Virus record (IMG/VR): IMGVR_UViG_3300021431_000076
Location: 128,001 to 192,000 of that record
Reading direction: 5' to 3' (one strand)
Origin: a virus
Taxonomy: Duplodnaviria; Caudoviricetes
Length of the DNA: 64,000 bases
Shown here: positions 1-64,000 of the stretch, piece after piece
How the letters are laid out: each line of letters opens with the position of its first letter
Numbering within the stretch: the first letter of the stretch is position 1
Made by a program: the position numbers and the translations under genes
Notes under the pieces: generated by a model
Seen by the model: the letters and a program-made list of their open reading frames with translations, nothing else
The model's database searches: none
Told to the model about the DNA's origin: nothing

Positions 1-378
1 ACTATTCAGATTTGGAATAATAGAGGTAATAACTCTACTGCTCTAGCTGATCTTAGAGATGCTTCTATTACATCTCTAGACACTAATGGTGGTAGCACTT
101 CTGATCCAGTATCAGGTAAATGGCTAAAAGTAAACTGCCCAAATCTTTCTGAACAATCAGGTACTTGGACTGCTGTTGGTGGTACTACTACTAAATTTAT
201 TCGTGGTGATGGTGTACCAGCATCAGATGGTAATATTATTAGAGGTACTGCTAATCCTGGTTCTTCTAGTAATACAACTAATTATTGCACAGTAAAACTA
301 AGAATTGATGTTCCTGCAAATGCTACACCTAATACATATAACTTTAAGACCAGAATTAATGGTTACTATGTTGGTTAA
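1..378 (+). CDS. 5'-truncated virion-type beta-rich protein, paralog of 393..863
   Basis: Frame 1 is open from base 1 (TIQIWNNRG...KTRINGYYVG*). It aligns with the next ORF at IWNN, DLRD, KW, W..GGTTTK, C.vKLRI and FK.R..GYY. Confidence 0.8.
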   Translation, partial: TIQIWNNRGNNSTALADLRDASITSLDTNGGSTSDPVSGKWLKVNCPNLSEQSGTWTAVGGTTTKFIRGDGVPASDGNIIRGTANPGSSSNTTNYCTVKLRIDVPANATPNTYNFKTRINGYYVG

Positions 379-392
379 TGGAGGTGACTTAA

Positions 393-863
393 ATGGGTCC
401 ATTAATCGGAATTTTTGATGAAACCAACACAGCTGTTCAAGCAACATGGAATGTTGGAATTGTCAGAGCTCAAATTCCATCTGAAGAATTGACTATTAAT
501 ATTTGGAATAATAAAACTGGTACTGATGATGTGTCTGATCTTAGAGATCCTATGTTAGCAGTATTAGATTCTAATGGTCTAACAGCAAATACTCCAATTC
601 CACAAGATAAATGGGTACAGGTTAATGTAGAATCAGTTGATGGTAATACAACTACTTGGACTCCTATTGGTGGTACTACTACTAAATTACTAAGAGCTAA
701 TAGTGGTGTAATTACAGATGTTATTAAAGGTACTATGAACAATGGTGATCCCTTACTATATCCACAAAATGTATGTACTGCTAAATTAAGAATTGTTGCT
801 CCAATCAATTCTATTCCTGGAGATTTTACATTTAAAATTAGACTTACTGGTTATTATACCTAA
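393..863 (+). CDS. hypothetical structural protein (tandem paralog)
   Basis: GGAGGT SD; 156 aa, Thr/Gly/Asn-rich; paralog of the upstream ORF. Confidence 0.75.
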   Translation: MGPLIGIFDETNTAVQATWNVGIVRAQIPSEELTINIWNNKTGTDDVSDLRDPMLAVLDSNGLTANTPIPQDKWVQVNVESVDGNTTTWTPIGGTTTKLLRANSGVITDVIKGTMNNGDPLLYPQNVCTAKLRIVAPINSIPGDFTFKIRLTGYYT

Positions 864-866
864 TAC

Positions 867-898
867 AATCCTCTACCCATAACGGGTAGAGGATTTTT
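867..898 (+). terminator. intrinsic terminator
   Basis: AATCCTCTACCC/GGGTAGAGGATT hairpin followed by a T-run. Confidence 0.85.
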
Positions 899-953
899 AA
901 TTATTGTGCAAACTTTTATATAATCGTTAATTATTTATAGGGGGTAATTTAAT

Positions 954-1646
954 ATGTTAGAAGTTTGTCATTCTCCATTAGAAGCAGAGGGTCAGAATTA
1001 TATTTGGTTTGCTATTACTAAAGATGGTAAAAGTATTTATGAATATAATGATAACTGGGAAAAGAAGGATTTTACTACAGATGTATATGAACCAAGATAT
1101 TTTATGAATACTTTGGGTCTTATGGGAAAAGGTTCTCTTTATACTATGGATTTAGATATATTAGATAAAGATGATATAGAATCTAATATGTTTGCTCATC
1201 ATGTTATGCATGGAGATAAAACAAGTTTGATTTTACCTAAAATATTTTTAGCTCATTCTACTTATCCAGTAGAAGTTTATTCTTTATCTACTCCTAATAT
1301 GGTAATCTCTAGTCCTAAAGATGATATCTTTGTAAGAAAATATGTCCATTGTGATTTGAAAGTAGCAAAAAATAAAGAAACATCTGCTAGTGCTATGATA
1401 GACTATTATGCTTTAGGATATTCTAATAAAATAGAAATGAATGGTTCTATTATTAGATATGCCTTGATGTTGTGTGTTCCTAATGATGATGATAGAGACC
1501 CATTTTATAAAATTCAACTTACTTCAACAAAAGATATCACTGTAGATTTATATGCTACGCCACATATATTCTGTATAACAGATCCTCATAAGACTATTGA
1601 ACTTAAAGCACATGAGAGAACTGAATTTGACTACCGCTTAGGATAA
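954..1646 (+). CDS. hypothetical protein
   Basis: 230-aa ORF with GGGGG SD; NACW-N6-TAA motif at 911-923. Confidence 0.8.
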   Translation: MLEVCHSPLEAEGQNYIWFAITKDGKSIYEYNDNWEKKDFTTDVYEPRYFMNTLGLMGKGSLYTMDLDILDKDDIESNMFAHHVMHGDKTSLILPKIFLAHSTYPVEVYSLSTPNMVISSPKDDIFVRKYVHCDLKVAKNKETSASAMIDYYALGYSNKIEMNGSIIRYALMLCVPNDDDRDPFYKIQLTSTKDITVDLYATPHIFCITDPHKTIELKAHERTEFDYRLG

Positions 1647-1649
1647 AAA

Positions 1650-1963
1650 ATAAAAGAGAGGTTTGAGTGGATAGATATAAATTTTGTATACCAGAACCTC
1701 TCTTAACTATTTATCTCCTCCATTTCTTGACAAAGTTTGTCTCTCAAATAATTATCAATAGTCCAGCTTATAGTGCTATCCACAATACTATGAGGATCTA
1801 TTGATACCTGAAACAACACCAACCCCTTCTCCACTATATTATGCTGGGAAATTTCGTTATGCACTACCTTATTATATGTAGCATTAAACAAAGTGTTTGT
1901 GGTCCTATGACGAATATACAACTTTTATTCTCATATGAACTTCCCCTTTATCTATCCACTCAT
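1650..1963 (-). ncRNA. candidate ~310-nt structured ncRNA
   Basis: TATACTAT motif at 1968-1975; 14-bp perfect 5'/3' complementarity (1949-1962 vs 1664-1677); terminal stem plus T-tract; the SD-led ATG opens only 9 codons. Confidence 0.5.
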
Positions 1964-2036
1964 ATAAATAGTATATGTTTATAATTTATTTTACTCAAAT
2001 ATATCCCTGATGGTATCAAACCATCAGGGAGGATTA

Positions 2037-2372
2037 TTATTTATCATATATTTTAATCAAACCCATCTTAGTAACTATACAATGTAAAGTTTTCTTACAA
2101 TTTAAATTTTTATTAGTTTCTATAGTAATCTTATTACCATTAACAGAACAACAACAAACATATCTAGGATATTCCTGTTCAAGATTAACCGTAAAGTTTC
2201 CTTCATGATCTTTAAACGAAATTATCTCTTTAGTAAACGTAGTATTTGATTTAGAGTCATATCTAATTAAAGTAATATGCAATGTATCTTTTTCTTCTAT
2301 AACTTTATACAGATAGATATATAATGCTGATACTACACCAGCAGCTATCATTAGTACAACGATGTCAGTCAT
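2037..2372 (-). CDS. small membrane-anchored hypothetical protein
   Basis: N-terminal hydrophobic helix; ATGA overlap with the upstream gene. Confidence 0.75.
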   Translation of the reverse strand: MTDIVVLMIAAGVVSALYIYLYKVIEEKDTLHITLIRYDSKSNTTFTKEIISFKDHEGNFTVNLEQEYPRYVCCCSVNGNKITIETNKNLNCKKTLHCIVTKMGLIKIYDK

Positions 2373-2773
2373 TTTATCATCTCCTCACAATAGCCATCTT
2401 CAGTTGTATAAAATATTTTCTTAATTCCAGCTTTTTTGATTACTTCCATACATGCAGGACAAGGTCTACATGGTGCTAATTTTCCTCTTTTATCTTCTCG
2501 ATACACATAAATACATGCTCCAGATAAGTCTTCTTTATCTGCATTTATTATAGCTCGCATTTCAGCATGAAGATAATGATGATATTCAGGTTGACAATTG
2601 AATCTAAGAGAGTTATATTTCTTTTGCATAGGATGAGATTTTTTGACATTGACTCCTGCTGATAAGATTTCTTTCTTATAAACTATAATACATCCAATCT
2701 TTATACGATCAAATGTAGAAGTCTTTGAAACTGCTTTAGCAATCTTGAAATAATGGAAATCTCTTTTAACCAT
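2369..2773 (-). CDS. zinc-dependent CMP/dCMP deaminase family protein
   Basis: HAE and PCxxC (PCPAC) motifs; start moved to the ATG at 2773 behind GGGAGG. Confidence 0.85.
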   Translation of the reverse strand: MVKRDFHYFKIAKAVSKTSTFDRIKIGCIIVYKKEILSAGVNVKKSHPMQKKYNSLRFNCQPEYHHYLHAEMRAIINADKEDLSGACIYVYREDKRGKLAPCRPCPACMEVIKKAGIKKIFYTTEDGYCEEMIK

Positions 2774-2854
2774 AATAATACCTCCCTTATAGGAAAGTAT
2801 CCTATGGTTTAAAAAAATATCCAGGATCAATAAAGATCCTGGATATCCTTGTTA

Positions 2855-3025
2855 TTAAACTTTGGATCTAAGAATTTCAAGTACACGAGCATATTGAGCT
2901 TCATCAATTTCTTCACCCATTTGCTCTACTTGTTGAAGCATAGCTTGCAACTGTCTCTGCTTTTCAGCAGTAGACATTAGAAAACCTTCTTTGATTGTAC
3001 GAATGACTATATCTTTGCTAATCAT
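2855..3025 (-). CDS. 56-aa hypothetical protein (not in ORF track)
   Basis: AGGAGG SD; MISKDIVIRTIKEGFLMSTAEKQRQLQAML...RSKV*; AACA-N6-TAA at 3049-3061. Confidence 0.75.
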   Translation of the reverse strand: MISKDIVIRTIKEGFLMSTAEKQRQLQAMLQQVEQMGEEIDEAQYARVLEILRSKV

Positions 3026-3059
3026 TGTTAAATACCTCCTAAATTGTATTATTTAACTG

Positions 3060-3497
3060 TTAAAGATATCTAACCCTAGAACCATCATCAAGGTGTTTAA
3101 CTTTAATAGAATCTGGTTCTATCATAGTCATTCCAACAGTAGTAGCTTTCTTATTTTCTTTAATGGTATCATTTACGTTCATCATCAGATTATGACCTAA
3201 CCATGCTCCTACAATACAAGCAATAATAAACAATACACAAAAACCAACCTTAGATTTATGAAAGATTATAAATTCTTTAGCTTGATCTAATCTATTTCTA
3301 AGAGTTAGTTTTCTATTTGGATTTTCAACAACACTAACTAGATTATTTCCAGCAGCTTGTAATTGTTCTATAACTCTATCTTCTTTTTCTGTACGAAATT
3401 TAAACTGTACAGGTTTGTCTTTAAGACAAGTAAAGTAGAATACAGTACTAAGAACACCAAGAGCAACAGATAAAACCACAATCAAAATCATTTCCAT
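3060..3497 (-). CDS. membrane protein with two TM segments
   Basis: Hydrophobic stretches at aa 3-24 and about 85-101. Confidence 0.75.
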   Translation of the reverse strand: MEMILIVVLSVALGVLSTVFYFTCLKDKPVQFKFRTEKEDRVIEQLQAAGNNLVSVVENPNRKLTLRNRLDQAKEFIIFHKSKVGFCVLFIIACIVGAWLGHNLMMNVNDTIKENKKATTVGMTMIEPDSIKVKHLDDGSRVRYL

Positions 3498-3519
3498 TTT
3501 CTAAAAATCCCCTTTTGAA

Positions 3520-4065
3520 TTATTTACCAGTAGAACCTATACCACCGGTTCTTACCCCTTTTGCATTATCATCTTCCATAGTGAAGTATCTCTGTATAAT
3601 TCCTTGACAGAATTTGCTACCAGCAGGAAGTTTGAGAGGAACACCAACTCTAAATGCTATTAGAATGTGTCCTTCATTGTCACTATTGTTGTAATAGTCA
3701 GCATCAATAATAGGTATAGTATTTGGCATACTAAATCTATATCCAAATCCAAGAGAAGATCTAGGATATAATGCTAAGAATACTTTACCAGCTAATTTTA
3801 CATCAATAGCATTACTAGCTTCTGGTCTTACTAAATCATCCATATTAGCCTTAATACCAGATGGAAGAACTATAGTCTTATCTGCAGGAACATCAATATC
3901 AAATGGCAGTTTAAAATCATACCCAGCTGATTTTGATGTAGATCTTTCAGGTTTTGCGATATACTTATAATTCAACTCATCTGTTCTTGGTAAATACTCT
4001 GTCCCCTCATAATTAAGAGTATTAAACTTCAACCAAGTTTCCAAACTAATCTTTTCAAAAGCCAT
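3520..4065 (-). CDS. dut: trimeric dUTPase
   Basis: Motifs SAGYD, PRSS, IIDADY, Q and RTGGIGSTG. Confidence 0.93.
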   Translation of the reverse strand: MAFEKISLETWLKFNTLNYEGTEYLPRTDELNYKYIAKPERSTSKSAGYDFKLPFDIDVPADKTIVLPSGIKANMDDLVRPEASNAIDVKLAGKVFLALYPRSSLGFGYRFSMPNTIPIIDADYYNNSDNEGHILIAFRVGVPLKLPAGSKFCQGIIQRYFTMEDDNAKGVRTGGIGSTGK

Positions 4066-4160
4066 TTCTTATACCTCCATTTTACAAAATGATAGCTCTG
4101 AACACTACTAGAGTGTTCAGAGCATTGTATAAAGAAATGTTTAGTTATGAAAATCAAGTT

Positions 4161-4235
4161 TGGCCCGCCTACCAAGAATCGAACTTGGATTAAAGGTTTA
4201 GAAGACCCTTGTACTATCCATTATACTATAGGCGG
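4161..4235 (-). tRNA. tRNA-Arg(TCT)
   Basis: Acceptor stem CCGCCTA/TAGGCGG followed by G-CCA; anticodon arm AGGGT-CTTCTAA-ACCTT; T-loop GTTCGA. Confidence 0.95.
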
Positions 4236-4276
4236 AATCTTTTAGACTAATATATTGTTAGTGTGTTTGTAATTTA

Positions 4277-5878
4277 TTATTCATTTATTTTAGAATAACA
4301 CATCACACCAAAGATGATAGTAAATGTTCTAACCATTATATCAATTTCTGGTTCAAATCTTAGATGATATGTTTTCTTTTTGAATTCATATTGTTTTTGA
4401 ATTTGTTCCTTGATATCATCCAAGATATATAAACAATCTACATTAAATTTATCTAATCCTAATGGTATCTTTGGATTATTATATTCTTCATTAGGATAGT
4501 AATATTGAATTTCACCTACCTCTGTTGGACTAAATATTGATTCTGTACTTAGTTTAAGCATATCTTTTCTAGATATTCTCATACCAGCAGCACCTGGATG
4601 ACCTTGACCTAAACCAAATGTACCAAATACATTATTAATACCAACATCCTTTATTATTTGATCTGATGTATATCCAGATGCAGATAATATAGCTGGTTTA
4701 TTAGTATACCGTATTAATAATGTAATTTCGTAATCATACTCAGATTGATCATGTCTTTCCACAAATCTAGAACTATTTCCAGTACCATATATAGCTCTAA
4801 TAGTTAAAGTCTTTCCATTTTCATATTGTATAGTATACTTATACACATAATCAAATTTATACAATAACTTTAACTTCTTTAAATTAAGATCCCATAATAA
4901 CTTACCAGCTACCATCATTCTAGTGATAGACTCTATCTGATATTCTTCCATGAAAGAATCTTTCCAGAATTTGGTGAATACATATACTGTTTGATAATCC
5001 CAGTAATACTGATTCATATATAGAGCTTTTTGATATGATTCTGGAAATCTTTCATCCATTTTCATGTCATATATACTAATCAATGCTGCTATTTTATAAC
5101 CAGTTATGTGCTTAGTCTCTTTAATACGTTTTATGTATGGATGTAACCATAATAAGGCTAATTGAGTGGCTGACATTCTGGTATCTAATACATAAGAGAA
5201 ATCACTAGTAACCGAGTTAGTTTTCATTGACTTTATAAAGTCACCAGACTCTAACTCATTGACAACTGGAATAGATCCAGCATGGTGATCTATCCAAACT
5301 ACTTTATTAAACGTACTTAACAACATAGTCATATACAGAATCTTTGGAGATAGGTCAACTATGAATAAAACAAATTTCTTTTCTGGATTATTGGCTTTTG
5401 CTACATTTACATCTAAGATTAATTGATCTAATACATCATATTCATAATTGAAACGTGTAATATTTACATTATCTCCAAAATGCAATGAGTTAAATACTAA
5501 ACTACCAGATGCATCTCCATCCATATCTGTATGGCATAACATATATACCACACATTCTTTAGATCTTATAGCAGTTATATCACTATCTAACAGTATACCT
5601 TCTTTGTTATATGAGTATTGAGCTATATGATTAGAAGTTTTCTTACTATCAAATATTCTCACAATATTAGAATTAGTAAGATTAGAATTCTTTCTAGTTA
5701 CATAGGTTTCATCAAAACCCATATAACCATTTAGTTTCTTTGGATATTTATCATTCTCTGAAATAACTAGATCGTTTATTGAGTTATAGAACAATTTGTT
5801 TTGTTCTTCTGATGAGAATATAGCAAATTCTCCATTATCTAGCTCAGACAACATTTGATCTATGTCTACATCAATCAC
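4277..5878 (-). CDS. DHH-family phosphoesterase
   Basis: HTDMDGDAS, IVD, WIDHH and a DHHA1-like GQGHPGAAG motif. Confidence 0.85.
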   Translation of the reverse strand: MIDVDIDQMLSELDNGEFAIFSSEEQNKLFYNSINDLVISENDKYPKKLNGYMGFDETYVTRKNSNLTNSNIVRIFDSKKTSNHIAQYSYNKEGILLDSDITAIRSKECVVYMLCHTDMDGDASGSLVFNSLHFGDNVNITRFNYEYDVLDQLILDVNVAKANNPEKKFVLFIVDLSPKILYMTMLLSTFNKVVWIDHHAGSIPVVNELESGDFIKSMKTNSVTSDFSYVLDTRMSATQLALLWLHPYIKRIKETKHITGYKIAALISIYDMKMDERFPESYQKALYMNQYYWDYQTVYVFTKFWKDSFMEEYQIESITRMMVAGKLLWDLNLKKLKLLYKFDYVYKYTIQYENGKTLTIRAIYGTGNSSRFVERHDQSEYDYEITLLIRYTNKPAILSASGYTSDQIIKDVGINNVFGTFGLGQGHPGAAGMRISRKDMLKLSTESIFSPTEVGEIQYYYPNEEYNNPKIPLGLDKFNVDCLYILDDIKEQIQKQYEFKKKTYHLRFEPEIDIMVRTFTIIFGVMCYSKINE

Positions 5879-6213
5879 AGATAGTCACTCCTTCTTAAAG
5901 ATTCATTCATTTCATTTGCTTCTTCTTGAGTTATTACTCCGTTAGCTTCAAAATAAACTACTTGTTTTTTCGGTTTTACTTTAGTGTATCTCTCTGCTTC
6001 AGACTTTATTCCAGTCATATCTATATTAGCATGAATAGGAAAGTTCCTAACTCTAGTATCCACACTAATAAAATTAGGAATGTTTAATAACATTTGAGAT
6101 GCTGTTCTCTTCAACTCCTTTTCTGGTTGAGTGCATAATCTTCCTATAGTATCAATGGTATTACCAATAGGTGTCTGTTTGAATGCATCCCATAAGATGT
6201 TTCCAAAGTTCAT
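5875..6213 (-). CDS. hypothetical protein
   Basis: AGGAGAGG SD; TATACTAT motif at 6244-6251. Confidence 0.75.
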   Translation of the reverse strand: MNFGNILWDAFKQTPIGNTIDTIGRLCTQPEKELKRTASQMLLNIPNFISVDTRVRNFPIHANIDMTGIKSEAERYTKVKPKKQVVYFEANGVITQEEANEMNESLRRSDYL

Positions 6214-6298
6214 AATATCTCCTCCTTAAATAAATACATAGTAATAGTATATCATTATTCAAAAATTTAAAGGAGTACCATTTCTGGTACTCCTGTTT

Positions 6299-8665
6299 TT
6301 AGAATTCATATTGTGATATGTCTACACCTTTTAACAAGCTGTATTTATCATCATTGACTTTTCTCATCATCTCTATTTCTTTAGCAATATCTTGAGTAGT
6401 ATATCTCAATAGTTTTCTATGAGCTGGATCAAGAGTGGAGATACCTAATTCTCTTGGATTTAATTCACCTAACCCTTTTGCTCGTTCCATATTCTTTGGT
6501 TCGGCATTTCTTATTTCATGAGTTAATTCATATAATCCTACCTTTTTGCCATTCATTAAATATCTCTTTTCAGACGCATCAATATATGATAACAGTGGGG
6601 TTACATCATTCATGAATTGCTCTGTTAATATAACTGACTGAATACCAGATTCTCCATTATCTGCTAAGCCATTCAGGATAGTAACTCCCTTCTTCTGAGA
6701 TACTTCAAGATATGGATACTTCTTATTGAAATTCTGCTTCATCTTACTGAAACTTAATCCTCTAGAGATTAGAATATCTTCTAACAATATTGGATTGATT
6801 GCTTTGTTATAAGCTATATGTTCCATAAGTCTATCATAATCTTTATATTTATTCATAAATGAACTAAACTCACTAGAAGAGAATTTTTTCTTTGTTCTTA
6901 AATGGCACAACTCATGTTTGGATAAGAAATCTTTTCTAACGTAATCTATTACTGCATCCATATCTATAAAATACTTCCAATTTTTTGTTCCCATATCCAC
7001 ATGATATAATGGAGATAATGCAGTATACACTCTTCCTGCCTCTATTAATGGACGGCAATATATTAATAAGAATTTTAATACAAGTGTACGAATGTGGGCT
7101 CCATCGCTATCTCCGTCAGGGAGAATAATGACCTTCTGGAATGGACATTTAGAAATATCAAAATTCTTTCCATAACCAGATCCTAATATAGATAGAATAC
7201 CTTTAACTTCTTCATTAGCTAAAAATTTTTCTCTACTAGTAGAGAATGCATTAGGCATTTTACCACGTATAGCATATATAGCTTGATATTTAGCATTTCT
7301 TGAAGTTTCACATGGAGAAGATGCTGAAAGACCTTCAACTATAAACAATTCGAGATTATCTTTATTCTCTGCCTTTACATATCCCTTTGGTAACTTAGTA
7401 AAATCACCATTATTATACTTCTTTGCTACATTAGCTCTTTCTTTATCTGCACGAGATCTTGCTAATGCTACATCTTTTAAGAATGCACATACTTTTTGAA
7501 GATCATCTGGATTTTGTTTAGACCATTGTTTTAATGCTTCTACTACTACATCATGCATGAATGGTTCTAAATCTTCATTCTTACATACATTCTTTGCTTG
7601 ACCGTCGAACATTACTTCCATATGACAAGCAGATACTGCTGCTACTAGTCCAGTAGTAACATCTCCATTTGTTGCTTCTAGTTTAGATCTAGTGGTTGCT
7701 AGATATATCTTGTTCATATAGTTCTTAAAGAAGTCTTGTACTCCTCTCATGAATCCTTTAGATGGAGTAGATTCTATTGTATTTACTGGAGTCATATTAG
7801 CAAAAGTAATTACATTAGCACTAGCATTTATATCCTGAGTGAATATCATTGCTATATCTGCTTTCATTACTCCAGTATCTTGGAATATCATAATAGGTTT
7901 AATCATTGGTTTCTTAGTCATTCTCATAAGATATGTAAGAGTACCATCTACATTAGTAAGCTCTTTATGAATAACCAATTCTTTTCCATTTGGTTTTGGT
8001 TTATGACCAATGAAGTCTATCTTAGCACCTTGTTTAAGAAGAGGAACCAAATTCTCTAAGAACATCAATACATCTTCACATCTTATGGTTATATTACCCA
8101 TAATAGAGAAGTCTGGAACAAATCTTACTATGGTTCCATGATCTTGAGATTTATTAGGTCTCTTCTCAGGACCTTTCTTATATTTAGGAAGAGGTTTACC
8201 TTCAGAGAACTCTATAAAACCAGTAACAAATCCATCTTTCTTATTATAGGTATATGACTCTACCTCAAACTTAGATGATACTGCATTAGTACATTTAGCA
8301 CCAACACCATGTAACCCTGAAGGATAATTTCCTTTCTCTTTAGTATAGTTGGTTGATGTATGTTCTCTAGAGAAGATTCTAACCAAATCATCTACAGGAC
8401 ATCCTCGACCATTATCTCTTACTATACATCCTCTAGTTCTCTCATCATATTCAACCCATACTTCTGTAGCAAACCCTCTCTGAATTTCATCAGTACCATT
8501 TTGAATTACTTCTCGAATACCATTCATCCATCCTTCATTTCCTATAGAGGATAGATACTCACCTGGATTTTGTCTTACTGAATCTACAAATAGTTCAATG
8601 GTTTTGATTCCCTTAGTATAGGAATCCATATTATTTAGAAATTCTTTAGATATCTCCTTTTTCAA
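6299..8665 (-). CDS. gyrB: type IIA topoisomerase / DNA gyrase subunit B
   Basis: GHKL motifs (EVIQNGTDE, DNGRG, GLHGVG), FDGQAK, TOPRIM motifs VEGLSA and DGDSDGAHI, KGLGE; TTG start. Confidence 0.93.
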   Translation of the reverse strand: MKKEISKEFLNNMDSYTKGIKTIELFVDSVRQNPGEYLSSIGNEGWMNGIREVIQNGTDEIQRGFATEVWVEYDERTRGCIVRDNGRGCPVDDLVRIFSREHTSTNYTKEKGNYPSGLHGVGAKCTNAVSSKFEVESYTYNKKDGFVTGFIEFSEGKPLPKYKKGPEKRPNKSQDHGTIVRFVPDFSIMGNITIRCEDVLMFLENLVPLLKQGAKIDFIGHKPKPNGKELVIHKELTNVDGTLTYLMRMTKKPMIKPIMIFQDTGVMKADIAMIFTQDINASANVITFANMTPVNTIESTPSKGFMRGVQDFFKNYMNKIYLATTRSKLEATNGDVTTGLVAAVSACHMEVMFDGQAKNVCKNEDLEPFMHDVVVEALKQWSKQNPDDLQKVCAFLKDVALARSRADKERANVAKKYNNGDFTKLPKGYVKAENKDNLELFIVEGLSASSPCETSRNAKYQAIYAIRGKMPNAFSTSREKFLANEEVKGILSILGSGYGKNFDISKCPFQKVIILPDGDSDGAHIRTLVLKFLLIYCRPLIEAGRVYTALSPLYHVDMGTKNWKYFIDMDAVIDYVRKDFLSKHELCHLRTKKKFSSSEFSSFMNKYKDYDRLMEHIAYNKAINPILLEDILISRGLSFSKMKQNFNKKYPYLEVSQKKGVTILNGLADNGESGIQSVILTEQFMNDVTPLLSYIDASEKRYLMNGKKVGLYELTHEIRNAEPKNMERAKGLGELNPRELGISTLDPAHRKLLRYTTQDIAKEIEMMRKVNDDKYSLLKGVDISQYEF

Positions 8666-8816
8666 AACTATTCTCCTTTCTTTAGTCAGAATAACTGAGT
8701 CACCAAGATGTTTATCTGTGTTTTAAAATTTTAAAAAAGAATCACAGAGAGGAATAAATCCTCTCTGTGATAAATACTTGATTCAGATAATGATTAATAA
8801 CGTTAATGAGATTTAC

Positions 8817-9842
8817 TTAGTTTTTTGCAGGTTCCTGCAGATTCGGATTCTTCGGTGCTTCAGGCATCGGAGGAGTCTGAGTATTAGCTACAGAAGGACC
8901 AGGCATAGCTACATTCTGTACAGTCTGAGCTTGCTGAGGCTGCTGTACTACACTGGTAAAATCAGGCTGAACAGTCTGATTCTGTTCTACATAGCCAATG
9001 GGATTAGTACCCATCTGAGCTACACCACCAAGACCATAGGTCTGACCAGCAGGAGCAGTATTAGCTACAGGCTGTTGATTGGGTTGAGGTACATACACGC
9101 CATTCTGCTGTACATACTGAGGCTGATTGAACTGACCCATAGCAGGAGCAGCATATACAGGCTGTTGGTTAGCCGCAAAATACGGATTTACACCACCAGT
9201 CTGAATACCATTGAACATATTGAAATTACCACCCATGCCACCAAGCAGTGCACCAAGAGCACCAAAGGCATTATCAGCACCATACTGCTGGTTTGGATTG
9301 AGCTGATAATAATTGGAAGAGTTTTCGAAATACTTCTTTGCAACCTTCCAAAGCTGAGGTACTTTACCAATAAGACCAGCAATGATATAGATCTCTTTGA
9401 GAGCCAGAGGTACATTGCCATAATAAGTCTTAATGGACTGGAAGAGGTCAAGGAAGTCACCACAAATACGCTCTACTTCTTCATCAGTCGTGTTAAGATC
9501 AAGCAGATTCCACTCTGCACCACAGATATTGCACTTTACACGACCAGTGCCATCTTTTGTTTCTTCAATGGAATAATGACCTTGAGTATCTTTATGAGTA
9601 CAAATAGCGCGAAGATATTCTTCACGAGTTAACCGACCCTGGAAACCTACAGGCTGTTTCTGCAATTCTGCAATCTGTTCTGCAGACAAGAACTGCACAT
9701 TTTGAGATTCAGGAGTTACTACTTGTGCAGGTTGTACAACAGGATTCATCATGGGATTATAAATGGGATTAAACCCACCCATAACTTGTGCCTGCTGAGG
9801 CTGTTGAACTACCGGATTTGGACCAAAGTTGTTGTTAAACAT
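8817..9842 (-). CDS. Q/P/N/G-rich low-complexity protein with a central putative Zn-binding domain
   Basis: CTH...CNIC pair flanked by Gln/Pro-rich regions; GGAGG SD; own promoter at 9919-9926. Confidence 0.8.
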   Translation of the reverse strand: MFNNNFGPNPVVQQPQQAQVMGGFNPIYNPMMNPVVQPAQVVTPESQNVQFLSAEQIAELQKQPVGFQGRLTREEYLRAICTHKDTQGHYSIEETKDGTGRVKCNICGAEWNLLDLNTTDEEVERICGDFLDLFQSIKTYYGNVPLALKEIYIIAGLIGKVPQLWKVAKKYFENSSNYYQLNPNQQYGADNAFGALGALLGGMGGNFNMFNGIQTGGVNPYFAANQQPVYAAPAMGQFNQPQYVQQNGVYVPQPNQQPVANTAPAGQTYGLGGVAQMGTNPIGYVEQNQTVQPDFTSVVQQPQQAQTVQNVAMPGPSVANTQTPPMPEAPKNPNLQEPAKN

Positions 9843-10044
9843 AAAAAATTACCTCCATATGATAATTGATTATTAAATCTGGGTATCCGCTTACGCGAAT
9901 ATCCAGATCTTCACTATAATAGTATATAACTGAAATTTCGAACCCTCTGCAAAATATGTATATTTTGTAGAGCTTCCTTTGGGTTCGAAATTCCAGTGAC
10001 CTAAGTAGGTTACACCTTAGTCTAACCTGTTGTAAATTATAATT

Positions 10045-10608
10045 TTAGAATGCCATTGGATGAACAGTGCTGTTGTATTCATGAATATCCTGATAGTGTC
10101 TGGTTGCCGGATCCTTGCGCTTATCAGTCATAGTCATGTAAGATCTATTTCTTGCTTTTGGAATCTGAATTGCATTATCAGTATCAATATACAGCATTTT
10201 CTTAATAGCAGCTTTCTGAGGATCTGTCATGCCAATAGCATTAGCAAAATTCTCATATGCTTCTTCTGTAAGCTGTACTCTGATATTCTGAATCTCTCCA
10301 TAGTCTACACAAATACATGCACCTGCAATAGTTGGTTTGTTACCAAATGACATTGCTGGAGATGCACCATGGAAAGTAGCATCAGTATTATATACAAATG
10401 CATAGAATACCTCGTTACTATCATCCCAGAAAACTGTGGGATTGTTTGGATTATAGATAACATTTAGAGAGTTATCACAGACTATATGAATCAAAGACTT
10501 AACTGTCTTTGTTGCGTCTGCTGGTGCACAATTCTTATCCTTATTATAAAGGGTAAATGTAGCTTGTTCACATTTCTGTCTTAATAATTGTACGGTAGCT
10601 GTTTCCAT
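10045..10608 (-). CDS. hypothetical protein
   Basis: AAGGAGG SD; AACA-N6-TAA at 10650-10662. Confidence 0.8.
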   Translation of the reverse strand: METATVQLLRQKCEQATFTLYNKDKNCAPADATKTVKSLIHIVCDNSLNVIYNPNNPTVFWDDSNEVFYAFVYNTDATFHGASPAMSFGNKPTIAGACICVDYGEIQNIRVQLTEEAYENFANAIGMTDPQKAAIKKMLYIDTDNAIQIPKARNRSYMTMTDKRKDPATRHYQDIHEYNSTVHPMAF

Positions 10609-10684
10609 AAATTAAAATCCTCCTTAAGAATGAGAGTATTCATAAATGATTATTAAACTGTTTATGAGATACTCTCTTATTCTA

Positions 10685-11224
10685 TCAAAGGATTAAATTC
10701 TTTGCACCCTTCATAAATGGATTTCCATTAAGCTGAATAGATATAGTGACTAAGAACTGAGGATTGCACATCTCAGGATGTATAAATCCATCAGGACCCA
10801 TACCAGAATCTCTATATTTTACTATACCTTCCATTATAGTGGAATATGCTATATATTTAAGCTCAGCTTTTTGCATAACAGATCCAAATACAGGATTTGC
10901 TAATATAGGTCTAGTATCAGGATCTTGTGGTCTATTAGCAGCAAATCTTAATGCATCTCTACATGCTAAAGTTTCTAATACTTTATTTTGAAGATCATTT
11001 ATAGCTTCTTGAACTATTCTAGGATCTCCTATAAAATATTGATAATACTTATTCTGCTGAAGATTACCAAATGCTAAATCTAAGTATAATACTTTTAACT
11101 TAGCCTGTATATCAGCAGTAGATGCTTTAGCAGTACATGTAGGGCCATTAGCACTTAGAAAGTGCTCAAAGAATTTACTAGGTCTGAGTTTCTTGTTTAA
11201 TGTAGAAGCTTTTAGTGCTCTCAT
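10685..11224 (-). CDS. hypothetical protein
   Basis: 179-aa ORF coupled to the upstream gene. Confidence 0.8.
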   Translation of the reverse strand: MRALKASTLNKKLRPSKFFEHFLSANGPTCTAKASTADIQAKLKVLYLDLAFGNLQQNKYYQYFIGDPRIVQEAINDLQNKVLETLACRDALRFAANRPQDPDTRPILANPVFGSVMQKAELKYIAYSTIMEGIVKYRDSGMGPDGFIHPEMCNPQFLVTISIQLNGNPFMKGAKNLIL

Positions 11225-11225
11225 T

Positions 11226-11657
11226 TTACTTTACCCCTTTATTGATTTCTTTGTTATACAACAGATTCAAATCCAAATCAGGATAGAGGTCAGAAGCATA
11301 TGCATCCAAATCATCTACTGTGAAATTGGTATGAACTTTACCACTTTCAATACAGTGTCTCATAAAGCTATATACACTAACTTCTTCACCAAGATGGATA
11401 TGACCAGTCATAACATAAGAATTGACAATATCAATTCCCATACATTCTCCTTCAAGATATCCAAATGCTCCATCTCTCCCTCTTATAGATATCCAACGAC
11501 CTTCATGACAATCATCATCTCCAGGATTGTCTACATCAGTCATTAAGATAAGATATGGTTTAGATTCAATCATATCAATATCTTCAAACTGATTAGTGTT
11601 CGGATTGATGAACTGAACAACAGATTTGAAAGCTTCGACAGGTTTGTGTAATGGCAT
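11226..11657 (-). CDS. hypothetical protein
   Basis: GGGAGG SD; promoter motif at 11746-11753. Confidence 0.8.
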   Translation of the reverse strand: MPLHKPVEAFKSVVQFINPNTNQFEDIDMIESKPYLILMTDVDNPGDDDCHEGRWISIRGRDGAFGYLEGECMGIDIVNSYVMTGHIHLGEEVSVYSFMRHCIESGKVHTNFTVDDLDAYASDLYPDLDLNLLYNKEINKGVK

Positions 11658-11798
11658 GGTAATTCCTCCCTAATAATAAAAAACATTTAATTTACCATGA
11701 GTTTAATAGTGATGAGCATTAGCTCATCACTAATCACTCATATGTATAGTATATGTCTAAATTTTAGTTTACTTTTACAAATAACAGTACTAATATAT

Positions 11799-11930
11799 AA
11801 TGAAGAATAGGGTTGCCTCCATTAATACGGTTTGCTCATCCGTGGTCATATCCTTTCTGATAATTGATTGTTATACATGCGTCTATTTTCCTATTCTTCT
11901 CCCATAGGTCATGGATGGCCTATGGGATAC
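11799..11930 (+). ncRNA. candidate sRNA exposing anti-SD sequences
   Basis: TACT-N6-TAA at 11788-11800; 10-bp closing stem 11802-11811/11890-11899; 3' hairpin 11900-11927 with G-U on the + strand. Confidence 0.5.
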
Positions 11931-11938
11931 TCATTGTC

Positions 11939-13198
11939 TTATACAGATCTACCATTGATAGATACTACAGATTTAAGAATAGGAACTTGTATACCAAGAG
12001 AAGGAATAACATAGATGCACTTCTGTCTGAATCTAGTAATGCCTGTATAGTTCAATCTTCTATTTACATCATATCCACCACCAAAGTATTCTTGGAAATA
12101 GATTCCATTGAAATACTGACTACCCTGAGAGATATGAGTAGTTATAGCATAGCCAAATTCAAACTTCTCTCCATCTGGTCTATATAGAGCATTACCAAAC
12201 TCTTTCATACATTTTCTAGTCTTATTATCAGCTACGAAATATGGATAGTCACATTCTATATTTCTAAATGTAAGAGAAGGAAACAAGTCTGGTATAAAGT
12301 CCATCTTAAATAGACCTTTCTTAGTAAATGTAGCTATACTAGGCATACTGGCAACTACACCAGATAATCCATTGGTTAGATTTACTCCTTCTAATTCAAT
12401 ATCCCAGTTATTCTTTCTACATATTACTCTTTCTCCTAGCTCAGGTAAGATACCATGTTTTCCTAGAATATCTTTTCTGATATGAAAGTTATAATAATCT
12501 CTGGTCTTATTCAATCCACAGATTATGATTCTATACTTAGGGATTATATGATTCTCATACTTCTCAAACATATCTCTAGGTAAGACTATCACATCATTAA
12601 AATCTCCAGGAGGTATATCCTCACCATGTAGAATTCTTTGAGAGAATTCTACTATGGCAGAATATTGTGCTTGTCTCATTATCTTAGTGAGATAATGTAT
12701 CTTAGAAGGATCTGTAAGAAATAACTCTTTATCCTTTACTGGAGGAAGCTGATTTAGATCTCCACAGACTAATACTTTTATACCAGTTCTAAATATATCA
12801 TTACCCATATGAAAAGGAACCATAGATCCTTCATCAATACAGATCAGTTTGATTACATCACTATTCAAACCAGTATAGATATATCTAAGTCTTTTTCTAC
12901 TTTCTCCAGTATATGGATCAGTTACAGTTTCTTCTATTGGTGTATAGAGAGATGAATGGATAGTTCTAGCATTTACAAAACCATTTATCTTCATAACAGT
13001 TGTAGCAGAACCTGTATATGCCATAGCAGCATATTCCCATTCATCTAACCCTAATGCATCTATGATAGCATGCATAACCAAAGACTTACCAGCACCAGCA
13101 GGACCACTATATTCAAATACTTGATCACTGCTATTATAGAACCATGAGACAGCATCTTTTATGATATTCTGTTGTTCATCAGTAAGTTCTATATTCAT
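11939..13198 (-). CDS. SF1B (RecD2/Dda-like) DNA helicase
   Basis: GPAGAGKS, TIHS, IDEGSM, GDLNQLPPV, RQ, YAITTHISQGS and YTGITR motifs. Confidence 0.92.
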   Translation of the reverse strand: MNIELTDEQQNIIKDAVSWFYNSSDQVFEYSGPAGAGKSLVMHAIIDALGLDEWEYAAMAYTGSATTVMKINGFVNARTIHSSLYTPIEETVTDPYTGESRKRLRYIYTGLNSDVIKLICIDEGSMVPFHMGNDIFRTGIKVLVCGDLNQLPPVKDKELFLTDPSKIHYLTKIMRQAQYSAIVEFSQRILHGEDIPPGDFNDVIVLPRDMFEKYENHIIPKYRIIICGLNKTRDYYNFHIRKDILGKHGILPELGERVICRKNNWDIELEGVNLTNGLSGVVASMPSIATFTKKGLFKMDFIPDLFPSLTFRNIECDYPYFVADNKTRKCMKEFGNALYRPDGEKFEFGYAITTHISQGSQYFNGIYFQEYFGGGYDVNRRLNYTGITRFRQKCIYVIPSLGIQVPILKSVVSINGRSV

Positions 13199-13752
13199 TT
13201 ATTATTTGCCTCAAACCATTCTTTCTCAAATACGTCATACTGATTTAGTACATCATCTATCATTTTATCAGTCATAGATTCTAGTCTCATAAAAGCTTCA
13301 AGATACTTAGTAGAATCCTTATAATGATTCTTAGTAACTATTCTAGCTCCATTACCATAAAGAATAGCTATATATCCATATGTATCTGTTCTAGGAATCT
13401 CTGTAGTAGAAGCTGCAAAGATTTGTGTAGCTACTATCTCTGGATGTACTTCTTCTACATATTTCTTAAATAACTCTTCCATAATGATTGGATTATTGTA
13501 TGGGTCAAATACTAAATCATTAGAATGGACTATACCCATATTAGTATATCTCAATACCTTTCCTTTAATCATTATATAGTCAGGTTCTAATGGATTATCT
13601 TCTGTATCTACTATATATCCTTCAGAATCATACTCTAATCCAGTTATTCTAAGTACATCATTAATGAAACTATCTGATAACTCAGGATTAGTGCATAGCT
13701 TAGATTTAATGTTAGTAAGGGATTGGATTTTGGGTTTCTTTTGTCTTGGCAT
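13195..13752 (-). CDS. hypothetical protein
   Basis: AGGAGG SD; ATGA overlap with the helicase; promoter motif at 13780-13787. Confidence 0.8.
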   Translation of the reverse strand: MPRQKKPKIQSLTNIKSKLCTNPELSDSFINDVLRITGLEYDSEGYIVDTEDNPLEPDYIMIKGKVLRYTNMGIVHSNDLVFDPYNNPIIMEELFKKYVEEVHPEIVATQIFAASTTEIPRTDTYGYIAILYGNGARIVTKNHYKDSTKYLEAFMRLESMTDKMIDDVLNQYDVFEKEWFEANNK

Positions 13753-13839
13753 TTGGAACTCCTCCTAATACTTTTAAATATAATATATCTCCAGATTTCT
13801 TATTCCTCTGACAAAGGGATAATGAAAGGGGAGATATAA

Positions 13840-14184
13840 ATGGCTAATATTGAGAATACTACCACTACAGAAATAGCTATTCTTATGGATGACCATGTAG
13901 ATAAATATCATCCAGGAATACAAGCTTTTAAATTACAATCTGTAAATGGTTTACAAAATACAACAAGAGAACAACAAACATTCTCTGTTAATATACCTAA
14001 TCTTATGAATAAAGATCCTATAAACATTGGTAAGATAAACACCTCTTCCATAGTTAAGATTAAACTTCCTAGAGAAGTTACTAGAGATTATCCTAAGAAG
14101 TATATTCCAGTAGGGACTAGATTCATAGTAACATTTAATTCTGGTGATATAACCAAACCAGTAATAGTAGGGAGAGAAGAGTAA
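13840..14184 (+). CDS. putative baseplate hub/spike OB-fold-like protein
   Basis: C-terminal P.G.....F..GD...PVI.G pattern typical of gp5/gpV N-terminal OB folds; adjacent to a gp53-like gene. Confidence 0.5.
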   Translation: MANIENTTTTEIAILMDDHVDKYHPGIQAFKLQSVNGLQNTTREQQTFSVNIPNLMNKDPINIGKINTSSIVKIKLPREVTRDYPKKYIPVGTRFIVTFNSGDITKPVIVGREE

Positions 14185-14666
14185 TGGCAGTTTATAATGC
14201 AGATATAAAAATTCCTTCAGATGCACATACTATAAAAGAATTTGTAGAAGTAGGTAATCAAAATAGAGCAAAGATAGGATATTCTGATTTGTCATATATA
14301 GAGAAAAGAGATGGAATGGAATATATAGTAAAGAATACTATTAATGATTATCTTTGGGAATTTAAAAGATATGCTAATACTGTGATCTTATCTAGTGATG
14401 AGGTATTAACTTATAGATATAATCCAAAGAAGTTAGCATTTGATATATATGGTTCTACTAGACTTTATTATATAATTCTTCTTATGAATGATATGTGCGA
14501 TGTTCATCAATTTAATTTAAAGAATAAAACTCTTCTTCTACTATCTCCTACACAATTATCTGACTATCTTTCTAGTGTATATAAAGCAGATATGAACTCT
14601 ATTGCTAAATTTAATAAAGCTCATGAAAATGATGTAGTTTATAGACCGATACTTCCATATAAATAA
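14184..14666 (+). CDS. T4 gp53-like (LysM-type) baseplate wedge protein
   Basis: P..LA..IYG...LYYIILLMN motif. Confidence 0.7.
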   Translation: MAVYNADIKIPSDAHTIKEFVEVGNQNRAKIGYSDLSYIEKRDGMEYIVKNTINDYLWEFKRYANTVILSSDEVLTYRYNPKKLAFDIYGSTRLYYIILLMNDMCDVHQFNLKNKTLLLLSPTQLSDYLSSVYKADMNSIAKFNKAHENDVVYRPILPYK

Positions 14667-14668
14667 TA

Positions 14669-14694
14669 AGTAGTATGGGGAAACCCATACTACT
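14669..14694. terminator. hairpin between convergent genes
   Basis: AGTAGTATGGG-GAAA-CCCATACTACT. Confidence 0.8.
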
Positions 14695-14697
14695 ATA

Positions 14698-16572
14698 TTA
14701 TTCGTTATTATATCCTTGCATCATATGATGTACTACAGCATTTATATATTCATTATATTCTTCATCAGATATATTCTTATATTTCTGAGGAACATGCTCA
14801 CATACTACTATACCTTCTGGTTCTTTCTTATCATCTTCTACTATTTGACTAAATTTAATATCAATCTCCTCTTGTTGTGGTGTAGGTTGAATAGGTATAT
14901 TTCCTAATCCTGGTTGTTCTACTGGCATTACTGTATTTTGACTAAGAGCATTCATTGTAGGTACAGTTTGCATTTGAGCAAAGTTAGAGAACTGATCAAT
15001 TATATCATCTTCAGTAGTATCTAATGAAGTCTTATACACTGGAGTTGCTAATCCATAATCCTCCATAAATGCTATTTGAGATGAATCATAGTATGGTATA
15101 TAGATACTAGTATCAGTTTTCTTTTCATCTATTGGATATCTATGTTTTACTAACTTCATACCCATAAATAAATGCAGTAAACCTCTAGCGTCTACCCATT
15201 TTTCTGGAATTATGATAATACTACAATCTAGATTTCTATCTATATTGATAGAATCACCAAAATCTGCTCTAGTAACATTCTTAATTAGATTATGCTTAAG
15301 CTTAGCTCTAGATTCATCTGTAACTTTTACTGCGCCTCTATTCAACTGAGATGCTGTAATTACTGGGATATTCTCTAAAGTACCAAAGGTCTTAAAGTCA
15401 TTTACAACAGTACCTAAATCCTGATACTGATCTTTAGTCCATACAGATGGTCTGATACGCATAAGATAATCTTGAATCAGACAAATTGGTTCAAATCCTT
15501 CATCTTTCAATTCATCTGTAAGCTGATATAGATAATCTGTGTTTACAGACATAACTGGTTTGAACTTAATTACTATCTCTATGGGATTACCTTTACCATA
15601 CTCAAACTGACATCTAGCAAATTCTGCTAATGCTTCTTCTGCACTAGCACACTCTCTTAATTCTTTACCACGAGTGATGATATGATACAATGCACAGATA
15701 TATTCTATAACAAAGTTTTCCATAGTCAATAAAACTATACAAGGTTTCTTTGTTGGATCCATAGTCTTATAATCTGCATTATATTTCCATATCTGATATA
15801 ACAAATTCTCTAGAGTGACTGTCTTTCCTTCACCTGGTAATCCAAAGAAACAATATACTCGACCTTTTTCAAAACCTCCACCTAGTATATTATTCAAACC
15901 TACCATACCAGTCTTAAGCTTATAAGATGGAGCTGTAATAAATTTATGTACATCATACAAACTATCTTGAATAGTAGATAATCTAAATAAAGTAGATGCA
16001 TCATCTGTATCAAAGCTATTCTTTCTCATATCATTATTGAAAGACCCTACAAGGTTCATTATAGGTTTGAACATTTGATTCTTTACTCTAAAATCAGAAG
16101 TTGTATAGTTCTCAAATGTATCTCTCATCTTAATGGCATAGTTATCCATAGTAACATTATTACACATTTGCTGGATAAATTGCTCTATAGACGATACAGT
16201 TTCATCCGATAGGTCTGTTAAGATTGGTTCTATTGGTTTAATATCTATTATGTTATCTATCATAGATAGCATAGTTAATCTACTAGCACCATTGTTCTTG
16301 ATTCTTATACCTAAAGCTACTTTAAGAAATGTAAACTTTAGAAGCATTGTTTGAGTCTTGAAATTAGTCTCATCTAAACAATCAATGACATCCTTAAGCT
16401 TTTTAATAGCTGCTCTATGTATATTAGTATTATCCGCAATAACATAACTGCATAGATTCTCCATAATAGGTTCTGATAATCCATAGAGTCTAGCTTCTAC
16501 AGATTGCATTGGTTTAGATAGATCATTACCTTTAAATTTCTTTCTTCTTTCTTCCTGTGTGCTTTTAGCCAT
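14698..16572 (-). CDS. dnaB: DnaB-like replicative helicase
   Basis: Walker A GLPGEGKT, LTME, QDYL, ASQLNR and K.R finger; start set to MAKST behind AAGGGAG. Confidence 0.88.
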   Translation of the reverse strand: MAKSTQEERRKKFKGNDLSKPMQSVEARLYGLSEPIMENLCSYVIADNTNIHRAAIKKLKDVIDCLDETNFKTQTMLLKFTFLKVALGIRIKNNGASRLTMLSMIDNIIDIKPIEPILTDLSDETVSSIEQFIQQMCNNVTMDNYAIKMRDTFENYTTSDFRVKNQMFKPIMNLVGSFNNDMRKNSFDTDDASTLFRLSTIQDSLYDVHKFITAPSYKLKTGMVGLNNILGGGFEKGRVYCFFGLPGEGKTVTLENLLYQIWKYNADYKTMDPTKKPCIVLLTMENFVIEYICALYHIITRGKELRECASAEEALAEFARCQFEYGKGNPIEIVIKFKPVMSVNTDYLYQLTDELKDEGFEPICLIQDYLMRIRPSVWTKDQYQDLGTVVNDFKTFGTLENIPVITASQLNRGAVKVTDESRAKLKHNLIKNVTRADFGDSINIDRNLDCSIIIIPEKWVDARGLLHLFMGMKLVKHRYPIDEKKTDTSIYIPYYDSSQIAFMEDYGLATPVYKTSLDTTEDDIIDQFSNFAQMQTVPTMNALSQNTVMPVEQPGLGNIPIQPTPQQEEIDIKFSQIVEDDKKEPEGIVVCEHVPQKYKNISDEEYNEYINAVVHHMMQGYNNE

Positions 16573-16630
16573 ACTAAAATCTCCCTTACTTGATTCTCTC
16601 GTACTAATCTGTCGAGGATATTTTTGATGT

Positions 16631-17776
16631 TTACAATGCACTGATTTCCTTGATAAATGATTTTAAGAGATCTGTTGTCCAATAAGATATTCCTTCTTTG
16701 CTATTTATAAACTGCACTAGCTTATCTTCTGCTGTAGAATTATCAAAGAGATAAGAATACTTATCATAGTTCATATTCATCTCTTCTAACTGTTTTTGTA
16801 TTCTGTGTTTTTCAAAGTTTGTTTCTATCTTGATATCCTTTCTATTAGCAAATACTGTCTTCAATATAGCTATCTTATCTAAATCTTCTACAGTAAATCT
16901 TACTCGTATATTATCAACTCCTTGAGCTTTAAGATTATTTATATAATCTACCATATATCTAGGATCTGTCTTAAGCATATCATCTAGATTAATAGTCTTA
17001 TATACAAATGATTCTATCTCTTCCATATGAACCATATATTGTCTAGTAGCTAGATTATGTAACAATACTAAATATCCTTTAGGTTCTTCTTCTCCATGTC
17101 TCCAACGTAAAGGAGATCCACAATAATAGAAGTCTTTCTTATAGATATTATGTACATGCACATGACCAGATATGATAGGTCCTCTACAAAGAGCAAAATC
17201 ATTCATACAGAATACTGGTTCTCTTGCAGAATCTAAATCAGGTTTATTCTTTCCTATAATAGAACCAACGAAAGTACCATGCATATAACAAGCATCATAA
17301 AGTCCAGAATCATAAAGAAAACGCTTATAATAATCATATCCTTTACCATACTCTTCCGTAATACAAAGAATTTTCTTACCTTTAACAAAAAGAAATTGAG
17401 TATTCAAAACTAATCTTAGATCAACTCCTGCCCCCATAAAGGGAGTAAAGAGTTTTAATTGGTCTGCATCATGAGAGCTAGTTCCATTTAAGATAATCAA
17501 TGTAGCATTCTTCTGAATACATATATCTACTAAGTCTCTTATAAACATCATAGCATACATAACTGCATCAGAATTAGCCATTAACTTTCTATCAAATACA
17601 TCTCCATCTATAGATACTATATCTAATACATTCATTTCTCTCAAATGAGATAAAAATTGATCAGAGAGTATTTGATATTCTTTAAGAGGATCTACTACAC
17701 CAAAGTGTAGATCCGCTATATGTGCTTCCATAAATACTTCTTGTGGTCTAATAAATTCAACTACTTTCTTTAACAT
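16631..17776 (-). CDS. SbcD/Mre11-like metallophosphoesterase nuclease
   Basis: ADLH, GDVFD, GTSSHD, MHG, GHVH and YCGS motifs. Confidence 0.88.
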   Translation of the reverse strand: MLKKVVEFIRPQEVFMEAHIADLHFGVVDPLKEYQILSDQFLSHLREMNVLDIVSIDGDVFDRKLMANSDAVMYAMMFIRDLVDICIQKNATLIILNGTSSHDADQLKLFTPFMGAGVDLRLVLNTQFLFVKGKKILCITEEYGKGYDYYKRFLYDSGLYDACYMHGTFVGSIIGKNKPDLDSAREPVFCMNDFALCRGPIISGHVHVHNIYKKDFYYCGSPLRWRHGEEEPKGYLVLLHNLATRQYMVHMEEIESFVYKTINLDDMLKTDPRYMVDYINNLKAQGVDNIRVRFTVEDLDKIAILKTVFANRKDIKIETNFEKHRIQKQLEEMNMNYDKYSYLFDNSTAEDKLVQFINSKEGISYWTTDLLKSFIKEISAL

Positions 17777-17873
17777 GTTGACTCCTCCTTATCTATCATT
17801 ATAATAGTATATGTCTAAAAATCATATTAGAGAAAAAAATACAAGGATGTAGAGTCCTTGTATTTTTTCCTGC

Positions 17874-18317
17874 TTATTTGCAGGAATCATCATCTGGATC
17901 ATTCCACTGTACTACCATATATGTGAATGGGTGTTCTTTGTTTGGATTAAATCTAGAAATTGCAAAACCGGCTTGCTCTGTAAGAGCCATAACTGCATCA
18001 CCAAGCACGTCTTTAGTGCATGTGATATCAGGTTCAATTTTGCTTTCTTTCTCTTTAGAAGATGCAACTTGAGCCATCGCCGTCTTGATATCATCGGCTG
18101 TTGCTTTTTCGTCAGATGCTTCTATTTCCTTATATAAAATAGTAGCATTAAACTGAGCTTTGTTCATAGCATCTTCGATCTTAGAAACAATGACATTTAT
18201 AACATTTTGCACATTTTTGTCATGTTTCTCTTGCTTTCTTTTAACAATTTCTGCGTAAACTTTTGCAGAAACCTCAGATGCTTTTGCGGCGTTGATAGAA
18301 ATGTTGAACTTTGTCAT
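17874..18317 (-). CDS. hypothetical early protein (structured-leader cassette A)
   Basis: Start MTKF behind AGAAAGGAG; own promoter and terminator. Confidence 0.8.
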   Translation of the reverse strand: MTKFNISINAAKASEVSAKVYAEIVKRKQEKHDKNVQNVINVIVSKIEDAMNKAQFNATILYKEIEASDEKATADDIKTAMAQVASSKEKESKIEPDITCTKDVLGDAVMALTEQAGFAISRFNPNKEHPFTYMVVQWNDPDDDSCK

Positions 18318-18388
18318 GATAAAAGACTCCTTTCTACTTTTAACTGTCTGCATATCAATCTCGTATGCAGATCTTTTGTCTTTATCAC
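18315..18388 (-). promoter_or_regulatory. structured 5' leader, copy A
   Basis: 5' GTGATAAAGAC pairs with GTCTTTTATCAT(G); inner stem TCTGCATA/TATGCAGA with a GAGA-containing loop. Confidence 0.7.
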
Positions 18389-18466
18389 GGCTATAATATA
18401 CATTTGAAATATAGTATTTTTACAAAAAAGATAGTAAGGGAAAAATCCCTTACTATCCAATTTACA

Positions 18467-19171
18467 CTAATTTTCTTTTTTTAACTTGGTGATGTTGTAA
18501 TACATTGTTTTTAAAGAAACTGTATGTAGGTCAACAAACTTAGGAGGAGTATCGTCATAAAGATCATATGGATCATCACGCCTAATATAGCGCATATCAG
18601 CTTTGAGTTTATCTGTAAGACTTTTTTTAATTTCCATCATCTTATCATATGCTTCAGAGCATTTAATATTGATAAAATCTTCAGGAATGGAAGAGAAGAT
18701 CCTAGATAATGTAATCGAAACATCACAATCTTCAAAGCAGCCAATTACATCATTCTCATCAATAGGTGCGCTCATTTTAACCCATATAGAATCAGTATAA
18801 GATGTTTCAATAGTCAAATCTTTTTTGTCTAATAACGTAGCTGCAACTAATGATATTCGTGATTTGGAACTTTTATGACAGTTATCAAATATACTGCCAA
18901 GCATTACATTAAATATACTCGATACAAAATCTTCTACAGCAACATATGCAAAGAATGGAAATTTAACAGTCATATTGTCTTCCCTGAGTTTACCAGTTTT
19001 AATATCAAGGTTATATGCAGAATTGACTATAAAATTAGTCTCGAAAACATCTGAATCATGCGCATATGATCCTGTATATACTGAAATGAAATCAGGATTG
19101 TTCTTGTCATCCTCTTCTGGTATATTCAGATTACTAGGAATCCAACTTTTGATGATTTCTTCTTTATTCAT
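18467..19171 (-). CDS. hypothetical protein
   Basis: AAAGGAG SD; third gene of the xpaC-telA unit. Confidence 0.8.
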   Translation of the reverse strand: MNKEEIIKSWIPSNLNIPEEDDKNNPDFISVYTGSYAHDSDVFETNFIVNSAYNLDIKTGKLREDNMTVKFPFFAYVAVEDFVSSIFNVMLGSIFDNCHKSSKSRISLVAATLLDKKDLTIETSYTDSIWVKMSAPIDENDVIGCFEDCDVSITLSRIFSSIPEDFINIKCSEAYDKMMEIKKSLTDKLKADMRYIRRDDPYDLYDDTPPKFVDLHTVSLKTMYYNITKLKKEN

Positions 19172-19183
19172 ATTGCTTCTCCT

Positions 19184-20350
19184 TTACACAGTTCCTCTAC
19201 TATTTTGAGTTGTAGCATATAACGTATCTTTGAGTCTAGACTCAATTTGAACAAGTTCTTGTTCAACTTGCTGTCTCTTAGCTCTGCCTTCTTGTTGAAT
19301 ACGAAGAGTCTCTTCGATGGTAGTGATAAGAGATTCATTTGCTTCTTTAAGACTCTCTATATCTACTATACCTCTTTCAGACTCTTTAGCAGTCTCAATG
19401 CTATTAGTCTTCAGCATCTCAGCATTTTTCTTGATAAGTTGATTAGTCATATCGGTAACAGACCGATTCAGTTTTAATACTTGAGCCTGTCTATTCAGAC
19501 CAAGAGATACACACACACTCATCTTCCAAAGAGGAAGTGTATTATTGATAGTGGTCTGTACTCTATCAATCAGCATCTTGTCATTATTCTGAATTAGACG
19601 AATCTGAGGAGCAGTTTGAATAGATATAGTCTTGGATATCTTCAAGTCATGAAGTTTCTTTTCAAATCTATCTACCATCTGTTCAAAATCTGCTACAGCT
19701 TGATTAGCCATCATATCACCAGACTCAAGAGCTTGCTGTTTAAGAGATGGTAACGCTACTTCTCTTAATTCAGTAAGTTTCTCTTCGCCAGCCTGTATAT
19801 ATAACTGAAGGTTCTTAAAGTATTCATAATTCTTCTTATATAAAGTATCATAAATCTTTATATCCTTCATCATCATATGCTGGGCCTTATCTAATTCAGA
19901 CTCTATTCTGGTGACCTGAGTAGATAGAGAATCATATCCTCTAATCATCTTCTTAGAGTTATCTACTAATTTACCTAAGAATGGAATCTTAGTAAGGAAA
20001 GAATTGTTAGACTTATCAAAGTCTTGTACTTTTCCTACTAAGTCATTCAGCAACTCACCAACATGACCAGAATCTTTAGTCTTTACATTCTGAAGTATAG
20101 AGTCTGAGAAAGTTGTAATATTTCTCTGTGCTACATTACCAAATGAAATTACTGAATTGGTATCAGTTATATTGATAGAATCTTTGATTCTATCAATCTC
20201 TTTTCTATCCTCAGGAGAAATCTCTGCTAGCTCAAAATCATTTTTAACAGGCATGGTTTCCTGCACATTCTGAATAGCAGTTTCAGAACTAGGAACTGCT
20301 TTATTAGCAGCTCCACTCATAATATCCTCCAATTTGTACTCTGTTGCCAT
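19184..20350 (-). CDS. telA: toxic anion resistance protein (TelA/YaaN family)
   Basis: Coiled-coil with FG..AQ, F.D.IL..VK.KD.G.VG.LL..L, Q.APQIRLIQ.N...L, T.P.WK and E.ERG.VD.E.L. Confidence 0.88.
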   Translation of the reverse strand: MATEYKLEDIMSGAANKAVPSSETAIQNVQETMPVKNDFELAEISPEDRKEIDRIKDSINITDTNSVISFGNVAQRNITTFSDSILQNVKTKDSGHVGELLNDLVGKVQDFDKSNNSFLTKIPFLGKLVDNSKKMIRGYDSLSTQVTRIESELDKAQHMMMKDIKIYDTLYKKNYEYFKNLQLYIQAGEEKLTELREVALPSLKQQALESGDMMANQAVADFEQMVDRFEKKLHDLKISKTISIQTAPQIRLIQNNDKMLIDRVQTTINNTLPLWKMSVCVSLGLNRQAQVLKLNRSVTDMTNQLIKKNAEMLKTNSIETAKESERGIVDIESLKEANESLITTIEETLRIQQEGRAKRQQVEQELVQIESRLKDTLYATTQNSRGTV

Positions 20351-20373
20351 AACTAAGCATTCCTCTCTTTATA

Positions 20374-21597
20374 TTATTCATAAATGGTTGCATGATGAGA
20401 TGCTATCTGTCTTTTAAGTTTTTCAGAATCGTACCATGCAATCATTTTAGCCCACGCGAGATCATTAAAGAAGATATCCAAACCATCCTTTTTAAGAAAA
20501 TCGGCATCATTTCCAATAGCAGTAGTGATTCCTTCACATATAGAAAGTAAGTATGGAACAAATGTAAAGAAAAGAACTGTTCTAATAAGAAATGAAGGTT
20601 GATTAGAATATTGCTTATGGAATGAAAATATTCCAGTAATTGGAAATAGTGCCAATCCTATATATGTTTTTCTTGATTTATGTACAGCATTTTTTTGTTC
20701 TGCAGTAGCAATATGATTATACCAAAATTCAGCATATTCTTCCTGTATCTGTCTTATCTGTTCCATAGGAACTCTATTACTAAATGCTTCACTTAAATCT
20801 TTGCAATATTCTTTCAAAACTCTTTCCACTTCCCTATTTTTTGGTTTGCCATATAAAGGATGCGATGTATCCGTATAGTAGTAATCACTATTATCAGTAA
20901 TCTCTGCCACTTGATTTTTTGTAACTGTAGTATTTTCTTCTTCAGAAGATAAATCTATTTCATCCATCCTTTCCTCTATATCTTCATAAATCTTTTGAAC
21001 TTTTTCTCTTTTCTCATTAGAATTACTAGTATCAACTTCCTTTATTTCTCCAACCTCAATACCCTGCTGTTGCATATCTTCCATCAACACAGCCAATTCT
21101 GCATTGATATCAATATGATCAGTATCTGTAATCTTCTTATATTCATTATTAAATACATCTACAAAACTTATCAATACATTTCTTATATTAGATTTAGTAT
21201 TAATAAAGTCAGTATCAATAACTACAGATGCAGCTTCATTCATAGAACTAAATTTACGAGAAAGCATAACTGCTTTATCTTGATAATGTTCTATAAACTT
21301 CCTAGCAGTAAAGATTTTTTCTGGATTCTTCTGAATATGCTTAATGATTGTAAAAGAAATCTCAGCCAATTTGAATAAAGCAGTTGCTAATTCTTTATCA
21401 TTACCAGTCTTATCTATATTACCACTAGATAACCTTAAAGTATTTTGGTCTTTCACTGCTTTAGAAAGTAATTCTTTTTGAAACTTTTCCATTTCATCTT
21501 GAGTATAAGATTCCCCATCAAGTAGTTCCATATTTGACCCTCCTCTTGTTATTTCTTTGCCGTTTATGAATATTCTACACGAAAACATATTATACAC
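20374..21597 (-). CDS. XpaC-like protein with C-terminal TM2-like membrane domain
   Basis: I..NPEK...ARKF...Y segment typical of XpaC; upstream of telA as in bacteria; KSRKTYIGLALF..G.FSFHK.Y near the C-terminus. Confidence 0.65.
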   Translation of the reverse strand: MYNMFSCRIFINGKEITRGGSNMELLDGESYTQDEMEKFQKELLSKAVKDQNTLRLSSGNIDKTGNDKELATALFKLAEISFTIIKHIQKNPEKIFTARKFIEHYQDKAVMLSRKFSSMNEAASVVIDTDFINTKSNIRNVLISFVDVFNNEYKKITDTDHIDINAELAVLMEDMQQQGIEVGEIKEVDTSNSNEKREKVQKIYEDIEERMDEIDLSSEEENTTVTKNQVAEITDNSDYYYTDTSHPLYGKPKNREVERVLKEYCKDLSEAFSNRVPMEQIRQIQEEYAEFWYNHIATAEQKNAVHKSRKTYIGLALFPITGIFSFHKQYSNQPSFLIRTVLFFTFVPYLLSICEGITTAIGNDADFLKKDGLDIFFNDLAWAKMIAWYDSEKLKRQIASHHATIYE

Positions 21598-21615
21598 CTC
21601 CTTTTTAAAATTACG

Positions 21616-21718
21616 AAAGAGAAAGAGAGTGGAAATACTCCACTCTCTGTATCAAATATTGGAGATGCACACACTTTATTATATAAGTATGTGCAATATT
21701 TGCTTTTAACTCCTTCAA
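21616..21718 (-). promoter_or_regulatory. structured leader / attenuator-like RNA upstream of xpaC-telA
   Basis: Promoter at 21723-21730; nested stems CAAATATT/AATATTTG and GCACATACTT/AAGTGTGTGC; terminator-like AGAGAGTGGA/TCCACTCTCT before the SD. Confidence 0.5.
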
Positions 21719-21775
21719 TCCTATAATATATATTTAAACAAAAATTTAATAGGAAGGGATTTCTCCCTTCCTATG

Positions 21776-22540
21776 TTATTCGTTTGTATTAAAGAACATC
21801 TTGATTCCCAATTTTAATTCTATAAGAGATAATACCATTATAGTTAGTAACTTCAATATATGGATTCCCATATAGATAAAATCATTACTATCTTCATCTT
21901 TTATAGCTGTATCTAGAAGATAGTTTGGATTAGACATATTACCATCACTATCAATCTTTATATATTTAAACTTAAGCATATCTGCTGTCTTAGCATGAAA
22001 CTCATCTTCACAATCATATATTGTTTGTGTAAGTTCACAAGTACCATCTAATAAATTTACATTAGCTTTAGTAATAGTATACTTATTTTCAAAGTTGTTA
22101 AATGTTTCTGCAGATCTGCATATAACATTAAACCAATCCATTACTACCATATCATCAGTACTATCTTCATCTAAGTTAGATTGAATAGTGAATTCATTAT
22201 TTGGAAATACAGTTTTGATGATATCATTCATATCTTTCTCTGCTGTAGCTGCATATGTAAGTAAAAATTCAATATAACTAAGAAATATTGGTATGATTCT
22301 ATTTGGATACTTCTCAATAGTCTTAATATACTTTGTCATACTATTTTCAGCAAACTTAATTATTCTAGGATACTTCCATTCAATGAAATACCATAGTTTA
22401 ATCTTATTAATAATCTTACTAAACCAAGAAGTTTGAGTATTCATTGCAATACCAAGATTAGATAAAGAATTTAGAAACTTCATATACATAGTAAACAGCC
22501 TCATTAGTCTTCCATCGTCATTTTGATTGTTCCAAAACAT
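21776..22540 (-). CDS. hypothetical protein
   Basis: Likely start MFWNN behind GAAGGTGA (the track extends to 22609). Confidence 0.7.
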   Translation of the reverse strand: MFWNNQNDDGRLMRLFTMYMKFLNSLSNLGIAMNTQTSWFSKIINKIKLWYFIEWKYPRIIKFAENSMTKYIKTIEKYPNRIIPIFLSYIEFLLTYAATAEKDMNDIIKTVFPNNEFTIQSNLDEDSTDDMVVMDWFNVICRSAETFNNFENKYTITKANVNLLDGTCELTQTIYDCEDEFHAKTADMLKFKYIKIDSDGNMSNPNYLLDTAIKDEDSNDFIYMGIHILKLLTIMVLSLIELKLGIKMFFNTNE

Positions 22541-23234
22541 GTTTAAACTCACCTTCCAAATACTTGACGTGATAGTATGAATATAATAAAGACATAAAAG
22601 TTCTTTCACAAGTATCTATATACTTCTTATGTATAGGATTTGTAAAATCTAGAGTATATTCATTATAAGTAGGAGAAGTTTTAGATAATTGTAAGATTAC
22701 AGCTCCTCTAAGATTTAGTTTTTGTTCATCCCTTAAAACTTTATTGTATGCTGCTAATTGAAGGAAGTATTTATATGTAATATGATTAGATGTTTTAAAG
22801 TCTATCAACCATAGTTCTCCATTAATAGATACTAGTAAATCATAGGTACCACCATAATACTGGCAGATTAGTGGAACTTCTTGCCCTAATATCTGTACAG
22901 TCTGATTAGATATTAGATTATTCCACCAGCCAATAAATGCCATCATAGAAAAATAAGGAGCATCTTGCAAGACTCTATTTTCTTTTAGGAATATCTCTAT
23001 TCCATGATGTGTCTTACTACCGTAATCACAAGCTTCATTTAGTACATCTCTATATTTCTGATGCTTAAATCCTAGACTATTAGCCCATATAGTTATAGCA
23101 TCTGAATGAATCATATCAGATATGATAGATGTTACTCTAGGTACTTTATTTCCATTGAATGTATAGTCTGAAACTGATTCAGATAGTTTAAACTCTAAAT
23201 CATCTATGTCTTTAAAACTAAAATCATATTGCAT
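22518..23234 (-). CDS. PD-(D/E)XK nuclease superfamily protein
   Basis: VTSII, G...H, E..L, G..D, IDFKT and LQLAAY motifs; start MQYDF behind AAGGAGGG. Confidence 0.85.
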   Translation of the reverse strand: MQYDFSFKDIDDLEFKLSESVSDYTFNGNKVPRVTSIISDMIHSDAITIWANSLGFKHQKYRDVLNEACDYGSKTHHGIEIFLKENRVLQDAPYFSMMAFIGWWNNLISNQTVQILGQEVPLICQYYGGTYDLLVSINGELWLIDFKTSNHITYKYFLQLAAYNKVLRDEQKLNLRGAVILQLSKTSPTYNEYTLDFTNPIHKKYIDTCERTFMSLLYSYYHVKYLEGEFKHVLEQSK

Positions 23235-23315
23235 AATGTTGCCCTCCTTTATTCTGCTTATCTTGAAGTCTTCAATACAATAAAAAAACATAGGGATTTC
23301 TCCCTATGCTTTCAT

Positions 23316-23582
23316 TTAGAAATCAAGAATCTGATTGTCTGGATGAAGATCATTATATTTTCTGATACAATTAGATCTGGCTATCTTTAGTCTTTCTTCA
23401 TCAAACTGTAATGCATTATACACTCCAGCTTTGTAAAGTTGATAGTAGATCTGACTATAAGACATTCCACATAGGTTTGTCATATAGTTGAAAAACTTTC
23501 TCCATTTTCCATACATCTCTTCTTGCTTTGTCAATAAAATTCTTCCTCCTTTGTCTACTGACACTAGATTATCTAATCTCAT
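23316..23582 (-). CDS. small helical hypothetical protein, probably leaderless
   Basis: The ATG sits at the +1-region slot of the TATATTAT-N4-ATGAG motif; no SD. Confidence 0.7.
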   Translation of the reverse strand: MRLDNLVSVDKGGRILLTKQEEMYGKWRKFFNYMTNLCGMSYSQIYYQLYKAGVYNALQFDEERLKIARSNCIRKYNDLHPDNQILDF

Positions 23583-23597
23583 AAATATAATATATAT

Positions 23598-24461
23598 TTA
23601 TTTTTTATTTTTCCTTTTTAACTTATGAGCATTAACAACATCATCTACAACATCAAATAGTTCTGGATGGTCTATAAAATCATGAATATTTAAACCAAGA
23701 TACTTACATACATAATATTCCTTTACAGTTCCGTATGTTAAAGAATGCTTTTTTGCTATTTTATTCAATTCATCTTTAACTTTATTTAATGAATCTCTCA
23801 TCTTTACTTTTCTTAAAAATTCTTCTTGAGTATTAGAATCTTTATACAACCTTATTGCTTGGGTATAGTCAATACTTGTATTAAGTTGTGCGAAGTATTC
23901 ATTAAAAGTTTTAAACTTTTTCTCTTCTCCAAATTTAAAGTCAAAAGTGCATATACAACTAAATTTTAAATATATATTCTTTAAATAGTAATCTATTTTT
24001 TGTAAATCTTCTTCAGATGATGTTGGTAAAATCTTGATGTTGTTATGCCTTAAATATCGAGTTGTTGCTGAATATGCTTTTGAAAAATCTAAATTTAGAG
24101 ACTTACAACATTTTTTTACTCTAGATGAAATTATCCCTTTAAAACCAATGTTGTTTACTTTGCAATATGTATCCAAGTCAATCAAATCTTGTTTTGTTGC
24201 TTCCTTAGTATTAACACCTAAATTCTTATTTAATATACTTCGCATACTAATATATTCGATATTATATTTTGATGCTAAAAATTTTAATTGATTTTGTACA
24301 TATGACAGTTGATGTATTTCAGATAGTTTGACATCCATAGCATCTAAATTTCTATCTAATCTATAGAATAGAGTACGAATTGACTCAATTGTACTGTGTG
24401 GATACTTTTTTGTAAAGATATCTATTGCATTTTGCAATTCTTTGTTTCTTCTGGAATTCAT
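23598..24461 (-). CDS. basic hypothetical protein with repeated HTH-like segments
   Basis: Lys-rich; AAGGAG SD; promoter at 24512-24519. Confidence 0.75.
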   Translation of the reverse strand: MNSRRNKELQNAIDIFTKKYPHSTIESIRTLFYRLDRNLDAMDVKLSEIHQLSYVQNQLKFLASKYNIEYISMRSILNKNLGVNTKEATKQDLIDLDTYCKVNNIGFKGIISSRVKKCCKSLNLDFSKAYSATTRYLRHNNIKILPTSSEEDLQKIDYYLKNIYLKFSCICTFDFKFGEEKKFKTFNEYFAQLNTSIDYTQAIRLYKDSNTQEEFLRKVKMRDSLNKVKDELNKIAKKHSLTYGTVKEYYVCKYLGLNIHDFIDHPELFDVVDDVVNAHKLKRKNKK

Positions 24462-24578
24462 TTTATTAATACGCTCCTTTTTGTATTCTTTCTCATTATC
24501 CTTTCATATAAATAATATACATTTAAAAAATAATTTACTTTGAAAATAAAAACAAGAGGGAATTCCCTCTTGTTTTTA

Positions 24579-24878
24579 TTAATGACCATACTCATTCTCA
24601 AATGATTTTTTAGCATTGTTTATTATGATATCAGTACAATGCTTGGTATCAAACATACCATGTTCTTTAAGCTTTTTGTAACAATCATCATATGACAGAT
24701 TATATTGATCTACCATATCATCTACAAAGTCTTTTACATGAGCTTTGCACCGACGTTCTCTTAAAACATTCAACACCTTCTTCTCATCATATTCACAAGA
24801 TTCATACACCCTGTCAACATCTCTCATTCTGTATCCAAGTTCTGTTTCAATAGAGTAAATCTCATCTTTAATAGCCAT
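24579..24878 (-). CDS. hypothetical protein related to 23316..23582
   Basis: Shared M.....SY...Y..L...G.(F/Y) segment; own promoter and terminator. Confidence 0.75.
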   Translation of the reverse strand: MAIKDEIYSIETELGYRMRDVDRVYESCEYDEKKVLNVLRERRCKAHVKDFVDDMVDQYNLSYDDCYKKLKEHGMFDTKHCTDIIINNAKKSFENEYGH

Positions 24879-24994
24879 TTTAACTATTCCTCCTTCACTC
24901 TCTACTCAATAGAATAGTATATATCTAAAAAATTTTTTACTTTGCAAAATTCGAAAAGATAAGTATTAGAGCTTATGCTCTAATACTATATTTG

Positions 24995-25325
24995 TTAGTC
25001 AATTACCATAAAACTAGAAACAAATTTATCTCTTTCCAAATTTACTATTACAGTATTATCCAATGTAACTTGAATTCTAGACGAACGTGGATCGTTCCAC
25101 CAATACCACTGTTGATTAGGATTCAATCTTAATTCCATTACTGGAGTAATAATAGTAGAATTAATCATAGGTTGACACAATCCAGGATTGCTCATACTAT
25201 GACTTACTGCTACAGTATATCCATCTTTAACTACTTTAGTTATATTAGTAGGTGGAGGAATAAGACCTAAGTTAAAATTACTCCTACTCATACTACTAAT
25301 TGGTTGAACTCCAATCATAGTCATC
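24995..25325 (-). CDS. hypothetical protein
   Basis: AAGGAG SD near MTMIG; start position approximate. Confidence 0.6.
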
Positions 25326-25335
25326 ACTCCTTTGA

Positions 25336-25950
25336 TTAATCTTCCCAATATACAGAAATTAGTGCATCTTTCTTAGCCATGTAATAATTTATATTTTCTA
25401 TAACACAATCTTTCCATTCTGAATTGCATTTATCCCAATAATACACAGATAACCATTTTCTAAAATACTCTATTGCTTCATCTAAGTTATTAGTAACCAT
25501 TTCTTTTCTTGGATGATGCCAATAACTATTAATGAACTCTTCATGAAATGGAAACTTCTTAGTCCATAACACATTAAGTGGAACTATTTTAGATTCCTTG
25601 TATTTAGGTTTTACTATGGAGTCGTATGTTTTTCCAATATAATCTTTCTCAATTTTGTAGTACGGACAAATATAATTAGAATATACTCTCTTTCTCAGAT
25701 AATATGTATTGATAAAGGAATTATGTCCATGATAAAATTTACGTTTATCCAATGTTTTCCAAGAACTTATTTCCCAAATAGCTGAAAGGGATAAATCATC
25801 ATCATATTGGGTTCCATCCTTTTTATAGAACTTGTATTCTTTATTAGTATACGTTATCTTATTTCCAACTATATTCCCAATCAATTCATCTCTTGCAAAT
25901 TCTATTTCTAGTGGTTCAAACACTCTTAAGATTACATCACACCGCTCCAT
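25336..25950 (-). CDS. hypothetical protein
   Basis: GAGAGG SD; 204 aa, aromatic-rich. Confidence 0.75.
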   Translation of the reverse strand: MERCDVILRVFEPLEIEFARDELIGNIVGNKITYTNKEYKFYKKDGTQYDDDLSLSAIWEISSWKTLDKRKFYHGHNSFINTYYLRKRVYSNYICPYYKIEKDYIGKTYDSIVKPKYKESKIVPLNVLWTKKFPFHEEFINSYWHHPRKEMVTNNLDEAIEYFRKWLSVYYWDKCNSEWKDCVIENINYYMAKKDALISVYWED

Positions 25951-25966
25951 AGTAAATTACCTCTCT

Positions 25967-26260
25967 TTAAAATCCTAATTGATCTTTAATATATCTAAAA
26001 TCTCCCTCCAATTCTTTAGGTAATAGTCCTCTTTTGAATAATATATTAGATAGGTTATTGATTAATCTACCAGCATCTCTTCTTTTAAAGAAATTTCTCT
26101 GATCTGTATCTGCTGCTATTCCAATATCATATTTAAAATCATTAATAGCAGATACTAACCTTGACATTTCACTTGCATCTGCAGTATATACTTTTTTCAC
26201 CTCTTCTGTACCTGGAATTTTTACTTCTTTTAATACTTTCTTTACTTTAGATCTAGGCAT
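25967..26260 (-). CDS. hypothetical protein
   Basis: GAGGAG SD; promoter at 26295-26302. Confidence 0.75.
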   Translation of the reverse strand: MPRSKVKKVLKEVKIPGTEEVKKVYTADASEMSRLVSAINDFKYDIGIAADTDQRNFFKRRDAGRLINNLSNILFKRGLLPKELEGDFRYIKDQLGF

Positions 26261-26358
26261 TTACATTCTCCTCTCTTAATCTACCTACAATAAAATAGTA
26301 TATATCTATAAAAAATATTAAAAAAGAAACAGGATGTAGAGTCCTGTTTCTTTCCTGA

Positions 26359-26739
26359 TCATTTGAGAAATGCATATTTATAATCATTCTCAAATATCTT
26401 TTTTATCTCTTTCTTAAATACCTCCTGTTGGTATTCTGAAAAGGGTTTTGTTTTTACTGTTATTTCCACATCCTTTCTATCTCTTTTTGCTAAGATATAG
26501 AAAGAACTTTGTTCTTCTACGGATTCATGATGAGTAATATTTTCTAATGAAAATTCACCTCCTTCCTTTTCAAACAGATTTAGATCTTCTTTGAGAGCTT
26601 CCATGAACTCTCCGCAACATTGATAAACCATTTTGAAACCTTTATCGGTTTCTACTAAACAAGATCCGCTTTCAGTGAATACCCCTAAATATTCAGACAG
26701 TTCGGACATTGCTGCTTCTTTGGAAATGTTTTTCTTCAT
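26359..26739 (-). CDS. hypothetical early protein (structured-leader cassette B)
   Basis: TAAGGAGGT SD; own promoter and terminator. Confidence 0.8.
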   Translation of the reverse strand: MKKNISKEAAMSELSEYLGVFTESGSCLVETDKGFKMVYQCCGEFMEALKEDLNLFEKEGGEFSLENITHHESVEEQSSFYILAKRDRKDVEITVKTKPFSEYQQEVFKKEIKKIFENDYKYAFLK

Positions 26740-26804
26740 GATAAAGTTACCTCCTTATCAAATACATGAACTACATCTTCTCGTGTAGTTCTTTACTTTA
26801 TCAC
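26737..26804 (-). promoter_or_regulatory. structured 5' leader, copy B
   Basis: GTGATAAAGT pairs with ACTTTATCAT(G); inner stem GAACTACA/TGTAGTTC, loop CGAGAAGA. Confidence 0.7.
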
Positions 26805-26821
26805 AGTTATAATATGCAACT

Positions 26822-26942
26822 AAAAAAATAAAAAATGACATGATGCGGAAGAGATCTGTTTCTGACTTCAGATCTCTTGGTAATGTGTTAACTATCAATT
26901 TCCCCCAAAATTAATAATACTCCTTCATCCACATCACATCAC
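26822..26942 (-). ncRNA. candidate ~120-nt three-way-junction ncRNA
   Basis: Promoter at 26947-26954; 14-bp closing stem with G-U pairs; two inner hairpins; T-tract; no ORF. Confidence 0.6.
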
Positions 26943-27031
26943 TATTATAATATATAACTATAATTTGGTTTACTTTGCAGAATCAAAATACGCTTTTAGT
27001 GTATTTTTAAATTCATGCTATTCCCCTAAAT

Positions 27032-27208
27032 TTAATCTTTCTCTTTCTGGTCTAATATTGCTTTAATAGCAGACACATTATCTTCTATTGCATCTACCAG
27101 CATATCAACCACAAAGGTCTTTTTAGGATCTGGATTTGGACCCAACGCTTCCAAGATATTTCCCTTTAGCATCTCGAAGTTGTCTTCAATCTCATCCATA
27201 GGATTCAT
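27032..27208 (-). CDS. 58-aa hypothetical protein (not in ORF track)
   Basis: AAGGAG SD; MNPMDEIEDNFEMLKGNILEALG...EKD*. Confidence 0.75.
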   Translation of the reverse strand: MNPMDEIEDNFEMLKGNILEALGPNPDPKKTFVVDMLVDAIEDNVSAIKAILDQKEKD

Positions 27209-27209
27209 G

Positions 27210-27482
27210 TTATTTCAACTCCTTAAAATATTCCCTTAGTTTATCCCTGAATTTTTCTTCAGATTCACAAGATTTCCTAATGTTAGTTACCTCCTTCTTT
27301 ATAGAATTGAAATCTTCTTCAAACTTATTGATTCTAGGATGTAGTATCTTAATACTATTCATTACAGTATCAATAGTTTGAAGCATTCTCTCATTAGCTT
27401 CAGAGATCTTGATAATTGCATCTACCAGATCTTCTTTGCTTAATTTAAGAAGGGATTCTTTTGATATCACCATTTGTTTCAC
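27210..27482 (-). CDS. coiled-coil hypothetical protein
   Basis: GAAAGGAGG SD; promoter at 27528-27535. Confidence 0.75.
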   Translation of the reverse strand: MKQMVISKESLLKLSKEDLVDAIIKISEANERMLQTIDTVMNSIKILHPRINKFEEDFNSIKKEVTNIRKSCESEEKFRDKLREYFKELK

Positions 27483-27524
27483 CTCCTTTCAAAAGTATAC
27501 CTCTCTCACATACTCATACTCATA

Positions 27525-27564
27525 AAAATAGTATATAACTGAAAATTTGAACCCTCTTCAAAAA
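27525..27564 (-). repeat. ~37-bp extended promoter repeat (also ~9918-9954 and ~49849-49886)
   Basis: TTTTG(A/C)AGAGGGTT...AAATTT(T)CAGTTATATACTATT present three times. Confidence 0.8.
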
Positions 27565-27638
27565 TAGAGTGAAAGATACTAAGACGACATTTACATAAAT
27601 TGAGATCTAATTATTTCATAAGGGAGGAATATATACAG

Positions 27639-28619
27639 ATGAGCGACATCAAAACATATTCTGATACTTATTTATATCAGAAATATCCTATTTATACAAA
27701 GAAACTTACAGATGCTATTATGAGAGATCCTGTAATTGAAAAGAATGCAGATACATTCTCAGATGTAGAGTATGTAGTTAAGAAAGCAAGAATCTCTGAT
27801 TCTTTAGTAAACATTCTCAAATCTAGAAATGTTATACTGTTAGCATGTGAAGATCCTCTTCCTAGAGCATTTAAAGTATTTGCTGCTAGAGATATGAAAT
27901 CTAAAGATAGAGCACTTAGAATCTTCATAGACTGTACTGGTGTAATTACTAAGTCTAAAACTTCTATGGATTATACTGTAAATGAATCTAAGCTTTTATC
28001 ATATCTATTATCTGCTGGTGTTACTATGGCTTATCATAAAGATGCTAGTATGATTACTAGAAGAAGTGCACTAGTTACTGGTTCAACAGAAGCATTTGCT
28101 AAATGCTTTACTTTCATTATAGACTATCTAACTAAAGTATCTATTCAGGAATCTAGTAAAGTAAAGGTAATGTATCTATCTTCGATGTATTTCCTAATTG
28201 GTCAGTTAGGATTAGATGAATCTAGAGCACAACCTATTGCTAAGAAGATTGCTGGTATTTCTGAAAGGGAAGCTACTATGCTAGATATGCTTCTAGAGAA
28301 ATATAGTGTTCCTAAGGGTGGAAATACTAGAGATCATTCTCCATATGAGAATATCAAAGTCTTTGTATCTGCTCTTAGAGAAGTAATGCATTTCAATGCT
28401 AAAACTATTAGTGTAGATATTGTAGTAGAGAGATGGATGCATTCTTATGGTGTAGGAACAGTATTTGCATTAGAATATTTCCCAGCATTCTCTGCTATGA
28501 TGACTGATGCTTATATTGGTGGTTATCTAAACTCTCAGAAGACTATAGAAAAAGTTTGTGGATCTACTATGGTTCAATATTCTAAGGATGCAATAGACTT
28601 TGTAAGTAGTTTAGCATAA
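27639..28619 (+). CDS. hypothetical protein heading the structural operon
   Basis: Start MSDIK behind GGGAGG; GACA-N6-TAA at 27586-27598. Confidence 0.8.
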   Translation: MSDIKTYSDTYLYQKYPIYTKKLTDAIMRDPVIEKNADTFSDVEYVVKKARISDSLVNILKSRNVILLACEDPLPRAFKVFAARDMKSKDRALRIFIDCTGVITKSKTSMDYTVNESKLLSYLLSAGVTMAYHKDASMITRRSALVTGSTEAFAKCFTFIIDYLTKVSIQESSKVKVMYLSSMYFLIGQLGLDESRAQPIAKKIAGISEREATMLDMLLEKYSVPKGGNTRDHSPYENIKVFVSALREVMHFNAKTISVDIVVERWMHSYGVGTVFALEYFPAFSAMMTDAYIGGYLNSQKTIEKVCGSTMVQYSKDAIDFVSSLA

Positions 28620-28634
28620 GAAAGTAGTGATAAG

Positions 28635-31600
28635 ATGAATATATTTGGCAGATTCTTATTACAACTAAACTTTGATTCTAATGGGTGTACTGATACAAGA
28701 GTTGCTAATGTAGGAGAAGTAAACTTTGAAACAGAATCTGCTATTAAAAGAGATCAAGGAAGATCTGCATATTTTCCTCCATATTCTAATGCAGGACTAA
28801 GATTTACAGATTCTACCAATAGTATCAAGTCTCTATTAGAAGATCCTAATAAAGAATTTACTATCTATTTTAACTACAAGATCAATAGAAGATATATAAG
28901 AAGAGATATGACTATCCTTCCAATTATATCTTATAGGGTAGGGAATGATATCATACCTTGTGTTTATATAAATAAAGGAAAGAATCTAGTATTAGACTTA
29001 GAATTTGCTGATCAAAGGCTCAAATTCTATTCTAGAGATATATCTTATACATTGAATGATAGATGGCATAATATAGTAATCACTAGGATAAGAAATACAT
29101 ATGCAATATATGTAGATGGTGTAAAGAATACAGAGTCTATAAACTACAATGGAGTTAAGTTTGGTGAACTATATGTAGGATTATATAGACTAACCTCTTC
29201 TAATATAGCCAAAACTTTTCATAATGGATGCTTAGATGATATATGTATAACAGATAAGGTTAATTATTTCGAAAACTTTGTTCCTCCAACTCTATATTGG
29301 AAAGGTTATGACTCAATAGATAACTTTCCTTATCATAGTATGCATAATATAAACAATCTAGATCCAGATTTAGCATTCCAAATGGAAAAGAATAGAGAAC
29401 ATACTGTACAGCAGATTATAAGAAATCAAGCAGGAAATATACCATATAGAATGAAGATAGAATGGTATACAGATAATGAATATTTCATTAATGATACAGA
29501 ATTGGTTAGAGTTAGAGATGATAAGAGGACTTATACAGTTCTAAGAATTTTCATGGTAGAAAATCTTCATATGTTTGTAGATAATACAGAAAGATTTGGT
29601 GAATGGGATGCTTTTACTGAAGTATCTATCAAATACACTATGTGGCCATTTGTATTATTTATAAATAAGAAGTTCATTGCTCTTAGTAGAATAAGAATAA
29701 TCAAATCTGATCATTGGTATACATTTATTATTCAAGATCTTCCTGCTACTGTTAAAGTAACAGACGTAAAGATGCTATTCATTCCTTTCAGATGCCTATA
29801 TGAAGAATATAGAGGAGAAAGACCAGATAAGCAAGTCTTATATTCTTTTAAAGAGAATGGAAAATTTGCTACAGATGGAGCAGACTTCTATTATTATCTA
29901 GATGATATACGAAATCCTAATCTTAAATGTAGTGGTATAAGAAGAGAAGTTATACCAGATTCTATATTAAAATATGAACCTCCTGGAAGTGGACCAGTAG
30001 AAAGTACACAATTAATGCATTACTCTTGGAGATATGGAAACTTTGAGACTAAAAGAAATGATGGTACTTCTACATATGTATATTTTATGGCTTGGGATAA
30101 TGGTTTTATAAAACCAGGAGATGAAGTTCTATTATATGCTGGAACTACATTGATAGATAAGGTTCACTATAGAGTAGTAGGATATGACCTTTTAGAGTTC
30201 TTCAACTATTATACACTAGGAATAGAAAACAAACTAATCACTATGTGTATAATAACTGATAATAGAGAAAATGAGTGGTTATTCCAAGACTATACAGATA
30301 CAAAAGTGGTACAAGTAACAGCCACGCAAAATAATCAAAATGTATTCAAAATACCAGATGTAAGTGATGATATGAGTGTACAGTTTGACAAATTCTTACT
30401 ATTCAAAGGATCTGTATCTTTAGAGAACTATAAGAGGTATAAGATAAACTATGAAAACGGAACAGTAGTTTTACTACATCCATCAGATTGGATGGCTTTA
30501 GGAAGAAATCTAACTTTTGTATTCGTAAGATTACATAAAGGGGATGAATGGGGTCCATTCTGGATGAAACCTATATTCCAATATATAGAGATAGATGTTA
30601 CTGATTCTATAAATGGATTTACTTCTGCTAATCCTCTTAAATCATTTGATCTTCCTGATCCTCAAAAATATAAGTATACTATGAGCAATACTATGCTCTA
30701 TGTTCATGATACGTTTATTCCTCCTCAAAGATATAGAATAGTAAATAATAAAACTGTAGAATTTGTTCAACCTGGAGATGGATTGTTAGGATTTCCTAAT
30801 ATAACTATAGTTCTTATCAAGATGGCAACTCAGTTAGAGAAAGATACTGCTAGAAATAAGATGGTAATAGAGCAGTATAGAAAAGGAAAGAGATTTGTCC
30901 TAACAAATACTGGTATAGATAAGAAGAGAAAGATTACTCTAGAAAATATAACTGCATTTGATCAAAATGGAGAATATGTAGATGATCTAATGGGATATAT
31001 CTATAATATGAATGTAATCAAACAGTTATATACTTCTGATCCTATGAAAAGAGTAGTAGAGTCTATACAGATAATATATCACGATTGGTCTGCAGAAAAC
31101 TATTCTAATATAACTTTACCAGATAATGATAACTATATTAAAAACTATCTGTGTATGTTTACAGAGTTTGAAGAACTAGATAAACATTTTGATGAATTCA
31201 TATCTGAATATGAAGATAAATATAGAAAGTATTTCCCATGGGCTAGTCCTAAGATACAATACCAATATGGAGTTAATCTAGCCAAGGAATTACAATATCA
31301 GACGTATTATAATCAAGATAAGTTTGATGCAGTTTATGAACGTAAAAGAACTGTTACTAGGAAGACATTCAACAAAGATACTATGAATGCTGAACTCAAA
31401 TTAGTAAATGGAAGATATACTATGAGTATTCCTCAGAATACTAAATGGTTTATCAATAATATATATGATACATATTCTCTATTCTTTAGAAATGGATATC
31501 TCATAGACCATGAACAATCAGTAAAATATGTAGGTAATGAATGTAAACTAAGTTTACCTTCTAAACTTACTACATATGAATGGTTTGAATCTATTGATTG

Positions 31601-32006
31601 TCATAAACAATTAAATAGACTTGATCCAATACCTTATGGAATAAAGAACTTCAATCCTCCTGCTAGTATAAATTATATACCAAATCCTTATTCTCCATCT
31701 GGTACTAATATATATAAGGATATAAACATGACAGTCATTGTACAAGAACACCATTATCAAGATATACTCAATATATCTGTGAAAGTAGATTGGTTCTATA
31801 AAACCAATATTGCTATCAATGAATTACCACCTGATAGAATAAAAGATATAAGTATTAATCTACATACTTCTGCAGATTGGCAGAAAGATCCTCTTATGAC
31901 TATATCTATTACTACTTGGACAGATCCTCCTCCATATGTACCACCTGCTGGATGGAAAGGTCCAGAATACTATGATATCTATTGCAAAATTACTACAACT
32001 AAATAA
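28635..32006 (+). CDS. large virion/baseplate-associated protein with N-terminal LamG-like domain
   Basis: FTI.F, WHNIVITR, IYVDG and G.LDDICIT; repeated beta domains. Confidence 0.7.
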   Translation: MNIFGRFLLQLNFDSNGCTDTRVANVGEVNFETESAIKRDQGRSAYFPPYSNAGLRFTDSTNSIKSLLEDPNKEFTIYFNYKINRRYIRRDMTILPIISYRVGNDIIPCVYINKGKNLVLDLEFADQRLKFYSRDISYTLNDRWHNIVITRIRNTYAIYVDGVKNTESINYNGVKFGELYVGLYRLTSSNIAKTFHNGCLDDICITDKVNYFENFVPPTLYWKGYDSIDNFPYHSMHNINNLDPDLAFQMEKNREHTVQQIIRNQAGNIPYRMKIEWYTDNEYFINDTELVRVRDDKRTYTVLRIFMVENLHMFVDNTERFGEWDAFTEVSIKYTMWPFVLFINKKFIALSRIRIIKSDHWYTFIIQDLPATVKVTDVKMLFIPFRCLYEEYRGERPDKQVLYSFKENGKFATDGADFYYYLDDIRNPNLKCSGIRREVIPDSILKYEPPGSGPVESTQLMHYSWRYGNFETKRNDGTSTYVYFMAWDNGFIKPGDEVLLYAGTTLIDKVHYRVVGYDLLEFFNYYTLGIENKLITMCIITDNRENEWLFQDYTDTKVVQVTATQNNQNVFKIPDVSDDMSVQFDKFLLFKGSVSLENYKRYKINYENGTVVLLHPSDWMALGRNLTFVFVRLHKGDEWGPFWMKPIFQYIEIDVTDSINGFTSANPLKSFDLPDPQKYKYTMSNTMLYVHDTFIPPQRYRIVNNKTVEFVQPGDGLLGFPNITIVLIKMATQLEKDTARNKMVIEQYRKGKRFVLTNTGIDKKRKITLENITAFDQNGEYVDDLMGYIYNMNVIKQLYTSDPMKRVVESIQIIYHDWSAENYSNITLPDNDNYIKNYLCMFTEFEELDKHFDEFISEYEDKYRKYFPWASPKIQYQYGVNLAKELQYQTYYNQDKFDAVYERKRTVTRKTFNKDTMNAELKLVNGRYTMSIPQNTKWFINNIYDTYSLFFRNGYLIDHEQSVKYVGNECKLSLPSKLTTYEWFESIDCHKQLNRLDPIPYGIKNFNPPASINYIPNPYSPSGTNIYKDINMTVIVQEHHYQDILNISVKVDWFYKTNIAINELPPDRIKDISINLHTSADWQKDPLMTISITTWTDPPPYVPPAGWKGPEYYDIYCKITTTK

Positions 32007-32080
32007 GAACACATATAAATGGGATATGGGAATAATCCCATATCCCAAATTTTAGTAAAAGAAAGAGAAAGGAGAGAAAA

Positions 32081-33679
32081 ATGGGTACATTTTTTACTGC
32101 TGATGTAATAAATATGAAGGCACAATACGCCTCAAAATTAATCAGTTCTAGTCGGAATTATTCAATAGTTGTAATACCAAACCACTACTCCTATCATGAT
32201 GATGAATTAATATATAATAACACAGAAATTTATCAACCACATACTCATAGTAGTGTTAATATACCCAATATATATTTTTATATTGAAAAAGCTCCAAACT
32301 CTATTGAAGTGCCTACAGAGTTTTCGCCTTCAATTAAAACAATAAATTTTAACTCTAATGATAGAAAATTCATCAATATTCCTTTACCATATAATTTTAA
32401 TGATAGTAACATAACACAAATAGATACAAAATATAGCTCTTTATCAATATTAACAAATCCAATATTATCAACTAAAGATCCAAAGTATTTTGAAGATCAA
32501 TATTCTTTTCCAGTGAAGCATTTTAAGTTTTCATTAGAATTTGCAGTTTTAAATAGTACAAATTGGGTTAATACAAACTTATTTAAAATCAGCCAATTTA
32601 AATCACCTATTAATAACAATTTTGAATATATTAGTGGCATTTCTGCTTATTTGATAAAAGGAAAAATTTATTTTAATATAACATATTTTAATTCAAAATC
32701 ATTAACATATCAAGCTCAAAACACGATATTTGATTCAATAAGTAGTCAAAACGAATATATTGTTGGTATTACAATTGATACATGTAATTTAAATGGGGAG
32801 TGGTTTATTGAAATAGATGCCACAACAAGTACTAATGGTACATATTTTATAGGGAAGTCTGCATTGATTAAAGGATGTATTTCAGAATTTTCAGATGTTG
32901 ATAGAATTTCAGAATCAATATTAGAAAATAACAGATATTTTGATAACAAATTTTCATCACCTATTAATGAATTAGATGGTAATATTGATTATACGAATGC
33001 AATAAAATTATTTGACAATACTCCTTATATGAATTCAAATGAACCATTAGAAGGTGAAGAGTTATTAGAATCTGAAAGTATTGATCATGGTATTATATCT
33101 TCTTTACCAGTTACATATGGTATTGACAATATAGATGATTATATATATTTATCCATTGGGAGTGGAACAGATCCGAGTACGGTAAATCTTCCTTCAGTTA
33201 TTTATTCTAACACAGATTCTATATTCAGACCAAGATTCTTTTTAGTAACTTGTAATGATTATGAAGAAACTGTTGAAAGCAACTTGAAATGCATTCAATT
33301 AAATAAACTGGTATTTTATACTAGTAAATATAAGGAAGATATAGAACAAGATATATTGAATCCTATTACTATATCTATTCCTCAACAAATTATCCCAGTA
33401 GACCCATTCAATATATCTATTACTACTACTAGTAATCTTAAACCATTAGCAGAAGTAGAGGATTATATAAATAAAACCTATCTTGGTACTCAACAAGCAG
33501 CAGAAGATTTCCAGTTACTGATGAAAGTAACTAAAACTTCATATTGGCCTGTAGAATATACTATAGATACGGATTATCATATACATATTAAACCAGATCC
33601 TATGTATATAGGAGTTGAATTGTATGCTTGTACTAATAAGCAATTCTTATATTGTAAATATGACATGATGAATATATAA
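32081..33679 (+). CDS. putative virion protein
   Basis: AGGAG SD; lies in the structural block; DILNPITIS motif. Confidence 0.65.
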   Translation: MGTFFTADVINMKAQYASKLISSSRNYSIVVIPNHYSYHDDELIYNNTEIYQPHTHSSVNIPNIYFYIEKAPNSIEVPTEFSPSIKTINFNSNDRKFINIPLPYNFNDSNITQIDTKYSSLSILTNPILSTKDPKYFEDQYSFPVKHFKFSLEFAVLNSTNWVNTNLFKISQFKSPINNNFEYISGISAYLIKGKIYFNITYFNSKSLTYQAQNTIFDSISSQNEYIVGITIDTCNLNGEWFIEIDATTSTNGTYFIGKSALIKGCISEFSDVDRISESILENNRYFDNKFSSPINELDGNIDYTNAIKLFDNTPYMNSNEPLEGEELLESESIDHGIISSLPVTYGIDNIDDYIYLSIGSGTDPSTVNLPSVIYSNTDSIFRPRFFLVTCNDYEETVESNLKCIQLNKLVFYTSKYKEDIEQDILNPITISIPQQIIPVDPFNISITTTSNLKPLAEVEDYINKTYLGTQQAAEDFQLLMKVTKTSYWPVEYTIDTDYHIHIKPDPMYIGVELYACTNKQFLYCKYDMMNI

Positions 33680-33695
33680 GTGAGGAGGTGAGATA

Positions 33696-36527
33696 ATGAG
33701 TCTACGTACATTATTTTCTTTAGATAAAACATTTAATTTTGAAAATAACTCTAATTTATTGAGGTCGACAGATAATACCACCTCTCTAACTTCTTGGGGA
33801 GGATTTCCAAGCGATGGAGAATATTATGATAATATAAAACCAACACTAGTTCAAGCTTCCACATCAGAATTTAATTCTGGGAGTAATTCATTAAAAATGG
33901 ATACTGTCTGTGGCATATGGGGATATACCAGTGTTGATGGTACAATCATATATAGGTCTAATAATTATTCTCCTGGATTTACCAAATATAATTATTATTA
34001 TAGAAATGATGATAAAGCCTGGGCATATGAAGAACTTGATATATCCTTTGATATTAAAATAGATTATCATTCTTCATATGATGGAGCTATAGGTTTTTTT
34101 ACTCTAAGTGATAGCTATCTAACTTTAACAAGTGCAATACCAACATTAGTGCACTATCCTAATAAAGCTATTTTAAAGTCATTAGAATTAGTTTATGCTA
34201 AAAATAGTTCCGATTTTAGGATATTCATGTTATGTAATTTTTTCTTAAATTATTCAGGAACTGCAAAAAGTATAAATACAAGATTTGATCTATGTGGAGC
34301 TAGTGCAGTCAATTTAGGATCAAAGGCCAATATTAATATAAAAAGAAATCTTGATGATACTCTACAAATATTAATAAATTCCTCAGAAGTCATAAAATTT
34401 ACTGATATATATACTGGTCCTATTACATCTGATACAAATTTAGCTAATAGTATAGGACCATCTGTAAATAAAATGATAAAGAATAATCAATCATCTAATG
34501 ATAATGATTTAATAAAACCATTTTTACCAACTACAGCATACAAAAACCTAGTAAGTAATTTTACTAAAACTACTCCAAGCACTGAGACTAAAATATGGAA
34601 TAAAACTGGAAGTGGAAATTCTACTGTATTTACAGCAACAGATGGAACTGTAACTCTTAATGGAAAATCTCAATATACAACATATTTTACCAATTTAAAG
34701 AATAAATACTATCCTAATATTTATATAGATAATCTCAGAATGAAACAAACATTATATGGCGAAGAACTTCCTGTTGATATACTCAATCCAGTATCAGTAA
34801 CAGTAGAGCCTCTTCAAACAGATTTTTCTGAAGATTTAATGAACCCAGTATCAATTTCAGTAAAAGAAGATGTAGAAAAAGATTTATTTCCTGTTTCTGT
34901 AGATGCTGCCAAAGATTTAATTACAGACTTCAATACATCAATAGACGTAAAGAAAGATGTTTATTATGAAAAATTACCTATTTCTTTAGAAGTAAAATTG
35001 AATGAGTTAAATCAAGATTTGTTCAATATTGATTTTACTGTAAATGCTCCTGTGTATCAATTAGAACTAGGACCAGAATTTAGATCTGGATGGGATGATA
35101 GAAAGTATCTTATCTTTAGAAATGGTGCTCTGCTTCCTAAACAGACTTACAATATCATTATTCCATCTCCTTTTAATAACTACTTAAAGAAAATGATATA
35201 CTCTACAGTTCCCTTCTGGAAAGAAGATAGAATTGAAGTATTTTATATAGAGAATCAGCAAAACTTTGCTAATGTACCATTCAATAGAGAAGTTAGAGTT
35301 GGTAGTTATATATATTATGCTAAATCAGAGAATCAGAAACTTATTAAGATTCCTTATCCAAACTCTTCTTATAGAAGATCTGCTGATGCATTCTTATTAT
35401 TCAATGATTTAGGAGAACATCTAGATTATAGATATGACTACACTGTATCTGCTGATGGAAGATATGTTACTTTAACTGATGCTAATGCATTAGAAGAAGT
35501 AATGGTAAACTATGTAGTATTTACATTCTGTTATGTAGGTAATAGATCTATTAATGGTCAGGAAGAAGAAACTGATCCAACTGATACAGTAAATCTGTCT
35601 GAAATCAAATACTCTTATTCTTATTCTAATGATAATCCTACTGATACTAGTGGATTAGTTACATTCTCTCCAACATTTGCCGATTGGCCTAATATGATTA
35701 AAGAGAACTATATGTTATTTGGTGATACTGTATTCATAGATCAATCTAGATATGATGTGGTTTCTAACAATCAAATTCAGTTTATAGACACTAATGAAAA
35801 ATTTATAGCAAATCAAAGAAGATATGTAATGTGCATTCCTGTAAAGGATACTAAACCTCAAAAATTAGCATCTAACCAAACCAGATATGAGGTAGTATTG
35901 ATTCCAAATAATGGTTCTACTGATCAATCTATATTTACATTACAACCTCCTTCTAATGGTGATTGGTATCCATATTTATTATTCAGAGGATCTAGACTCA
36001 TGGATGTCAAGAATGAGTATACTTATGATGAGACCACTAAGGTTCTAAAAATAACTGATTCTTCATGCTATTTACAGCCAGGAAGAAATTTAACTGTAGT
36101 ATACTTCAATAAATCTTATACTGATCTCAAGAAAGAAAACATTTATATCAAAATGCAATTTAAAGCCAGCTCTACTGGAACAACCGAGATACCTAAATCA
36201 TTGTATCAGAATAATGGTAATATACAATTTGATTATACTAATCTCATTGTATTCCTTAATGGTGTATATCTAGAACCAGATAGATACACAATAGAACCAG
36301 GAAATTGGATTAAATTTAATCCTAATATCAGCATAGCTGGTTATGGTCCACAACCATACGAAACCAAAATGTTTACAGCAATATATTTACTGGAATATGT
36401 AGATCCAGATGCTAATGCTGAAGAATTTAATGATGAATATAGTCAAAAAGAAGTGGATCCTTCTGAAGATAATGATGAGACTAGATTTGAAGAAGTGTAT
36501 GTTTATGTGAAGAAAAAACCAGTTTAA
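33696..36527 (+). CDS. large putative virion protein
   Basis: GAGGAGG SD; C-terminal half shares (F)RNG/LFRG/FLNG..Y beta modules with 28635 and 36546. Confidence 0.7.
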   Translation: MSLRTLFSLDKTFNFENNSNLLRSTDNTTSLTSWGGFPSDGEYYDNIKPTLVQASTSEFNSGSNSLKMDTVCGIWGYTSVDGTIIYRSNNYSPGFTKYNYYYRNDDKAWAYEELDISFDIKIDYHSSYDGAIGFFTLSDSYLTLTSAIPTLVHYPNKAILKSLELVYAKNSSDFRIFMLCNFFLNYSGTAKSINTRFDLCGASAVNLGSKANINIKRNLDDTLQILINSSEVIKFTDIYTGPITSDTNLANSIGPSVNKMIKNNQSSNDNDLIKPFLPTTAYKNLVSNFTKTTPSTETKIWNKTGSGNSTVFTATDGTVTLNGKSQYTTYFTNLKNKYYPNIYIDNLRMKQTLYGEELPVDILNPVSVTVEPLQTDFSEDLMNPVSISVKEDVEKDLFPVSVDAAKDLITDFNTSIDVKKDVYYEKLPISLEVKLNELNQDLFNIDFTVNAPVYQLELGPEFRSGWDDRKYLIFRNGALLPKQTYNIIIPSPFNNYLKKMIYSTVPFWKEDRIEVFYIENQQNFANVPFNREVRVGSYIYYAKSENQKLIKIPYPNSSYRRSADAFLLFNDLGEHLDYRYDYTVSADGRYVTLTDANALEEVMVNYVVFTFCYVGNRSINGQEEETDPTDTVNLSEIKYSYSYSNDNPTDTSGLVTFSPTFADWPNMIKENYMLFGDTVFIDQSRYDVVSNNQIQFIDTNEKFIANQRRYVMCIPVKDTKPQKLASNQTRYEVVLIPNNGSTDQSIFTLQPPSNGDWYPYLLFRGSRLMDVKNEYTYDETTKVLKITDSSCYLQPGRNLTVVYFNKSYTDLKKENIYIKMQFKASSTGTTEIPKSLYQNNGNIQFDYTNLIVFLNGVYLEPDRYTIEPGNWIKFNPNISIAGYGPQPYETKMFTAIYLLEYVDPDANAEEFNDEYSQKEVDPSEDNDETRFEEVYVYVKKKPV

Positions 36528-36545
36528 AGGAGGTGAATCTTGTAA

Positions 36546-39500
36546 ATGATGATAGTAGTGCCTGTAAAGTATAAATCTATAAAAGACTTAAACGGATCTT
36601 TATTTATAATCCCTTCTTCTAATCTAGACGGTTGTTTAGAAATAAAATCACGGTCTGATCTAGATGGTTCTTTGTCAATAAAAACATATGAAAACTCAAT
36701 AGATTTAGATGGAACATTAAATATTATATATTATGATTTTTCAGATTTAGATGGTTCTTTTAAAATAGATTTAAAAACAAGAGAAGCTGATTTAAATGGA
36801 GCTATTTCTTTTACTGGATATACAGATTCATCTTATTTAAATGGATCTTTCTATATCTCAGAAAAGACATATCTGAATGCTGCCATAGTCATATCTCAAA
36901 ATATGGATTCTAATGATTTATCTGGTAAATTAGAAATTAATCATCATTCTGACTGTGTAGATTTAGAAGGATCTATAAATATTCCAGTTGAAAGACAAAG
37001 TTATATTAATGGTAGATTTGAAATAAATAGATATACTGGGATAATTCAAGATTTAGATGGCTCAATAACTGTAAAAACATTTTATAGATATCTCTATTTT
37101 GATGGTATGATCAATATACAATACTATTCAGATAGTGATAATCTTAATGGATCTTTATTTATTAACCAATCAAACGGAAATAATGATCTAGAATCTAGAC
37201 TAGAAATTTCTAGAATTATAGATGATATTGATCTCAATGGTTCTATTGATATACCTTTAGAAAGGCATATATACTTGCCTGGTAGTTTAAATATAAACTC
37301 AGACAACGATTCAACTGACTTTGAGGGTTCACTTGAAGTAGTATATAATAAATTCTTAAATGGTACCCTTTCAATAGATTCTTATGAAGAATCTGATGAT
37401 TTTGATGGTAAATTATTTATCTCTTTTGATAGGTCAGCAAATTTACCAGGTTTATTAGAAATAGACTATTTTTATCAATATGATGATTTTAAAGGTTCAT
37501 TAAATATTATCCATCATGCCGATATCAACGGTTCTTTAGAAATCAATTCTTATAAAGATATAAATACTGATCTAAATGGTGCATTAAAAGTAAGCCTAGA
37601 TACAAACAGACTAGATTTGAAAGCTAGAATCTATATACCTTTAGAAAGATCAAAAGAATTATCTGGTTCTATAAAAATTCCATATTATTCTAAGGATCAA
37701 ACTGATTTAGAAGGATCAATATATATACCTTCTAAAAAAGATATTGCTGGATCTTTGATAATCACTGGAGAAGAATCAGATCATGAAGATCTAAATGGTA
37801 CTATTAATATACCTAGTCTTAGAAATATAGATCTATATGGTAATTTAAAAATTCCTAAATACTATGAAAGAAAAGGCAAATTCCTAAATGGTTCATTAGT
37901 AATAAGATATTCTGATAATCGCAATGATATTGATGGTAAGCTACATATCTATATTAAAGATAATTTTGATTTAAATGGTACATTATCAATTAAGCAGATA
38001 TCAATAACAGATGTACCGATATCAGTAACTATTCCTAGACCACAAATTGATCTAGAAGGTCAATTAGCAATTAGATACCCATTTGAAAATACTTTATTAC
38101 GAGATATAGAAATAACAGTTCCTAATCCAGAAGTAGATCTAGATGGTAAACTAGAAATTGTATATCCATTTGAATATACTTTATTACGAGATATAGAAAT
38201 AACAGTTCCTAGACCACAAATTGATCTAGATGGTAGACTAACTATTAGTCGTCCATTTGAAGATATTTTATTTAAATATATTAAAGTTACCGTACCAAAT
38301 CCAGAAGTAGACTTAGAAGGTTCAATATTAGTTGTATACCCATTTGAAAATACTTTATTACGAGATATAGAAATAACAGTTCCTAAGCCAGAAGTAGATT
38401 TAGAAGGTCAATTAGCAATTAGATATCCATTTGAAATAGATTTAATATCAATAAGTGTAGGGGTTGCAGTCACTGTAAGACCAGAACAATACGAACCAAT
38501 TGTTGGTGATTATATAGTAGAAATACCATGGCCAAATCCTCAATTAACTAATGAAGCCTTTACAATGTATCAAGTTAAATATCCTCCTGGTCAAACACCA
38601 TTTAAAATGGATCTTACTCTATTTAGCACAGGTTCTCCAGATAATTTATTTATTCCTAGAAGATTCTATGAAAAATATGATGAAAATCATGTAATTGTAT
38701 CTAATGAACTAGATCTAAATGAAGGAGACGAAATAAGATTCCTCTTCTGTCATAATGATGGTAAATATCATGTACAAAAACTAGAGTTCTATTATAAAGC
38801 TCAAGGTAATGCATCTTATTACTACTTAGATATGGATTCACCATATAAGAAAAATATTAATAACAGTACAGCTAAGTTCTTAGTGTTTGTAAATAGAAGA
38901 CTAGTTGTTCCTTATAAAGATTATGTTATAGATGATGAATTGGGAAGATTGACTTTTGTTAATGATACCCTTGCTAAAAATCCAGAAGATAAAATAGACG
39001 TTGTATGTTTCTTTACTGGTATAGATGATACTGCAGTTGCAGATCTTCCTATGAGTGGATATATTTATCTAAAGAGAAATATGATAGATAGAAACTATAA
39101 TAACAATCTTATGGCTACATTTATCAATGGTAGATTGATTCGAAGAGATAAGATTCTCCATATTTCAAATAATATTTATAAGATTAAAGAAGATATCAAG
39201 TCTAGACATGATCTACAAATACTGAATATGAGCAACTGTATAGATTGTATGGTTCCTTTCTATAAGCAATCTTCAAAATTCCCATATACAAAAACTAGTA
39301 TGCTAGATAGTGGGCAACTTCTATTCAATAAACGTGCTAAATATATTGAATGGGAATTCCCAGTAAGTATAACTATACCTGCACTTGCTACATATGGAAG
39401 ACAACATTTAACTATGTATCATAATCCAGTATACTTTAGTCCAGAATTCTTATTAGAAAATAAGAATAACTATCTATCTATAGTTCATGTAGCATCTCCA

Positions 39501-39986
39501 GCAGATTTAAATTATACTCTTACTTTCTATGCTAATGATACTGATCCAAATCCATCTACAATGAATATTAAAGTAGAACTTCATTTAAAGACTCCATTTG
39601 AAGAGCAGAAAGAAGAATCTAGATCTCCAATTCTATTATGTGTATTACCAGCTCAAGTAACAGCAATTCATAGTGATTATTGCTATTGCTCTTTACAGAT
39701 AAAGCAGATTATCAATCTAGATTTTTGGAATAAACAATTCTTAGAATCTTGTGATGGCATAACAATAAGAATGGAACCTGGTGTTACTCATTATGAACAA
39801 CCGTCTGAAGTATACTTTAATATGCAAGCAAATCAATTTGAAGACTTTGAGAAAGAGCAAATAAGTGTATTTGAGTATAGAATATCTGATAGTTATGATG
39901 GTCTAGGGAATATTAATTATATTAAGCATATTACATTCAATCCAGAAGAGAGTAATAAAGCTAATATAAGAAATTCCTATGATTGA
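36546..39986 (+). CDS. large putative virion protein with DLxGxLxI repeats
   Basis: N-terminal half made of ~14-aa DLxG(S/T)LxI repeats, then ~29-aa repeats. Confidence 0.75.
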   Translation: MMIVVPVKYKSIKDLNGSLFIIPSSNLDGCLEIKSRSDLDGSLSIKTYENSIDLDGTLNIIYYDFSDLDGSFKIDLKTREADLNGAISFTGYTDSSYLNGSFYISEKTYLNAAIVISQNMDSNDLSGKLEINHHSDCVDLEGSINIPVERQSYINGRFEINRYTGIIQDLDGSITVKTFYRYLYFDGMINIQYYSDSDNLNGSLFINQSNGNNDLESRLEISRIIDDIDLNGSIDIPLERHIYLPGSLNINSDNDSTDFEGSLEVVYNKFLNGTLSIDSYEESDDFDGKLFISFDRSANLPGLLEIDYFYQYDDFKGSLNIIHHADINGSLEINSYKDINTDLNGALKVSLDTNRLDLKARIYIPLERSKELSGSIKIPYYSKDQTDLEGSIYIPSKKDIAGSLIITGEESDHEDLNGTINIPSLRNIDLYGNLKIPKYYERKGKFLNGSLVIRYSDNRNDIDGKLHIYIKDNFDLNGTLSIKQISITDVPISVTIPRPQIDLEGQLAIRYPFENTLLRDIEITVPNPEVDLDGKLEIVYPFEYTLLRDIEITVPRPQIDLDGRLTISRPFEDILFKYIKVTVPNPEVDLEGSILVVYPFENTLLRDIEITVPKPEVDLEGQLAIRYPFEIDLISISVGVAVTVRPEQYEPIVGDYIVEIPWPNPQLTNEAFTMYQVKYPPGQTPFKMDLTLFSTGSPDNLFIPRRFYEKYDENHVIVSNELDLNEGDEIRFLFCHNDGKYHVQKLEFYYKAQGNASYYYLDMDSPYKKNINNSTAKFLVFVNRRLVVPYKDYVIDDELGRLTFVNDTLAKNPEDKIDVVCFFTGIDDTAVADLPMSGYIYLKRNMIDRNYNNNLMATFINGRLIRRDKILHISNNIYKIKEDIKSRHDLQILNMSNCIDCMVPFYKQSSKFPYTKTSMLDSGQLLFNKRAKYIEWEFPVSITIPALATYGRQHLTMYHNPVYFSPEFLLENKNNYLSIVHVASPADLNYTLTFYANDTDPNPSTMNIKVELHLKTPFEEQKEESRSPILLCVLPAQVTAIHSDYCYCSLQIKQIINLDFWNKQFLESCDGITIRMEPGVTHYEQPSEVYFNMQANQFEDFEKEQISVFEYRISDSYDGLGNINYIKHITFNPEESNKANIRNSYD
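38025..38450 (+). repeat. ~5 x 87-bp coding tandem repeat
   Basis: P(N/R/K)P(E/Q)(V/I)DL(D/E)G.L.I.YPFE..LLRDIEITV units. Confidence 0.8.
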
Positions 39987-40014
39987 TAATAAGACTTAAG
40001 TGAGGTGATATATA

Positions 40015-40956
40015 GTGTATTCACCTAGAAAATATTTTAGTGTGGTTAAATTTAAACCTACTGGTAGTAATGTAGATGATATGATATCTACCAATACATG
40101 GACTAAAAATGGATCATTAAATTTTACTCAGTCTAGTAAATTCAATGCTCTTAAGTATGAAACAAGGTCATGTTTAAGATATGAATTAAAACAAGCTGGA
40201 TATATTCAAAACACTGCTGGATTTACAATAGGAAATGAATATTCTCTGTCATTCTGGTTTAAAGTAGATAGAGAGTTACTAATACATCATTATGATTATT
40301 TAAAGAGTACTAAAACACCAGTTCCACTAATATCTTGGGGATCTAATACAAAGATATCTACATTTGAGCAAACTGGAATAGAAGATATGCCATATGGTAT
40401 GAAATTTGTAATGGGTGGAACATCTATTATTATTCCATACGATCCATTAGAATTATTAGATGAATGGTTTCATGTTCTAATAAATAAAGATACTTCAAAT
40501 AAATTTAGGATATTTATAAATGGCATAAAATATTGTGAACGTCCAGCAAACTTTACAATAGAACCTTTCACCAATATCAAGATAGGTAATCCAAGTAATA
40601 ATTCATTTACACATGACAATCCAATATATGTATATATAGATGAAATCTCTATATGTAATTCATGCATAACTATAGATCAATTCTGGCCATTCCCAAAATA
40701 TTTAATTGGTCTATATCCATCAGTAGATGTAAAAGATTTGAAAAAACGTCAATTACCAGCAGGTAAAACAAGATATGATATTTGTAACGATGCAGTAATG
40801 ATAGCAAGATCAAGGCATTTCAAACATAGCCACGAATGGAAAGATAATATGGTTACTAAATATAGATTTGATAGAAAAGAACCATATGCCAGCTCATTTT
40901 ATGAAAGTTGGATGGATAATCTAGATAGACCAGGAAACGAATACAAAAAACAATAA
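40015..40956 (+). CDS. LamG/concanavalin-A-like domain protein
   Basis: YSLSFWFK, WFHV, IFING and YIDEI motifs; GTG start behind GAGGTGA. Confidence 0.7.
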   Translation: MYSPRKYFSVVKFKPTGSNVDDMISTNTWTKNGSLNFTQSSKFNALKYETRSCLRYELKQAGYIQNTAGFTIGNEYSLSFWFKVDRELLIHHYDYLKSTKTPVPLISWGSNTKISTFEQTGIEDMPYGMKFVMGGTSIIIPYDPLELLDEWFHVLINKDTSNKFRIFINGIKYCERPANFTIEPFTNIKIGNPSNNSFTHDNPIYVYIDEISICNSCITIDQFWPFPKYLIGLYPSVDVKDLKKRQLPAGKTRYDICNDAVMIARSRHFKHSHEWKDNMVTKYRFDRKEPYASSFYESWMDNLDRPGNEYKKQ

Positions 40957-40960
40957 TCAT

Positions 40961-40992
40961 AGGAGTAGGCTTTATGCCTACTCCTGATTTTA
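40961..40992. terminator. hairpin between the convergent LamG and rSAM genes
   Basis: AGGAGTAGGC/GCCTACTCCT. Confidence 0.8.
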
Positions 40993-42039
40993 TTTCATCA
41001 TAAAATATTCTATGATTGGACTGTAATACGCCATTTTAATTCTACAGTAATATCCTTCTCTATCTTCACTACCAACCATGGGACACCCACCACGGCATAA
41101 TGGTTCTACAAAACAGTATTTACATCTATTTCTATAATTATTACATACTGTATCTGTTCTCAAAACAGTATTAAGAATTTCTTCTTCATCATCATCAACT
41201 GTTCCAAAAATATCTGAACTGTTATGACATTTATATATATTTCCTTCTTTATCTACATTCCATATAACTTTACCATTTTGGCATCCAAGTTTATTAAGTT
41301 CTTCATCTTTATCAGAAGCTATAATTCTATTTGTAGTTACAGATCTTTTCTTAGAATTTATATAGTTTCTACTTAGATGGTTGAATATGCTTTTATATGA
41401 AGATATTTCATCTTTATGATTTATCACATACCTCATTTGACTTTCTATTTTATTACAATCCATTTTTCTAAGTTCTTCACAATTATTGCATAAATCCATA
41501 ATTGTATCTATATTTAATCTTATATCATGATTGTGTATTTTTTTATATCTTCGATTTATTATTTCTACTGCATTAAGAAAATCTAATGGATAAGTATAAG
41601 AACTTAATACAGCAGATAGACCTAAAGTGTTAATATTAAGAATAGATGGGTTTTCTTTTACTACATCATATCCACGAACCTGTTCAGAATTAATACCATC
41701 CCATGAAACTGTGACTGACATATTATGGTTATTAATATATTCTATTTTCTCTTTATCTAACAATTTTCCATTTGTTATCATTCCATATGCTATATTGCCT
41801 TCAGTATTTTCTACTATATCCTTTATAGCATCCCAATAAATAAGAGGTTCTCCACCATAAAAAACTACAGCAAGTTTACGATCCTCTCTTTTACTATGTT
41901 TTTCTAAAAATTCCTTTACTTTTGAATCAACTTTAGAAGGGTCTGTATAATCTAAATCATGTTGTGCACAATATTTACAATTTAAATTACACTTTGGGCC
42001 AAGCATTATAAATATTCTATTTATTCTAACATCACCCAT
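40990..42039 (-). CDS. radical SAM enzyme with SPASM domain
   Basis: CNLNCKYC, YGGEP, TNG and SWDG; C-terminal C...GNIYKC...CKYC.....CRGGCP...YC. Confidence 0.93.
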   Translation of the reverse strand: MGDVRINRIFIMLGPKCNLNCKYCAQHDLDYTDPSKVDSKVKEFLEKHSKREDRKLAVVFYGGEPLIYWDAIKDIVENTEGNIAYGMITNGKLLDKEKIEYINNHNMSVTVSWDGINSEQVRGYDVVKENPSILNINTLGLSAVLSSYTYPLDFLNAVEIINRRYKKIHNHDIRLNIDTIMDLCNNCEELRKMDCNKIESQMRYVINHKDEISSYKSIFNHLSRNYINSKKRSVTTNRIIASDKDEELNKLGCQNGKVIWNVDKEGNIYKCHNSSDIFGTVDDDEEEILNTVLRTDTVCNNYRNRCKYCFVEPLCRGGCPMVGSEDREGYYCRIKMAYYSPIIEYFMMK

Positions 42040-42041
42040 TA

Positions 42042-43406
42042 TTATTCATCTCCTCCACAATCCATATCACCCATATCATCACTCATACAGTCAGTTCCAA
42101 TTTCATCACAATCTTGACATTCGCAATCTTCTGGAGTGTCACAGTTCAACCATATTTGTTCTTGGTTTTTCTTCCAGTTATCAAAATATGCATCAGCTTC
42201 AGCTTGTGTGTGAGAAATATGTTCTATCAATTTTTCTGCAGTGGTTCCATTGCTAAAATATGCTAAATATCCTTTTTTAGACTCTTTTAAAAATGTTACA
42301 GTTTCTGTTTCTTCTCCATAATATGTAGTATAAGTTATATCTCTAGTATAATATGTTTCAGTATTTATTGGAGTTAGATTAACAATACTATTTGCTGTAC
42401 CTGTAACTGATATTTTTCCATCTGCAGATATAGATATTCCAGATCCTATTTTTACTCCACCTAATGTTGTAGAGCTTGCTATTGGAAGATTATATTGAGA
42501 GCTAGTTGGTATTTCTGTTTTCTTAGCATAAGTTGATTCTGCATGAGATTTAGTTTCATATGGATCAAGATTAGGTAGTTCTGTTTTCTTAGCATAAGTT
42601 GATTCTGCATGAGATTTAGTTTCATATGAAGACAAATCAACAGTATCAGTTTTCTTAGCATAAGTAGCATCAGCATATGAATGTAATTCATATAAAGAAA
42701 AGTCTGGTAACTGAGTTTTTTTGGCATATGTAGAATCAGCATATGAATGTAATTCATATGGAGCAAGATTAGGTAGATTAGGCAATTCTGTTTTTTTAGC
42801 ATATGTAGAATCAGCATATGAATGTAATTCATATGGAGTAAGATTAGGCAACTGAGTCTTTTTAGCATATGTATTATCAGCATATGAATGTAATTCATAT
42901 GGAGCAAGATTAGGTAGTTCTGTTTTTTTAGCATAAGTTGATTCTGCGTGTGTTATTTTTTCATATGGATCAAGATTAGGTAGATCTGTTTTCTTAGCAT
43001 AAGTTAATTCTACATGAGATTTAGTTTCATATGGAGTAAGATCAGGTAGTTCTGTTTTCTTAGCATAAGTTGAATTTGCATATGAGTGTAATTCATATGG
43101 ATTAAGATCAGGTAGTTCTGTTTTTTTAGCATATATAACATCAGCATATGAATGTAATTCATATGGAGTAAGATTAGGCAACTGAGTCTTTTTAGCATAT
43201 GTATTATCAGCATATGAATGTAATTCATATGGAGCAAGATTAGGTAGTTCTGTTTTCTTAGCATAAATATCTAAATCTGTTTTAAGGGCAAATAAACTAA
43301 AATCTGGCAATTTAGTTATAGCATCTAACCCTCTGAGAATTAACTCTTGAAGTGATGGTGCTAATTCATCCCATACAACACGATCTTCATAATGAAAATT
43401 TCCCAT
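42042..43406 (-). CDS. fiber-like repeat protein with Cys/Asp-rich C-terminus (putative rSAM substrate)
   Basis: N-terminal ED....ELAPSLQ motif; 22-aa repeats; LPIASSTTLGGVKIG fiber motif; 6-Cys acidic tail. Confidence 0.8.
   Translation of the reverse strand: MGNFHYEDRVVWDELAPSLQELILRGLDAITKLPDFSLFALKTDLDIYAKKTELPNLAPYELHSYADNTYAKKTQLPNLTPYELHSYADVIYAKKTELPDLNPYELHSYANSTYAKKTELPDLTPYETKSHVELTYAKKTDLPNLDPYEKITHAESTYAKKTELPNLAPYELHSYADNTYAKKTQLPNLTPYELHSYADSTYAKKTELPNLPNLAPYELHSYADSTYAKKTQLPDFSLYELHSYADATYAKKTDTVDLSSYETKSHAESTYAKKTELPNLDPYETKSHAESTYAKKTEIPTSSQYNLPIASSTTLGGVKIGSGISISADGKISVTGTANSIVNLTPINTETYYTRDITYTTYYGEETETVTFLKESKKGYLAYFSNGTTAEKLIEHISHTQAEADAYFDNWKKNQEQIWLNCDTPEDCECQDCDEIGTDCMSDDMGDMDCGGDE
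42507..43265 (-). repeat. 11+ x 66-bp coding tandem repeat
   Basis: YAKKT(E/Q/D)LP.L.PYE(LHSYAD/TKSHAE).T units. Confidence 0.9.
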
Positions 43407-43520
43407 TAATGTATATCCTCCTTCTTAGAAATTCTTACCCAAATGTCTCGATAATCCTTTAACATACAAGGCACATCTATATAAAGGTATAAGTCTCTTC
43501 TATTATTTTTAAAAAGGGAT

Positions 43521-44234
43521 GTGTTTTATATGAGTAATACGAATACCTCCGGTGTTGATTTCATCAGCAAAGAAATTGAGAATCTGAAAAAGAAATTAGA
43601 TGGAACACAATTGAAGCTATACAACTCTATGATTGATAATTTGGTCACTTGTTGTAATGCTAAAGCAGGCACTGGAAAAACTACCGTAGCTACCATGGCA
43701 GCATTTGATTTGCTGCAAAAAGGAATCGTTACAAAAATTTATTACGTTCGTTTTCCAGATCAACTTATGCAGTCTCTTGGCGCGCTCCCTGGCGACATAG
43801 ACGAAAAAGAAGACTATTATTTCCAACCATTCTATCAAGCATGTGAAGAAATTGGCTTGGATAGATATCATTTAGAACGAGACTATGTACCTCAGAATAC
43901 TGTTAATCTTGAAACTATAATTACTATGCGTGGTATTAATATTAAAGAAGCAGCTGTTATCGTAGACGAAACACAGAATGCTTCTTTTAAAGATCTTAAA
44001 CTGTTGCTTACTAGATTACATGATGATTGTCATGTTGCTTTAATTGGTCATACTGCACAGATTGATAATGATAACTGTGTAAAAGAGAAAGCATTCATTC
44101 ATTATATGGAACATTTCTGCAAAAAACAATGGGCACAGAGAGTAGATCTAAAAAAGAATTATAGAGGAAAGATTAGTGCATATGCAGATGCACTATACTT
44201 AGATAATAATGATAAACCATTCGTTGTAGAATAA
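43521..44234 (+). CDS. phoH: PhoH-family ATPase
   Basis: AGTGKT, LGALPGD, MRG, VDETQN, LLTRL and G...QID motifs. Confidence 0.9.
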   Translation: MFYMSNTNTSGVDFISKEIENLKKKLDGTQLKLYNSMIDNLVTCCNAKAGTGKTTVATMAAFDLLQKGIVTKIYYVRFPDQLMQSLGALPGDIDEKEDYYFQPFYQACEEIGLDRYHLERDYVPQNTVNLETIITMRGINIKEAAVIVDETQNASFKDLKLLLTRLHDDCHVALIGHTAQIDNDNCVKEKAFIHYMEHFCKKQWAQRVDLKKNYRGKISAYADALYLDNNDKPFVVE

Positions 44235-44237
44235 AAA

Positions 44238-44266
44238 ATGAGGAGTCCTATTGCAGGACTCCTCAT
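44238..44266. terminator. bidirectional terminator
   Basis: ATGAGGAGTCCT/AGGACTCCTCAT between convergent genes. Confidence 0.8.
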
Positions 44267-44269
44267 ATA

Positions 44270-44479
44270 TTACTTGATTTCATCAAGCGGCAAAGCAGTT
44301 TCCATCTGCTTTGCCATCAATTTCAAAACATCCCTTGAGATGTTGTCGTTATTGATATTATCTACTAATACCTTTATGCACTTCAGGTAAGCCTGAGAGC
44401 AATTTGCTGATGCTTCCTGTGCATCAGACAAAAGCTCAAGTTCTTTCTCCTTGTTTGCTATAAACTCGCTCCACTTCAT
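44270..44479 (-). CDS. hypothetical early protein (structured-leader cassette C)
   Basis: Start MKWSE behind GAAAGGAG. Confidence 0.75.
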   Translation of the reverse strand: MKWSEFIANKEKELELLSDAQEASANCSQAYLKCIKVLVDNINNDNISRDVLKLMAKQMETALPLDEIK

Positions 44480-44546
44480 GATAAGACACTCTCCTTTCAA
44501 TTATACATGTCTATGCCTAATCTCTGACATAGATCTATCTTATCGC
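44477..44546 (-). promoter_or_regulatory. structured 5' leader, copy C
   Basis: GATAAGATA pairs with TGTCTTATC(ATG); inner stem TCTATGTC/GGCATAGA, loop AGAGATTA. Confidence 0.7.
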
Positions 44547-44550
44547 TGCT

Positions 44551-44607
44551 ATAATATACAATTATAATTATCTAAATTTTCAAATAGTTATATACTATAT
44601 ACATGAG
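44551..44607. promoter_or_regulatory. back-to-back early-type promoters
   Basis: TATATTAT on - (44551-44558) and TATACTAT-ATAC-ATGAG on + (44591-44607). Confidence 0.75.
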
Positions 44608-44668
44608 TTAGCATTAGGAAACATACAATTCTATTCTAAACTCGATTTATTTAAAGGAGGACTATTAT

Positions 44669-44962
44669 ATGAAACTGACTGAAGAATTGCTGGAAACCAT
44701 TGGAGAAAAGGTGGAAGACGATTTGGAATTGTACTATGAGCAAGATAATTTCGAGCTCAATAGTTCTATCTCTCCAAGAATTGCTAAATATGAAGACGGC
44801 ACTTTCACCATTAATATTGGTATTGATTGGACCGATACTGATACCGGTGAAAAACATGAGGAAATTTATCAAATGCAAGACTTTACAGAAGATGATATTC
44901 CTGATCTTAAAGAAAAGATGGTAGAAACCATCTTGGATAATATCCGTGGTGAATTTGACTAA
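44669..44962 (+). CDS. very acidic small early protein
   Basis: AAGGAGG SD; Asp/Glu-rich, 97 aa. Confidence 0.8.
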   Translation: MKLTEELLETIGEKVEDDLELYYEQDNFELNSSISPRIAKYEDGTFTINIGIDWTDTDTGEKHEEIYQMQDFTEDDIPDLKEKMVETILDNIRGEFD

Positions 44963-45069
44963 TAAGGAGTAATCCTTAACTTGATAGAATACTACCGTTA
45001 TGGTAGTATTCTATTTTTTGTCAAACTTTTATATAAGATTCTTTTTCAATTATAAGGAGGGTACACATT

Positions 45070-45366
45070 ATGATCACGAAAAGCACCTACATTATCATTT
45101 ATGACAACTATGATTCTGTTAAAAAGGAGTATAGGGAAAAAGATCGTATCTTTGCTGCTACAGCTTTTAGTACCTGGGATCTTGTTAAAGCTGCTATGAC
45201 TAAGATTTCTAATCTATATGATAGTGAGCAAATCTTTGAGTTTGATTTTGATGATGAAAATGAGTTGTTTACTCTTAAAGTGCATGTATTATATGGATAT
45301 GATCTGTATTTTAGAGTAAGCAAGCTTGTTTATGAAGAAGATATAGAAGGCTTACAAGTACAATGA
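45070..45366 (+). CDS. hypothetical protein
   Basis: TAAGGAGG SD; AACT-N6-TAA at 45024-45036. Confidence 0.75.
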   Translation: MITKSTYIIIYDNYDSVKKEYREKDRIFAATAFSTWDLVKAAMTKISNLYDSEQIFEFDFDDENELFTLKVHVLYGYDLYFRVSKLVYEEDIEGLQVQ

Positions 45367-45581
45367 AAAAAGAAAAAGATGCTATATCGAAATCAAGTGA
45401 TATAATAAGAATGGACAAAATGACTAAACTAGTTAATGAAATAAACATTGTGTTACGACCTTATACTTTATATGATGAAGGTGGAGCATGGGATAGAGAA
45501 TTAACTGGGAAAACTTTAGAAGAGTCTGAAAGAGAAGCTAAAATAGATTTATATTACTATCGTAAATACGGAAAAAGATAA
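45363..45581 (+). CDS. hypothetical protein
   Basis: ATGA overlap; followed by a terminator. Confidence 0.65.
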   Translation: MKKEKDAISKSSDIIRMDKMTKLVNEINIVLRPYTLYDEGGAWDRELTGKTLEESEREAKIDLYYYRKYGKR

Positions 45582-45669
45582 TTTATTATCCCTAGTCCTT
45601 AATTGGACTAGGGATTTTTATTTTTTCCGACATCAAGTAACCAAATACTTATTAAGGAGGTTTACTGTT

Positions 45670-46275
45670 ATGCGAGAAGTAGATTTGACTGAATTGATGG
45701 ATAATGCATATGCTTCTAAGTGGAACTTAGAACAAAAAGCAGCTGCTAATGGGAGAGATGTAAAGATATATTTACATTGGACTGCATGTCCTTATGGAAG
45801 ATATTATGGTAGTTATCATGTTAATATTGATGATGATGGTACTATAATTTTAACTGCTGACTTAGATGAAACATTATCTCATACATATATGAGAAACTCT
45901 GGTTCTATTGGATTGACTCTATGTTGTTGTTATGGTGCTACTACAGATGATCCTGGTCCTTATCCACCAACACAAGAACAGATTGAAACTATGGCTAAAT
46001 GTATTGCTGTATTAAGCGAAGCATTAGATATTCCTATAGATAAACAACATGTGCTCACTCATGGTGAAGTTGCTGATTGCGAAGATGGCTCACCAGAATA
46101 TTTTGATGGATTATATGGTCCTAAGAATGGAGCCACACGCTGGGATTTAGAGGTGCTTTGGGACGAGAATGATGAATCCCCTGTATTTGATCCCTATGAT
46201 GAAGAACATCGTGGGGGAACTATACTAAGAGGAAAAGGCAATTACTATAAATATCAATTCTATGGTCATTACTAA
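45670..46275 (+). CDS. N-acetylmuramoyl-L-alanine amidase (Amidase_2-like)
   Basis: IYLHWTA, YH..I..DG.I, SHT..RN..SIG, T..QI and THGE motifs. Confidence 0.85.
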   Translation: MREVDLTELMDNAYASKWNLEQKAAANGRDVKIYLHWTACPYGRYYGSYHVNIDDDGTIILTADLDETLSHTYMRNSGSIGLTLCCCYGATTDDPGPYPPTQEQIETMAKCIAVLSEALDIPIDKQHVLTHGEVADCEDGSPEYFDGLYGPKNGATRWDLEVLWDENDESPVFDPYDEEHRGGTILRGKGNYYKYQFYGHY

Positions 46276-46281
46276 AAAATA

Positions 46282-46309
46282 ATAGGGAAGCTCATATGAG
46301 CTTCCCTAT
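46282..46309. terminator. bidirectional terminator (near-identical copy at 61966-61991)
   Basis: TAGGGAAGCTC/GAGCTTCCCTA. Confidence 0.8.
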
Positions 46310-46325
46310 ATATTATTCTTTTAGT

Positions 46326-46667
46326 TTATATTTCATCTATCTTTTTATCATACATTTTCACTTCATCTTCTAACCATTCTTGGTCTATCTTAACTGTAAC
46401 TTGATCATCAGACACACAAGCAAAGTTTTTCATATTATCCCAAAGATCTATTAATAATCCTTCACCATATCCATTTTTAATTTGTACTTGGAAGCTAGCA
46501 AATTTTTCATCTAGCGGATTCTTAAATACAAATATCACATAATTTTTATTATATGTATTACCAGTATCAGGATCAAATACAGGTTCTCTATGAGTATGGA
46601 TATTTACTAAATCCATAACAGCTATAGTTATACCAACTTTGTCTTTTTTCATTACTTCAAATTTCAT
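46326..46667 (-). CDS. hypothetical protein
   Basis: AAGGAG SD; overlapping operon. Confidence 0.75.
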   Translation of the reverse strand: MKFEVMKKDKVGITIAVMDLVNIHTHREPVFDPDTGNTYNKNYVIFVFKNPLDEKFASFQVQIKNGYGEGLLIDLWDNMKNFACVSDDQVTVKIDQEWLEDEVKMYDKKIDEI

Positions 46668-47008
46668 TTTTTCATTACTCCTTCATATACATCCTTTACT
46701 AATTCTTCTAAATCACTTTTAGAGATATCATACATTTTAAATATTCCTTCATGTAATTTTTTAAGCAAACTTTCTGTTTGATTTTGATCAAGCTCTTCAT
46801 TAATAATATCATATATATAAATGCTATGAACCTCTTTCTCATTGACAACAGAAACAAATCTAAACACAACATTTTTCTTTGGTGAATTATTATTTGCTGG
46901 AATCAATCCTATCTCTTCAAGATCAACTCTACCTATATAAATATTATCACCTGAAAAGAAACCACCATTATAGATTAATCTAAATTCTTCATTGTGCTTA
47001 TCTGACAT
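46664..47008 (-). CDS. hypothetical protein
   Basis: Start MSDKH behind GGAGGAG. Confidence 0.7.
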   Translation of the reverse strand: MSDKHNEEFRLIYNGGFFSGDNIYIGRVDLEEIGLIPANNNSPKKNVVFRFVSVVNEKEVHSIYIYDIINEELDQNQTESLLKKLHEGIFKMYDISKSDLEELVKDVYEGVMKK

Positions 47009-47546
47009 TTTGCTTCTCCTCCGTATTATTGACATAATTATTTAAATTGAAACCAAGGGTATGAACTACATTTCTTATACTAGTTTTAAACTCATCCATC
47101 CATTCATCAGCAGTTTTTACATACTTATCATCCACCATATCATTAAATTCAAAATAGAATAAGTCTATTATGAATCCAGAAGTGTGTTTGATATGACCAT
47201 TACTGTAGTTTAGCTCTAAACATATATTACCATCTCCAACATATGTCATTCTAAACTCCAAACAGTCTTCATTGTACATTTTTCTATAAATATTACCAAG
47301 CTTTTTTACATAGCCATATCCAAACTCATCTATGCAAGCATTAATAGTTTCATATGTTTGACTATTGATCATATCATGAAGAACCTCTTTAGCATCATAT
47401 ATATCCTGTGTTTTAGTAAGTCTCATGTAAAGATTATCTACTGCTTGCTCATCTACACCTTTAGCATAGTTGAATAACACATCGATTTTTTGTATTTTTA
47501 GTCCTTCCATTGCAAATCCCCCATTTTCTATTTCTAAAGTTCCCAT
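46998..47546 (-). CDS. hypothetical protein
   Basis: 182-aa ORF; the true start may be MEGLK. Confidence 0.7.
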   Translation of the reverse strand: MGTLEIENGGFAMEGLKIQKIDVLFNYAKGVDEQAVDNLYMRLTKTQDIYDAKEVLHDMINSQTYETINACIDEFGYGYVKKLGNIYRKMYNEDCLEFRMTYVGDGNICLELNYSNGHIKHTSGFIIDLFYFEFNDMVDDKYVKTADEWMDEFKTSIRNVVHTLGFNLNNYVNNTEEKQNVR

Positions 47547-47627
47547 GCAAGCCTAAACCTGACATCAATATTTCTTAAAAACCTCCACAGGGCAGTTGCC
47601 CTGTGGGAGTACACACACCATATCGTT

Positions 47628-47972
47628 TTAACCATCATATTCAACATATCTTAGATATTTCACTAAAGTTCTACCATAATTCTTCTTTTCTGTTATATGG
47701 AATATTAAATCTCCATTATCACAAAATGTTACTTGGATATGGTATTTTGGAAATACTATTCTCATTACAGCGAATGGATCATCTTCTTTTGCAACCAAGT
47801 CCAGTATTGTTTTACAATCCTCCAATGTAAATCCTTCTGGATAATCAAATAAGTATTTAAAATTAAGCATTTCATCACTCCTTATAGGTCTTTTATGATG
47901 TGCTTCTTCTTCGTTATGTTTATTAATATTAAATAACTCATAATCAAATAAAGAATATTTAACACGTCCCAT
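47628..47972 (-). CDS. hypothetical protein
   Basis: AAGGAG SD. Confidence 0.75.
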   Translation of the reverse strand: MGRVKYSLFDYELFNINKHNEEEAHHKRPIRSDEMLNFKYLFDYPEGFTLEDCKTILDLVAKEDDPFAVMRIVFPKYHIQVTFCDNGDLIFHITEKKNYGRTLVKYLRYVEYDG

Positions 47973-47975
47973 TTA

Positions 47976-48539
47976 TTACTCCTTCTTTAACCACTGAGGA
48001 TATGGACTAAATACTTTTATAGTTTCATATTCCTCTAACTTAGTCTCCTTAGTGTTAGAATAAATAGGATCTCCATTCTCATTTGTTCCAACTATTTCAG
48101 GAGATTTAATAGTTCCACCTGGTATTGTTCTTTTGATAAAAGACACATCACTCTTTTCTCTTCCTCCTAGAGACATCTTTCTTCCAGTATGCATATAAGA
48201 ATTGATAAACTCTTTAGAGAATGATATCATTGCTTTAGCATCATTAGTACTAAATTCATAATTATCCATTATTCTCTTAGATTCATTTGGTTGAACTCCA
48301 GTAGTATTAGTAATTATACCACCTATCATTTTTCTAATTTCTTTAGATGGATTATATACCCCTATACATCCACTCTTATCATAAACAGAAACTTCATATG
48401 AGGGATCATTCAATATTCCCTTCATTACAGCAACTTCATCTTTTTGAGATCTAGTTTCATACTTTTTCCCTGTAGTAGATTCTATACGTTTCTTCTCTAT
48501 CTCTTTAATGATTTCTTTTACATCTTGCAACTTCTTCAC
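47976..48539 (-). CDS. hypothetical protein
   Basis: 187-aa ORF in the operon. Confidence 0.8.
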   Translation of the reverse strand: MKKLQDVKEIIKEIEKKRIESTTGKKYETRSQKDEVAVMKGILNDPSYEVSVYDKSGCIGVYNPSKEIRKMIGGIITNTTGVQPNESKRIMDNYEFSTNDAKAMISFSKEFINSYMHTGRKMSLGGREKSDVSFIKRTIPGGTIKSPEIVGTNENGDPIYSNTKETKLEEYETIKVFSPYPQWLKKE

Positions 48540-48541
48540 CT

Positions 48542-48760
48542 CTAATCATCAAAGAAGTATCTATATACTAATACGAATGGTAATAAGATCAAACAAATTA
48601 TAAGGAATACAGAACCAAAACCAAGTATTAAAGCTACTAGAATAGCTCCTACTAAAACCATTGCTAATAGCTCTAAGAATAGTTTAAGACCAAAATATAA
48701 AATGGGACAAATCACAAAGATTAATAAGAGAAAGCCAGAAATGATAAGTATATCATCCAT
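48542..48760 (-). CDS. small hydrophobic membrane protein
   Basis: Start MDDIL; nearly all residues hydrophobic. Confidence 0.7.
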   Translation of the reverse strand: MDDILIISGFLLLIFVICPILYFGLKLFLELLAMVLVGAILVALILGFGSVFLIICLILLPFVLVYRYFFDD

Positions 48761-48917
48761 TCTTATCACCTGTCTTTCTCTTGTCATCTTTTGGTAGTCT
48801 TACAAAATACACTGGTGAGATTGGTTTCTTTTTGGCATTTTTAGACTCTAATATTTCTCTTATTTGATCTCGATCCATTCGACTTATTTCTTCTAAGAAT
48901 TTTGATTTACTCATCAT
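48753..48917 (-). CDS. 54-aa basic protein (not in ORF track)
   Basis: GAGGGGG SD; MMSKSKFLEEISRMDRDQIREIL...KNG*. Confidence 0.7.
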   Translation of the reverse strand: MMSKSKFLEEISRMDRDQIREILESKNAKKKPISPVYFVRLPKDDKRKTGDKNG

Positions 48918-48975
48918 AATTCCCCCTCATAAGCCCGAATCTGGATTATAATGTTGTTCCTCCCCTCATTATAAA

Positions 48976-49500
48976 TTACATACAGAGTTCTTGTTTGAAT
49001 AATTTTTCTTTGATTTTATCCCATAACCCTTTCTTAGTTCCATAAAGTTCAATTACTGTACTAGAATCATCATGCACCTTTACATATCCTTCAGATTCTT
49101 TATTTGCGCATTTTATTTCTGTAGAATCGTCATCAGTAATTTTGTCTGCATAATAAGCACAATAGATTTCATATTCTTTGAAATCATTGTATTTGCTCTT
49201 CAAAACTAATACTTGATCTTTCTCATTAAGAAGTTCATTATAATCGTGATATCTACTAAAAGAAGGATTATTAGGACAATAACTACATTTAGGAGTATTC
49301 TTATCAATAATTTCTGGATTATACCATCCATAAATTTTAAGAAAGAAAGTTTGCATACTAGCTATTTTAGGGCTTTCTGATGCTGCATCTGAATCTTGTA
49401 TTTTCATTAATTCTTTATACAACTGCCTCACTGTCCAATAACCAGTAAATTTAATTTTTCCTAACGGTTCCTGACCAATTCTTACCTTTACATTATTCAT
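48976..49500 (-). CDS. hypothetical protein
   Basis: GGGAG SD. Confidence 0.75.
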   Translation of the reverse strand: MNNVKVRIGQEPLGKIKFTGYWTVRQLYKELMKIQDSDAASESPKIASMQTFFLKIYGWYNPEIIDKNTPKCSYCPNNPSFSRYHDYNELLNEKDQVLVLKSKYNDFKEYEIYCAYYADKITDDDSTEIKCANKESEGYVKVHDDSSTVIELYGTKKGLWDKIKEKLFKQELCM

Positions 49501-49655
49501 TTTTTCTTCTCCCTTTCTCTTTTGACTTTCGTTCTCCTCATTTGACGAAGTCTTTTTAACTTAGCTTTATAAATACCACATGTTTTACAGCTATCTTTCA
49601 TTACAGTATTGCTGCATTTGACAAGTGGATTATGAGGACATTGTTCTGTTGGCAT
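49497..49655 (-). CDS. 52-aa Cys4 zinc-finger-like basic protein (not in ORF track)
   Basis: MPTEQCPHNPLVKCSNTVMKDSCKTCGIYKAKLKRLRQMRRTKVKREREKKK*; AGGTGA SD. Confidence 0.7.
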   Translation of the reverse strand: MPTEQCPHNPLVKCSNTVMKDSCKTCGIYKAKLKRLRQMRRTKVKREREKKK

Positions 49656-49732
49656 TATACATCACCTTTTCTGTGTATCTCCTCTAACTCACCCTCAATA
49701 GAATAGTATATCTCTATTTTTTCTTTTACTTA

Positions 49733-49845
49733 TAAAAAAATAGATAGGGTGGACAAATCCCTATCTATTTAAATAAAGTGGAAGTCTTTAGGGTAATATA
49801 AGAGAAAAATATTGGGAAGTATATTCCTCCCTCAAACTACCTCAA
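49733..49845 (-). ncRNA. candidate ~110-nt ncRNA
   Basis: Promoter at 49850-49857; SD not followed by a start codon; short hairpins; terminator TAGATAGGG/CCCTATCTA plus T-run. Confidence 0.5.
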
Positions 49846-50016
49846 TAGAATAGTATATAACTGAAATTTTAAACCCTCTTCAAAAATTTAATTTGTCTAT
49901 TCCTTCCTCAGACTCATACTCATAGGAATGGTATATAACTGAAAAATTTTTTACTTTACAAAAACTAGGTAGATCACATTAGAATAATCAGGAACTATTT
50001 AAGGAGGAGAAACTAA

Positions 50017-53000
50017 ATGGCTTTAATGATTGATGAACTTCATCCTCTAAAGTTATATTCTGGTAATTATTTTTATAATATTCAGAAAGAGGATAGAAAG
50101 AAAGGTTCATTAGTATATCTAATGACTCCTAACAAACAATCTTCTATAAATGTAATAAATCATAAACTAGGAAAGAGAAATAATATTCTATTCCAATCTT
50201 ATTTCTTAGATAGGAATATAGATTTTGTTATAAATGGTAATCTAAGTGAGAGTAAGACTTACAATATCAATGATGAAGAAGTTATACCAGAAATAGGTAT
50301 AACTGAATCTCTTATGATAGATAATAGAAATGAAATAAGTTTAACTGAAAATGCTCTTATCTATAATGGAGAAGATTATAAAGAGAGAATCTTATTTCCA
50401 GATGATGTAGATGAGATATTATCTGAAGCATCTCAATATAAGACTAAATATGGATCTTATAATCTTACAGCTATATTTAAGAATATGCTATATAAGCATA
50501 GACTTAAAACAAATAAAGATGTATTGAAGATATATGAAGAGATAAAGAAGTCTTGTGATCTGATTAAGTTTACTTATGTAGATCCTAGATTATATAAAGG
50601 AAGAAATCTATTCTATGATTGGTCTTATTATACAGAGATATTCTTCAAGGAGAATTCGAAGTTCCAACAAGAAAGAGGATTAGACGTATTCTTCAGTTTT
50701 ATGGATAAATTTATAACTGATAGAAGATTCCCTGATTATAGTATCAAGACTATAGTTATACCAGTAAATGATTGGTGTAAAGGATTAGAAGATCCATATG
50801 ACTTCAAAAAGAATATAAATCCAATCTCTTTATTCTTTAGAAGATTTAGAATGAACTTTACTCAATTTGGTAATTGGAGTAACCATAACATTCTCTTCTT
50901 GGGAACTAATGGATTCTTTACTATGAAATTAGATAATTTTGATCCTAATAAACAACTATCTAGATTTAAGATGTGCTGTGATAAGCTTATTAGGGAAGAT
51001 TATAGCGATGCGGAGGTTGTTGATACTGATTCTAAGACTATGATGATGAGCTTTATTGCAGATAAATTAGCTCAAGGTGGTATAGAATTAGACAATATAT
51101 CTGGTGCTACTAAGCATTTCTCTAGAGAAGAGATTAAAGATATGGGAACAATGAATAATCCTACTCTAGAGAAAGATAAATCTATTAAGAAAGCTATCTT
51201 AGTACAGAAATTAGAAAAGATAGTAAATCAAGCTAAAGATACAAATGAAGTTCTTAAGAGATTTGAAGATAATGATGATAGTGAAGAAAATGAGCAATTA
51301 AAAGAACTATTATTAGATATCCAATCTGATGATGGTGTTAAGATGAATCAGGCTAGAACTGATAGAATGCAAGCTACAAGAAAAGAACTATTAAAGAAAC
51401 AGATCAATGGTAAATCTGTAGCAGATCTAATGGATCAATTCTCTAAGAATTATGATCTTAAAGAAGCAGGTGTAGAGATAGATTCTATTGATGAAACTTG
51501 GAAACATCTTAAGTTCCCTTCATTCTATTCTTCTTATACTAAAGAAGATATGGAAGCAGATATAGTTGCTGTATTTAAACACTATACAACTGTAACTCAT
51601 CCAATGAATATCTTAGATATCAATGTAGAGAATACTTCTACTGCTGAAGATTATGTGAATACTTGGACTGTTAAGTATGAAGATGCTGAAACAGGTAAAA
51701 GATATACAATGGTAGTAGATATGCCTAGATTGATTGATAATCGTTTCATGATGTTAAGAGGTAATGAGAAGGTATTGATTTCTCAATTCATGCTTATGCC
51801 TATTATCAAAACATCAGAATTTGAATGCCAGATGGTGTCTAACTATAACAAGATATTCATTAGAAGAAAATCTCCTACAGGTAATGGTAAATCTACTGTT
51901 ATTATCAATAAACTTATGAGAGTTTTACTTAAATATGATGGAACTGATTTCAAAGTAAATACTGGTGATAATAGAAAAGTAGCATCTAGATATGAACTAC
52001 CAATAGATTTTATTGATATGACTACTACCTTTGATTCTATCCAATTTAATGATGGTTCTTATATCTCTTTCAATATGAAGACTCTATCAGAAATTCCAAT
52101 AGATAGAACTCTATTAGGAAATACTAAACTTACTGATGAAGAATTAAACCGTAAATATATGGCTATCTATGTAAATAAGAATGGTAAAAGAGTTCCTATA
52201 TCAGAGGAATCCTGTGATCATTTTATTTTAAGAACTATTCAAAAGTATGATAAATCAGGAAGATTCCAAGAATTATATGACGTATCTTCTGTATCTAAGA
52301 AGCTTATGTATGCTGAAGCATCTATCTTGGGTATCAAAATACCAGTAATAGTATTGCTTTCATATAATATAGGATTGCAAAAAGTATTATCTCGTCATAA
52401 TATCGAGTACGAATTCACTGAGAAGAGACCATCTAAAGATCAGTTCTATATCAAATTCTCTGATGGATATTTAGTATATGAACCTAAATCTGAAGCAGAT
52501 AATCTATTAATAAATGGATTAATGCAATTTGATACATCTGAATATTCTATATCTGATATAAATTCTAAAGACATGTGGATTTCAGTATTAGATGAATTTG
52601 GTGGTAGAATTAAAGCAGATGGTTTAGATAACTTCTATGACCTCTTTATGGATCCTATTACTACAGAGATTTGTAGACTTACTAATCTACCAACTGATTA
52701 TGTAGGAGCTATGCTATATGCCAATGATCTATTGATAGATAATAAGTACAATCGTCATACTGATATTACTGGTAATAGATTAAGAACTAATGAGATTATA
52801 GTAGGTCACTTATATCTAGTAACTTCAAGAGCATTTGGTGATTATAGAAAGACTATTAAGAAGAATCCAAATCTAGCTCAGTTTACAGTAAAGAAATCTG
52901 CTGTAATTGATTCTATCTTAACTCACGATCAGACTTCTTCAGACTTATCTACATTGACTCCACTTCTAGAATCTGAATCTGGTGGTAAAGTAACATTTAA

Positions 53001-54483
53001 AGGTCTATCAGGTATGAACTCAGAAAGAGCATTCTCTGTAGATAAGAGAACTTATGATAAGTCTATGCTAGGTATAGTAGGTATTTCTACTGGTTTTGCT
53101 ACAACTGTAGGTGTTAATAGACAGCTTACCATAGATGCTAATATTAGAAATAAGAGAGGATTTGTTGGTAATACAGAAGCAAAGAATCTGAACAGTACTA
53201 ATGGATTCTCTATGTTTGAAGCATTATCTCCAATGGCTATTAATCATGATGACCCATTCCGTACAGCAATGGCATATACACAAACTGGTCAACATCAGAT
53301 GACTACTAGAAAATCTATGCCTAACTTAGTAACTACAGGAGCAGATCAGGCTATAGCTTATCTTACTTCTAATAAATTTGCTTATAAATTTAGAGGAAAT
53401 AGAGGTATAGTTAAAGAGATTAACAATGATTATATGATTATTCAAGATCTAGATACTAAAGAATGTGAATTTGTTGATCTTAGAGAAACAATTAGAAAGA
53501 ATTCTGATGGTGGTTTCTATCTTACTACTAAACTTACAGCTACAGAAGGATTGAAGAAAGGATCTAAACTAAAACAAAATGAGATAGTAGCATACGATAG
53601 AAAGAACTATTCTAAATCTGTTGGTACTACTGGAGATCCTCATGATATTTCTTATAATATTGGTACTCTTGCTAAAGTAGCTATCATGAATACAGATATG
53701 GCATTCGAAGACTCTTGTGTAGTAGATGAATATGTATCTGATGCATTGACTACCAATCTATGCTATATGAAAGATATCAATCTAAATAAACTTTCTAACG
53801 TATATAATCTAGTAAAACCAGGAGATAAAGTAGAAGCAGATGATAGTCTATTAGTATTCCAAGATTCATTTGATGAAGAAGAAGCAAATGAACTATTAAG
53901 AAATATCTCTATGGATCAAGAATTCATTTCAGATATTGGCAGAAAACATATCAGATCTAAAACATCTGGTGTGGTACAAGATGTAAAGATATATAGAACT
54001 TGTGAGATATCTGAACTCTCTCCCACATTACAAAAGATTTGTAAAGAACATGATGCTAGAATCAATAAACTTAAGAAAGCTATGAGAGATAATAAGATAG
54101 AAAGAGAATATACTCTTGAACCTACTAAAAAATTAGAAGCATCTGGTAAACTAAAAGGTTTAGAAGGTGTAAGAATAGAGATCTATGTAAAAGCAGTAGA
54201 TAAGTTTGGTATAGGTGATAAACTTGTATTCTATCAAGCTCTAAAAGGTGTATGTTCTTATACTATTCCTAAAGAAGTATCTGGTTATACAGATTATAGA
54301 CCTAATGAGAAAGTAGGAGCTTATCTATCTCAGATTGGTACATTCAAACGTATGGTTCCTTCTTGTTATCTATTAGGATTCACTAATAAACTATTAGTAG
54401 AACTTACTAGACAATGCCAAGAAGAACTAGGAATTAAATGGAGACCAATACAAGAAATAATGGAAGATGAACCAGAAGAATAA
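50017..54483 (+). CDS. multisubunit RNA polymerase beta-like subunit (split, phiKZ/AR9-like)
   Basis: RGNEKVLISQ, HDDPFRTAM...Q, FEDS, GDK, KGV and RM motifs; ends before the usual beta C-terminal GEME region; long phage-specific N-terminus. Confidence 0.88.
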   Translation: MALMIDELHPLKLYSGNYFYNIQKEDRKKGSLVYLMTPNKQSSINVINHKLGKRNNILFQSYFLDRNIDFVINGNLSESKTYNINDEEVIPEIGITESLMIDNRNEISLTENALIYNGEDYKERILFPDDVDEILSEASQYKTKYGSYNLTAIFKNMLYKHRLKTNKDVLKIYEEIKKSCDLIKFTYVDPRLYKGRNLFYDWSYYTEIFFKENSKFQQERGLDVFFSFMDKFITDRRFPDYSIKTIVIPVNDWCKGLEDPYDFKKNINPISLFFRRFRMNFTQFGNWSNHNILFLGTNGFFTMKLDNFDPNKQLSRFKMCCDKLIREDYSDAEVVDTDSKTMMMSFIADKLAQGGIELDNISGATKHFSREEIKDMGTMNNPTLEKDKSIKKAILVQKLEKIVNQAKDTNEVLKRFEDNDDSEENEQLKELLLDIQSDDGVKMNQARTDRMQATRKELLKKQINGKSVADLMDQFSKNYDLKEAGVEIDSIDETWKHLKFPSFYSSYTKEDMEADIVAVFKHYTTVTHPMNILDINVENTSTAEDYVNTWTVKYEDAETGKRYTMVVDMPRLIDNRFMMLRGNEKVLISQFMLMPIIKTSEFECQMVSNYNKIFIRRKSPTGNGKSTVIINKLMRVLLKYDGTDFKVNTGDNRKVASRYELPIDFIDMTTTFDSIQFNDGSYISFNMKTLSEIPIDRTLLGNTKLTDEELNRKYMAIYVNKNGKRVPISEESCDHFILRTIQKYDKSGRFQELYDVSSVSKKLMYAEASILGIKIPVIVLLSYNIGLQKVLSRHNIEYEFTEKRPSKDQFYIKFSDGYLVYEPKSEADNLLINGLMQFDTSEYSISDINSKDMWISVLDEFGGRIKADGLDNFYDLFMDPITTEICRLTNLPTDYVGAMLYANDLLIDNKYNRHTDITGNRLRTNEIIVGHLYLVTSRAFGDYRKTIKKNPNLAQFTVKKSAVIDSILTHDQTSSDLSTLTPLLESESGGKVTFKGLSGMNSERAFSVDKRTYDKSMLGIVGISTGFATTVGVNRQLTIDANIRNKRGFVGNTEAKNLNSTNGFSMFEALSPMAINHDDPFRTAMAYTQTGQHQMTTRKSMPNLVTTGADQAIAYLTSNKFAYKFRGNRGIVKEINNDYMIIQDLDTKECEFVDLRETIRKNSDGGFYLTTKLTATEGLKKGSKLKQNEIVAYDRKNYSKSVGTTGDPHDISYNIGTLAKVAIMNTDMAFEDSCVVDEYVSDALTTNLCYMKDINLNKLSNVYNLVKPGDKVEADDSLLVFQDSFDEEEANELLRNISMDQEFISDIGRKHIRSKTSGVVQDVKIYRTCEISELSPTLQKICKEHDARINKLKKAMRDNKIEREYTLEPTKKLEASGKLKGLEGVRIEIYVKAVDKFGIGDKLVFYQALKGVCSYTIPKEVSGYTDYRPNEKVGAYLSQIGTFKRMVPSCYLLGFTNKLLVELTRQCQEELGIKWRPIQEIMEDEPEE

Positions 54484-54490
54484 AACAAAA

Positions 54491-54646
54491 ATACCAGTAG
54501 GAAACTCCTACTGGTATATTCTTTATTGAATAATTATTTTAAGACTTTTAGATAAGTTGTAATAAATAGAAGAAAGGAAGGAATCACATGAGCGTATTTA
54601 ATCCCGAAGATAAGATTACCTGGAATGAATTAGCTCCTTCATTACA
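54491..54646 (+). repeat. direct repeat copy 1 (terminator + promoter + SD + first codons)
   Basis: About 80 bp identical (54538-54619 vs 59940-60021) with similar flanks. Confidence 0.9.
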
Positions 54647-57600
54647 GCAAAAGATAATAACGCTTATAAAAGATACTGTTAGTGATGATCTTAAAGATAG
54701 AAACAGCAAGATCTATAAAGCATTAATAGAAACTCTTGTTGCTAGTATTTATACTAATCCTAATACAGATTTAAGAAATGCTATTAGAAAAGCTATCAAA
54801 CAAGATTTATTAGATAGAAATACCATTGTCTACACAGCATTGATTGATACTTTAGTAGCTAGTATCTATACTAATCCTAATTCAGATTTAAGAAATGCTA
54901 TTAGAAATGCTATCAAACAAGATTTATTAGATAGAAATACCATTGTCTACACAGCATTGATTGAAACCCTTGTTTCTAGTATTTACGATAATCCTAATGC
55001 AGATTTGCGTAATGCTATTAGAAAAGCTATCAAACAAGACTTATTAGATAGAAATACCATTGTCTACACAGCATTGATTGATACTTTAGTAGCTAGTATC
55101 TATACTAATCCTAATTCAGATTTAAGAAATGCTATTAGAAATGCTATAAAGCAAGATTTGCTTGATAGAAATACTATAGTATATACAGCATTGATTGAAA
55201 CTTTAGTAGCCAGCCTAAATCTAAGTACTCCTAATAATGCGTTAATAACGGCAGTTAGAAATCTTTTAATAGCAGATCTTGGAAATAAATCAAGTGATGT
55301 GTATAACGCATTAATTAATACACTAGTAAGTACTATCAACGATACTGGTAGTAATACATTTAAAACTACTCTTCTTAACTATATATCTAAATGTATCAAA
55401 GATTCTATTAATGACCCCAATTCTGAGTTATATAAAAATTTAAAAGATTTTATATCTAAGGCTATCAAAGATGCAGTAGCTGATACTTCATCAGAATTAT
55501 ATAAAAATTTAAGAGAGCTTATAAGCAAAACTGTAAAAGAAGCCATCAATGATTCTAATTCAGATTTACATAAAAATCTTAAAGACTTTATAACCAAAGC
55601 TATAGATGAAGCTATAAATGATACATCTTCTGCATTGTATGAAAAACTCAAAAAACTTATAAGCACAACGATTAAGCAAGCTACTTCAGATTCATCATCT
55701 GAGTTATATAAGAATTTAAGAGATTTTATTTCTAAAGCAGTAAAAGATGCTGTAGCTGATACATCATCTGAACTATATAAAAATTTAAGAGAGCTTATAA
55801 GTAAAACTGTAAAAGAGTCTATTAGCGATTCCAATTCAGATTTACATAAAAACCTTAAAGACTTCATAACTAAAGCTGTGGATGAAGCTATAAATGATAC
55901 ATCTTCTGCATTATACGAAAGACTCAAAAAATTAATTAGCACAACAATCAAACAATCTACAACAGATCCATCATCTGAGTTATATAAAAATTTAAGAGAT
56001 TTTATATCTCAAACTGTAGAAGATGCAATGAAAGATACATCATCTGATTTATATGAAAATTTAAGAGCATTTATTGCTAAAACTATAAAAGAGGCTATTG
56101 ATGGTACTGATAAATCTAGTGGATTATTTGAAGTGATTAGAACATTGACTTTCAATAATTTACCACCTAAAGTTGGATTCCTTGATGATACAAAAGTTAA
56201 TCTTCAAGGCGTATATAATATGTCTTATATGGGTGGTATGGCCGGCCCATATTTTATATCAGATGCTGAAGGTCGTGAATGTTTATTTGCTGTTGCATCT
56301 GGTAACTCGTATGCTGATAGTGATCCTAAACCAAGTATGATAAATAGACCTGGTGTATATCGTGCTACTCGTATGACTACAGTAGAAGATTTTGTATGGG
56401 AAAATAATGCTGTGCGTCCTGAATTTATCAAAAATATGTCTGGATATATACAAAGTAGCAATGGTCCAACATTTGATAATATTCGTGCAACTTCTATTTG
56501 GGGTTTATCATCTGATTGGATAGGCCTTACAGTTACATGGCATAATAGTACTACTGCAGAAACTACATCTGCTAAATATTATTTGGTGTTTACAAATGGT
56601 TCTGGATCTCCACAAAATTGGGGTAATGCTAAACAGGGTTATGTTGATATGACTCCTTATACTAGTGGTGGAAATGATATATCTGGTTTGGCTAGAATTG
56701 AATTGACTACAGGAGAAGTATATTATATCATCCCAAAAGTTACAAATGTTGGTGTAGCTACAATAGATCCGCATAATGGAGAATCTATAACTGACTATCA
56801 AAATACTTTATATTTTGGCATTTATAAAGCTACGGAAAATAGAGTTACTGATCATACTGTTACTCTAACAAAAGTTAGAGAAGATAATGTTGGTCATTCT
56901 GGATGGGATTTTATGACCAGTGGTTCTATATATGATAATAGTTCTTCTAAATCTTCATATAATACTCTAGGCAATCCTAGATTAGTTTATATTAAACATA
57001 TGAAATGTTTATTACTTGTTGCACGTTCAAATTGCAGAGGATATTTTTATAATAACTCTAACCAACGAGTTGTAAATTTCCATTCAGGATATGTTCATTA
57101 TCATCATGGATTGATAGATATTTCAAATACTGATTCAGCTTTAAAATCAGCAACATCTAACTTTTTTGGAATCAAAACCAATTGGACTGCATTTCATTTA
57201 GGTTATGAATATAATATGTTTAGATATAACACACCTAGATCATGGCAAATTCCAACACCAAATATGACATATGATGAATTAAAAAGAACAGTTTCTGCTG
57301 TACTGCATGAATATAATCAATGGGGAGGAGGATATCCATCCAGATCTAGACTAACAATATTTGGGCTAAATTCTGATAATGCTCAATCTCAATTTATAAA
57401 TTATATGAAAAGCACTGATATTATACCTTCTAGTTTTCCATGGAGTTTTGGTATTAATCAAACAACTTATCCAGACTTTAAAAAAGAAGTAGAATGCATG
57501 GATAAGTATATTCTTAGTGATGACACAGCTCCATGGTCTAAAACTATGAAATATTTATATATTATACACGATATATTTGTATTATACTGTGGATCTAAAA

Positions 57601-58934
57601 AACACAATGGAGATCAATGGACACATATAACTCCTACTCTTCTAAAAAATCCAGTAACAAATACTCCATACAATAAAAATGTTTTTACGTGTGACGTTGG
57701 TCAATGGCAAGTTACAAGTGGTGGATACAATTCCTCTAGTTATTCTATGGTATACACTGGAGGTGACTATTCAGAATTATATTACTATGATTATAACACT
57801 AGAGAAGTTAAGAAAAATGTTACTACTACAGTCACATTAGAAAATGGTTCAACAGTACCTACTATTCGCCCAACTGTTGATATGGAGTTATTTACAACTT
57901 TCCCAGATCATGATCCTAGAACAATTCTAGAAACTTATTATGCCTCTCAAATAAGTTCTCATGGTGTAACTATACTTGATTATCAACGAGCAAGTTCTGT
58001 ATATGGTAATTGTTCTGTATTAGGTGGAGAATTTATAGCACATGTTGGATGTTTGAGATGCAAAATACATGATAGTTCTCCTCGTGCTGTTAGTACAGTA
58101 TCCGGTCAAAATGATGATGATTTAACATTATTTTATCCAACAATAGTATTGTTTTTTAAATCTGGTTCATATAAAGTATATAATATGTATGAAATGGCTA
58201 TTAATGGTGAACAAACATCTTTAGCAGCAGCTATAAAAGCACAAATATTGGATAATATGAAAAATAAACACAATCAGAATCAAACAGGAAGCACAGGAAG
58301 TTCATATTATCTTCCATTTTTCGATCCAGCTGGATCTTTCTGTCATACTTATTATGCTGCTTCTGCTAATTCAGATTATAGCGGTCCATCAAATGGGTTA
58401 TATGACCTAAAAGATAATAAAATGTATTTAGCGAGTGAATTAATGACTACTTGGACTGGTCATGTGGCTGGATATAGTAAATCTCTTGGATATTATATGA
58501 CTAACTGTACATTTGAATATACTTGCATGTATATAGCATGCCAAAAAGACTATCTAGGTACTGAAGCTCCAAAAACTTGCACTTCAATAATAGATATGTT
58601 TAGAAATACAGGTTATTATGCTAAAAAAATGTATACTAGTGCATCCACTGGTAGAGTAGCATATTTATCTAAAACAGCTTTATATCTTGGTGGTTATTTT
58701 TCATACCTAGAACCAAAAGAATTATACCTCGAAAACGGAGATAATTATATCTATATTACTAGAGATGCAGCAAGTTATGAATTAACTGTAGATATATATG
58801 ACCATCAAATAGGTGTTCCTGGAGAATCTCAATTTAACCGTATACTTATTTCGCATATAATTGTAACAAATGGAATGATAGCAACTCAAGCAGATTATGA
58901 TATCGCATATTATTCTATGAAATCTTTAGTATAA
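54588..58934 (+). CDS. long tail fiber / receptor-binding protein
   Basis: ELAPSLQ N-terminal motif; 39-aa then 22-aa helical repeats; large beta-rich C-terminal region. Confidence 0.7.
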   Translation: MSVFNPEDKITWNELAPSLQQKIITLIKDTVSDDLKDRNSKIYKALIETLVASIYTNPNTDLRNAIRKAIKQDLLDRNTIVYTALIDTLVASIYTNPNSDLRNAIRNAIKQDLLDRNTIVYTALIETLVSSIYDNPNADLRNAIRKAIKQDLLDRNTIVYTALIDTLVASIYTNPNSDLRNAIRNAIKQDLLDRNTIVYTALIETLVASLNLSTPNNALITAVRNLLIADLGNKSSDVYNALINTLVSTINDTGSNTFKTTLLNYISKCIKDSINDPNSELYKNLKDFISKAIKDAVADTSSELYKNLRELISKTVKEAINDSNSDLHKNLKDFITKAIDEAINDTSSALYEKLKKLISTTIKQATSDSSSELYKNLRDFISKAVKDAVADTSSELYKNLRELISKTVKESISDSNSDLHKNLKDFITKAVDEAINDTSSALYERLKKLISTTIKQSTTDPSSELYKNLRDFISQTVEDAMKDTSSDLYENLRAFIAKTIKEAIDGTDKSSGLFEVIRTLTFNNLPPKVGFLDDTKVNLQGVYNMSYMGGMAGPYFISDAEGRECLFAVASGNSYADSDPKPSMINRPGVYRATRMTTVEDFVWENNAVRPEFIKNMSGYIQSSNGPTFDNIRATSIWGLSSDWIGLTVTWHNSTTAETTSAKYYLVFTNGSGSPQNWGNAKQGYVDMTPYTSGGNDISGLARIELTTGEVYYIIPKVTNVGVATIDPHNGESITDYQNTLYFGIYKATENRVTDHTVTLTKVREDNVGHSGWDFMTSGSIYDNSSSKSSYNTLGNPRLVYIKHMKCLLLVARSNCRGYFYNNSNQRVVNFHSGYVHYHHGLIDISNTDSALKSATSNFFGIKTNWTAFHLGYEYNMFRYNTPRSWQIPTPNMTYDELKRTVSAVLHEYNQWGGGYPSRSRLTIFGLNSDNAQSQFINYMKSTDIIPSSFPWSFGINQTTYPDFKKEVECMDKYILSDDTAPWSKTMKYLYIIHDIFVLYCGSKKHNGDQWTHITPTLLKNPVTNTPYNKNVFTCDVGQWQVTSGGYNSSSYSMVYTGGDYSELYYYDYNTREVKKNVTTTVTLENGSTVPTIRPTVDMELFTTFPDHDPRTILETYYASQISSHGVTILDYQRASSVYGNCSVLGGEFIAHVGCLRCKIHDSSPRAVSTVSGQNDDDLTLFYPTIVLFFKSGSYKVYNMYEMAINGEQTSLAAAIKAQILDNMKNKHNQNQTGSTGSSYYLPFFDPAGSFCHTYYAASANSDYSGPSNGLYDLKDNKMYLASELMTTWTGHVAGYSKSLGYYMTNCTFEYTCMYIACQKDYLGTEAPKTCTSIIDMFRNTGYYAKKMYTSASTGRVAYLSKTALYLGGYFSYLEPKELYLENGDNYIYITRDAASYELTVDIYDHQIGVPGESQFNRILISHIIVTNGMIATQADYDIAYYSMKSLV
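54690..56100 (+). repeat. coding tandem repeats (117-bp then 66-bp units)
   Basis: LLDRNTIVYTALI.TLVASIY.NPN.DLRNAIR.AIKQD x~4.5; S.LY..L..(F/L)I...........D x~11. Confidence 0.85.
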
Positions 58935-58953
58935 TATATAGGGGATATTTAAT

Positions 58954-59187
58954 ATGGTAGATTTAAAAGATGAGATATTGGAAGCATTTAAAGATATCAA
59001 TTCAGATAAAGATTATCTAACTTTCAATATACCTTTATATAAATTAAAAGAAATGTATACAATAGATGAGGATTTACTTCCAGATCCTTATCCAATAGTG
59101 ATTAAAAAAGATTATTTAGTGGACTTAATAAAAAATAAATATATAGGTCCAGCTTTAATTCAAGGATTACGCAATGGAGTTGGATAA
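58954..59187 (+). CDS. small protein, paralog of 59627..59887 (possible fiber chaperone)
   Basis: Shared L..E.L.A, T.N.P..KL and LLPD..PI.I....L.D..K. Confidence 0.7.
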   Translation: MVDLKDEILEAFKDINSDKDYLTFNIPLYKLKEMYTIDEDLLPDPYPIVIKKDYLVDLIKNKYIGPALIQGLRNGVG

Positions 59188-59199
59188 GGAGGAATTAGT

Positions 59200-59634
59200 A
59201 TGGAATTTATTTATGTAATGGATAATGTAGATTGTTTTATGTCTATGCCTAAATACATCATTATTGATGGTAAACAAGATGAAATCAGGAATATCCTTCA
59301 TGATATATCAGATTTCCATATGTACTATAATAAGAAAGATAAGTATATATTTACTTACATTATACCAGATTTATTTCCAATAGGAGATACTATTAGAGCT
59401 GTTTCTTGTTGTGGTTTAATTGAAACTCTTGAAGTTGCTAAGATTCAAGATGAAGAGTATATTAAAGAGGTTCAAGATAATTCAGTAAAAAACTATCAGA
59501 ATAGAGTAGATGAACATACTATGTTTACAGATATGCTCTATTCTATTCTTACAACAAATCAACAACTGGTCCATACTGGAACTCCAGATGGGCATGGTAA
59601 TATTATTGTGGATGGAGGATCTATAAATGTCTAA
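59200..59634 (+). CDS. hypothetical protein (fiber cassette)
   Basis: AAGGAGG SD. Confidence 0.75.
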   Translation: MEFIYVMDNVDCFMSMPKYIIIDGKQDEIRNILHDISDFHMYYNKKDKYIFTYIIPDLFPIGDTIRAVSCCGLIETLEVAKIQDEEYIKEVQDNSVKNYQNRVDEHTMFTDMLYSILTTNQQLVHTGTPDGHGNIIVDGGSINV

Positions 59635-59887
59635 TACTATTTCTCTTGAAAAAGAACTGTTAACTGCTTTAGCTAATAAGAAACCAGAGGAAGATAAAAT
59701 TACTCTAAATCTTCCAAAAGATAAATTATTAGCTTTAACTAAAGATGCTTTTAAAGATTTGGAACCAGAACTTTTGCCAGATACGATTCCTATCAATATC
59801 TCTATGAAAGATTTGTTAGATATAGTAAAAAAAGAAAATCCTGATTTTCTTAAAGATCTTGTTATAGATCTTCAACTCAACAAATAA
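59627..59887 (+). CDS. small protein, paralog of 58954..59187
   Basis: GGAGG SD; paralogy as above. Confidence 0.7.
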   Translation: MSNTISLEKELLTALANKKPEEDKITLNLPKDKLLALTKDAFKDLEPELLPDTIPINISMKDLLDIVKKENPDFLKDLVIDLQLNK

Positions 59888-59890
59888 AAT

Positions 59891-60046
59891 ATACCAGTAG
59901 GGATAAATTCCCTACTGGTATATTTTATTGAATAATTGCTTTAAGACTTTTAGATAAGTTGTAATAAATAGAAGAAAGGAAGGAATCACATGAGCGTATT
60001 TAATCCCGAAGATAAGATTACTTTGGATGAATTAGCTCCGTCACTT
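59891..60046 (+). repeat. direct repeat copy 2
   Basis: Matches 54491..54646. Confidence 0.9.
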
Positions 60047-60799
60047 CAAGGATTACTTAAAGACTTACAGACTCAGATTACTAGTGAAACTAATGCTCGT
60101 ATTGCAGCAGATAATCAAATTAAATCAGATCTAAATGATATTAATACTAATCTTACTAATAAGATTACTAGTGAAACTAATGCTCGTATTGCAGCAGATA
60201 ATCAAATTAAAAGTGATTTGAATACATTAAATACTGACCTTACAAATAAAATTACTAGTGAAACTAATGCTCGTATTGCAGCAGATAATCAAATTAAATC
60301 AGATCTAAATGATCTTAATACTAATCTTACTAATAAGATTACTAGTGAGATTACTAATGAAGCTAATGCTCGTATTGCAGCAGATAATCAAATTAAAAGT
60401 GATTTGAATACATTAAATACTAATCTTACAAATAAAATTACTAGTGAGATTACTAATGAAGCTAATGCTCGTATTGCAGCAGATAATCAACTTAGAAATG
60501 ATTTAGATGCTCTTAATACTAATCTTACTAGTGAAACTAATGCTCGTATTGCAGCAGATAATCAAATTAAATCAGATCTAAATGATCTTAATACTAATCT
60601 TACTAATAAGATTACTAGTGAAACTAATGCTCGTATTGCAGCAGATAATCAACTTAGAAATGATTTAGATGCATTAAATACTACTCTTACTAATCTTTTA
60701 AATACTAAAGTAGCACAGTTAGAAACAAAAATAAACAATCTATTTGATTCTCAAGGAAGATTAGTATTTCCTAATGGGGATAAATTCTGGATAGGGTGA
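59990..60799 (+). CDS. coiled-coil fiber shaft protein
   Basis: ELAPSLQ N-terminal motif; 7 x E(T/A)NARIAADNQ repeats; C-terminal GRLVFPNGDKFWIG. Confidence 0.75.
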   Translation: MSVFNPEDKITLDELAPSLQGLLKDLQTQITSETNARIAADNQIKSDLNDINTNLTNKITSETNARIAADNQIKSDLNTLNTDLTNKITSETNARIAADNQIKSDLNDLNTNLTNKITSEITNEANARIAADNQIKSDLNTLNTNLTNKITSEITNEANARIAADNQLRNDLDALNTNLTSETNARIAADNQIKSDLNDLNTNLTNKITSETNARIAADNQLRNDLDALNTTLTNLLNTKVAQLETKINNLFDSQGRLVFPNGDKFWIG

Positions 60800-60807
60800 T
60801 ATAAATA

Positions 60808-61956
60808 ATGGTACCACAAAAATTATATTATATCAAAAATGGAACAACAGATGTTAAATATGGTTTATCATGGAAAAAATCTGAACTTGATTCTGGTACT
60901 AAACCAGTACTACCATATGATGAAGATATAGATGGTCCTAGAAGCATATCTATTAAATCTAACAATGAATATAGAACTTGGGGACTAAATGAAGATGCAT
61001 CTAATCAACAAGCTGCTATAGATACTATAAATAATACTCCTACTAATACTCAAGTAACTGGCAATACTAACACTACTACTATTGGTGCTAGTGGTGAAAC
61101 AATTCTAAACACTAAAGCCATTGTTGCTCATACTACTGGAATAAGTAGTGGCCAATATCGTGCTATAACTTGTTTATGGAAAATGCCCCTTCAAATATTT
61201 AATAATGGAGTAAATTATGAAGCTCATGTAAAAGGCAAAGTTAGATACTATTATCCTGGTGGTGGAGATAATCTATATAATAATGGCCCTTTAATATCAT
61301 CAGATCCTACATTCGGTGCACCAATGGGTCAATTTGGTAATCTTGGAGAACACAGTGGGTTGTTTGTTTTATGTTGTGGTAATGATGTATTTACCAGTAC
61401 TAACACTATAGCAATTACTAGAGATTATCCTTGGGAATTTCCATATGTATCTGGATTTGATTCTAAAATTAATGGAACATTGTATTCTGCCTGTGATAAA
61501 GCAAGAAAGATAAATTCTATAACTGGATTTTTAGGCCCAGCTAATGAAATAACTGGTGGTGGTGGAGCTCAAGGAACACCTCCTGGATCATCTGCTAATT
61601 GGGGTAGGTTATTTGATATAGATGTAACTGTTCCTATTGGAGGAGATTGGAATGCAGACTTATCTATAGTAATTGGAGTTAATACTCATGGATGGGGAAG
61701 TAATGGTGGTGATGGTTACTATGGTGATGGAAATATCCATTTATGGTTTCAATTACAAGATCTTTCTGCTTATTATACTGCTGGTTGGAGTGATGAATCC
61801 AAACAAGACACTCAATCATCAGGAGCATATGTAATATCTCAAGATGTAGGAAAAGATTTGTCGTCTTTGAATTATAAAAAATCAAGTTCTTCTACTTCAT
61901 ATAGATTATTTACAGATCCTACTCAAGGTGGAGGAGGAAGATTAATTAAAAAATAA
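60808..61956 (+). CDS. putative fiber-tip adhesin
   Basis: Gly/Thr/aromatic-rich; directly follows the shaft gene. Confidence 0.55.
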   Translation: MVPQKLYYIKNGTTDVKYGLSWKKSELDSGTKPVLPYDEDIDGPRSISIKSNNEYRTWGLNEDASNQQAAIDTINNTPTNTQVTGNTNTTTIGASGETILNTKAIVAHTTGISSGQYRAITCLWKMPLQIFNNGVNYEAHVKGKVRYYYPGGGDNLYNNGPLISSDPTFGAPMGQFGNLGEHSGLFVLCCGNDVFTSTNTIAITRDYPWEFPYVSGFDSKINGTLYSACDKARKINSITGFLGPANEITGGGGAQGTPPGSSANWGRLFDIDVTVPIGGDWNADLSIVIGVNTHGWGSNGGDGYYGDGNIHLWFQLQDLSAYYTAGWSDESKQDTQSSGAYVISQDVGKDLSSLNYKKSSSSTSYRLFTDPTQGGGGRLIKK

Positions 61957-61994
61957 CTAAAAATATAGGGAAGCTCAAATGAGCTTCCCTACTA

Positions 61995-62120
61995 TTATTT
62001 CTTATCACTAAATAATCCACCAAGAATATCTAATAGTATTAAGACTAGGAATCCTCCAAATATTACCATGGCCCAAAATATTATATCATCTATAAATTCA
62101 TTTTCAAATCCCACTATCAT
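61995..62120 (-). CDS. 41-aa membrane peptide
   Basis: Start MIVGF behind AAGGGAG; single TM segment. Confidence 0.65.
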   Translation of the reverse strand: MIVGFENEFIDDIIFWAMVIFGGFLVLILLDILGGLFSDKK

Positions 62121-62206
62121 CTCTCCCTTGTCACATAGTCTAACACTTTTCCTAGAATGTATGATACTCCTATAACCATACACCAGAAGAGAAACTCATC
62201 AATCAT
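62117..62206 (-). CDS. 29-aa membrane peptide (not in ORF track)
   Basis: GAGGGAG SD; MIDEFLFWCMVIGVSYILGKVLDYVTRER*; ATGA overlap. Confidence 0.6.
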   Translation of the reverse strand: MIDEFLFWCMVIGVSYILGKVLDYVTRER

Positions 62207-62219
62207 TTTATAACTCCCT

Positions 62220-62351
62220 CTAATCCGATAAAGATTCTAATATAGCTCCTAAGATATCAAAGATAGCTTCAAAGAATCCTATCTTTATTAAAAACCAAAT
62301 ACCTCCTATGCATCCTGCTCCTATTAGTCCATATAACCAATATACATTCAT
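62220..62351 (-). CDS. 43-aa membrane peptide (not in ORF track)
   Basis: GAGGTGA SD; MNVYWLYGLIGAGCIGGIWFLIKIGFFEAIFDILGAILESLSD*; promoter at 62371-62378. Confidence 0.65.
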   Translation of the reverse strand: MNVYWLYGLIGAGCIGGIWFLIKIGFFEAIFDILGAILESLSD

Positions 62352-62388
62352 ACTACATCACCTCATAAATATAATATATGGATAAAAT

Positions 62389-63255
62389 TTACTTTTCTAA
62401 TTCTAGTATTCCGCCTTGTTTTCTATGGATTGTTCCTTTCTCAGTTTCTATTGTAAATTCATCTTGAAGAGTATCCATTATATTAATCTGAGTGAGATAT
62501 GCAGGTAATGTATGCATTTGAATCTTATCTACTAGATCTCTTAGTTCTATAGCTTCTCCATTGTAAGTACAAGATTTTACTTCTTCTAGTCCATTATCTT
62601 TCATAAACTTTTCTACTATATCAAATTCTGTTCTAATCTTTCCCATCTCTTCTTTTCTAACTGTTAATATATCTCTAACCATTATATCTTCAAACTCTTG
62701 TTCATTTTCATCTATAGTTTTTACCATAAGTTTAGTAAGAGATTGAGATAGTATTAAAGCTTGGACTTTTCTTACTTCATCTTCTTCTCTCTTTAGCTCT
62801 TTCTCTATTTCATCTCTTTTATTTTGATATTCTATATAGTTTTCCATTATATCTTCATTTACCTGACGATTTAGAATTTCTATTTTATCATCAGTCATTT
62901 TATTAAAATCATGAACTACGTATATCTGACCATTAGCAGTCATGATATAAAACTTTACTTCTATATCATGATTAAGCAAATCTACTTCATGATTATCTAT
63001 TTCATTATAAATATCTGCTAAAAAATATCCTCTCACATCTGCTTCTTTTATAGCATCAAATGCACAAAAGGAATTAAAAGTATAATTTCCATTTTGAAGC
63101 CATTTATATTCATCTTCAGGATCGATATTTGCATTTTCATATATAAAACCTTTAAGTTTTTTAACAATTCCTGGAGTACCATCACAAAGAGAATAAAATA
63201 CATCTTCATCTAATAACTCAGTATTAGTAATAGCATAAATATGAATCTTGATCAT
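62389..63255 (-). CDS. acidic hypothetical protein with coiled coil
   Basis: AGGAG SD; AACT-N6-TAA at 63285-63297. Confidence 0.8.
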   Translation of the reverse strand: MIKIHIYAITNTELLDEDVFYSLCDGTPGIVKKLKGFIYENANIDPEDEYKWLQNGNYTFNSFCAFDAIKEADVRGYFLADIYNEIDNHEVDLLNHDIEVKFYIMTANGQIYVVHDFNKMTDDKIEILNRQVNEDIMENYIEYQNKRDEIEKELKREEDEVRKVQALILSQSLTKLMVKTIDENEQEFEDIMVRDILTVRKEEMGKIRTEFDIVEKFMKDNGLEEVKSCTYNGEAIELRDLVDKIQMHTLPAYLTQINIMDTLQDEFTIETEKGTIHRKQGGILELEK

Positions 63256-63357
63256 GTTGTTCTCCTCCTATATAGTCTGTTTTCTTATCTTAAAGTTTGC
63301 CTTATAATAATTGGTCACATTTAGATAATGAGAACAACGAAGGAGGTTAATAAGAAA

Positions 63358-64000
63358 ATGCCTATTCTACAATATTATGGAAATGATATTCTTGATATAG
63401 ACGTATCTACTCCTAATAACTATCCAAGAGTTATGGGAGTAGTTTTAATGATGGGTAAAGTTAAACTAATCCCACCATCTAGATTAGACTATTCTTTTTC
63501 AGGAACAGTAAGTATGGTTCCAGAAATGCTAATCCCATCAGAATTAGACGGAACAGTAACTTTACAACAATCTCAATATGGTCCAGGTAATAATAGTAAT
63601 CCTGGAAATATAGTAATAACAGGAAGTTGGATAGATGGAAAAGTAACATTCTCAAATGCTAAAGTTGTTATACCACCTGTTACTATTGATGGTATGGTGC
63701 AATTAACAACTACAGTTCTAGACGAGCCATTATTAGATCCTATAGAAATAGACGTTCCTCAAGAAGTAGGAACTGATGTATTAACTGGATCTGTAACTTT
63801 ACAACAAGAATTTTATGATGAACCATCTAATGATATAACTGGATCTGTATTTTTAACATATTATTTATATAAAAAAGATGGTGTTACTGGATTTGTAACA
63901 CTTCCTAAAATAGAAGTGGTTCAAGATATTGATGGAGACGTAAGTATCTTAAAAGAAGACTATGAAGAAGAATTATTTGATATAGCAGTAAGAGTTCCTA
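63358..64000 (+). CDS. 3'-truncated putative virion protein with (L/I)xG.V.L repeats
   Basis: AAGGAGG SD; CACA-N6-TAA at 63316-63328; frame open to the window end; repeats resemble those of 36546. Confidence 0.75.
   Translation, partial: MPILQYYGNDILDIDVSTPNNYPRVMGVVLMMGKVKLIPPSRLDYSFSGTVSMVPEMLIPSELDGTVTLQQSQYGPGNNSNPGNIVITGSWIDGKVTFSNAKVVIPPVTIDGMVQLTTTVLDEPLLDPIEIDVPQEVGTDVLTGSVTLQQEFYDEPSNDITGSVFLTYYLYKKDGVTGFVTLPKIEVVQDIDGDVSILKEDYEEELFDIAVRVP

Follow-up and report, generated by a model that had tools for sequence, protein, structure and literature searches.

A covarying 5′-leader RNA family flush with the start codon of putative early single-gene units in an AR9/PBS1-related jumbo phage

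Leaders that close the 5′ end of a message and mask its start region are a known kind of element. On the early transcripts of the T4 e, soc and I-TevI genes the start site is masked by hairpins, in the MS2 maturation gene the 5′ end and the SD interact over a long distance, and the aprE and ermC leaders are Gram-positive 5′-end mRNA stabilisers. RegA and RegB of phage T4 act on T4 early mRNAs. RNase J1 of B. subtilis is blocked when the extreme 5′ end of a message is base-paired (PMC5419742), and on the hbs mRNA the block comes from ribosomes that initiate at a strong SD (PMC5737220). The T4-type PeSLs (PMC2839356, PMC4122927) are repeated early promoter/stem-loop modules that flank ORFans and exhibit apparent modular shuffling; their promoter is sigma-70-like and their stem-loop is a terminator located at or upstream of the promoter. 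For the injected virion polymerase of phage AR9, PMC5312081 (text and Table S2) gives the early consensus AAATATATATTAT-(6N)-G+1, based on 41 mapped starts, and also mentions a predicted, unexplained motif in the early 5′ UTRs.

The leader described here is about 60–70 nt in length, and what is new is that it forms a multi-copy covarying family, flush with the AUG, on transcripts assigned to the virion polymerase of a jumbo phage. As in the Gram-positive 5′-end stabilisers (RoxS on yflS mRNA, PMC5419742; hbs, PMC5737220), a strong SD lies nearby, the likely host is of Firmicute type and the extreme 5′ end would be paired, the helix beginning at nucleotide 1 if transcription starts at the G predicted from the AR9 consensus. 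However, the 5′ end has its partner in cis, in the SD-AUG spacer, and the helix always ends flush against the AUG; the element recurs on a dozen genes, and the stabilising role is a prediction here. As with the T4 e, soc and I-TevI hairpins and the MS2 structure, part of the initiation region is covered by a helix that draws on leader sequence further upstream, and as in MS2 this partner sequence is 5′-terminal and hairpins lie between the two strands. The leader differs from both in that the SD is open and pairing is limited to the spacer and, at most, the A and U of the AUG; it also constitutes a multi-copy family and not a single-gene device, and no second promoter was found inside its helix. 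Assignment as a PeSL cassette was rejected: ORFans and flanking terminators are present, but the promoter, which is not sigma-70-like, belongs to the AR9 virion-RNAP type, and the fold is transcribed, lies downstream of the start and is locked to the start codon.

The stretch of DNA analysed, referred to as the window, is 64,000 nucleotides long and comprises bases 128001–192000 of a 332,775-bp IMG/VR record (rated complete; GC ~30%). RNAP fragments in the record include two β-like and two β′-like proteins, reminiscent of the split subunits of AR9 and PBS1. Rpb2_6 is matched twice; Rpb1_2 is matched in two regions, of which one passes the cut-off and the other is weak at 13.2 bits. A 1488-residue β-like protein encoded at window positions 50017–54483 is nearest to the β-like genes of the phages LPJP1 (Listeria), PBS1 and AR9 (Bacillus), S6 (Staphylococcus) and phiR1-37 (Yersinia). 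Judged by these RNAP fragments and nearest phage genes, the uncultivated phage is of the phiKZ/AR9 jumbo type, with two predicted RNA polymerases. SD usage, like the closest phage relatives, points to a Gram-positive (Firmicute-type) host. A megablast search of cultured phages returned no DNA match.

The initial annotation described three leader sites on the minus strand of the window, all of which were confirmed as read. Each begins with a ATATTATA box followed by three bases and a 5′ arm, G(T/C)GATAA..., after which come, in order, an 8-bp hairpin with a GAGA loop, an A/U-rich stretch, a strong SD, the 3′ arm ..TTATC and the ATG. The coordinates, the maintained 8-bp pairing and the GAGA present in all three loops agree with the minus-strand sequence. 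The outer helix is termed P1 and the enclosed hairpin P2. The three cassettes comprise the following features:

18429..18458, minus strand: intrinsic terminator upstream of site 1, insulating the cassette
18393..18399, minus strand: site 1 promoter core ATATTAT; predicted +1, by analogy with AR9, at G 18386, 6 nt downstream
18315..18386, minus strand: site 1 leader RNA, from the predicted +1 through the AUG; covariance model score 63.9 bits
18386-18378 / 18326-18318, minus strand: site 1 P1, with a one-base bulge
18371-18364 / 18354-18347, minus strand: site 1 P2, 8 bp
18330-18327, minus strand: site 1 SD GGAG, within the open loop
18317-18315, minus strand: site 1 start codon
17874..18317, minus strand: site 1 cargo, a 147-aa ORFan
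17834..17868, minus strand: site 1 intrinsic terminator, directly after the ORF; its core is common to the site 2 terminator
26809..26815, minus strand: site 2 promoter core ATATTAT; predicted +1, by analogy with AR9, at G 26802
26737..26802, minus strand: site 2 leader RNA; covariance model score 65.9 bits
26802-26795 / 26747-26740, minus strand: site 2 P1
26791-26784 / 26775-26768, minus strand: site 2 P2, 8 bp
26756-26750, minus strand: site 2 SD
26739-26737, minus strand: site 2 start codon
26359..26739, minus strand: site 2 cargo, a 126-aa ORFan
26356-26320, minus strand: site 2 terminator, after the cargo
44551..44557, minus strand: site 3 promoter core ATATTAT; predicted +1, by analogy with AR9, at G 44544
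44477..44544, minus strand: site 3 leader RNA; covariance model score 66.3 bits
44544-44536 / 44488-44480, minus strand: site 3 P1, 9 bp
44533-44526 / 44517-44510, minus strand: site 3 P2, 8 bp
44496-44491, minus strand: site 3 SD
44479-44477, minus strand: site 3 start codon
44270..44479, minus strand: site 3 cargo, a 69-aa ORFan
44266-44238, minus strand: site 3 terminator, after the cargo

The ORF lister begins two of the three ORFs at in-frame upstream codons that lack an SD; the SD-spaced ATGs are the plausible starts of those ORFs.

The early promoter that had been placed directly upstream of each leader matches the AR9-type consensus. All leader copies, together with ~30 other intergenic sites, share the motif (t)ATATATTAT-N6-G, and T is the favoured base at −1. 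The core ATATTAT and the 6-nt spacing to the conserved G are identical to those of AR9, the preference for T at −1 also matches AR9, and the same promoter motif is enriched in LPJP1 and S6. A sigma-70 scan did not call sites 1–3 as sigma-70-type promoters. Because the promoter matches the AR9 consensus and the phage encodes AR9-like RNAP subunits, the G located six nucleotides past ATATTAT is the likely +1, and this G is the third base of the 5′ arm as originally drawn. The first two base pairs of the original P1 are uninformative because the R-T of the 5′ arm corresponds to the promoter consensus at −2/−1 and the opposing A-U is that of the AUG. With +1 at the third base, the helix would span untranslated positions −1 to about −9 and end flush against the AUG. 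The earlier proposal that the leader sequesters the start codon thus stands in part: the helix covers the SD-AUG spacer, but with an AR9-type +1 the AUG would be abutted and not paired; a start lying 2 nt further upstream than with the AR9 polymerase would change this.

The RNAfold MFE structure of each copy contains P1 and P2, with the SD inside a large open loop. In P1 the first 7–10 bases (consensus GAUAAAG..) pair with the last 7–10 untranslated bases (..CUUUAUC). Enclosed by this helix are P2, a variable hairpin of 7–10 bp, and a 20–28-nt A/U-rich single strand that bears the strong SD. Folded from the predicted +1, site 1 has an MFE of −13.2 kcal/mol (z −2.1); for site 3 the MFE is −16.5 kcal/mol (z −2.6). 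Relative to dinucleotide shuffles, the folds of sites 1–3 have z values of −2.6, −3.8 and −2.6, respectively, and the original P1 of site 3 includes a C/A mismatch at position 2. When P1 is formed, 21 of the 28 copies leave the four SD bases entirely single-stranded and the other copies pair no more than two of them, in keeping with the earlier description of the SD as mostly unpaired, and the entire SD-AUG spacer is double-stranded in these computed folds. An RNA thermometer of the ROSE or fourU type was rejected on the same count, the SD not being paired in the closed state. The register with the start codon is exact: ATC directly precedes ATG in 12/12 leader genes versus 7/344 other starts (p = 7e-18). 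A triple helix in the leader was considered and rejected; its topology is a misfit, and the strand adjoining the 3′ arm is the purine-rich SD.

Covariation was assessed with and without an alignment. In a 28-sequence alignment fitted to the covariance model, 91.9% of cells pair and double changes occur at 11 of the 17 pairs. The alignment contains 60 double-change cells, compared with 20.6 ± 3.3 after shuffling (0/500 shuffles reach 60) and 4–10 when the partner strand is slid. As this alignment is biased toward the model, the count was repeated on a structure-blind MAFFT alignment, which yielded 32 double-change cells versus 12.6 ± 2.6 (0/500). Two alignment-free tests exchanged helix strands between copies. 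For P1, a copy's own arms form on average 7.9 contiguous pairs counted from the flush end, versus 5.8 for swapped arms (0/10,000); for P2, own halves yield −12.1 kcal/mol versus −5.6 kcal/mol when swapped, and 0/10,000 permutations were as good. Comparison with orthologues reveals the individual exchanges. Between site 1 and its orthologue, P2 changes from G-C to A-U and from A-U to C-G, site 2 differs from its orthologue by a C-G to G-C change, and in two further orthologous genes GAUGAAU/AUUCAUC replaces GAUAAAG/CUUUAUC. The shuffle, slide and swap controls and these compensatory changes bear out the proposal of a conserved, covarying 5′-leader RNA. The sense fold is more stable than the antisense fold in 27 of the 28 copies (p = 8e-6), and G-U cells outnumber A-C cells 29 to 13; the structure is thus that of the sense RNA rather than of the DNA.

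Within the 332,775-bp genome, a regex scan and the covariance model together identify 10 full copies of the leader and 2–3 short copies, in which P1 is kept and P2 is absent. The covariance model was seeded from 15 copies, and it recovered four unseeded copies whose P2 is of a second subtype (stem CAUCA/UGGUG) at E values of 1e-10 to 3e-6. The window contains 6 instances of the promoter-plus-arm pattern, where 1.2 are expected, and the whole genome contains 12, compared with 0 for the reversed control. A 342-kb relative, IMGVR_UViG_3300028048_000040, contains 8 covariance-model matches, and additional copies are located on an ENA contig, which carries two, and on at least six short metagenome contigs. 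In the searches of IMG/VR DNA by pattern, loose patterns gave mainly chance matches and only the two-arm pattern was specific; several matches to the latter were discarded as they lack an SD. The site 1 protein has just one further 90% cluster among 5.8 billion proteins, and the clade thus appears narrow. Applied to the whole AR9 genome and to LPJP1 and S6, the covariance model found zero leader matches. The reported absence of the leader from Rfam was upheld: at the gathering score a tRNA was the sole match in the whole window, and by E-value the three loci gave only a chance miRNA match that scored 23 bits, the gathering score being 95.

These features may be accounted for by a cis-acting fold with a dual role, 5′-end protection and an initiation gate, a model in which we place about even confidence. 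The leader would be a portable, cis-acting, structured 5′ untranslated element on single-gene early messages of an AR9/PBS1-related jumbo phage. Its paired 5′ end would shield the message from 5′-end-dependent decay in a Gram-positive host, a process involving RppH and RNase J1. The 30S subunit would dock on the exposed SD, and placement of the AUG would require P1 to be unzipped, since P1 holds the SD-AUG spacer; the leader would in this manner set or gate the rate of initiation. The ribosome could open P1 because the helix is AU-rich and favoured over the best alternative fold by only about 0–6 kcal/mol. The sequences establish the fold, its covariation and strandedness, its register with the AUG and the setting of the cassettes; stabilisation, the influence on translation and the transcription start are inferred.

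Several observations count against this mechanism. A simple local hairpin at the 5′ end would be just as protective, and protection alone leaves the AUG register unexplained. Counted from the predicted +1, P1 is short and AU-rich, and in some copies it becomes marginal and is not the dominant fold when coding bases are appended. At site 2 a local alternative is as good as P1: a hairpin of the 3′ arm with the adjacent upstream UGAUAAGG competes at near-equal energy. Many other early leaders of the phage have unpaired 5′ ends, and many short ones begin directly at the SD, a finding on which paired 5′ ends as a general rule for all early transcripts were rejected. The P1/P2 design is absent from all six AR9 early leaders that were read, a comparison confined to those six sequences. 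Finally, the mechanism does not account for the conserved loop and junction bases, which hint at a partner.

These bases are AGAGAUUA, AAGA before P2 and CAUGU after P2, all of which are conserved while the P2 stem covaries. In the model-fitted alignment four P1 pairs are invariant, and the G+1 to C−1 pair is invariant. Such conservation, on a leader that precedes at least 12 unrelated early genes, would suit an operator through which a trans-acting factor of the phage or the host, be it an RNA-binding protein, a nuclease or an sRNA, exerts joint on/off control of early ORFan messages. We consider an operator unlikely. A candidate sRNA at window positions 11800–11926 does favour the RBS regions of leaders (ranks 4, 7 and 10 of 356; Mann-Whitney p = 2e-6), but its signal is largely generic anti-SD pairing, and the genome contains no RNA antisense to the leader consensus outside the leaders themselves. 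The phage genome has no homologues of RegA (PF01818), RegB (PF10715), CsrA or RNase III. P2 loops occur in at least three types, a poor fit to a single sequence-specific binder; most loops read AGAGA, AAGA or UGG. When the 5′ arm was blocked in silico, the start site was not exposed and local alternative pairings formed instead, and freeing the 3′ arm in this way gave no ‘on’ state. The protein- or sRNA-responsive switch suggested in the initial annotation is therefore possible but unsupported, with neither an antisense RNA nor a regulator homologue nor an in-silico ‘on’ fold found. An extended version holds that the leader is the shared handle of a phage-wide post-transcriptional regulon, in which a phage protein of no recognised RNA-binding fold, or a small RNA, would read the loop/junction bases or the flush 5′-end/AUG helix and jointly release or silence the early ORFan cassettes; it is advanced tentatively, as a reading that we rather doubt.

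The same features dispose of several described regulatory classes. A riboswitch was rejected since the P2 sequence is free to vary, P2 is absent in the short copies, and the alternative fold leaves the start site unfreed. A CsrA-regulated leader was rejected since most P2 loops are not GGA and CsrA is missing from the phage genome, and a target of the T4 RegA/RegB type was rejected on the lack of any PF01818 or PF10715 match in that genome. Two further readings concern short motifs in the leader. A MazF/EndoA site, UACAU, is present in one copy only and was rejected as an explanation, and a late promoter of the GACA-N6-TAA type within the conserved ACAUGU box, a by-eye reading, was rejected for its wrong spacing.

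All 12 leader genes in the genome (12/12) are single-gene units consisting of promoter, leader, ORF and terminator. The intrinsic terminator lies at most about 50 nt past the stop codon, and often another is located immediately upstream of the promoter. The products are 69–216 aa in length. BLASTP comparison among the 12 products yielded no match at E < 0.1, and at this threshold the three ORFs of the window are unrelated, as initially judged; the products match no Pfam family over the curated cut-off and no PHROGs family of known function. The site 1 cargo has an orthologue in relatives, 82% identical, which is located behind a leader with compensatory P2 changes. One cargo gene can occur with differing leaders or P1–P2 sets, as seen among orthologues, and one P2 can occur with differing P1 and cargo, for example in site 3 and L348. 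Promoter, leader and terminator together make up a chassis that recurs with unrelated ORFans as cargo and has apparently been shuffled among them.

Such exchange of leader variants between orthologous genes and reuse of P2, the flanking of a single-gene ORFan unit by each copy, the terminator cores that sites 1 and 2 also have in common, and the precedent of the PeSLs (PMC2839356) are consistent with leaders that are mainly recombination or shuffling cassettes, that is, patches of homology that move ORFans and whose RNA fold has little function. As a full account this is distinctly improbable, for shuffling alone predicts neither the compensatory changes in two helices nor the strand asymmetry nor the exact AUG register. 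It is compatible with the fold that protects the 5′ end and gates initiation, but does not replace it.

P2 followed by a U-rich tail could alternatively be an attenuator that generates a short 5′-UTR RNA by premature termination, as the jumbo phage 201phi2-1 makes 5′-UTR-derived sRNAs (PMC11512511), or an endonuclease processing site. A terminator scan flags P2 and the tail of site 2 on the sense strand, a single weak call. Nonetheless, in most copies CAUG intervenes between the stem and the U-rich stretch, which is itself weak, the short family members without P2 keep P1, and the phage encodes no RNase III for processing, which makes either role very unlikely. A DNA-level element, with the inverted repeats as protein half-sites or a promoter cruciform, is scarcely credible even though the 5′ arm overlaps the promoter start region and owes some of its conserved bases (R-T-G-A) to the promoter consensus, because arms ~50 bp apart covary copy by copy, unlike half-sites for one protein, and the G-U pairs and sense-over-antisense stability indicate RNA.

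The early programme of jumbo phages that carry their own RNAPs is host-independent, and post-transcriptional control of their early messages is almost uncharted. With 5′-end protection and initiation gating as the preferred reading, the leader family would offer a mutable handle on the survival of early messages in the face of host RNases and on the timing of their translation. The promoter–leader–terminator chassis helps to account for the acquisition and expression of new small genes and, should the effects be borne out, could be put to use as an expression part in Gram-positive hosts. If the regulon reading is true, the leader would represent a RegA/RegB-like layer of control that is new to AR9/phiKZ-type jumbo phages.

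The leaders in this phage fold by pairing a 5' arm with the bases before the AUG (P1), which encloses a hairpin (P2) and an open SD loop. Variants of this plan occur on two metagenome contigs, in a short-form copy that keeps P1 without P2, and in a P2 subfamily:

L288:2007-2070, - strand, variant leader on a metagenome contig
L322:952-1010, + strand, variant leader on a metagenome contig
G000:C1:96771-96862 (= L013:17571-17662), - strand, short-form leader (G000:C1, whole-genome coordinates)
G000:C1:91792-91860; 1647-1716; 225252-225321; 268971-269042, example copies of the CAUCAUGGUG P2 subfamily

In the two contig leaders the 5' arm has two alternative partners: the UUAUC that precedes the AUG, and a nearby UUAUCA with which it would make a local hairpin at the 5' end. 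Only these two copies look like a genuine two-state design. The P1 pairing of the short-form leader is weak; its ORF encodes 13 residues (MARFDRGSVVRRR) and is followed immediately by a terminator, and the unit may serve as a cassette for a micro-peptide, or it may be a small RNA. Members of the CAUCAUGGUG subfamily carry the start context AUCAUGG a second time, on the 5' side of P2, and the 3' side of that hairpin is similar to the 5' arm. P2 thus resembles P1 in miniature, and it could be a decoy or the remnant of an internal duplication.

Two further units in the window bear on small RNAs:

26825-26953, - strand, additional early promoter and unit, ~ 140 nt upstream of site 2 (the leader copy whose start codon is at 26739)
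11800-11926, + strand, candidate small RNA

The ~ 100-nt unit behind the upstream promoter contains no credible ORF. By eye, its initial 9 bases can be paired with a CAUCAUGUC stretch located after an internal hairpin and before a U-run; judged from sequence, the unit resembles a "closed" small RNA in which the 5' end would be closed on the same principle as in the leaders. The single-stranded region of the candidate small RNA contains UCCUUUC and UUAUACAUG. The leader loop has two conserved, unpaired blocks that these match (GAAAGGA; CAUGUAUAA), and the match is best at site 3 (start codon at 44479). Among 356 targets, RBS regions of leaders take ranks 4, 7 and 10.

A second promoter class has the core TATATACTATT, with C rather than T at one position, and occurs 14 times genome-wide, 13 of them in promoter-like contexts. 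Examples of this class, and the positions of late-promoter-like motifs, are:

Window 25923-25933; 26304-26294 (-); 27537-27527 (-), TATATACTATT-core promoters
G000:C1:2233; 225846; 279967, TATATACTATT-core promoters
G000:C1, just downstream of the terminators near 76,930; 91,370; 99,920, GACA-N6-TAA motifs

The TATATACTATT-core class possesses its own conserved TTTGAGTAAA-like upstream box, the leaders behind it start with GAGUAUGAGU, and its members, often located directly 3' of a leader-cassette terminator, may be middle promoters or a variant of the early class. The GACA-N6-TAA motifs lie directly 3' of three such terminators and resemble the AR9 late promoter AACA-N6-TA/G; a crude genome-wide count gave no enrichment of the motif.

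Two further loci in the window encode proteins with recognizable relatives:

19184-21597, - strand, TelA-like gene and Halogen_Hydrol-domain neighbor, just upstream of site 1 (start codon at 18317)
50017-54483, + strand, RNA polymerase beta-like protein, 1488 residues

The TelA-like gene is full-length (PF05816, E = 2e-112), and the pair is conserved in the relative (L279). The beta-like protein carries a long N-terminal extension, its nearest counterparts are the corresponding genes of LPJP1, PBS1/AR9, S6 and phiR1-37, and within the virion polymerase it is probably the subunit responsible for reading the ATATTAT promoters.

Follow-up and report, generated by a model that had tools for sequence, protein, structure and literature searches.

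A radical SAM/SPASM enzyme of a gut jumbo phage and its fibre-type partner with a Cys/acidic tail: a candidate thioether cross-linking pair

Several radical SAM (rSAM) enzymes that modify peptides or proteins provide the closest comparison for the phage genes described here. In the PapB/PapA (freyrasin) ranthipeptide system, an rSAM/SPASM enzyme with three clusters and its substrate are encoded by adjacent genes. PapB works with an RRE and a leader peptide and requires that the acceptor carboxylate is C-terminal to the Cys (PMC12373016). QhpD and CrpC put Cys-to-Asp/Glu or other non-alpha thioethers into proteins, not into released peptides (PMC13692751). Their substrates, QhpC and CrpA, have a C-terminal Cys-rich part and are encoded beside the enzyme. 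CteB, of the CteB/CteA (SCIFF) system, acts on a 45-aa peptide that carries a Cys-Thr bridge. PapB, CteB, QhpD and CrpC all have an RRE. anSME acts on a protein and has no RRE; it makes formylglycine at one site and forms no cross-links. The main known examples of covalent maturation in phage structural proteins are autocatalytic cross-linking of the capsid (HK97) and proteolysis. Our literature search found no paper describing a system of the kind proposed below in phages. We analysed a two-gene unit of a gut phage and, from comparative genomics, lean towards reading it as an enzyme-substrate pair, in which the enzyme would put thioether cross-links into the tail of a virion fibre. The pair is viral, whereas QhpD and CrpC are cellular and have non-virion substrates, and where PapB acts on a short peptide, the candidate substrate here is the C-terminal end of a protein of structural type with 454 aa.

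The unit lies in the window, the whole stretch of 64,000 nucleotides that was analysed and to which all positions refer. The source genome is 332,775 bp long with 378 ORFs, and belongs to a lytic-type jumbo phage (333 kb) that encodes its own RNA polymerase. The gene for the 454-aa fibre-type protein (42042..43406) is followed by that for a 349-aa rSAM/SPASM enzyme (40990..42039), both on the minus strand. Their neighbours, a PhoH gene (43521-44234) beside the 454-aa gene and a Laminin_G_3 protein gene (40015-40956) beside the rSAM gene, are on the plus strand. The stop codon TAA of the 454-aa gene is at 42042-44 and the rSAM ATG is at 42039, leaving a gap of 2 nt. The Shine-Dalgarno sequence of the rSAM gene, GGAGGA (42051..42056, minus strand), is located inside the last codons of the tail and is coded by its Cys-Gly-Gly-Asp codons, which indicates translational coupling of the two genes. 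Direct reading of the sequence also revealed a Shine-Dalgarno sequence, AAGGAGG, for the 454-aa gene (43417..43423, minus strand). A motif GACA-N6-TAA (43435..43447, minus strand) lies 29 nt upstream of the start codon of this gene. Since 13 of the 19 copies of this motif in the genome (both strands) precede an ORF by no more than 100 nt, it can be regarded as real and promoter-like. A hairpin with an 11-bp stem (40960..40986) separates the convergent rSAM and Laminin_G_3 genes and is terminator-like on both strands. The first-pass annotation had described a unit opposite in orientation to its neighbours, with the rSAM start 2 nt past the preceding stop, its own promoter and a terminal hairpin, and each of these was found, the promoter as a promoter-like motif. 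A nucleotide search of a phage collection gave no match. Metatranscriptome contigs from two libraries match the locus exactly; one of them covers 42001-42292, that is, the tail and the start of the enzyme gene, and most of the rSAM gene is left uncovered, a gap that carries no information on transcription. These contigs are a weak hint of expression, as contigs from RNA libraries possibly come from contaminating DNA.

The enzyme belongs to the rSAM superfamily, as its score for PF04055 (Radical_SAM) is 55.1 bits against a cut-off of 29.5. Its cluster motif is CX3CX2C (C17/C21/C24). We defined a SPASM domain by the pattern CX9-15GX4C ... CX2CX5CX3C ... C, which corresponds to two auxiliary clusters, and all seven Cys are present: C253-x12-G-x4-C271, C306-x2-C309-x5-C315-x3-C319 and C332. 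Among 43 family members, there is no variation at C17, C21, C24, C271, C306, C309, C315, C319 and C332, and almost none at C253. Thus, the rSAM/SPASM identity given in the first-pass annotation holds, and the three-cluster architecture is that of PapB. The SPASM domain has diverged beyond the reach of Pfam model PF13186, which matched neither the enzyme at E<=0.01 nor anything in the genome at E<=1. The AlphaFold2 (AF2) model of the enzyme has a pLDDT of 91.9; its top fold matches over the whole length are CteB, ChlB and anSME, and the epimerase EpeE is also among the matches. CteB (PDB 5WGG) is the best solved-structure match by both sequence and fold, with 20% identity. The HMMER alignment to CteB spans the SAM and SPASM parts, and residue 11 of the phage enzyme, whose rSAM motif begins at residue 17, corresponds to residue 101 of CteB. 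The roughly 100 additional residues at the N-terminus of CteB are its RRE. The phage enzyme begins where the catalytic domain of CteB begins and therefore has no RRE, in contrast to PapB, CteB, QhpD and CrpC. A genome-wide search at E<=1 gave no match to a PqqD-like RRE (PF05402). The earlier claim that there is no room for an N-terminal RRE is borne out by these results. In this respect, and in its size class, the enzyme resembles anSME (PDB 4K36-39), which it also matches in fold over the full length.

Profile searches against 57 NCBIfam families placed the enzyme nearest to Cys-thioether maturases, which make up all of the best matches. The scores are 103.1 bits for PapB (NF047865; cut-off 340), 82 bits for QhpD (TIGR03906, of quinohemoprotein amine dehydrogenase; cut-off 453) and 70 bits for the SCIFF maturase (TIGR03974; cut-off 425), with 54 bits for CcpM (TIGR04068; cut-off 500) and 48.6 bits for anSME (TIGR03942; cut-off 349). 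The match to CrpC of Methanococcus voltae (TIGR04463) covers the rSAM core only, with 26.8 bits against 525. The CXXX-repeat system was considered as an identity and rejected, as its enzyme profile (TIGR04115) gave 18 bits against 350 and its target profile (TIGR04114) had no match at E<=1; the spacing of Cys in the tail is also irregular. The curated cut-off was reached in no named family tested (PapB, QhpD, SCIFF, CXXX-repeat, CrpC and anSME), so that the chemistry is not readable from homology.

The 454-aa protein carries three features of fibres. Residues 6-20 (43347..43391, minus strand) form an N-terminal docking-type motif with ELAPSLQ, which occurs in exactly three proteins of the whole genome, this one and those at 54588 and 59990. 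A shaft of twelve copies of a 22-aa unit follows (42508..43266, minus strand), in which Tandem Repeats Finder (TRF) detected 11.4 copies with a period of 66 nt. Residues 302-338 (42393..42503, minus strand) contain the phage fibre motif of the LP.AS..TLGGVK.G type and match PHROG 9625 and 38707; the 61 homologous matches are confined to this segment, and most of them carry PF11133, which we take to be the Pfam head-fibre family. These features had all been noted in the first-pass annotation, which called the protein fibre-like. They support the protein as a putative virion fibre, of the head or of the tail, with a motif shared with the Pfam head-fibre family. The Pfam scan of the 454-aa protein gave no family at cut-off. 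The C-terminal body domain (residues 339-421; 42144..42392, minus strand) is predicted with low confidence as a small beta sheet and one helix; the AF2 model of residues 296-454, made from three sequences, has a pLDDT of 47, and just its rough secondary structure was used. Look-alikes of the C-terminal part in the ESM Atlas included no usable match, the Atlas model having a pLDDT of 0.41.

The protein ends in a Cys/acidic tail (residues 422-454; 42045..42143, minus strand) with the sequence CDTPEDCECQDCDEIGTDCMSDDMGDMDCGGDE, which is the proposed cross-linking site. Its 33 residues include 6 Cys, 10 Asp and 4 Glu, and the residue before each Cys is N, D or E; recounting reproduced the 6 Cys and 14 acidic residues reported earlier. 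All Cys of the 454-aa protein (residues 422-450) are in the tail. Given a Cys frequency of 1.14% in the proteome, this enrichment has a binomial P of about 2e-6, and the Cys density of the tail is the highest among the 378 ORFs, right beside the only enzyme of this family in the genome. In PapA, a run of Cys with CX3D spacing has Asp or Glu a few residues after each. The phage tail likewise has an acidic residue 1-4 positions downstream of each Cys, so that each has an acceptor of the kind that PapB requires, whereas the spacing between its Cys is irregular (5, 1, 2, 6 and 9 residues). In three close relatives, five tail Cys are invariant and the neighbouring residues vary (D to E, E to A, Q to S). 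When the last 120 residues were used as query in an exhaustive HMMER search, the only matches were a 76-aa fragment from a close relative (91% identity) and a repeat in a 4350-aa protein. Relatives of the tail are thus not findable by sequence, and they were found via the enzyme instead.

The enzyme family consists of about 60 metagenomic homologues and is phage-restricted. Scanning viral contigs with the single enzyme protein found nothing, and an alignment had to be used as query. Among 185,579 prokaryote genomes there was one family member, in a termite-gut Elusimicrobia MAG, without a Cys-rich neighbour; the other 79 loci were generic matches to the rSAM N-terminal part. It had been proposed to ask whether phage rSAM-SPASM homologues adjoin Cys-rich proteins, and they do. 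Of the 31 lineages, 17 encode a Cys-dense protein at a distance of at most two genes from the enzyme and in the same orientation, compared with 6 Cys-dense proteins among 371 background ORFs (1.6%; Fisher 6e-17); in the other 14 lineages no such neighbour was seen at the threshold used, partly from crude gene calling. In each of the eight lineages of the window's clade (support 99/98), the gene immediately upstream, in the same orientation, encodes a Cys-cluster protein, usually in a tail-fibre module, and across the tree the type and position of the partner track the enzyme. The locus L007, whose enzyme is 92% identical, has the same PhoH, fibre, rSAM and LamG order, and its fibre keeps the C-terminal domain and the tail with a shaft of just about three repeats. 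In the clade relatives L001, L012, L013, L002, L008 and L009, the upstream gene encodes a protein of 175-222 aa with a (D/N)C-rich loop and tail, follows directly after tail-fibre genes and ends 8-17 nt before the enzyme gene. The tails are similar to that of the 454-aa protein and the bodies are unrelated to it. In other clades, Cys-Gln-repeat proteins are encoded downstream of the enzyme, after tape-measure, Dit or tail-fibre genes; the small ones have a conserved helical N-terminal part. Both L012 and the Cys-Gln loci fall within the enzyme family alignment and tree. Adjacency to Cys-dense proteins is kept down to about 35% enzyme identity with unrelated partner bodies, and Cys density is the sole feature common to all partner types; NCBIfam, Pfam and PHROG scans of these partners matched no family. 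Unlike the (D/N)C-tail and Cys-Gln cassettes, whose Cys-rich part belongs to a small protein of its own, the window joins its tail to a long repeat fibre that has a docking N-terminus. Clade relatives also have a nucleotidyltransferase-like gene next to the enzyme, whereas the window has a single enzyme without it. In siphovirus relatives, tail-fibre genes flank the cassette on one side and lysis genes on the other, which is a typical position for a moron.

We propose the following mechanism. The enzyme would be translated from the same message as the 454-aa protein. Its SAM cluster would be used to abstract hydrogen from a carbon close to each Cys, either in a side chain or in the backbone and most likely the beta or gamma carbon of a neighbouring Asp, Glu or Asn, and this carbon would be joined to the Cys sulfur, giving several non-reducible thioether bridges. 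The floppy tail, exposed at the distal end of the fibre, would become a compact knot that resists protease and reductant. Recognition would take place without an RRE or a leader, probably through the tail alone or the domain just before it. A complex predicted from the enzyme, fibre residues 375-454, three 4Fe-4S clusters and SAM scored 0.02, a value that speaks neither for nor against binding. The first-pass annotation had proposed that the repeat shaft stands in for a leader. This is not supported by the relatives: L007 retains the tail after losing most of the shaft, and the 175-222-aa partners have unrelated bodies, so the shaft is unlikely to be a leader and was rejected in this role.

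The pair could be real and its chemistry different, for example conversion of Cys to formylglycine as in anSME, epimerisation or another bond. Such a reading draws on the presence of anSME and EpeE among the fold matches, on the likeness to anSME in length (about 370 aa), absence of an RRE and a protein substrate, and on the scores below cut-off for every named family. We consider it unlikely, however, because the tail has no CxPxR motif, nor more broadly a C/S-x-P/A-x-R sulfatase motif, every one of the best profile matches is to a Cys-thioether enzyme, and the Cys density common to all partner types suits cross-linking better than single-site oxidation. Still less probable is a tail that binds metal or an Fe-S cluster or forms disulfides with no enzyme involved, while the rSAM enzyme works on something unrelated, for instance DNA, a nucleotide or a different protein. 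Tails rich in Cys and Asp can bind metals, and the nucleotidyltransferase-like gene beside the enzyme in clade relatives would fit such a target. Adjacency to Cys-dense proteins that outlasts unrelated partner bodies argues against it, as do the translational coupling and the fact that SPASM enzymes of the same profile neighbourhood act on peptides or proteins.

We give the least weight to a released RiPP-type peptide, a bacteriocin or a signal, in which case the fibre-like protein would act as nothing more than a long leader from which the cross-linked tail is cleaved. The leader and core logic of RiPPs, the moron-type site in siphovirus relatives and the helical N-terminal part of the small Cys-Gln proteins speak for it. 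Nevertheless, no protease or exporter adjoins the pair in the window, L001, L002, L007, L008 or L009; a docking N-terminus common to two other fibres and a long shaft would be wasteful as a leader; and the phage that carries the pair is a jumbo phage of lytic type and encodes an RNA polymerase.

Thioether cross-linking of the fibre tail is thus the reading that we prefer, and it suggests that phages probably cross-link a part of the virion by a chemistry hitherto described for peptide natural products. We hold it evenly balanced whether a wider statement applies, namely that phages of gut anaerobes use a dedicated, leader-independent rSAM/SPASM family to put thioether staples in their fibres. 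The tail would then be a portable module on unrelated bodies (a long repeat fibre, a small fibre-associated protein and Cys-Gln ladders), and the system an undescribed class of enzymatic hardening or diversification of the host-contact apparatus. If the proposal is true, protein ranthionines, described for CrpC in 2026, would be extended from archaea to viruses. The pair, which is small and self-contained with its two genes, would provide a natural RRE-less thioether maturase acting at the protein level, and could help to staple the C-termini of recombinant proteins. For the phages themselves, a RiPP-type thioether knot that an enzyme builds into a fibre would add a new kind of chemistry to the virion, and could account for the resistance of fibres in gut and rumen phages to proteases and reducing conditions.

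The pair is carried by a virus record of 332,775 bp, judged complete, with a G+C content of 31%. This genome encodes the beta subunit of a multisubunit RNA polymerase, topoisomerase II, a DnaB-type helicase, PhoH and an endolysin, and the phage is a jumbo phage. The first-pass annotation described a two-gene unit opposite in strand to its neighbours, with its own promoter and a terminal hairpin; the unit, the promoter-like motif and the hairpin were all found. The unit (40990-43406, minus strand) is flanked by plus-strand genes; its upstream neighbours form a large structural-type block (27600-40956) that ends with a Laminin_G_3 protein, and its downstream neighbour is PhoH. A 1146-aa protein (36546-39986) consists of numerous short repeats of the DL(D/N)GS type; weak TamB was its sole family match, and it is likely to be a beta-helical protein of a fibre or the baseplate. 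The first gene of the unit encodes the 454-aa fibre-type protein (42042-43406, minus strand) and has the ribosome site AAGGAGG. The enzyme gene (40990-42039, minus strand) starts 2 nt past its stop, as had been read, and the enzyme's ribosome site, GGAGGA, is made of codons for the last residues of the 454-aa protein. The unit ends in an 11-bp hairpin (40960-40986). GACA-N6-TAA (43435-43447) precedes the start codon of the 454-aa gene by 29 nt. There are 19 copies of it on both strands of the whole 333-kb genome, 13 of them within 100 nt upstream of ORFs, and it behaves like a promoter element. Further copies in the window lie upstream of 27600 and of 13840, and the ORFs downstream of copies include a 5536-aa gene. 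In phage AR9, multisubunit RNA polymerases encoded by the phage use AACA-N6-TW as their late promoter. GACA-N6-TAA resembles this element and is a candidate promoter class for the phage's own polymerase. Contigs of two metatranscriptome libraries match exactly, and one of them (42001-42292) runs from the tail into the start of the enzyme gene; this is a weak hint of transcription, as DNA carry-over is possible.

Residues 6-20 of the 454-aa protein carry a motif ending in ELAPSLQ, which had been reported as common with other fibres. Across the whole genome it is present on exactly three proteins, the others being the 1448-aa and 269-aa repeat proteins, at whose N-termini it also lies; it is plausible that this N-terminus is a common docking plug. 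The expected repeat shaft follows, with 12 repeats of 22 aa. Residues 302-338 bear out the proposed fibre motif, matching dozens of phage fibre proteins, most with Pfam PF11133, the head-fibre family. For the domain at residues 339-421, the homology search found homologues only in close relatives and none beyond, and a low-confidence model predicted four strands and one helix. A segment of ~28 aa like residues 338-365 occurs in 11 copies in P0187, a 4350-aa metagenomic protein (E = 1e-17). The tail, the last 33 residues, has 14 acidic residues and contains every one of the protein's 6 Cys, as noted earlier. Compared with the proteome Cys frequency of 1.14%, this enrichment has P ~2e-6, and the tail has the highest Cys density of the genome's 378 ORFs.

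The enzyme scores above the Radical_SAM cut-off. Its best curated profiles are all Cys-thioether maturases, namely PapB (103 bits), nif11-type, QhpD and SCIFF; it falls far under the family cut-off for each and is a member of none of the curated families tested. The Pfam SPASM model gave no match to its SPASM region. An alignment of 43 homologues contains the SAM-cluster triad and seven more Cys at exact SPASM spacing, invariant or nearly so. The AlphaFold model is confident (pLDDT 91.9), and along its whole length the closest solved structures are CteB, ChlB and anSME. The N-terminus of the 349-aa enzyme coincides with the beginning of the catalytic domain of CteB, and therefore the enzyme has no N-terminal RRE, as had been proposed. 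A genome-wide search found no PqqD-like domain in this phage.

Clear relatives of the enzyme (E < 1e-20) number around 60 among metagenomic proteins, with lengths of 322-382 aa, and viral and metagenome contigs supply additional ones. Only one member was found among prokaryote genomes (one per species, 185,579 species). The family is essentially phage-borne. One animal gut metagenome contains the window stretch almost whole, with a share of sampled words of 0.97, and a bovine metagenome contains a relative; the gut habitat fits an anaerobic host, where radical SAM enzymes work. The closest enzyme, from locus L007, is 92% identical, and the order PhoH, fibre, enzyme, LamG is as in the window. 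Its 242-aa fibre has the same C-terminal domain and a tail of NCDTPQDCDQCQDCDEIGTDCMSDGL, and the fibre tail of a third close relative is NCETPEECACSDCDEIGTDCMGDME. In these tails five Cys are fixed, flanking residues vary conservatively and the end differs in length.

We also asked whether homologous enzymes adjoin Cys-rich proteins. Using crude gene calls, an ORF counted as a Cys-dense partner if it was on the strand of the enzyme, no more than two genes away, and had 6 or more Cys in 30 aa. Such partners were found in 17/31 enzyme lineages (80% clusters) versus 6/371 background ORFs further away (Fisher P = 6e-17), and by inspection in all 8 lineages of the window clade. The type and side of the partner track the enzyme tree, in which the window clade has 99/98 support. 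Its next relatives (L001, L012, L013, L002, L008 and L009; 42-50% identity) encode a protein of 175-222 aa directly behind their tail-fibre genes, and 8-17 nt separate its gene from that of the enzyme, which follows. This protein combines a conserved core of FPIKY type with an internal loop rich in (D/N)C and a C-terminal tail whose length varies; in L001 the tail ends in PEDCSEPDCQCSEEINCPDDGADGGL. L001 is on a 334-kb contig, and its neighbouring 172-aa fibre (L001:7790-8308, two genes after the enzyme) matches the last ~100 residues (58611-58916) of the 1448-aa fibre in the window with 35% identity; fibre modules are shuffled among these jumbo phages. A ~250-aa nucleotidyltransferase-like gene (PHROG 388, weak RlaP) is found alongside the enzyme gene in this clade (L001:7028-7783, L002:7020-7799, L008:6007-6777, L009:3590-4333). 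The window phage has a distant homologue at ~237,619-238,233 of its genome, ~68 kb from the radical SAM gene and not adjoining the pair. In other clades, the order is tape measure, Dit, tail fibre and then the enzyme cassette, with one or two 80-300-aa Cys-Gln-ladder proteins downstream of the enzyme. A much larger version is seen in a jumbo phage (L005:204-7653 and L006, on 232-kb and 56-kb contigs), where seven tandem radical SAM genes are followed by two small Cys-Gln-ladder proteins and a ThiF-like gene. Ladder proteins of 244-300 aa, each with >25 Cys, also come after paired enzymes of this family at L011:6082-6816, L018:7061-7954 and L092:1107-2009; these loci carry nucleoside deoxyribosyltransferase-like and helicase genes, not tail genes.

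In these comparisons, the companion of the enzyme is a Cys cluster in a fibre-linked neighbour protein whose body varies. Because the Cys cluster travels with the enzyme and the two genes are translationally coupled, the two are best read as a substrate-enzyme pair. Among characterised enzymes, the nearest ones join Cys to Asp/Glu (PapB, QhpD), to Thr (CteB) or, in the case of CrpC, to other residues. The Cys thioethers made by QhpD and CrpC are in proteins (PMC13692751). PapB requires a carboxylate C-terminal to Cys (PMC12373016), and the tail fits this, every Cys having one within four residues on that side. Since the nearest enzymes make Cys thioethers and each tail Cys has such a carboxylate, we favour a tail crosslinked by multiple thioether bridges, a bond type that is inferred. 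The enzyme is predicted to work most like PapB and QhpD, but without their RRE. For this window, a CXXX-repeat system was excluded by TIGR04115 and TIGR04114 searches.

It had been proposed that the shaft takes the place of a leader. This is unlikely because shaft length varies freely, with 12 repeats in the window (42584-43260) and ~3 in L007 (L007:1077-1805), and because clade relatives have other bodies. In a bovine-metagenome contig, 675 nt of shaft are missing and the C-terminal domain and tail are unchanged. Recognition via the tail itself or the domain before it is more likely.

No publication on the maturation of phage fibre proteins by radical SAM enzymes turned up in a literature search, and the nearest case in print is CrpC/CrpA (2026). 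The observation behind the proposed phage crosslinking system is confirmed, and comparative genomics supports the reading, with the chemistry and the place in the virion predicted. In this window the Cys/acidic tail forms one protein with a long fibre that has a docking-type N-terminus, and therefore the putative substrate module is tied to a virion-type protein.
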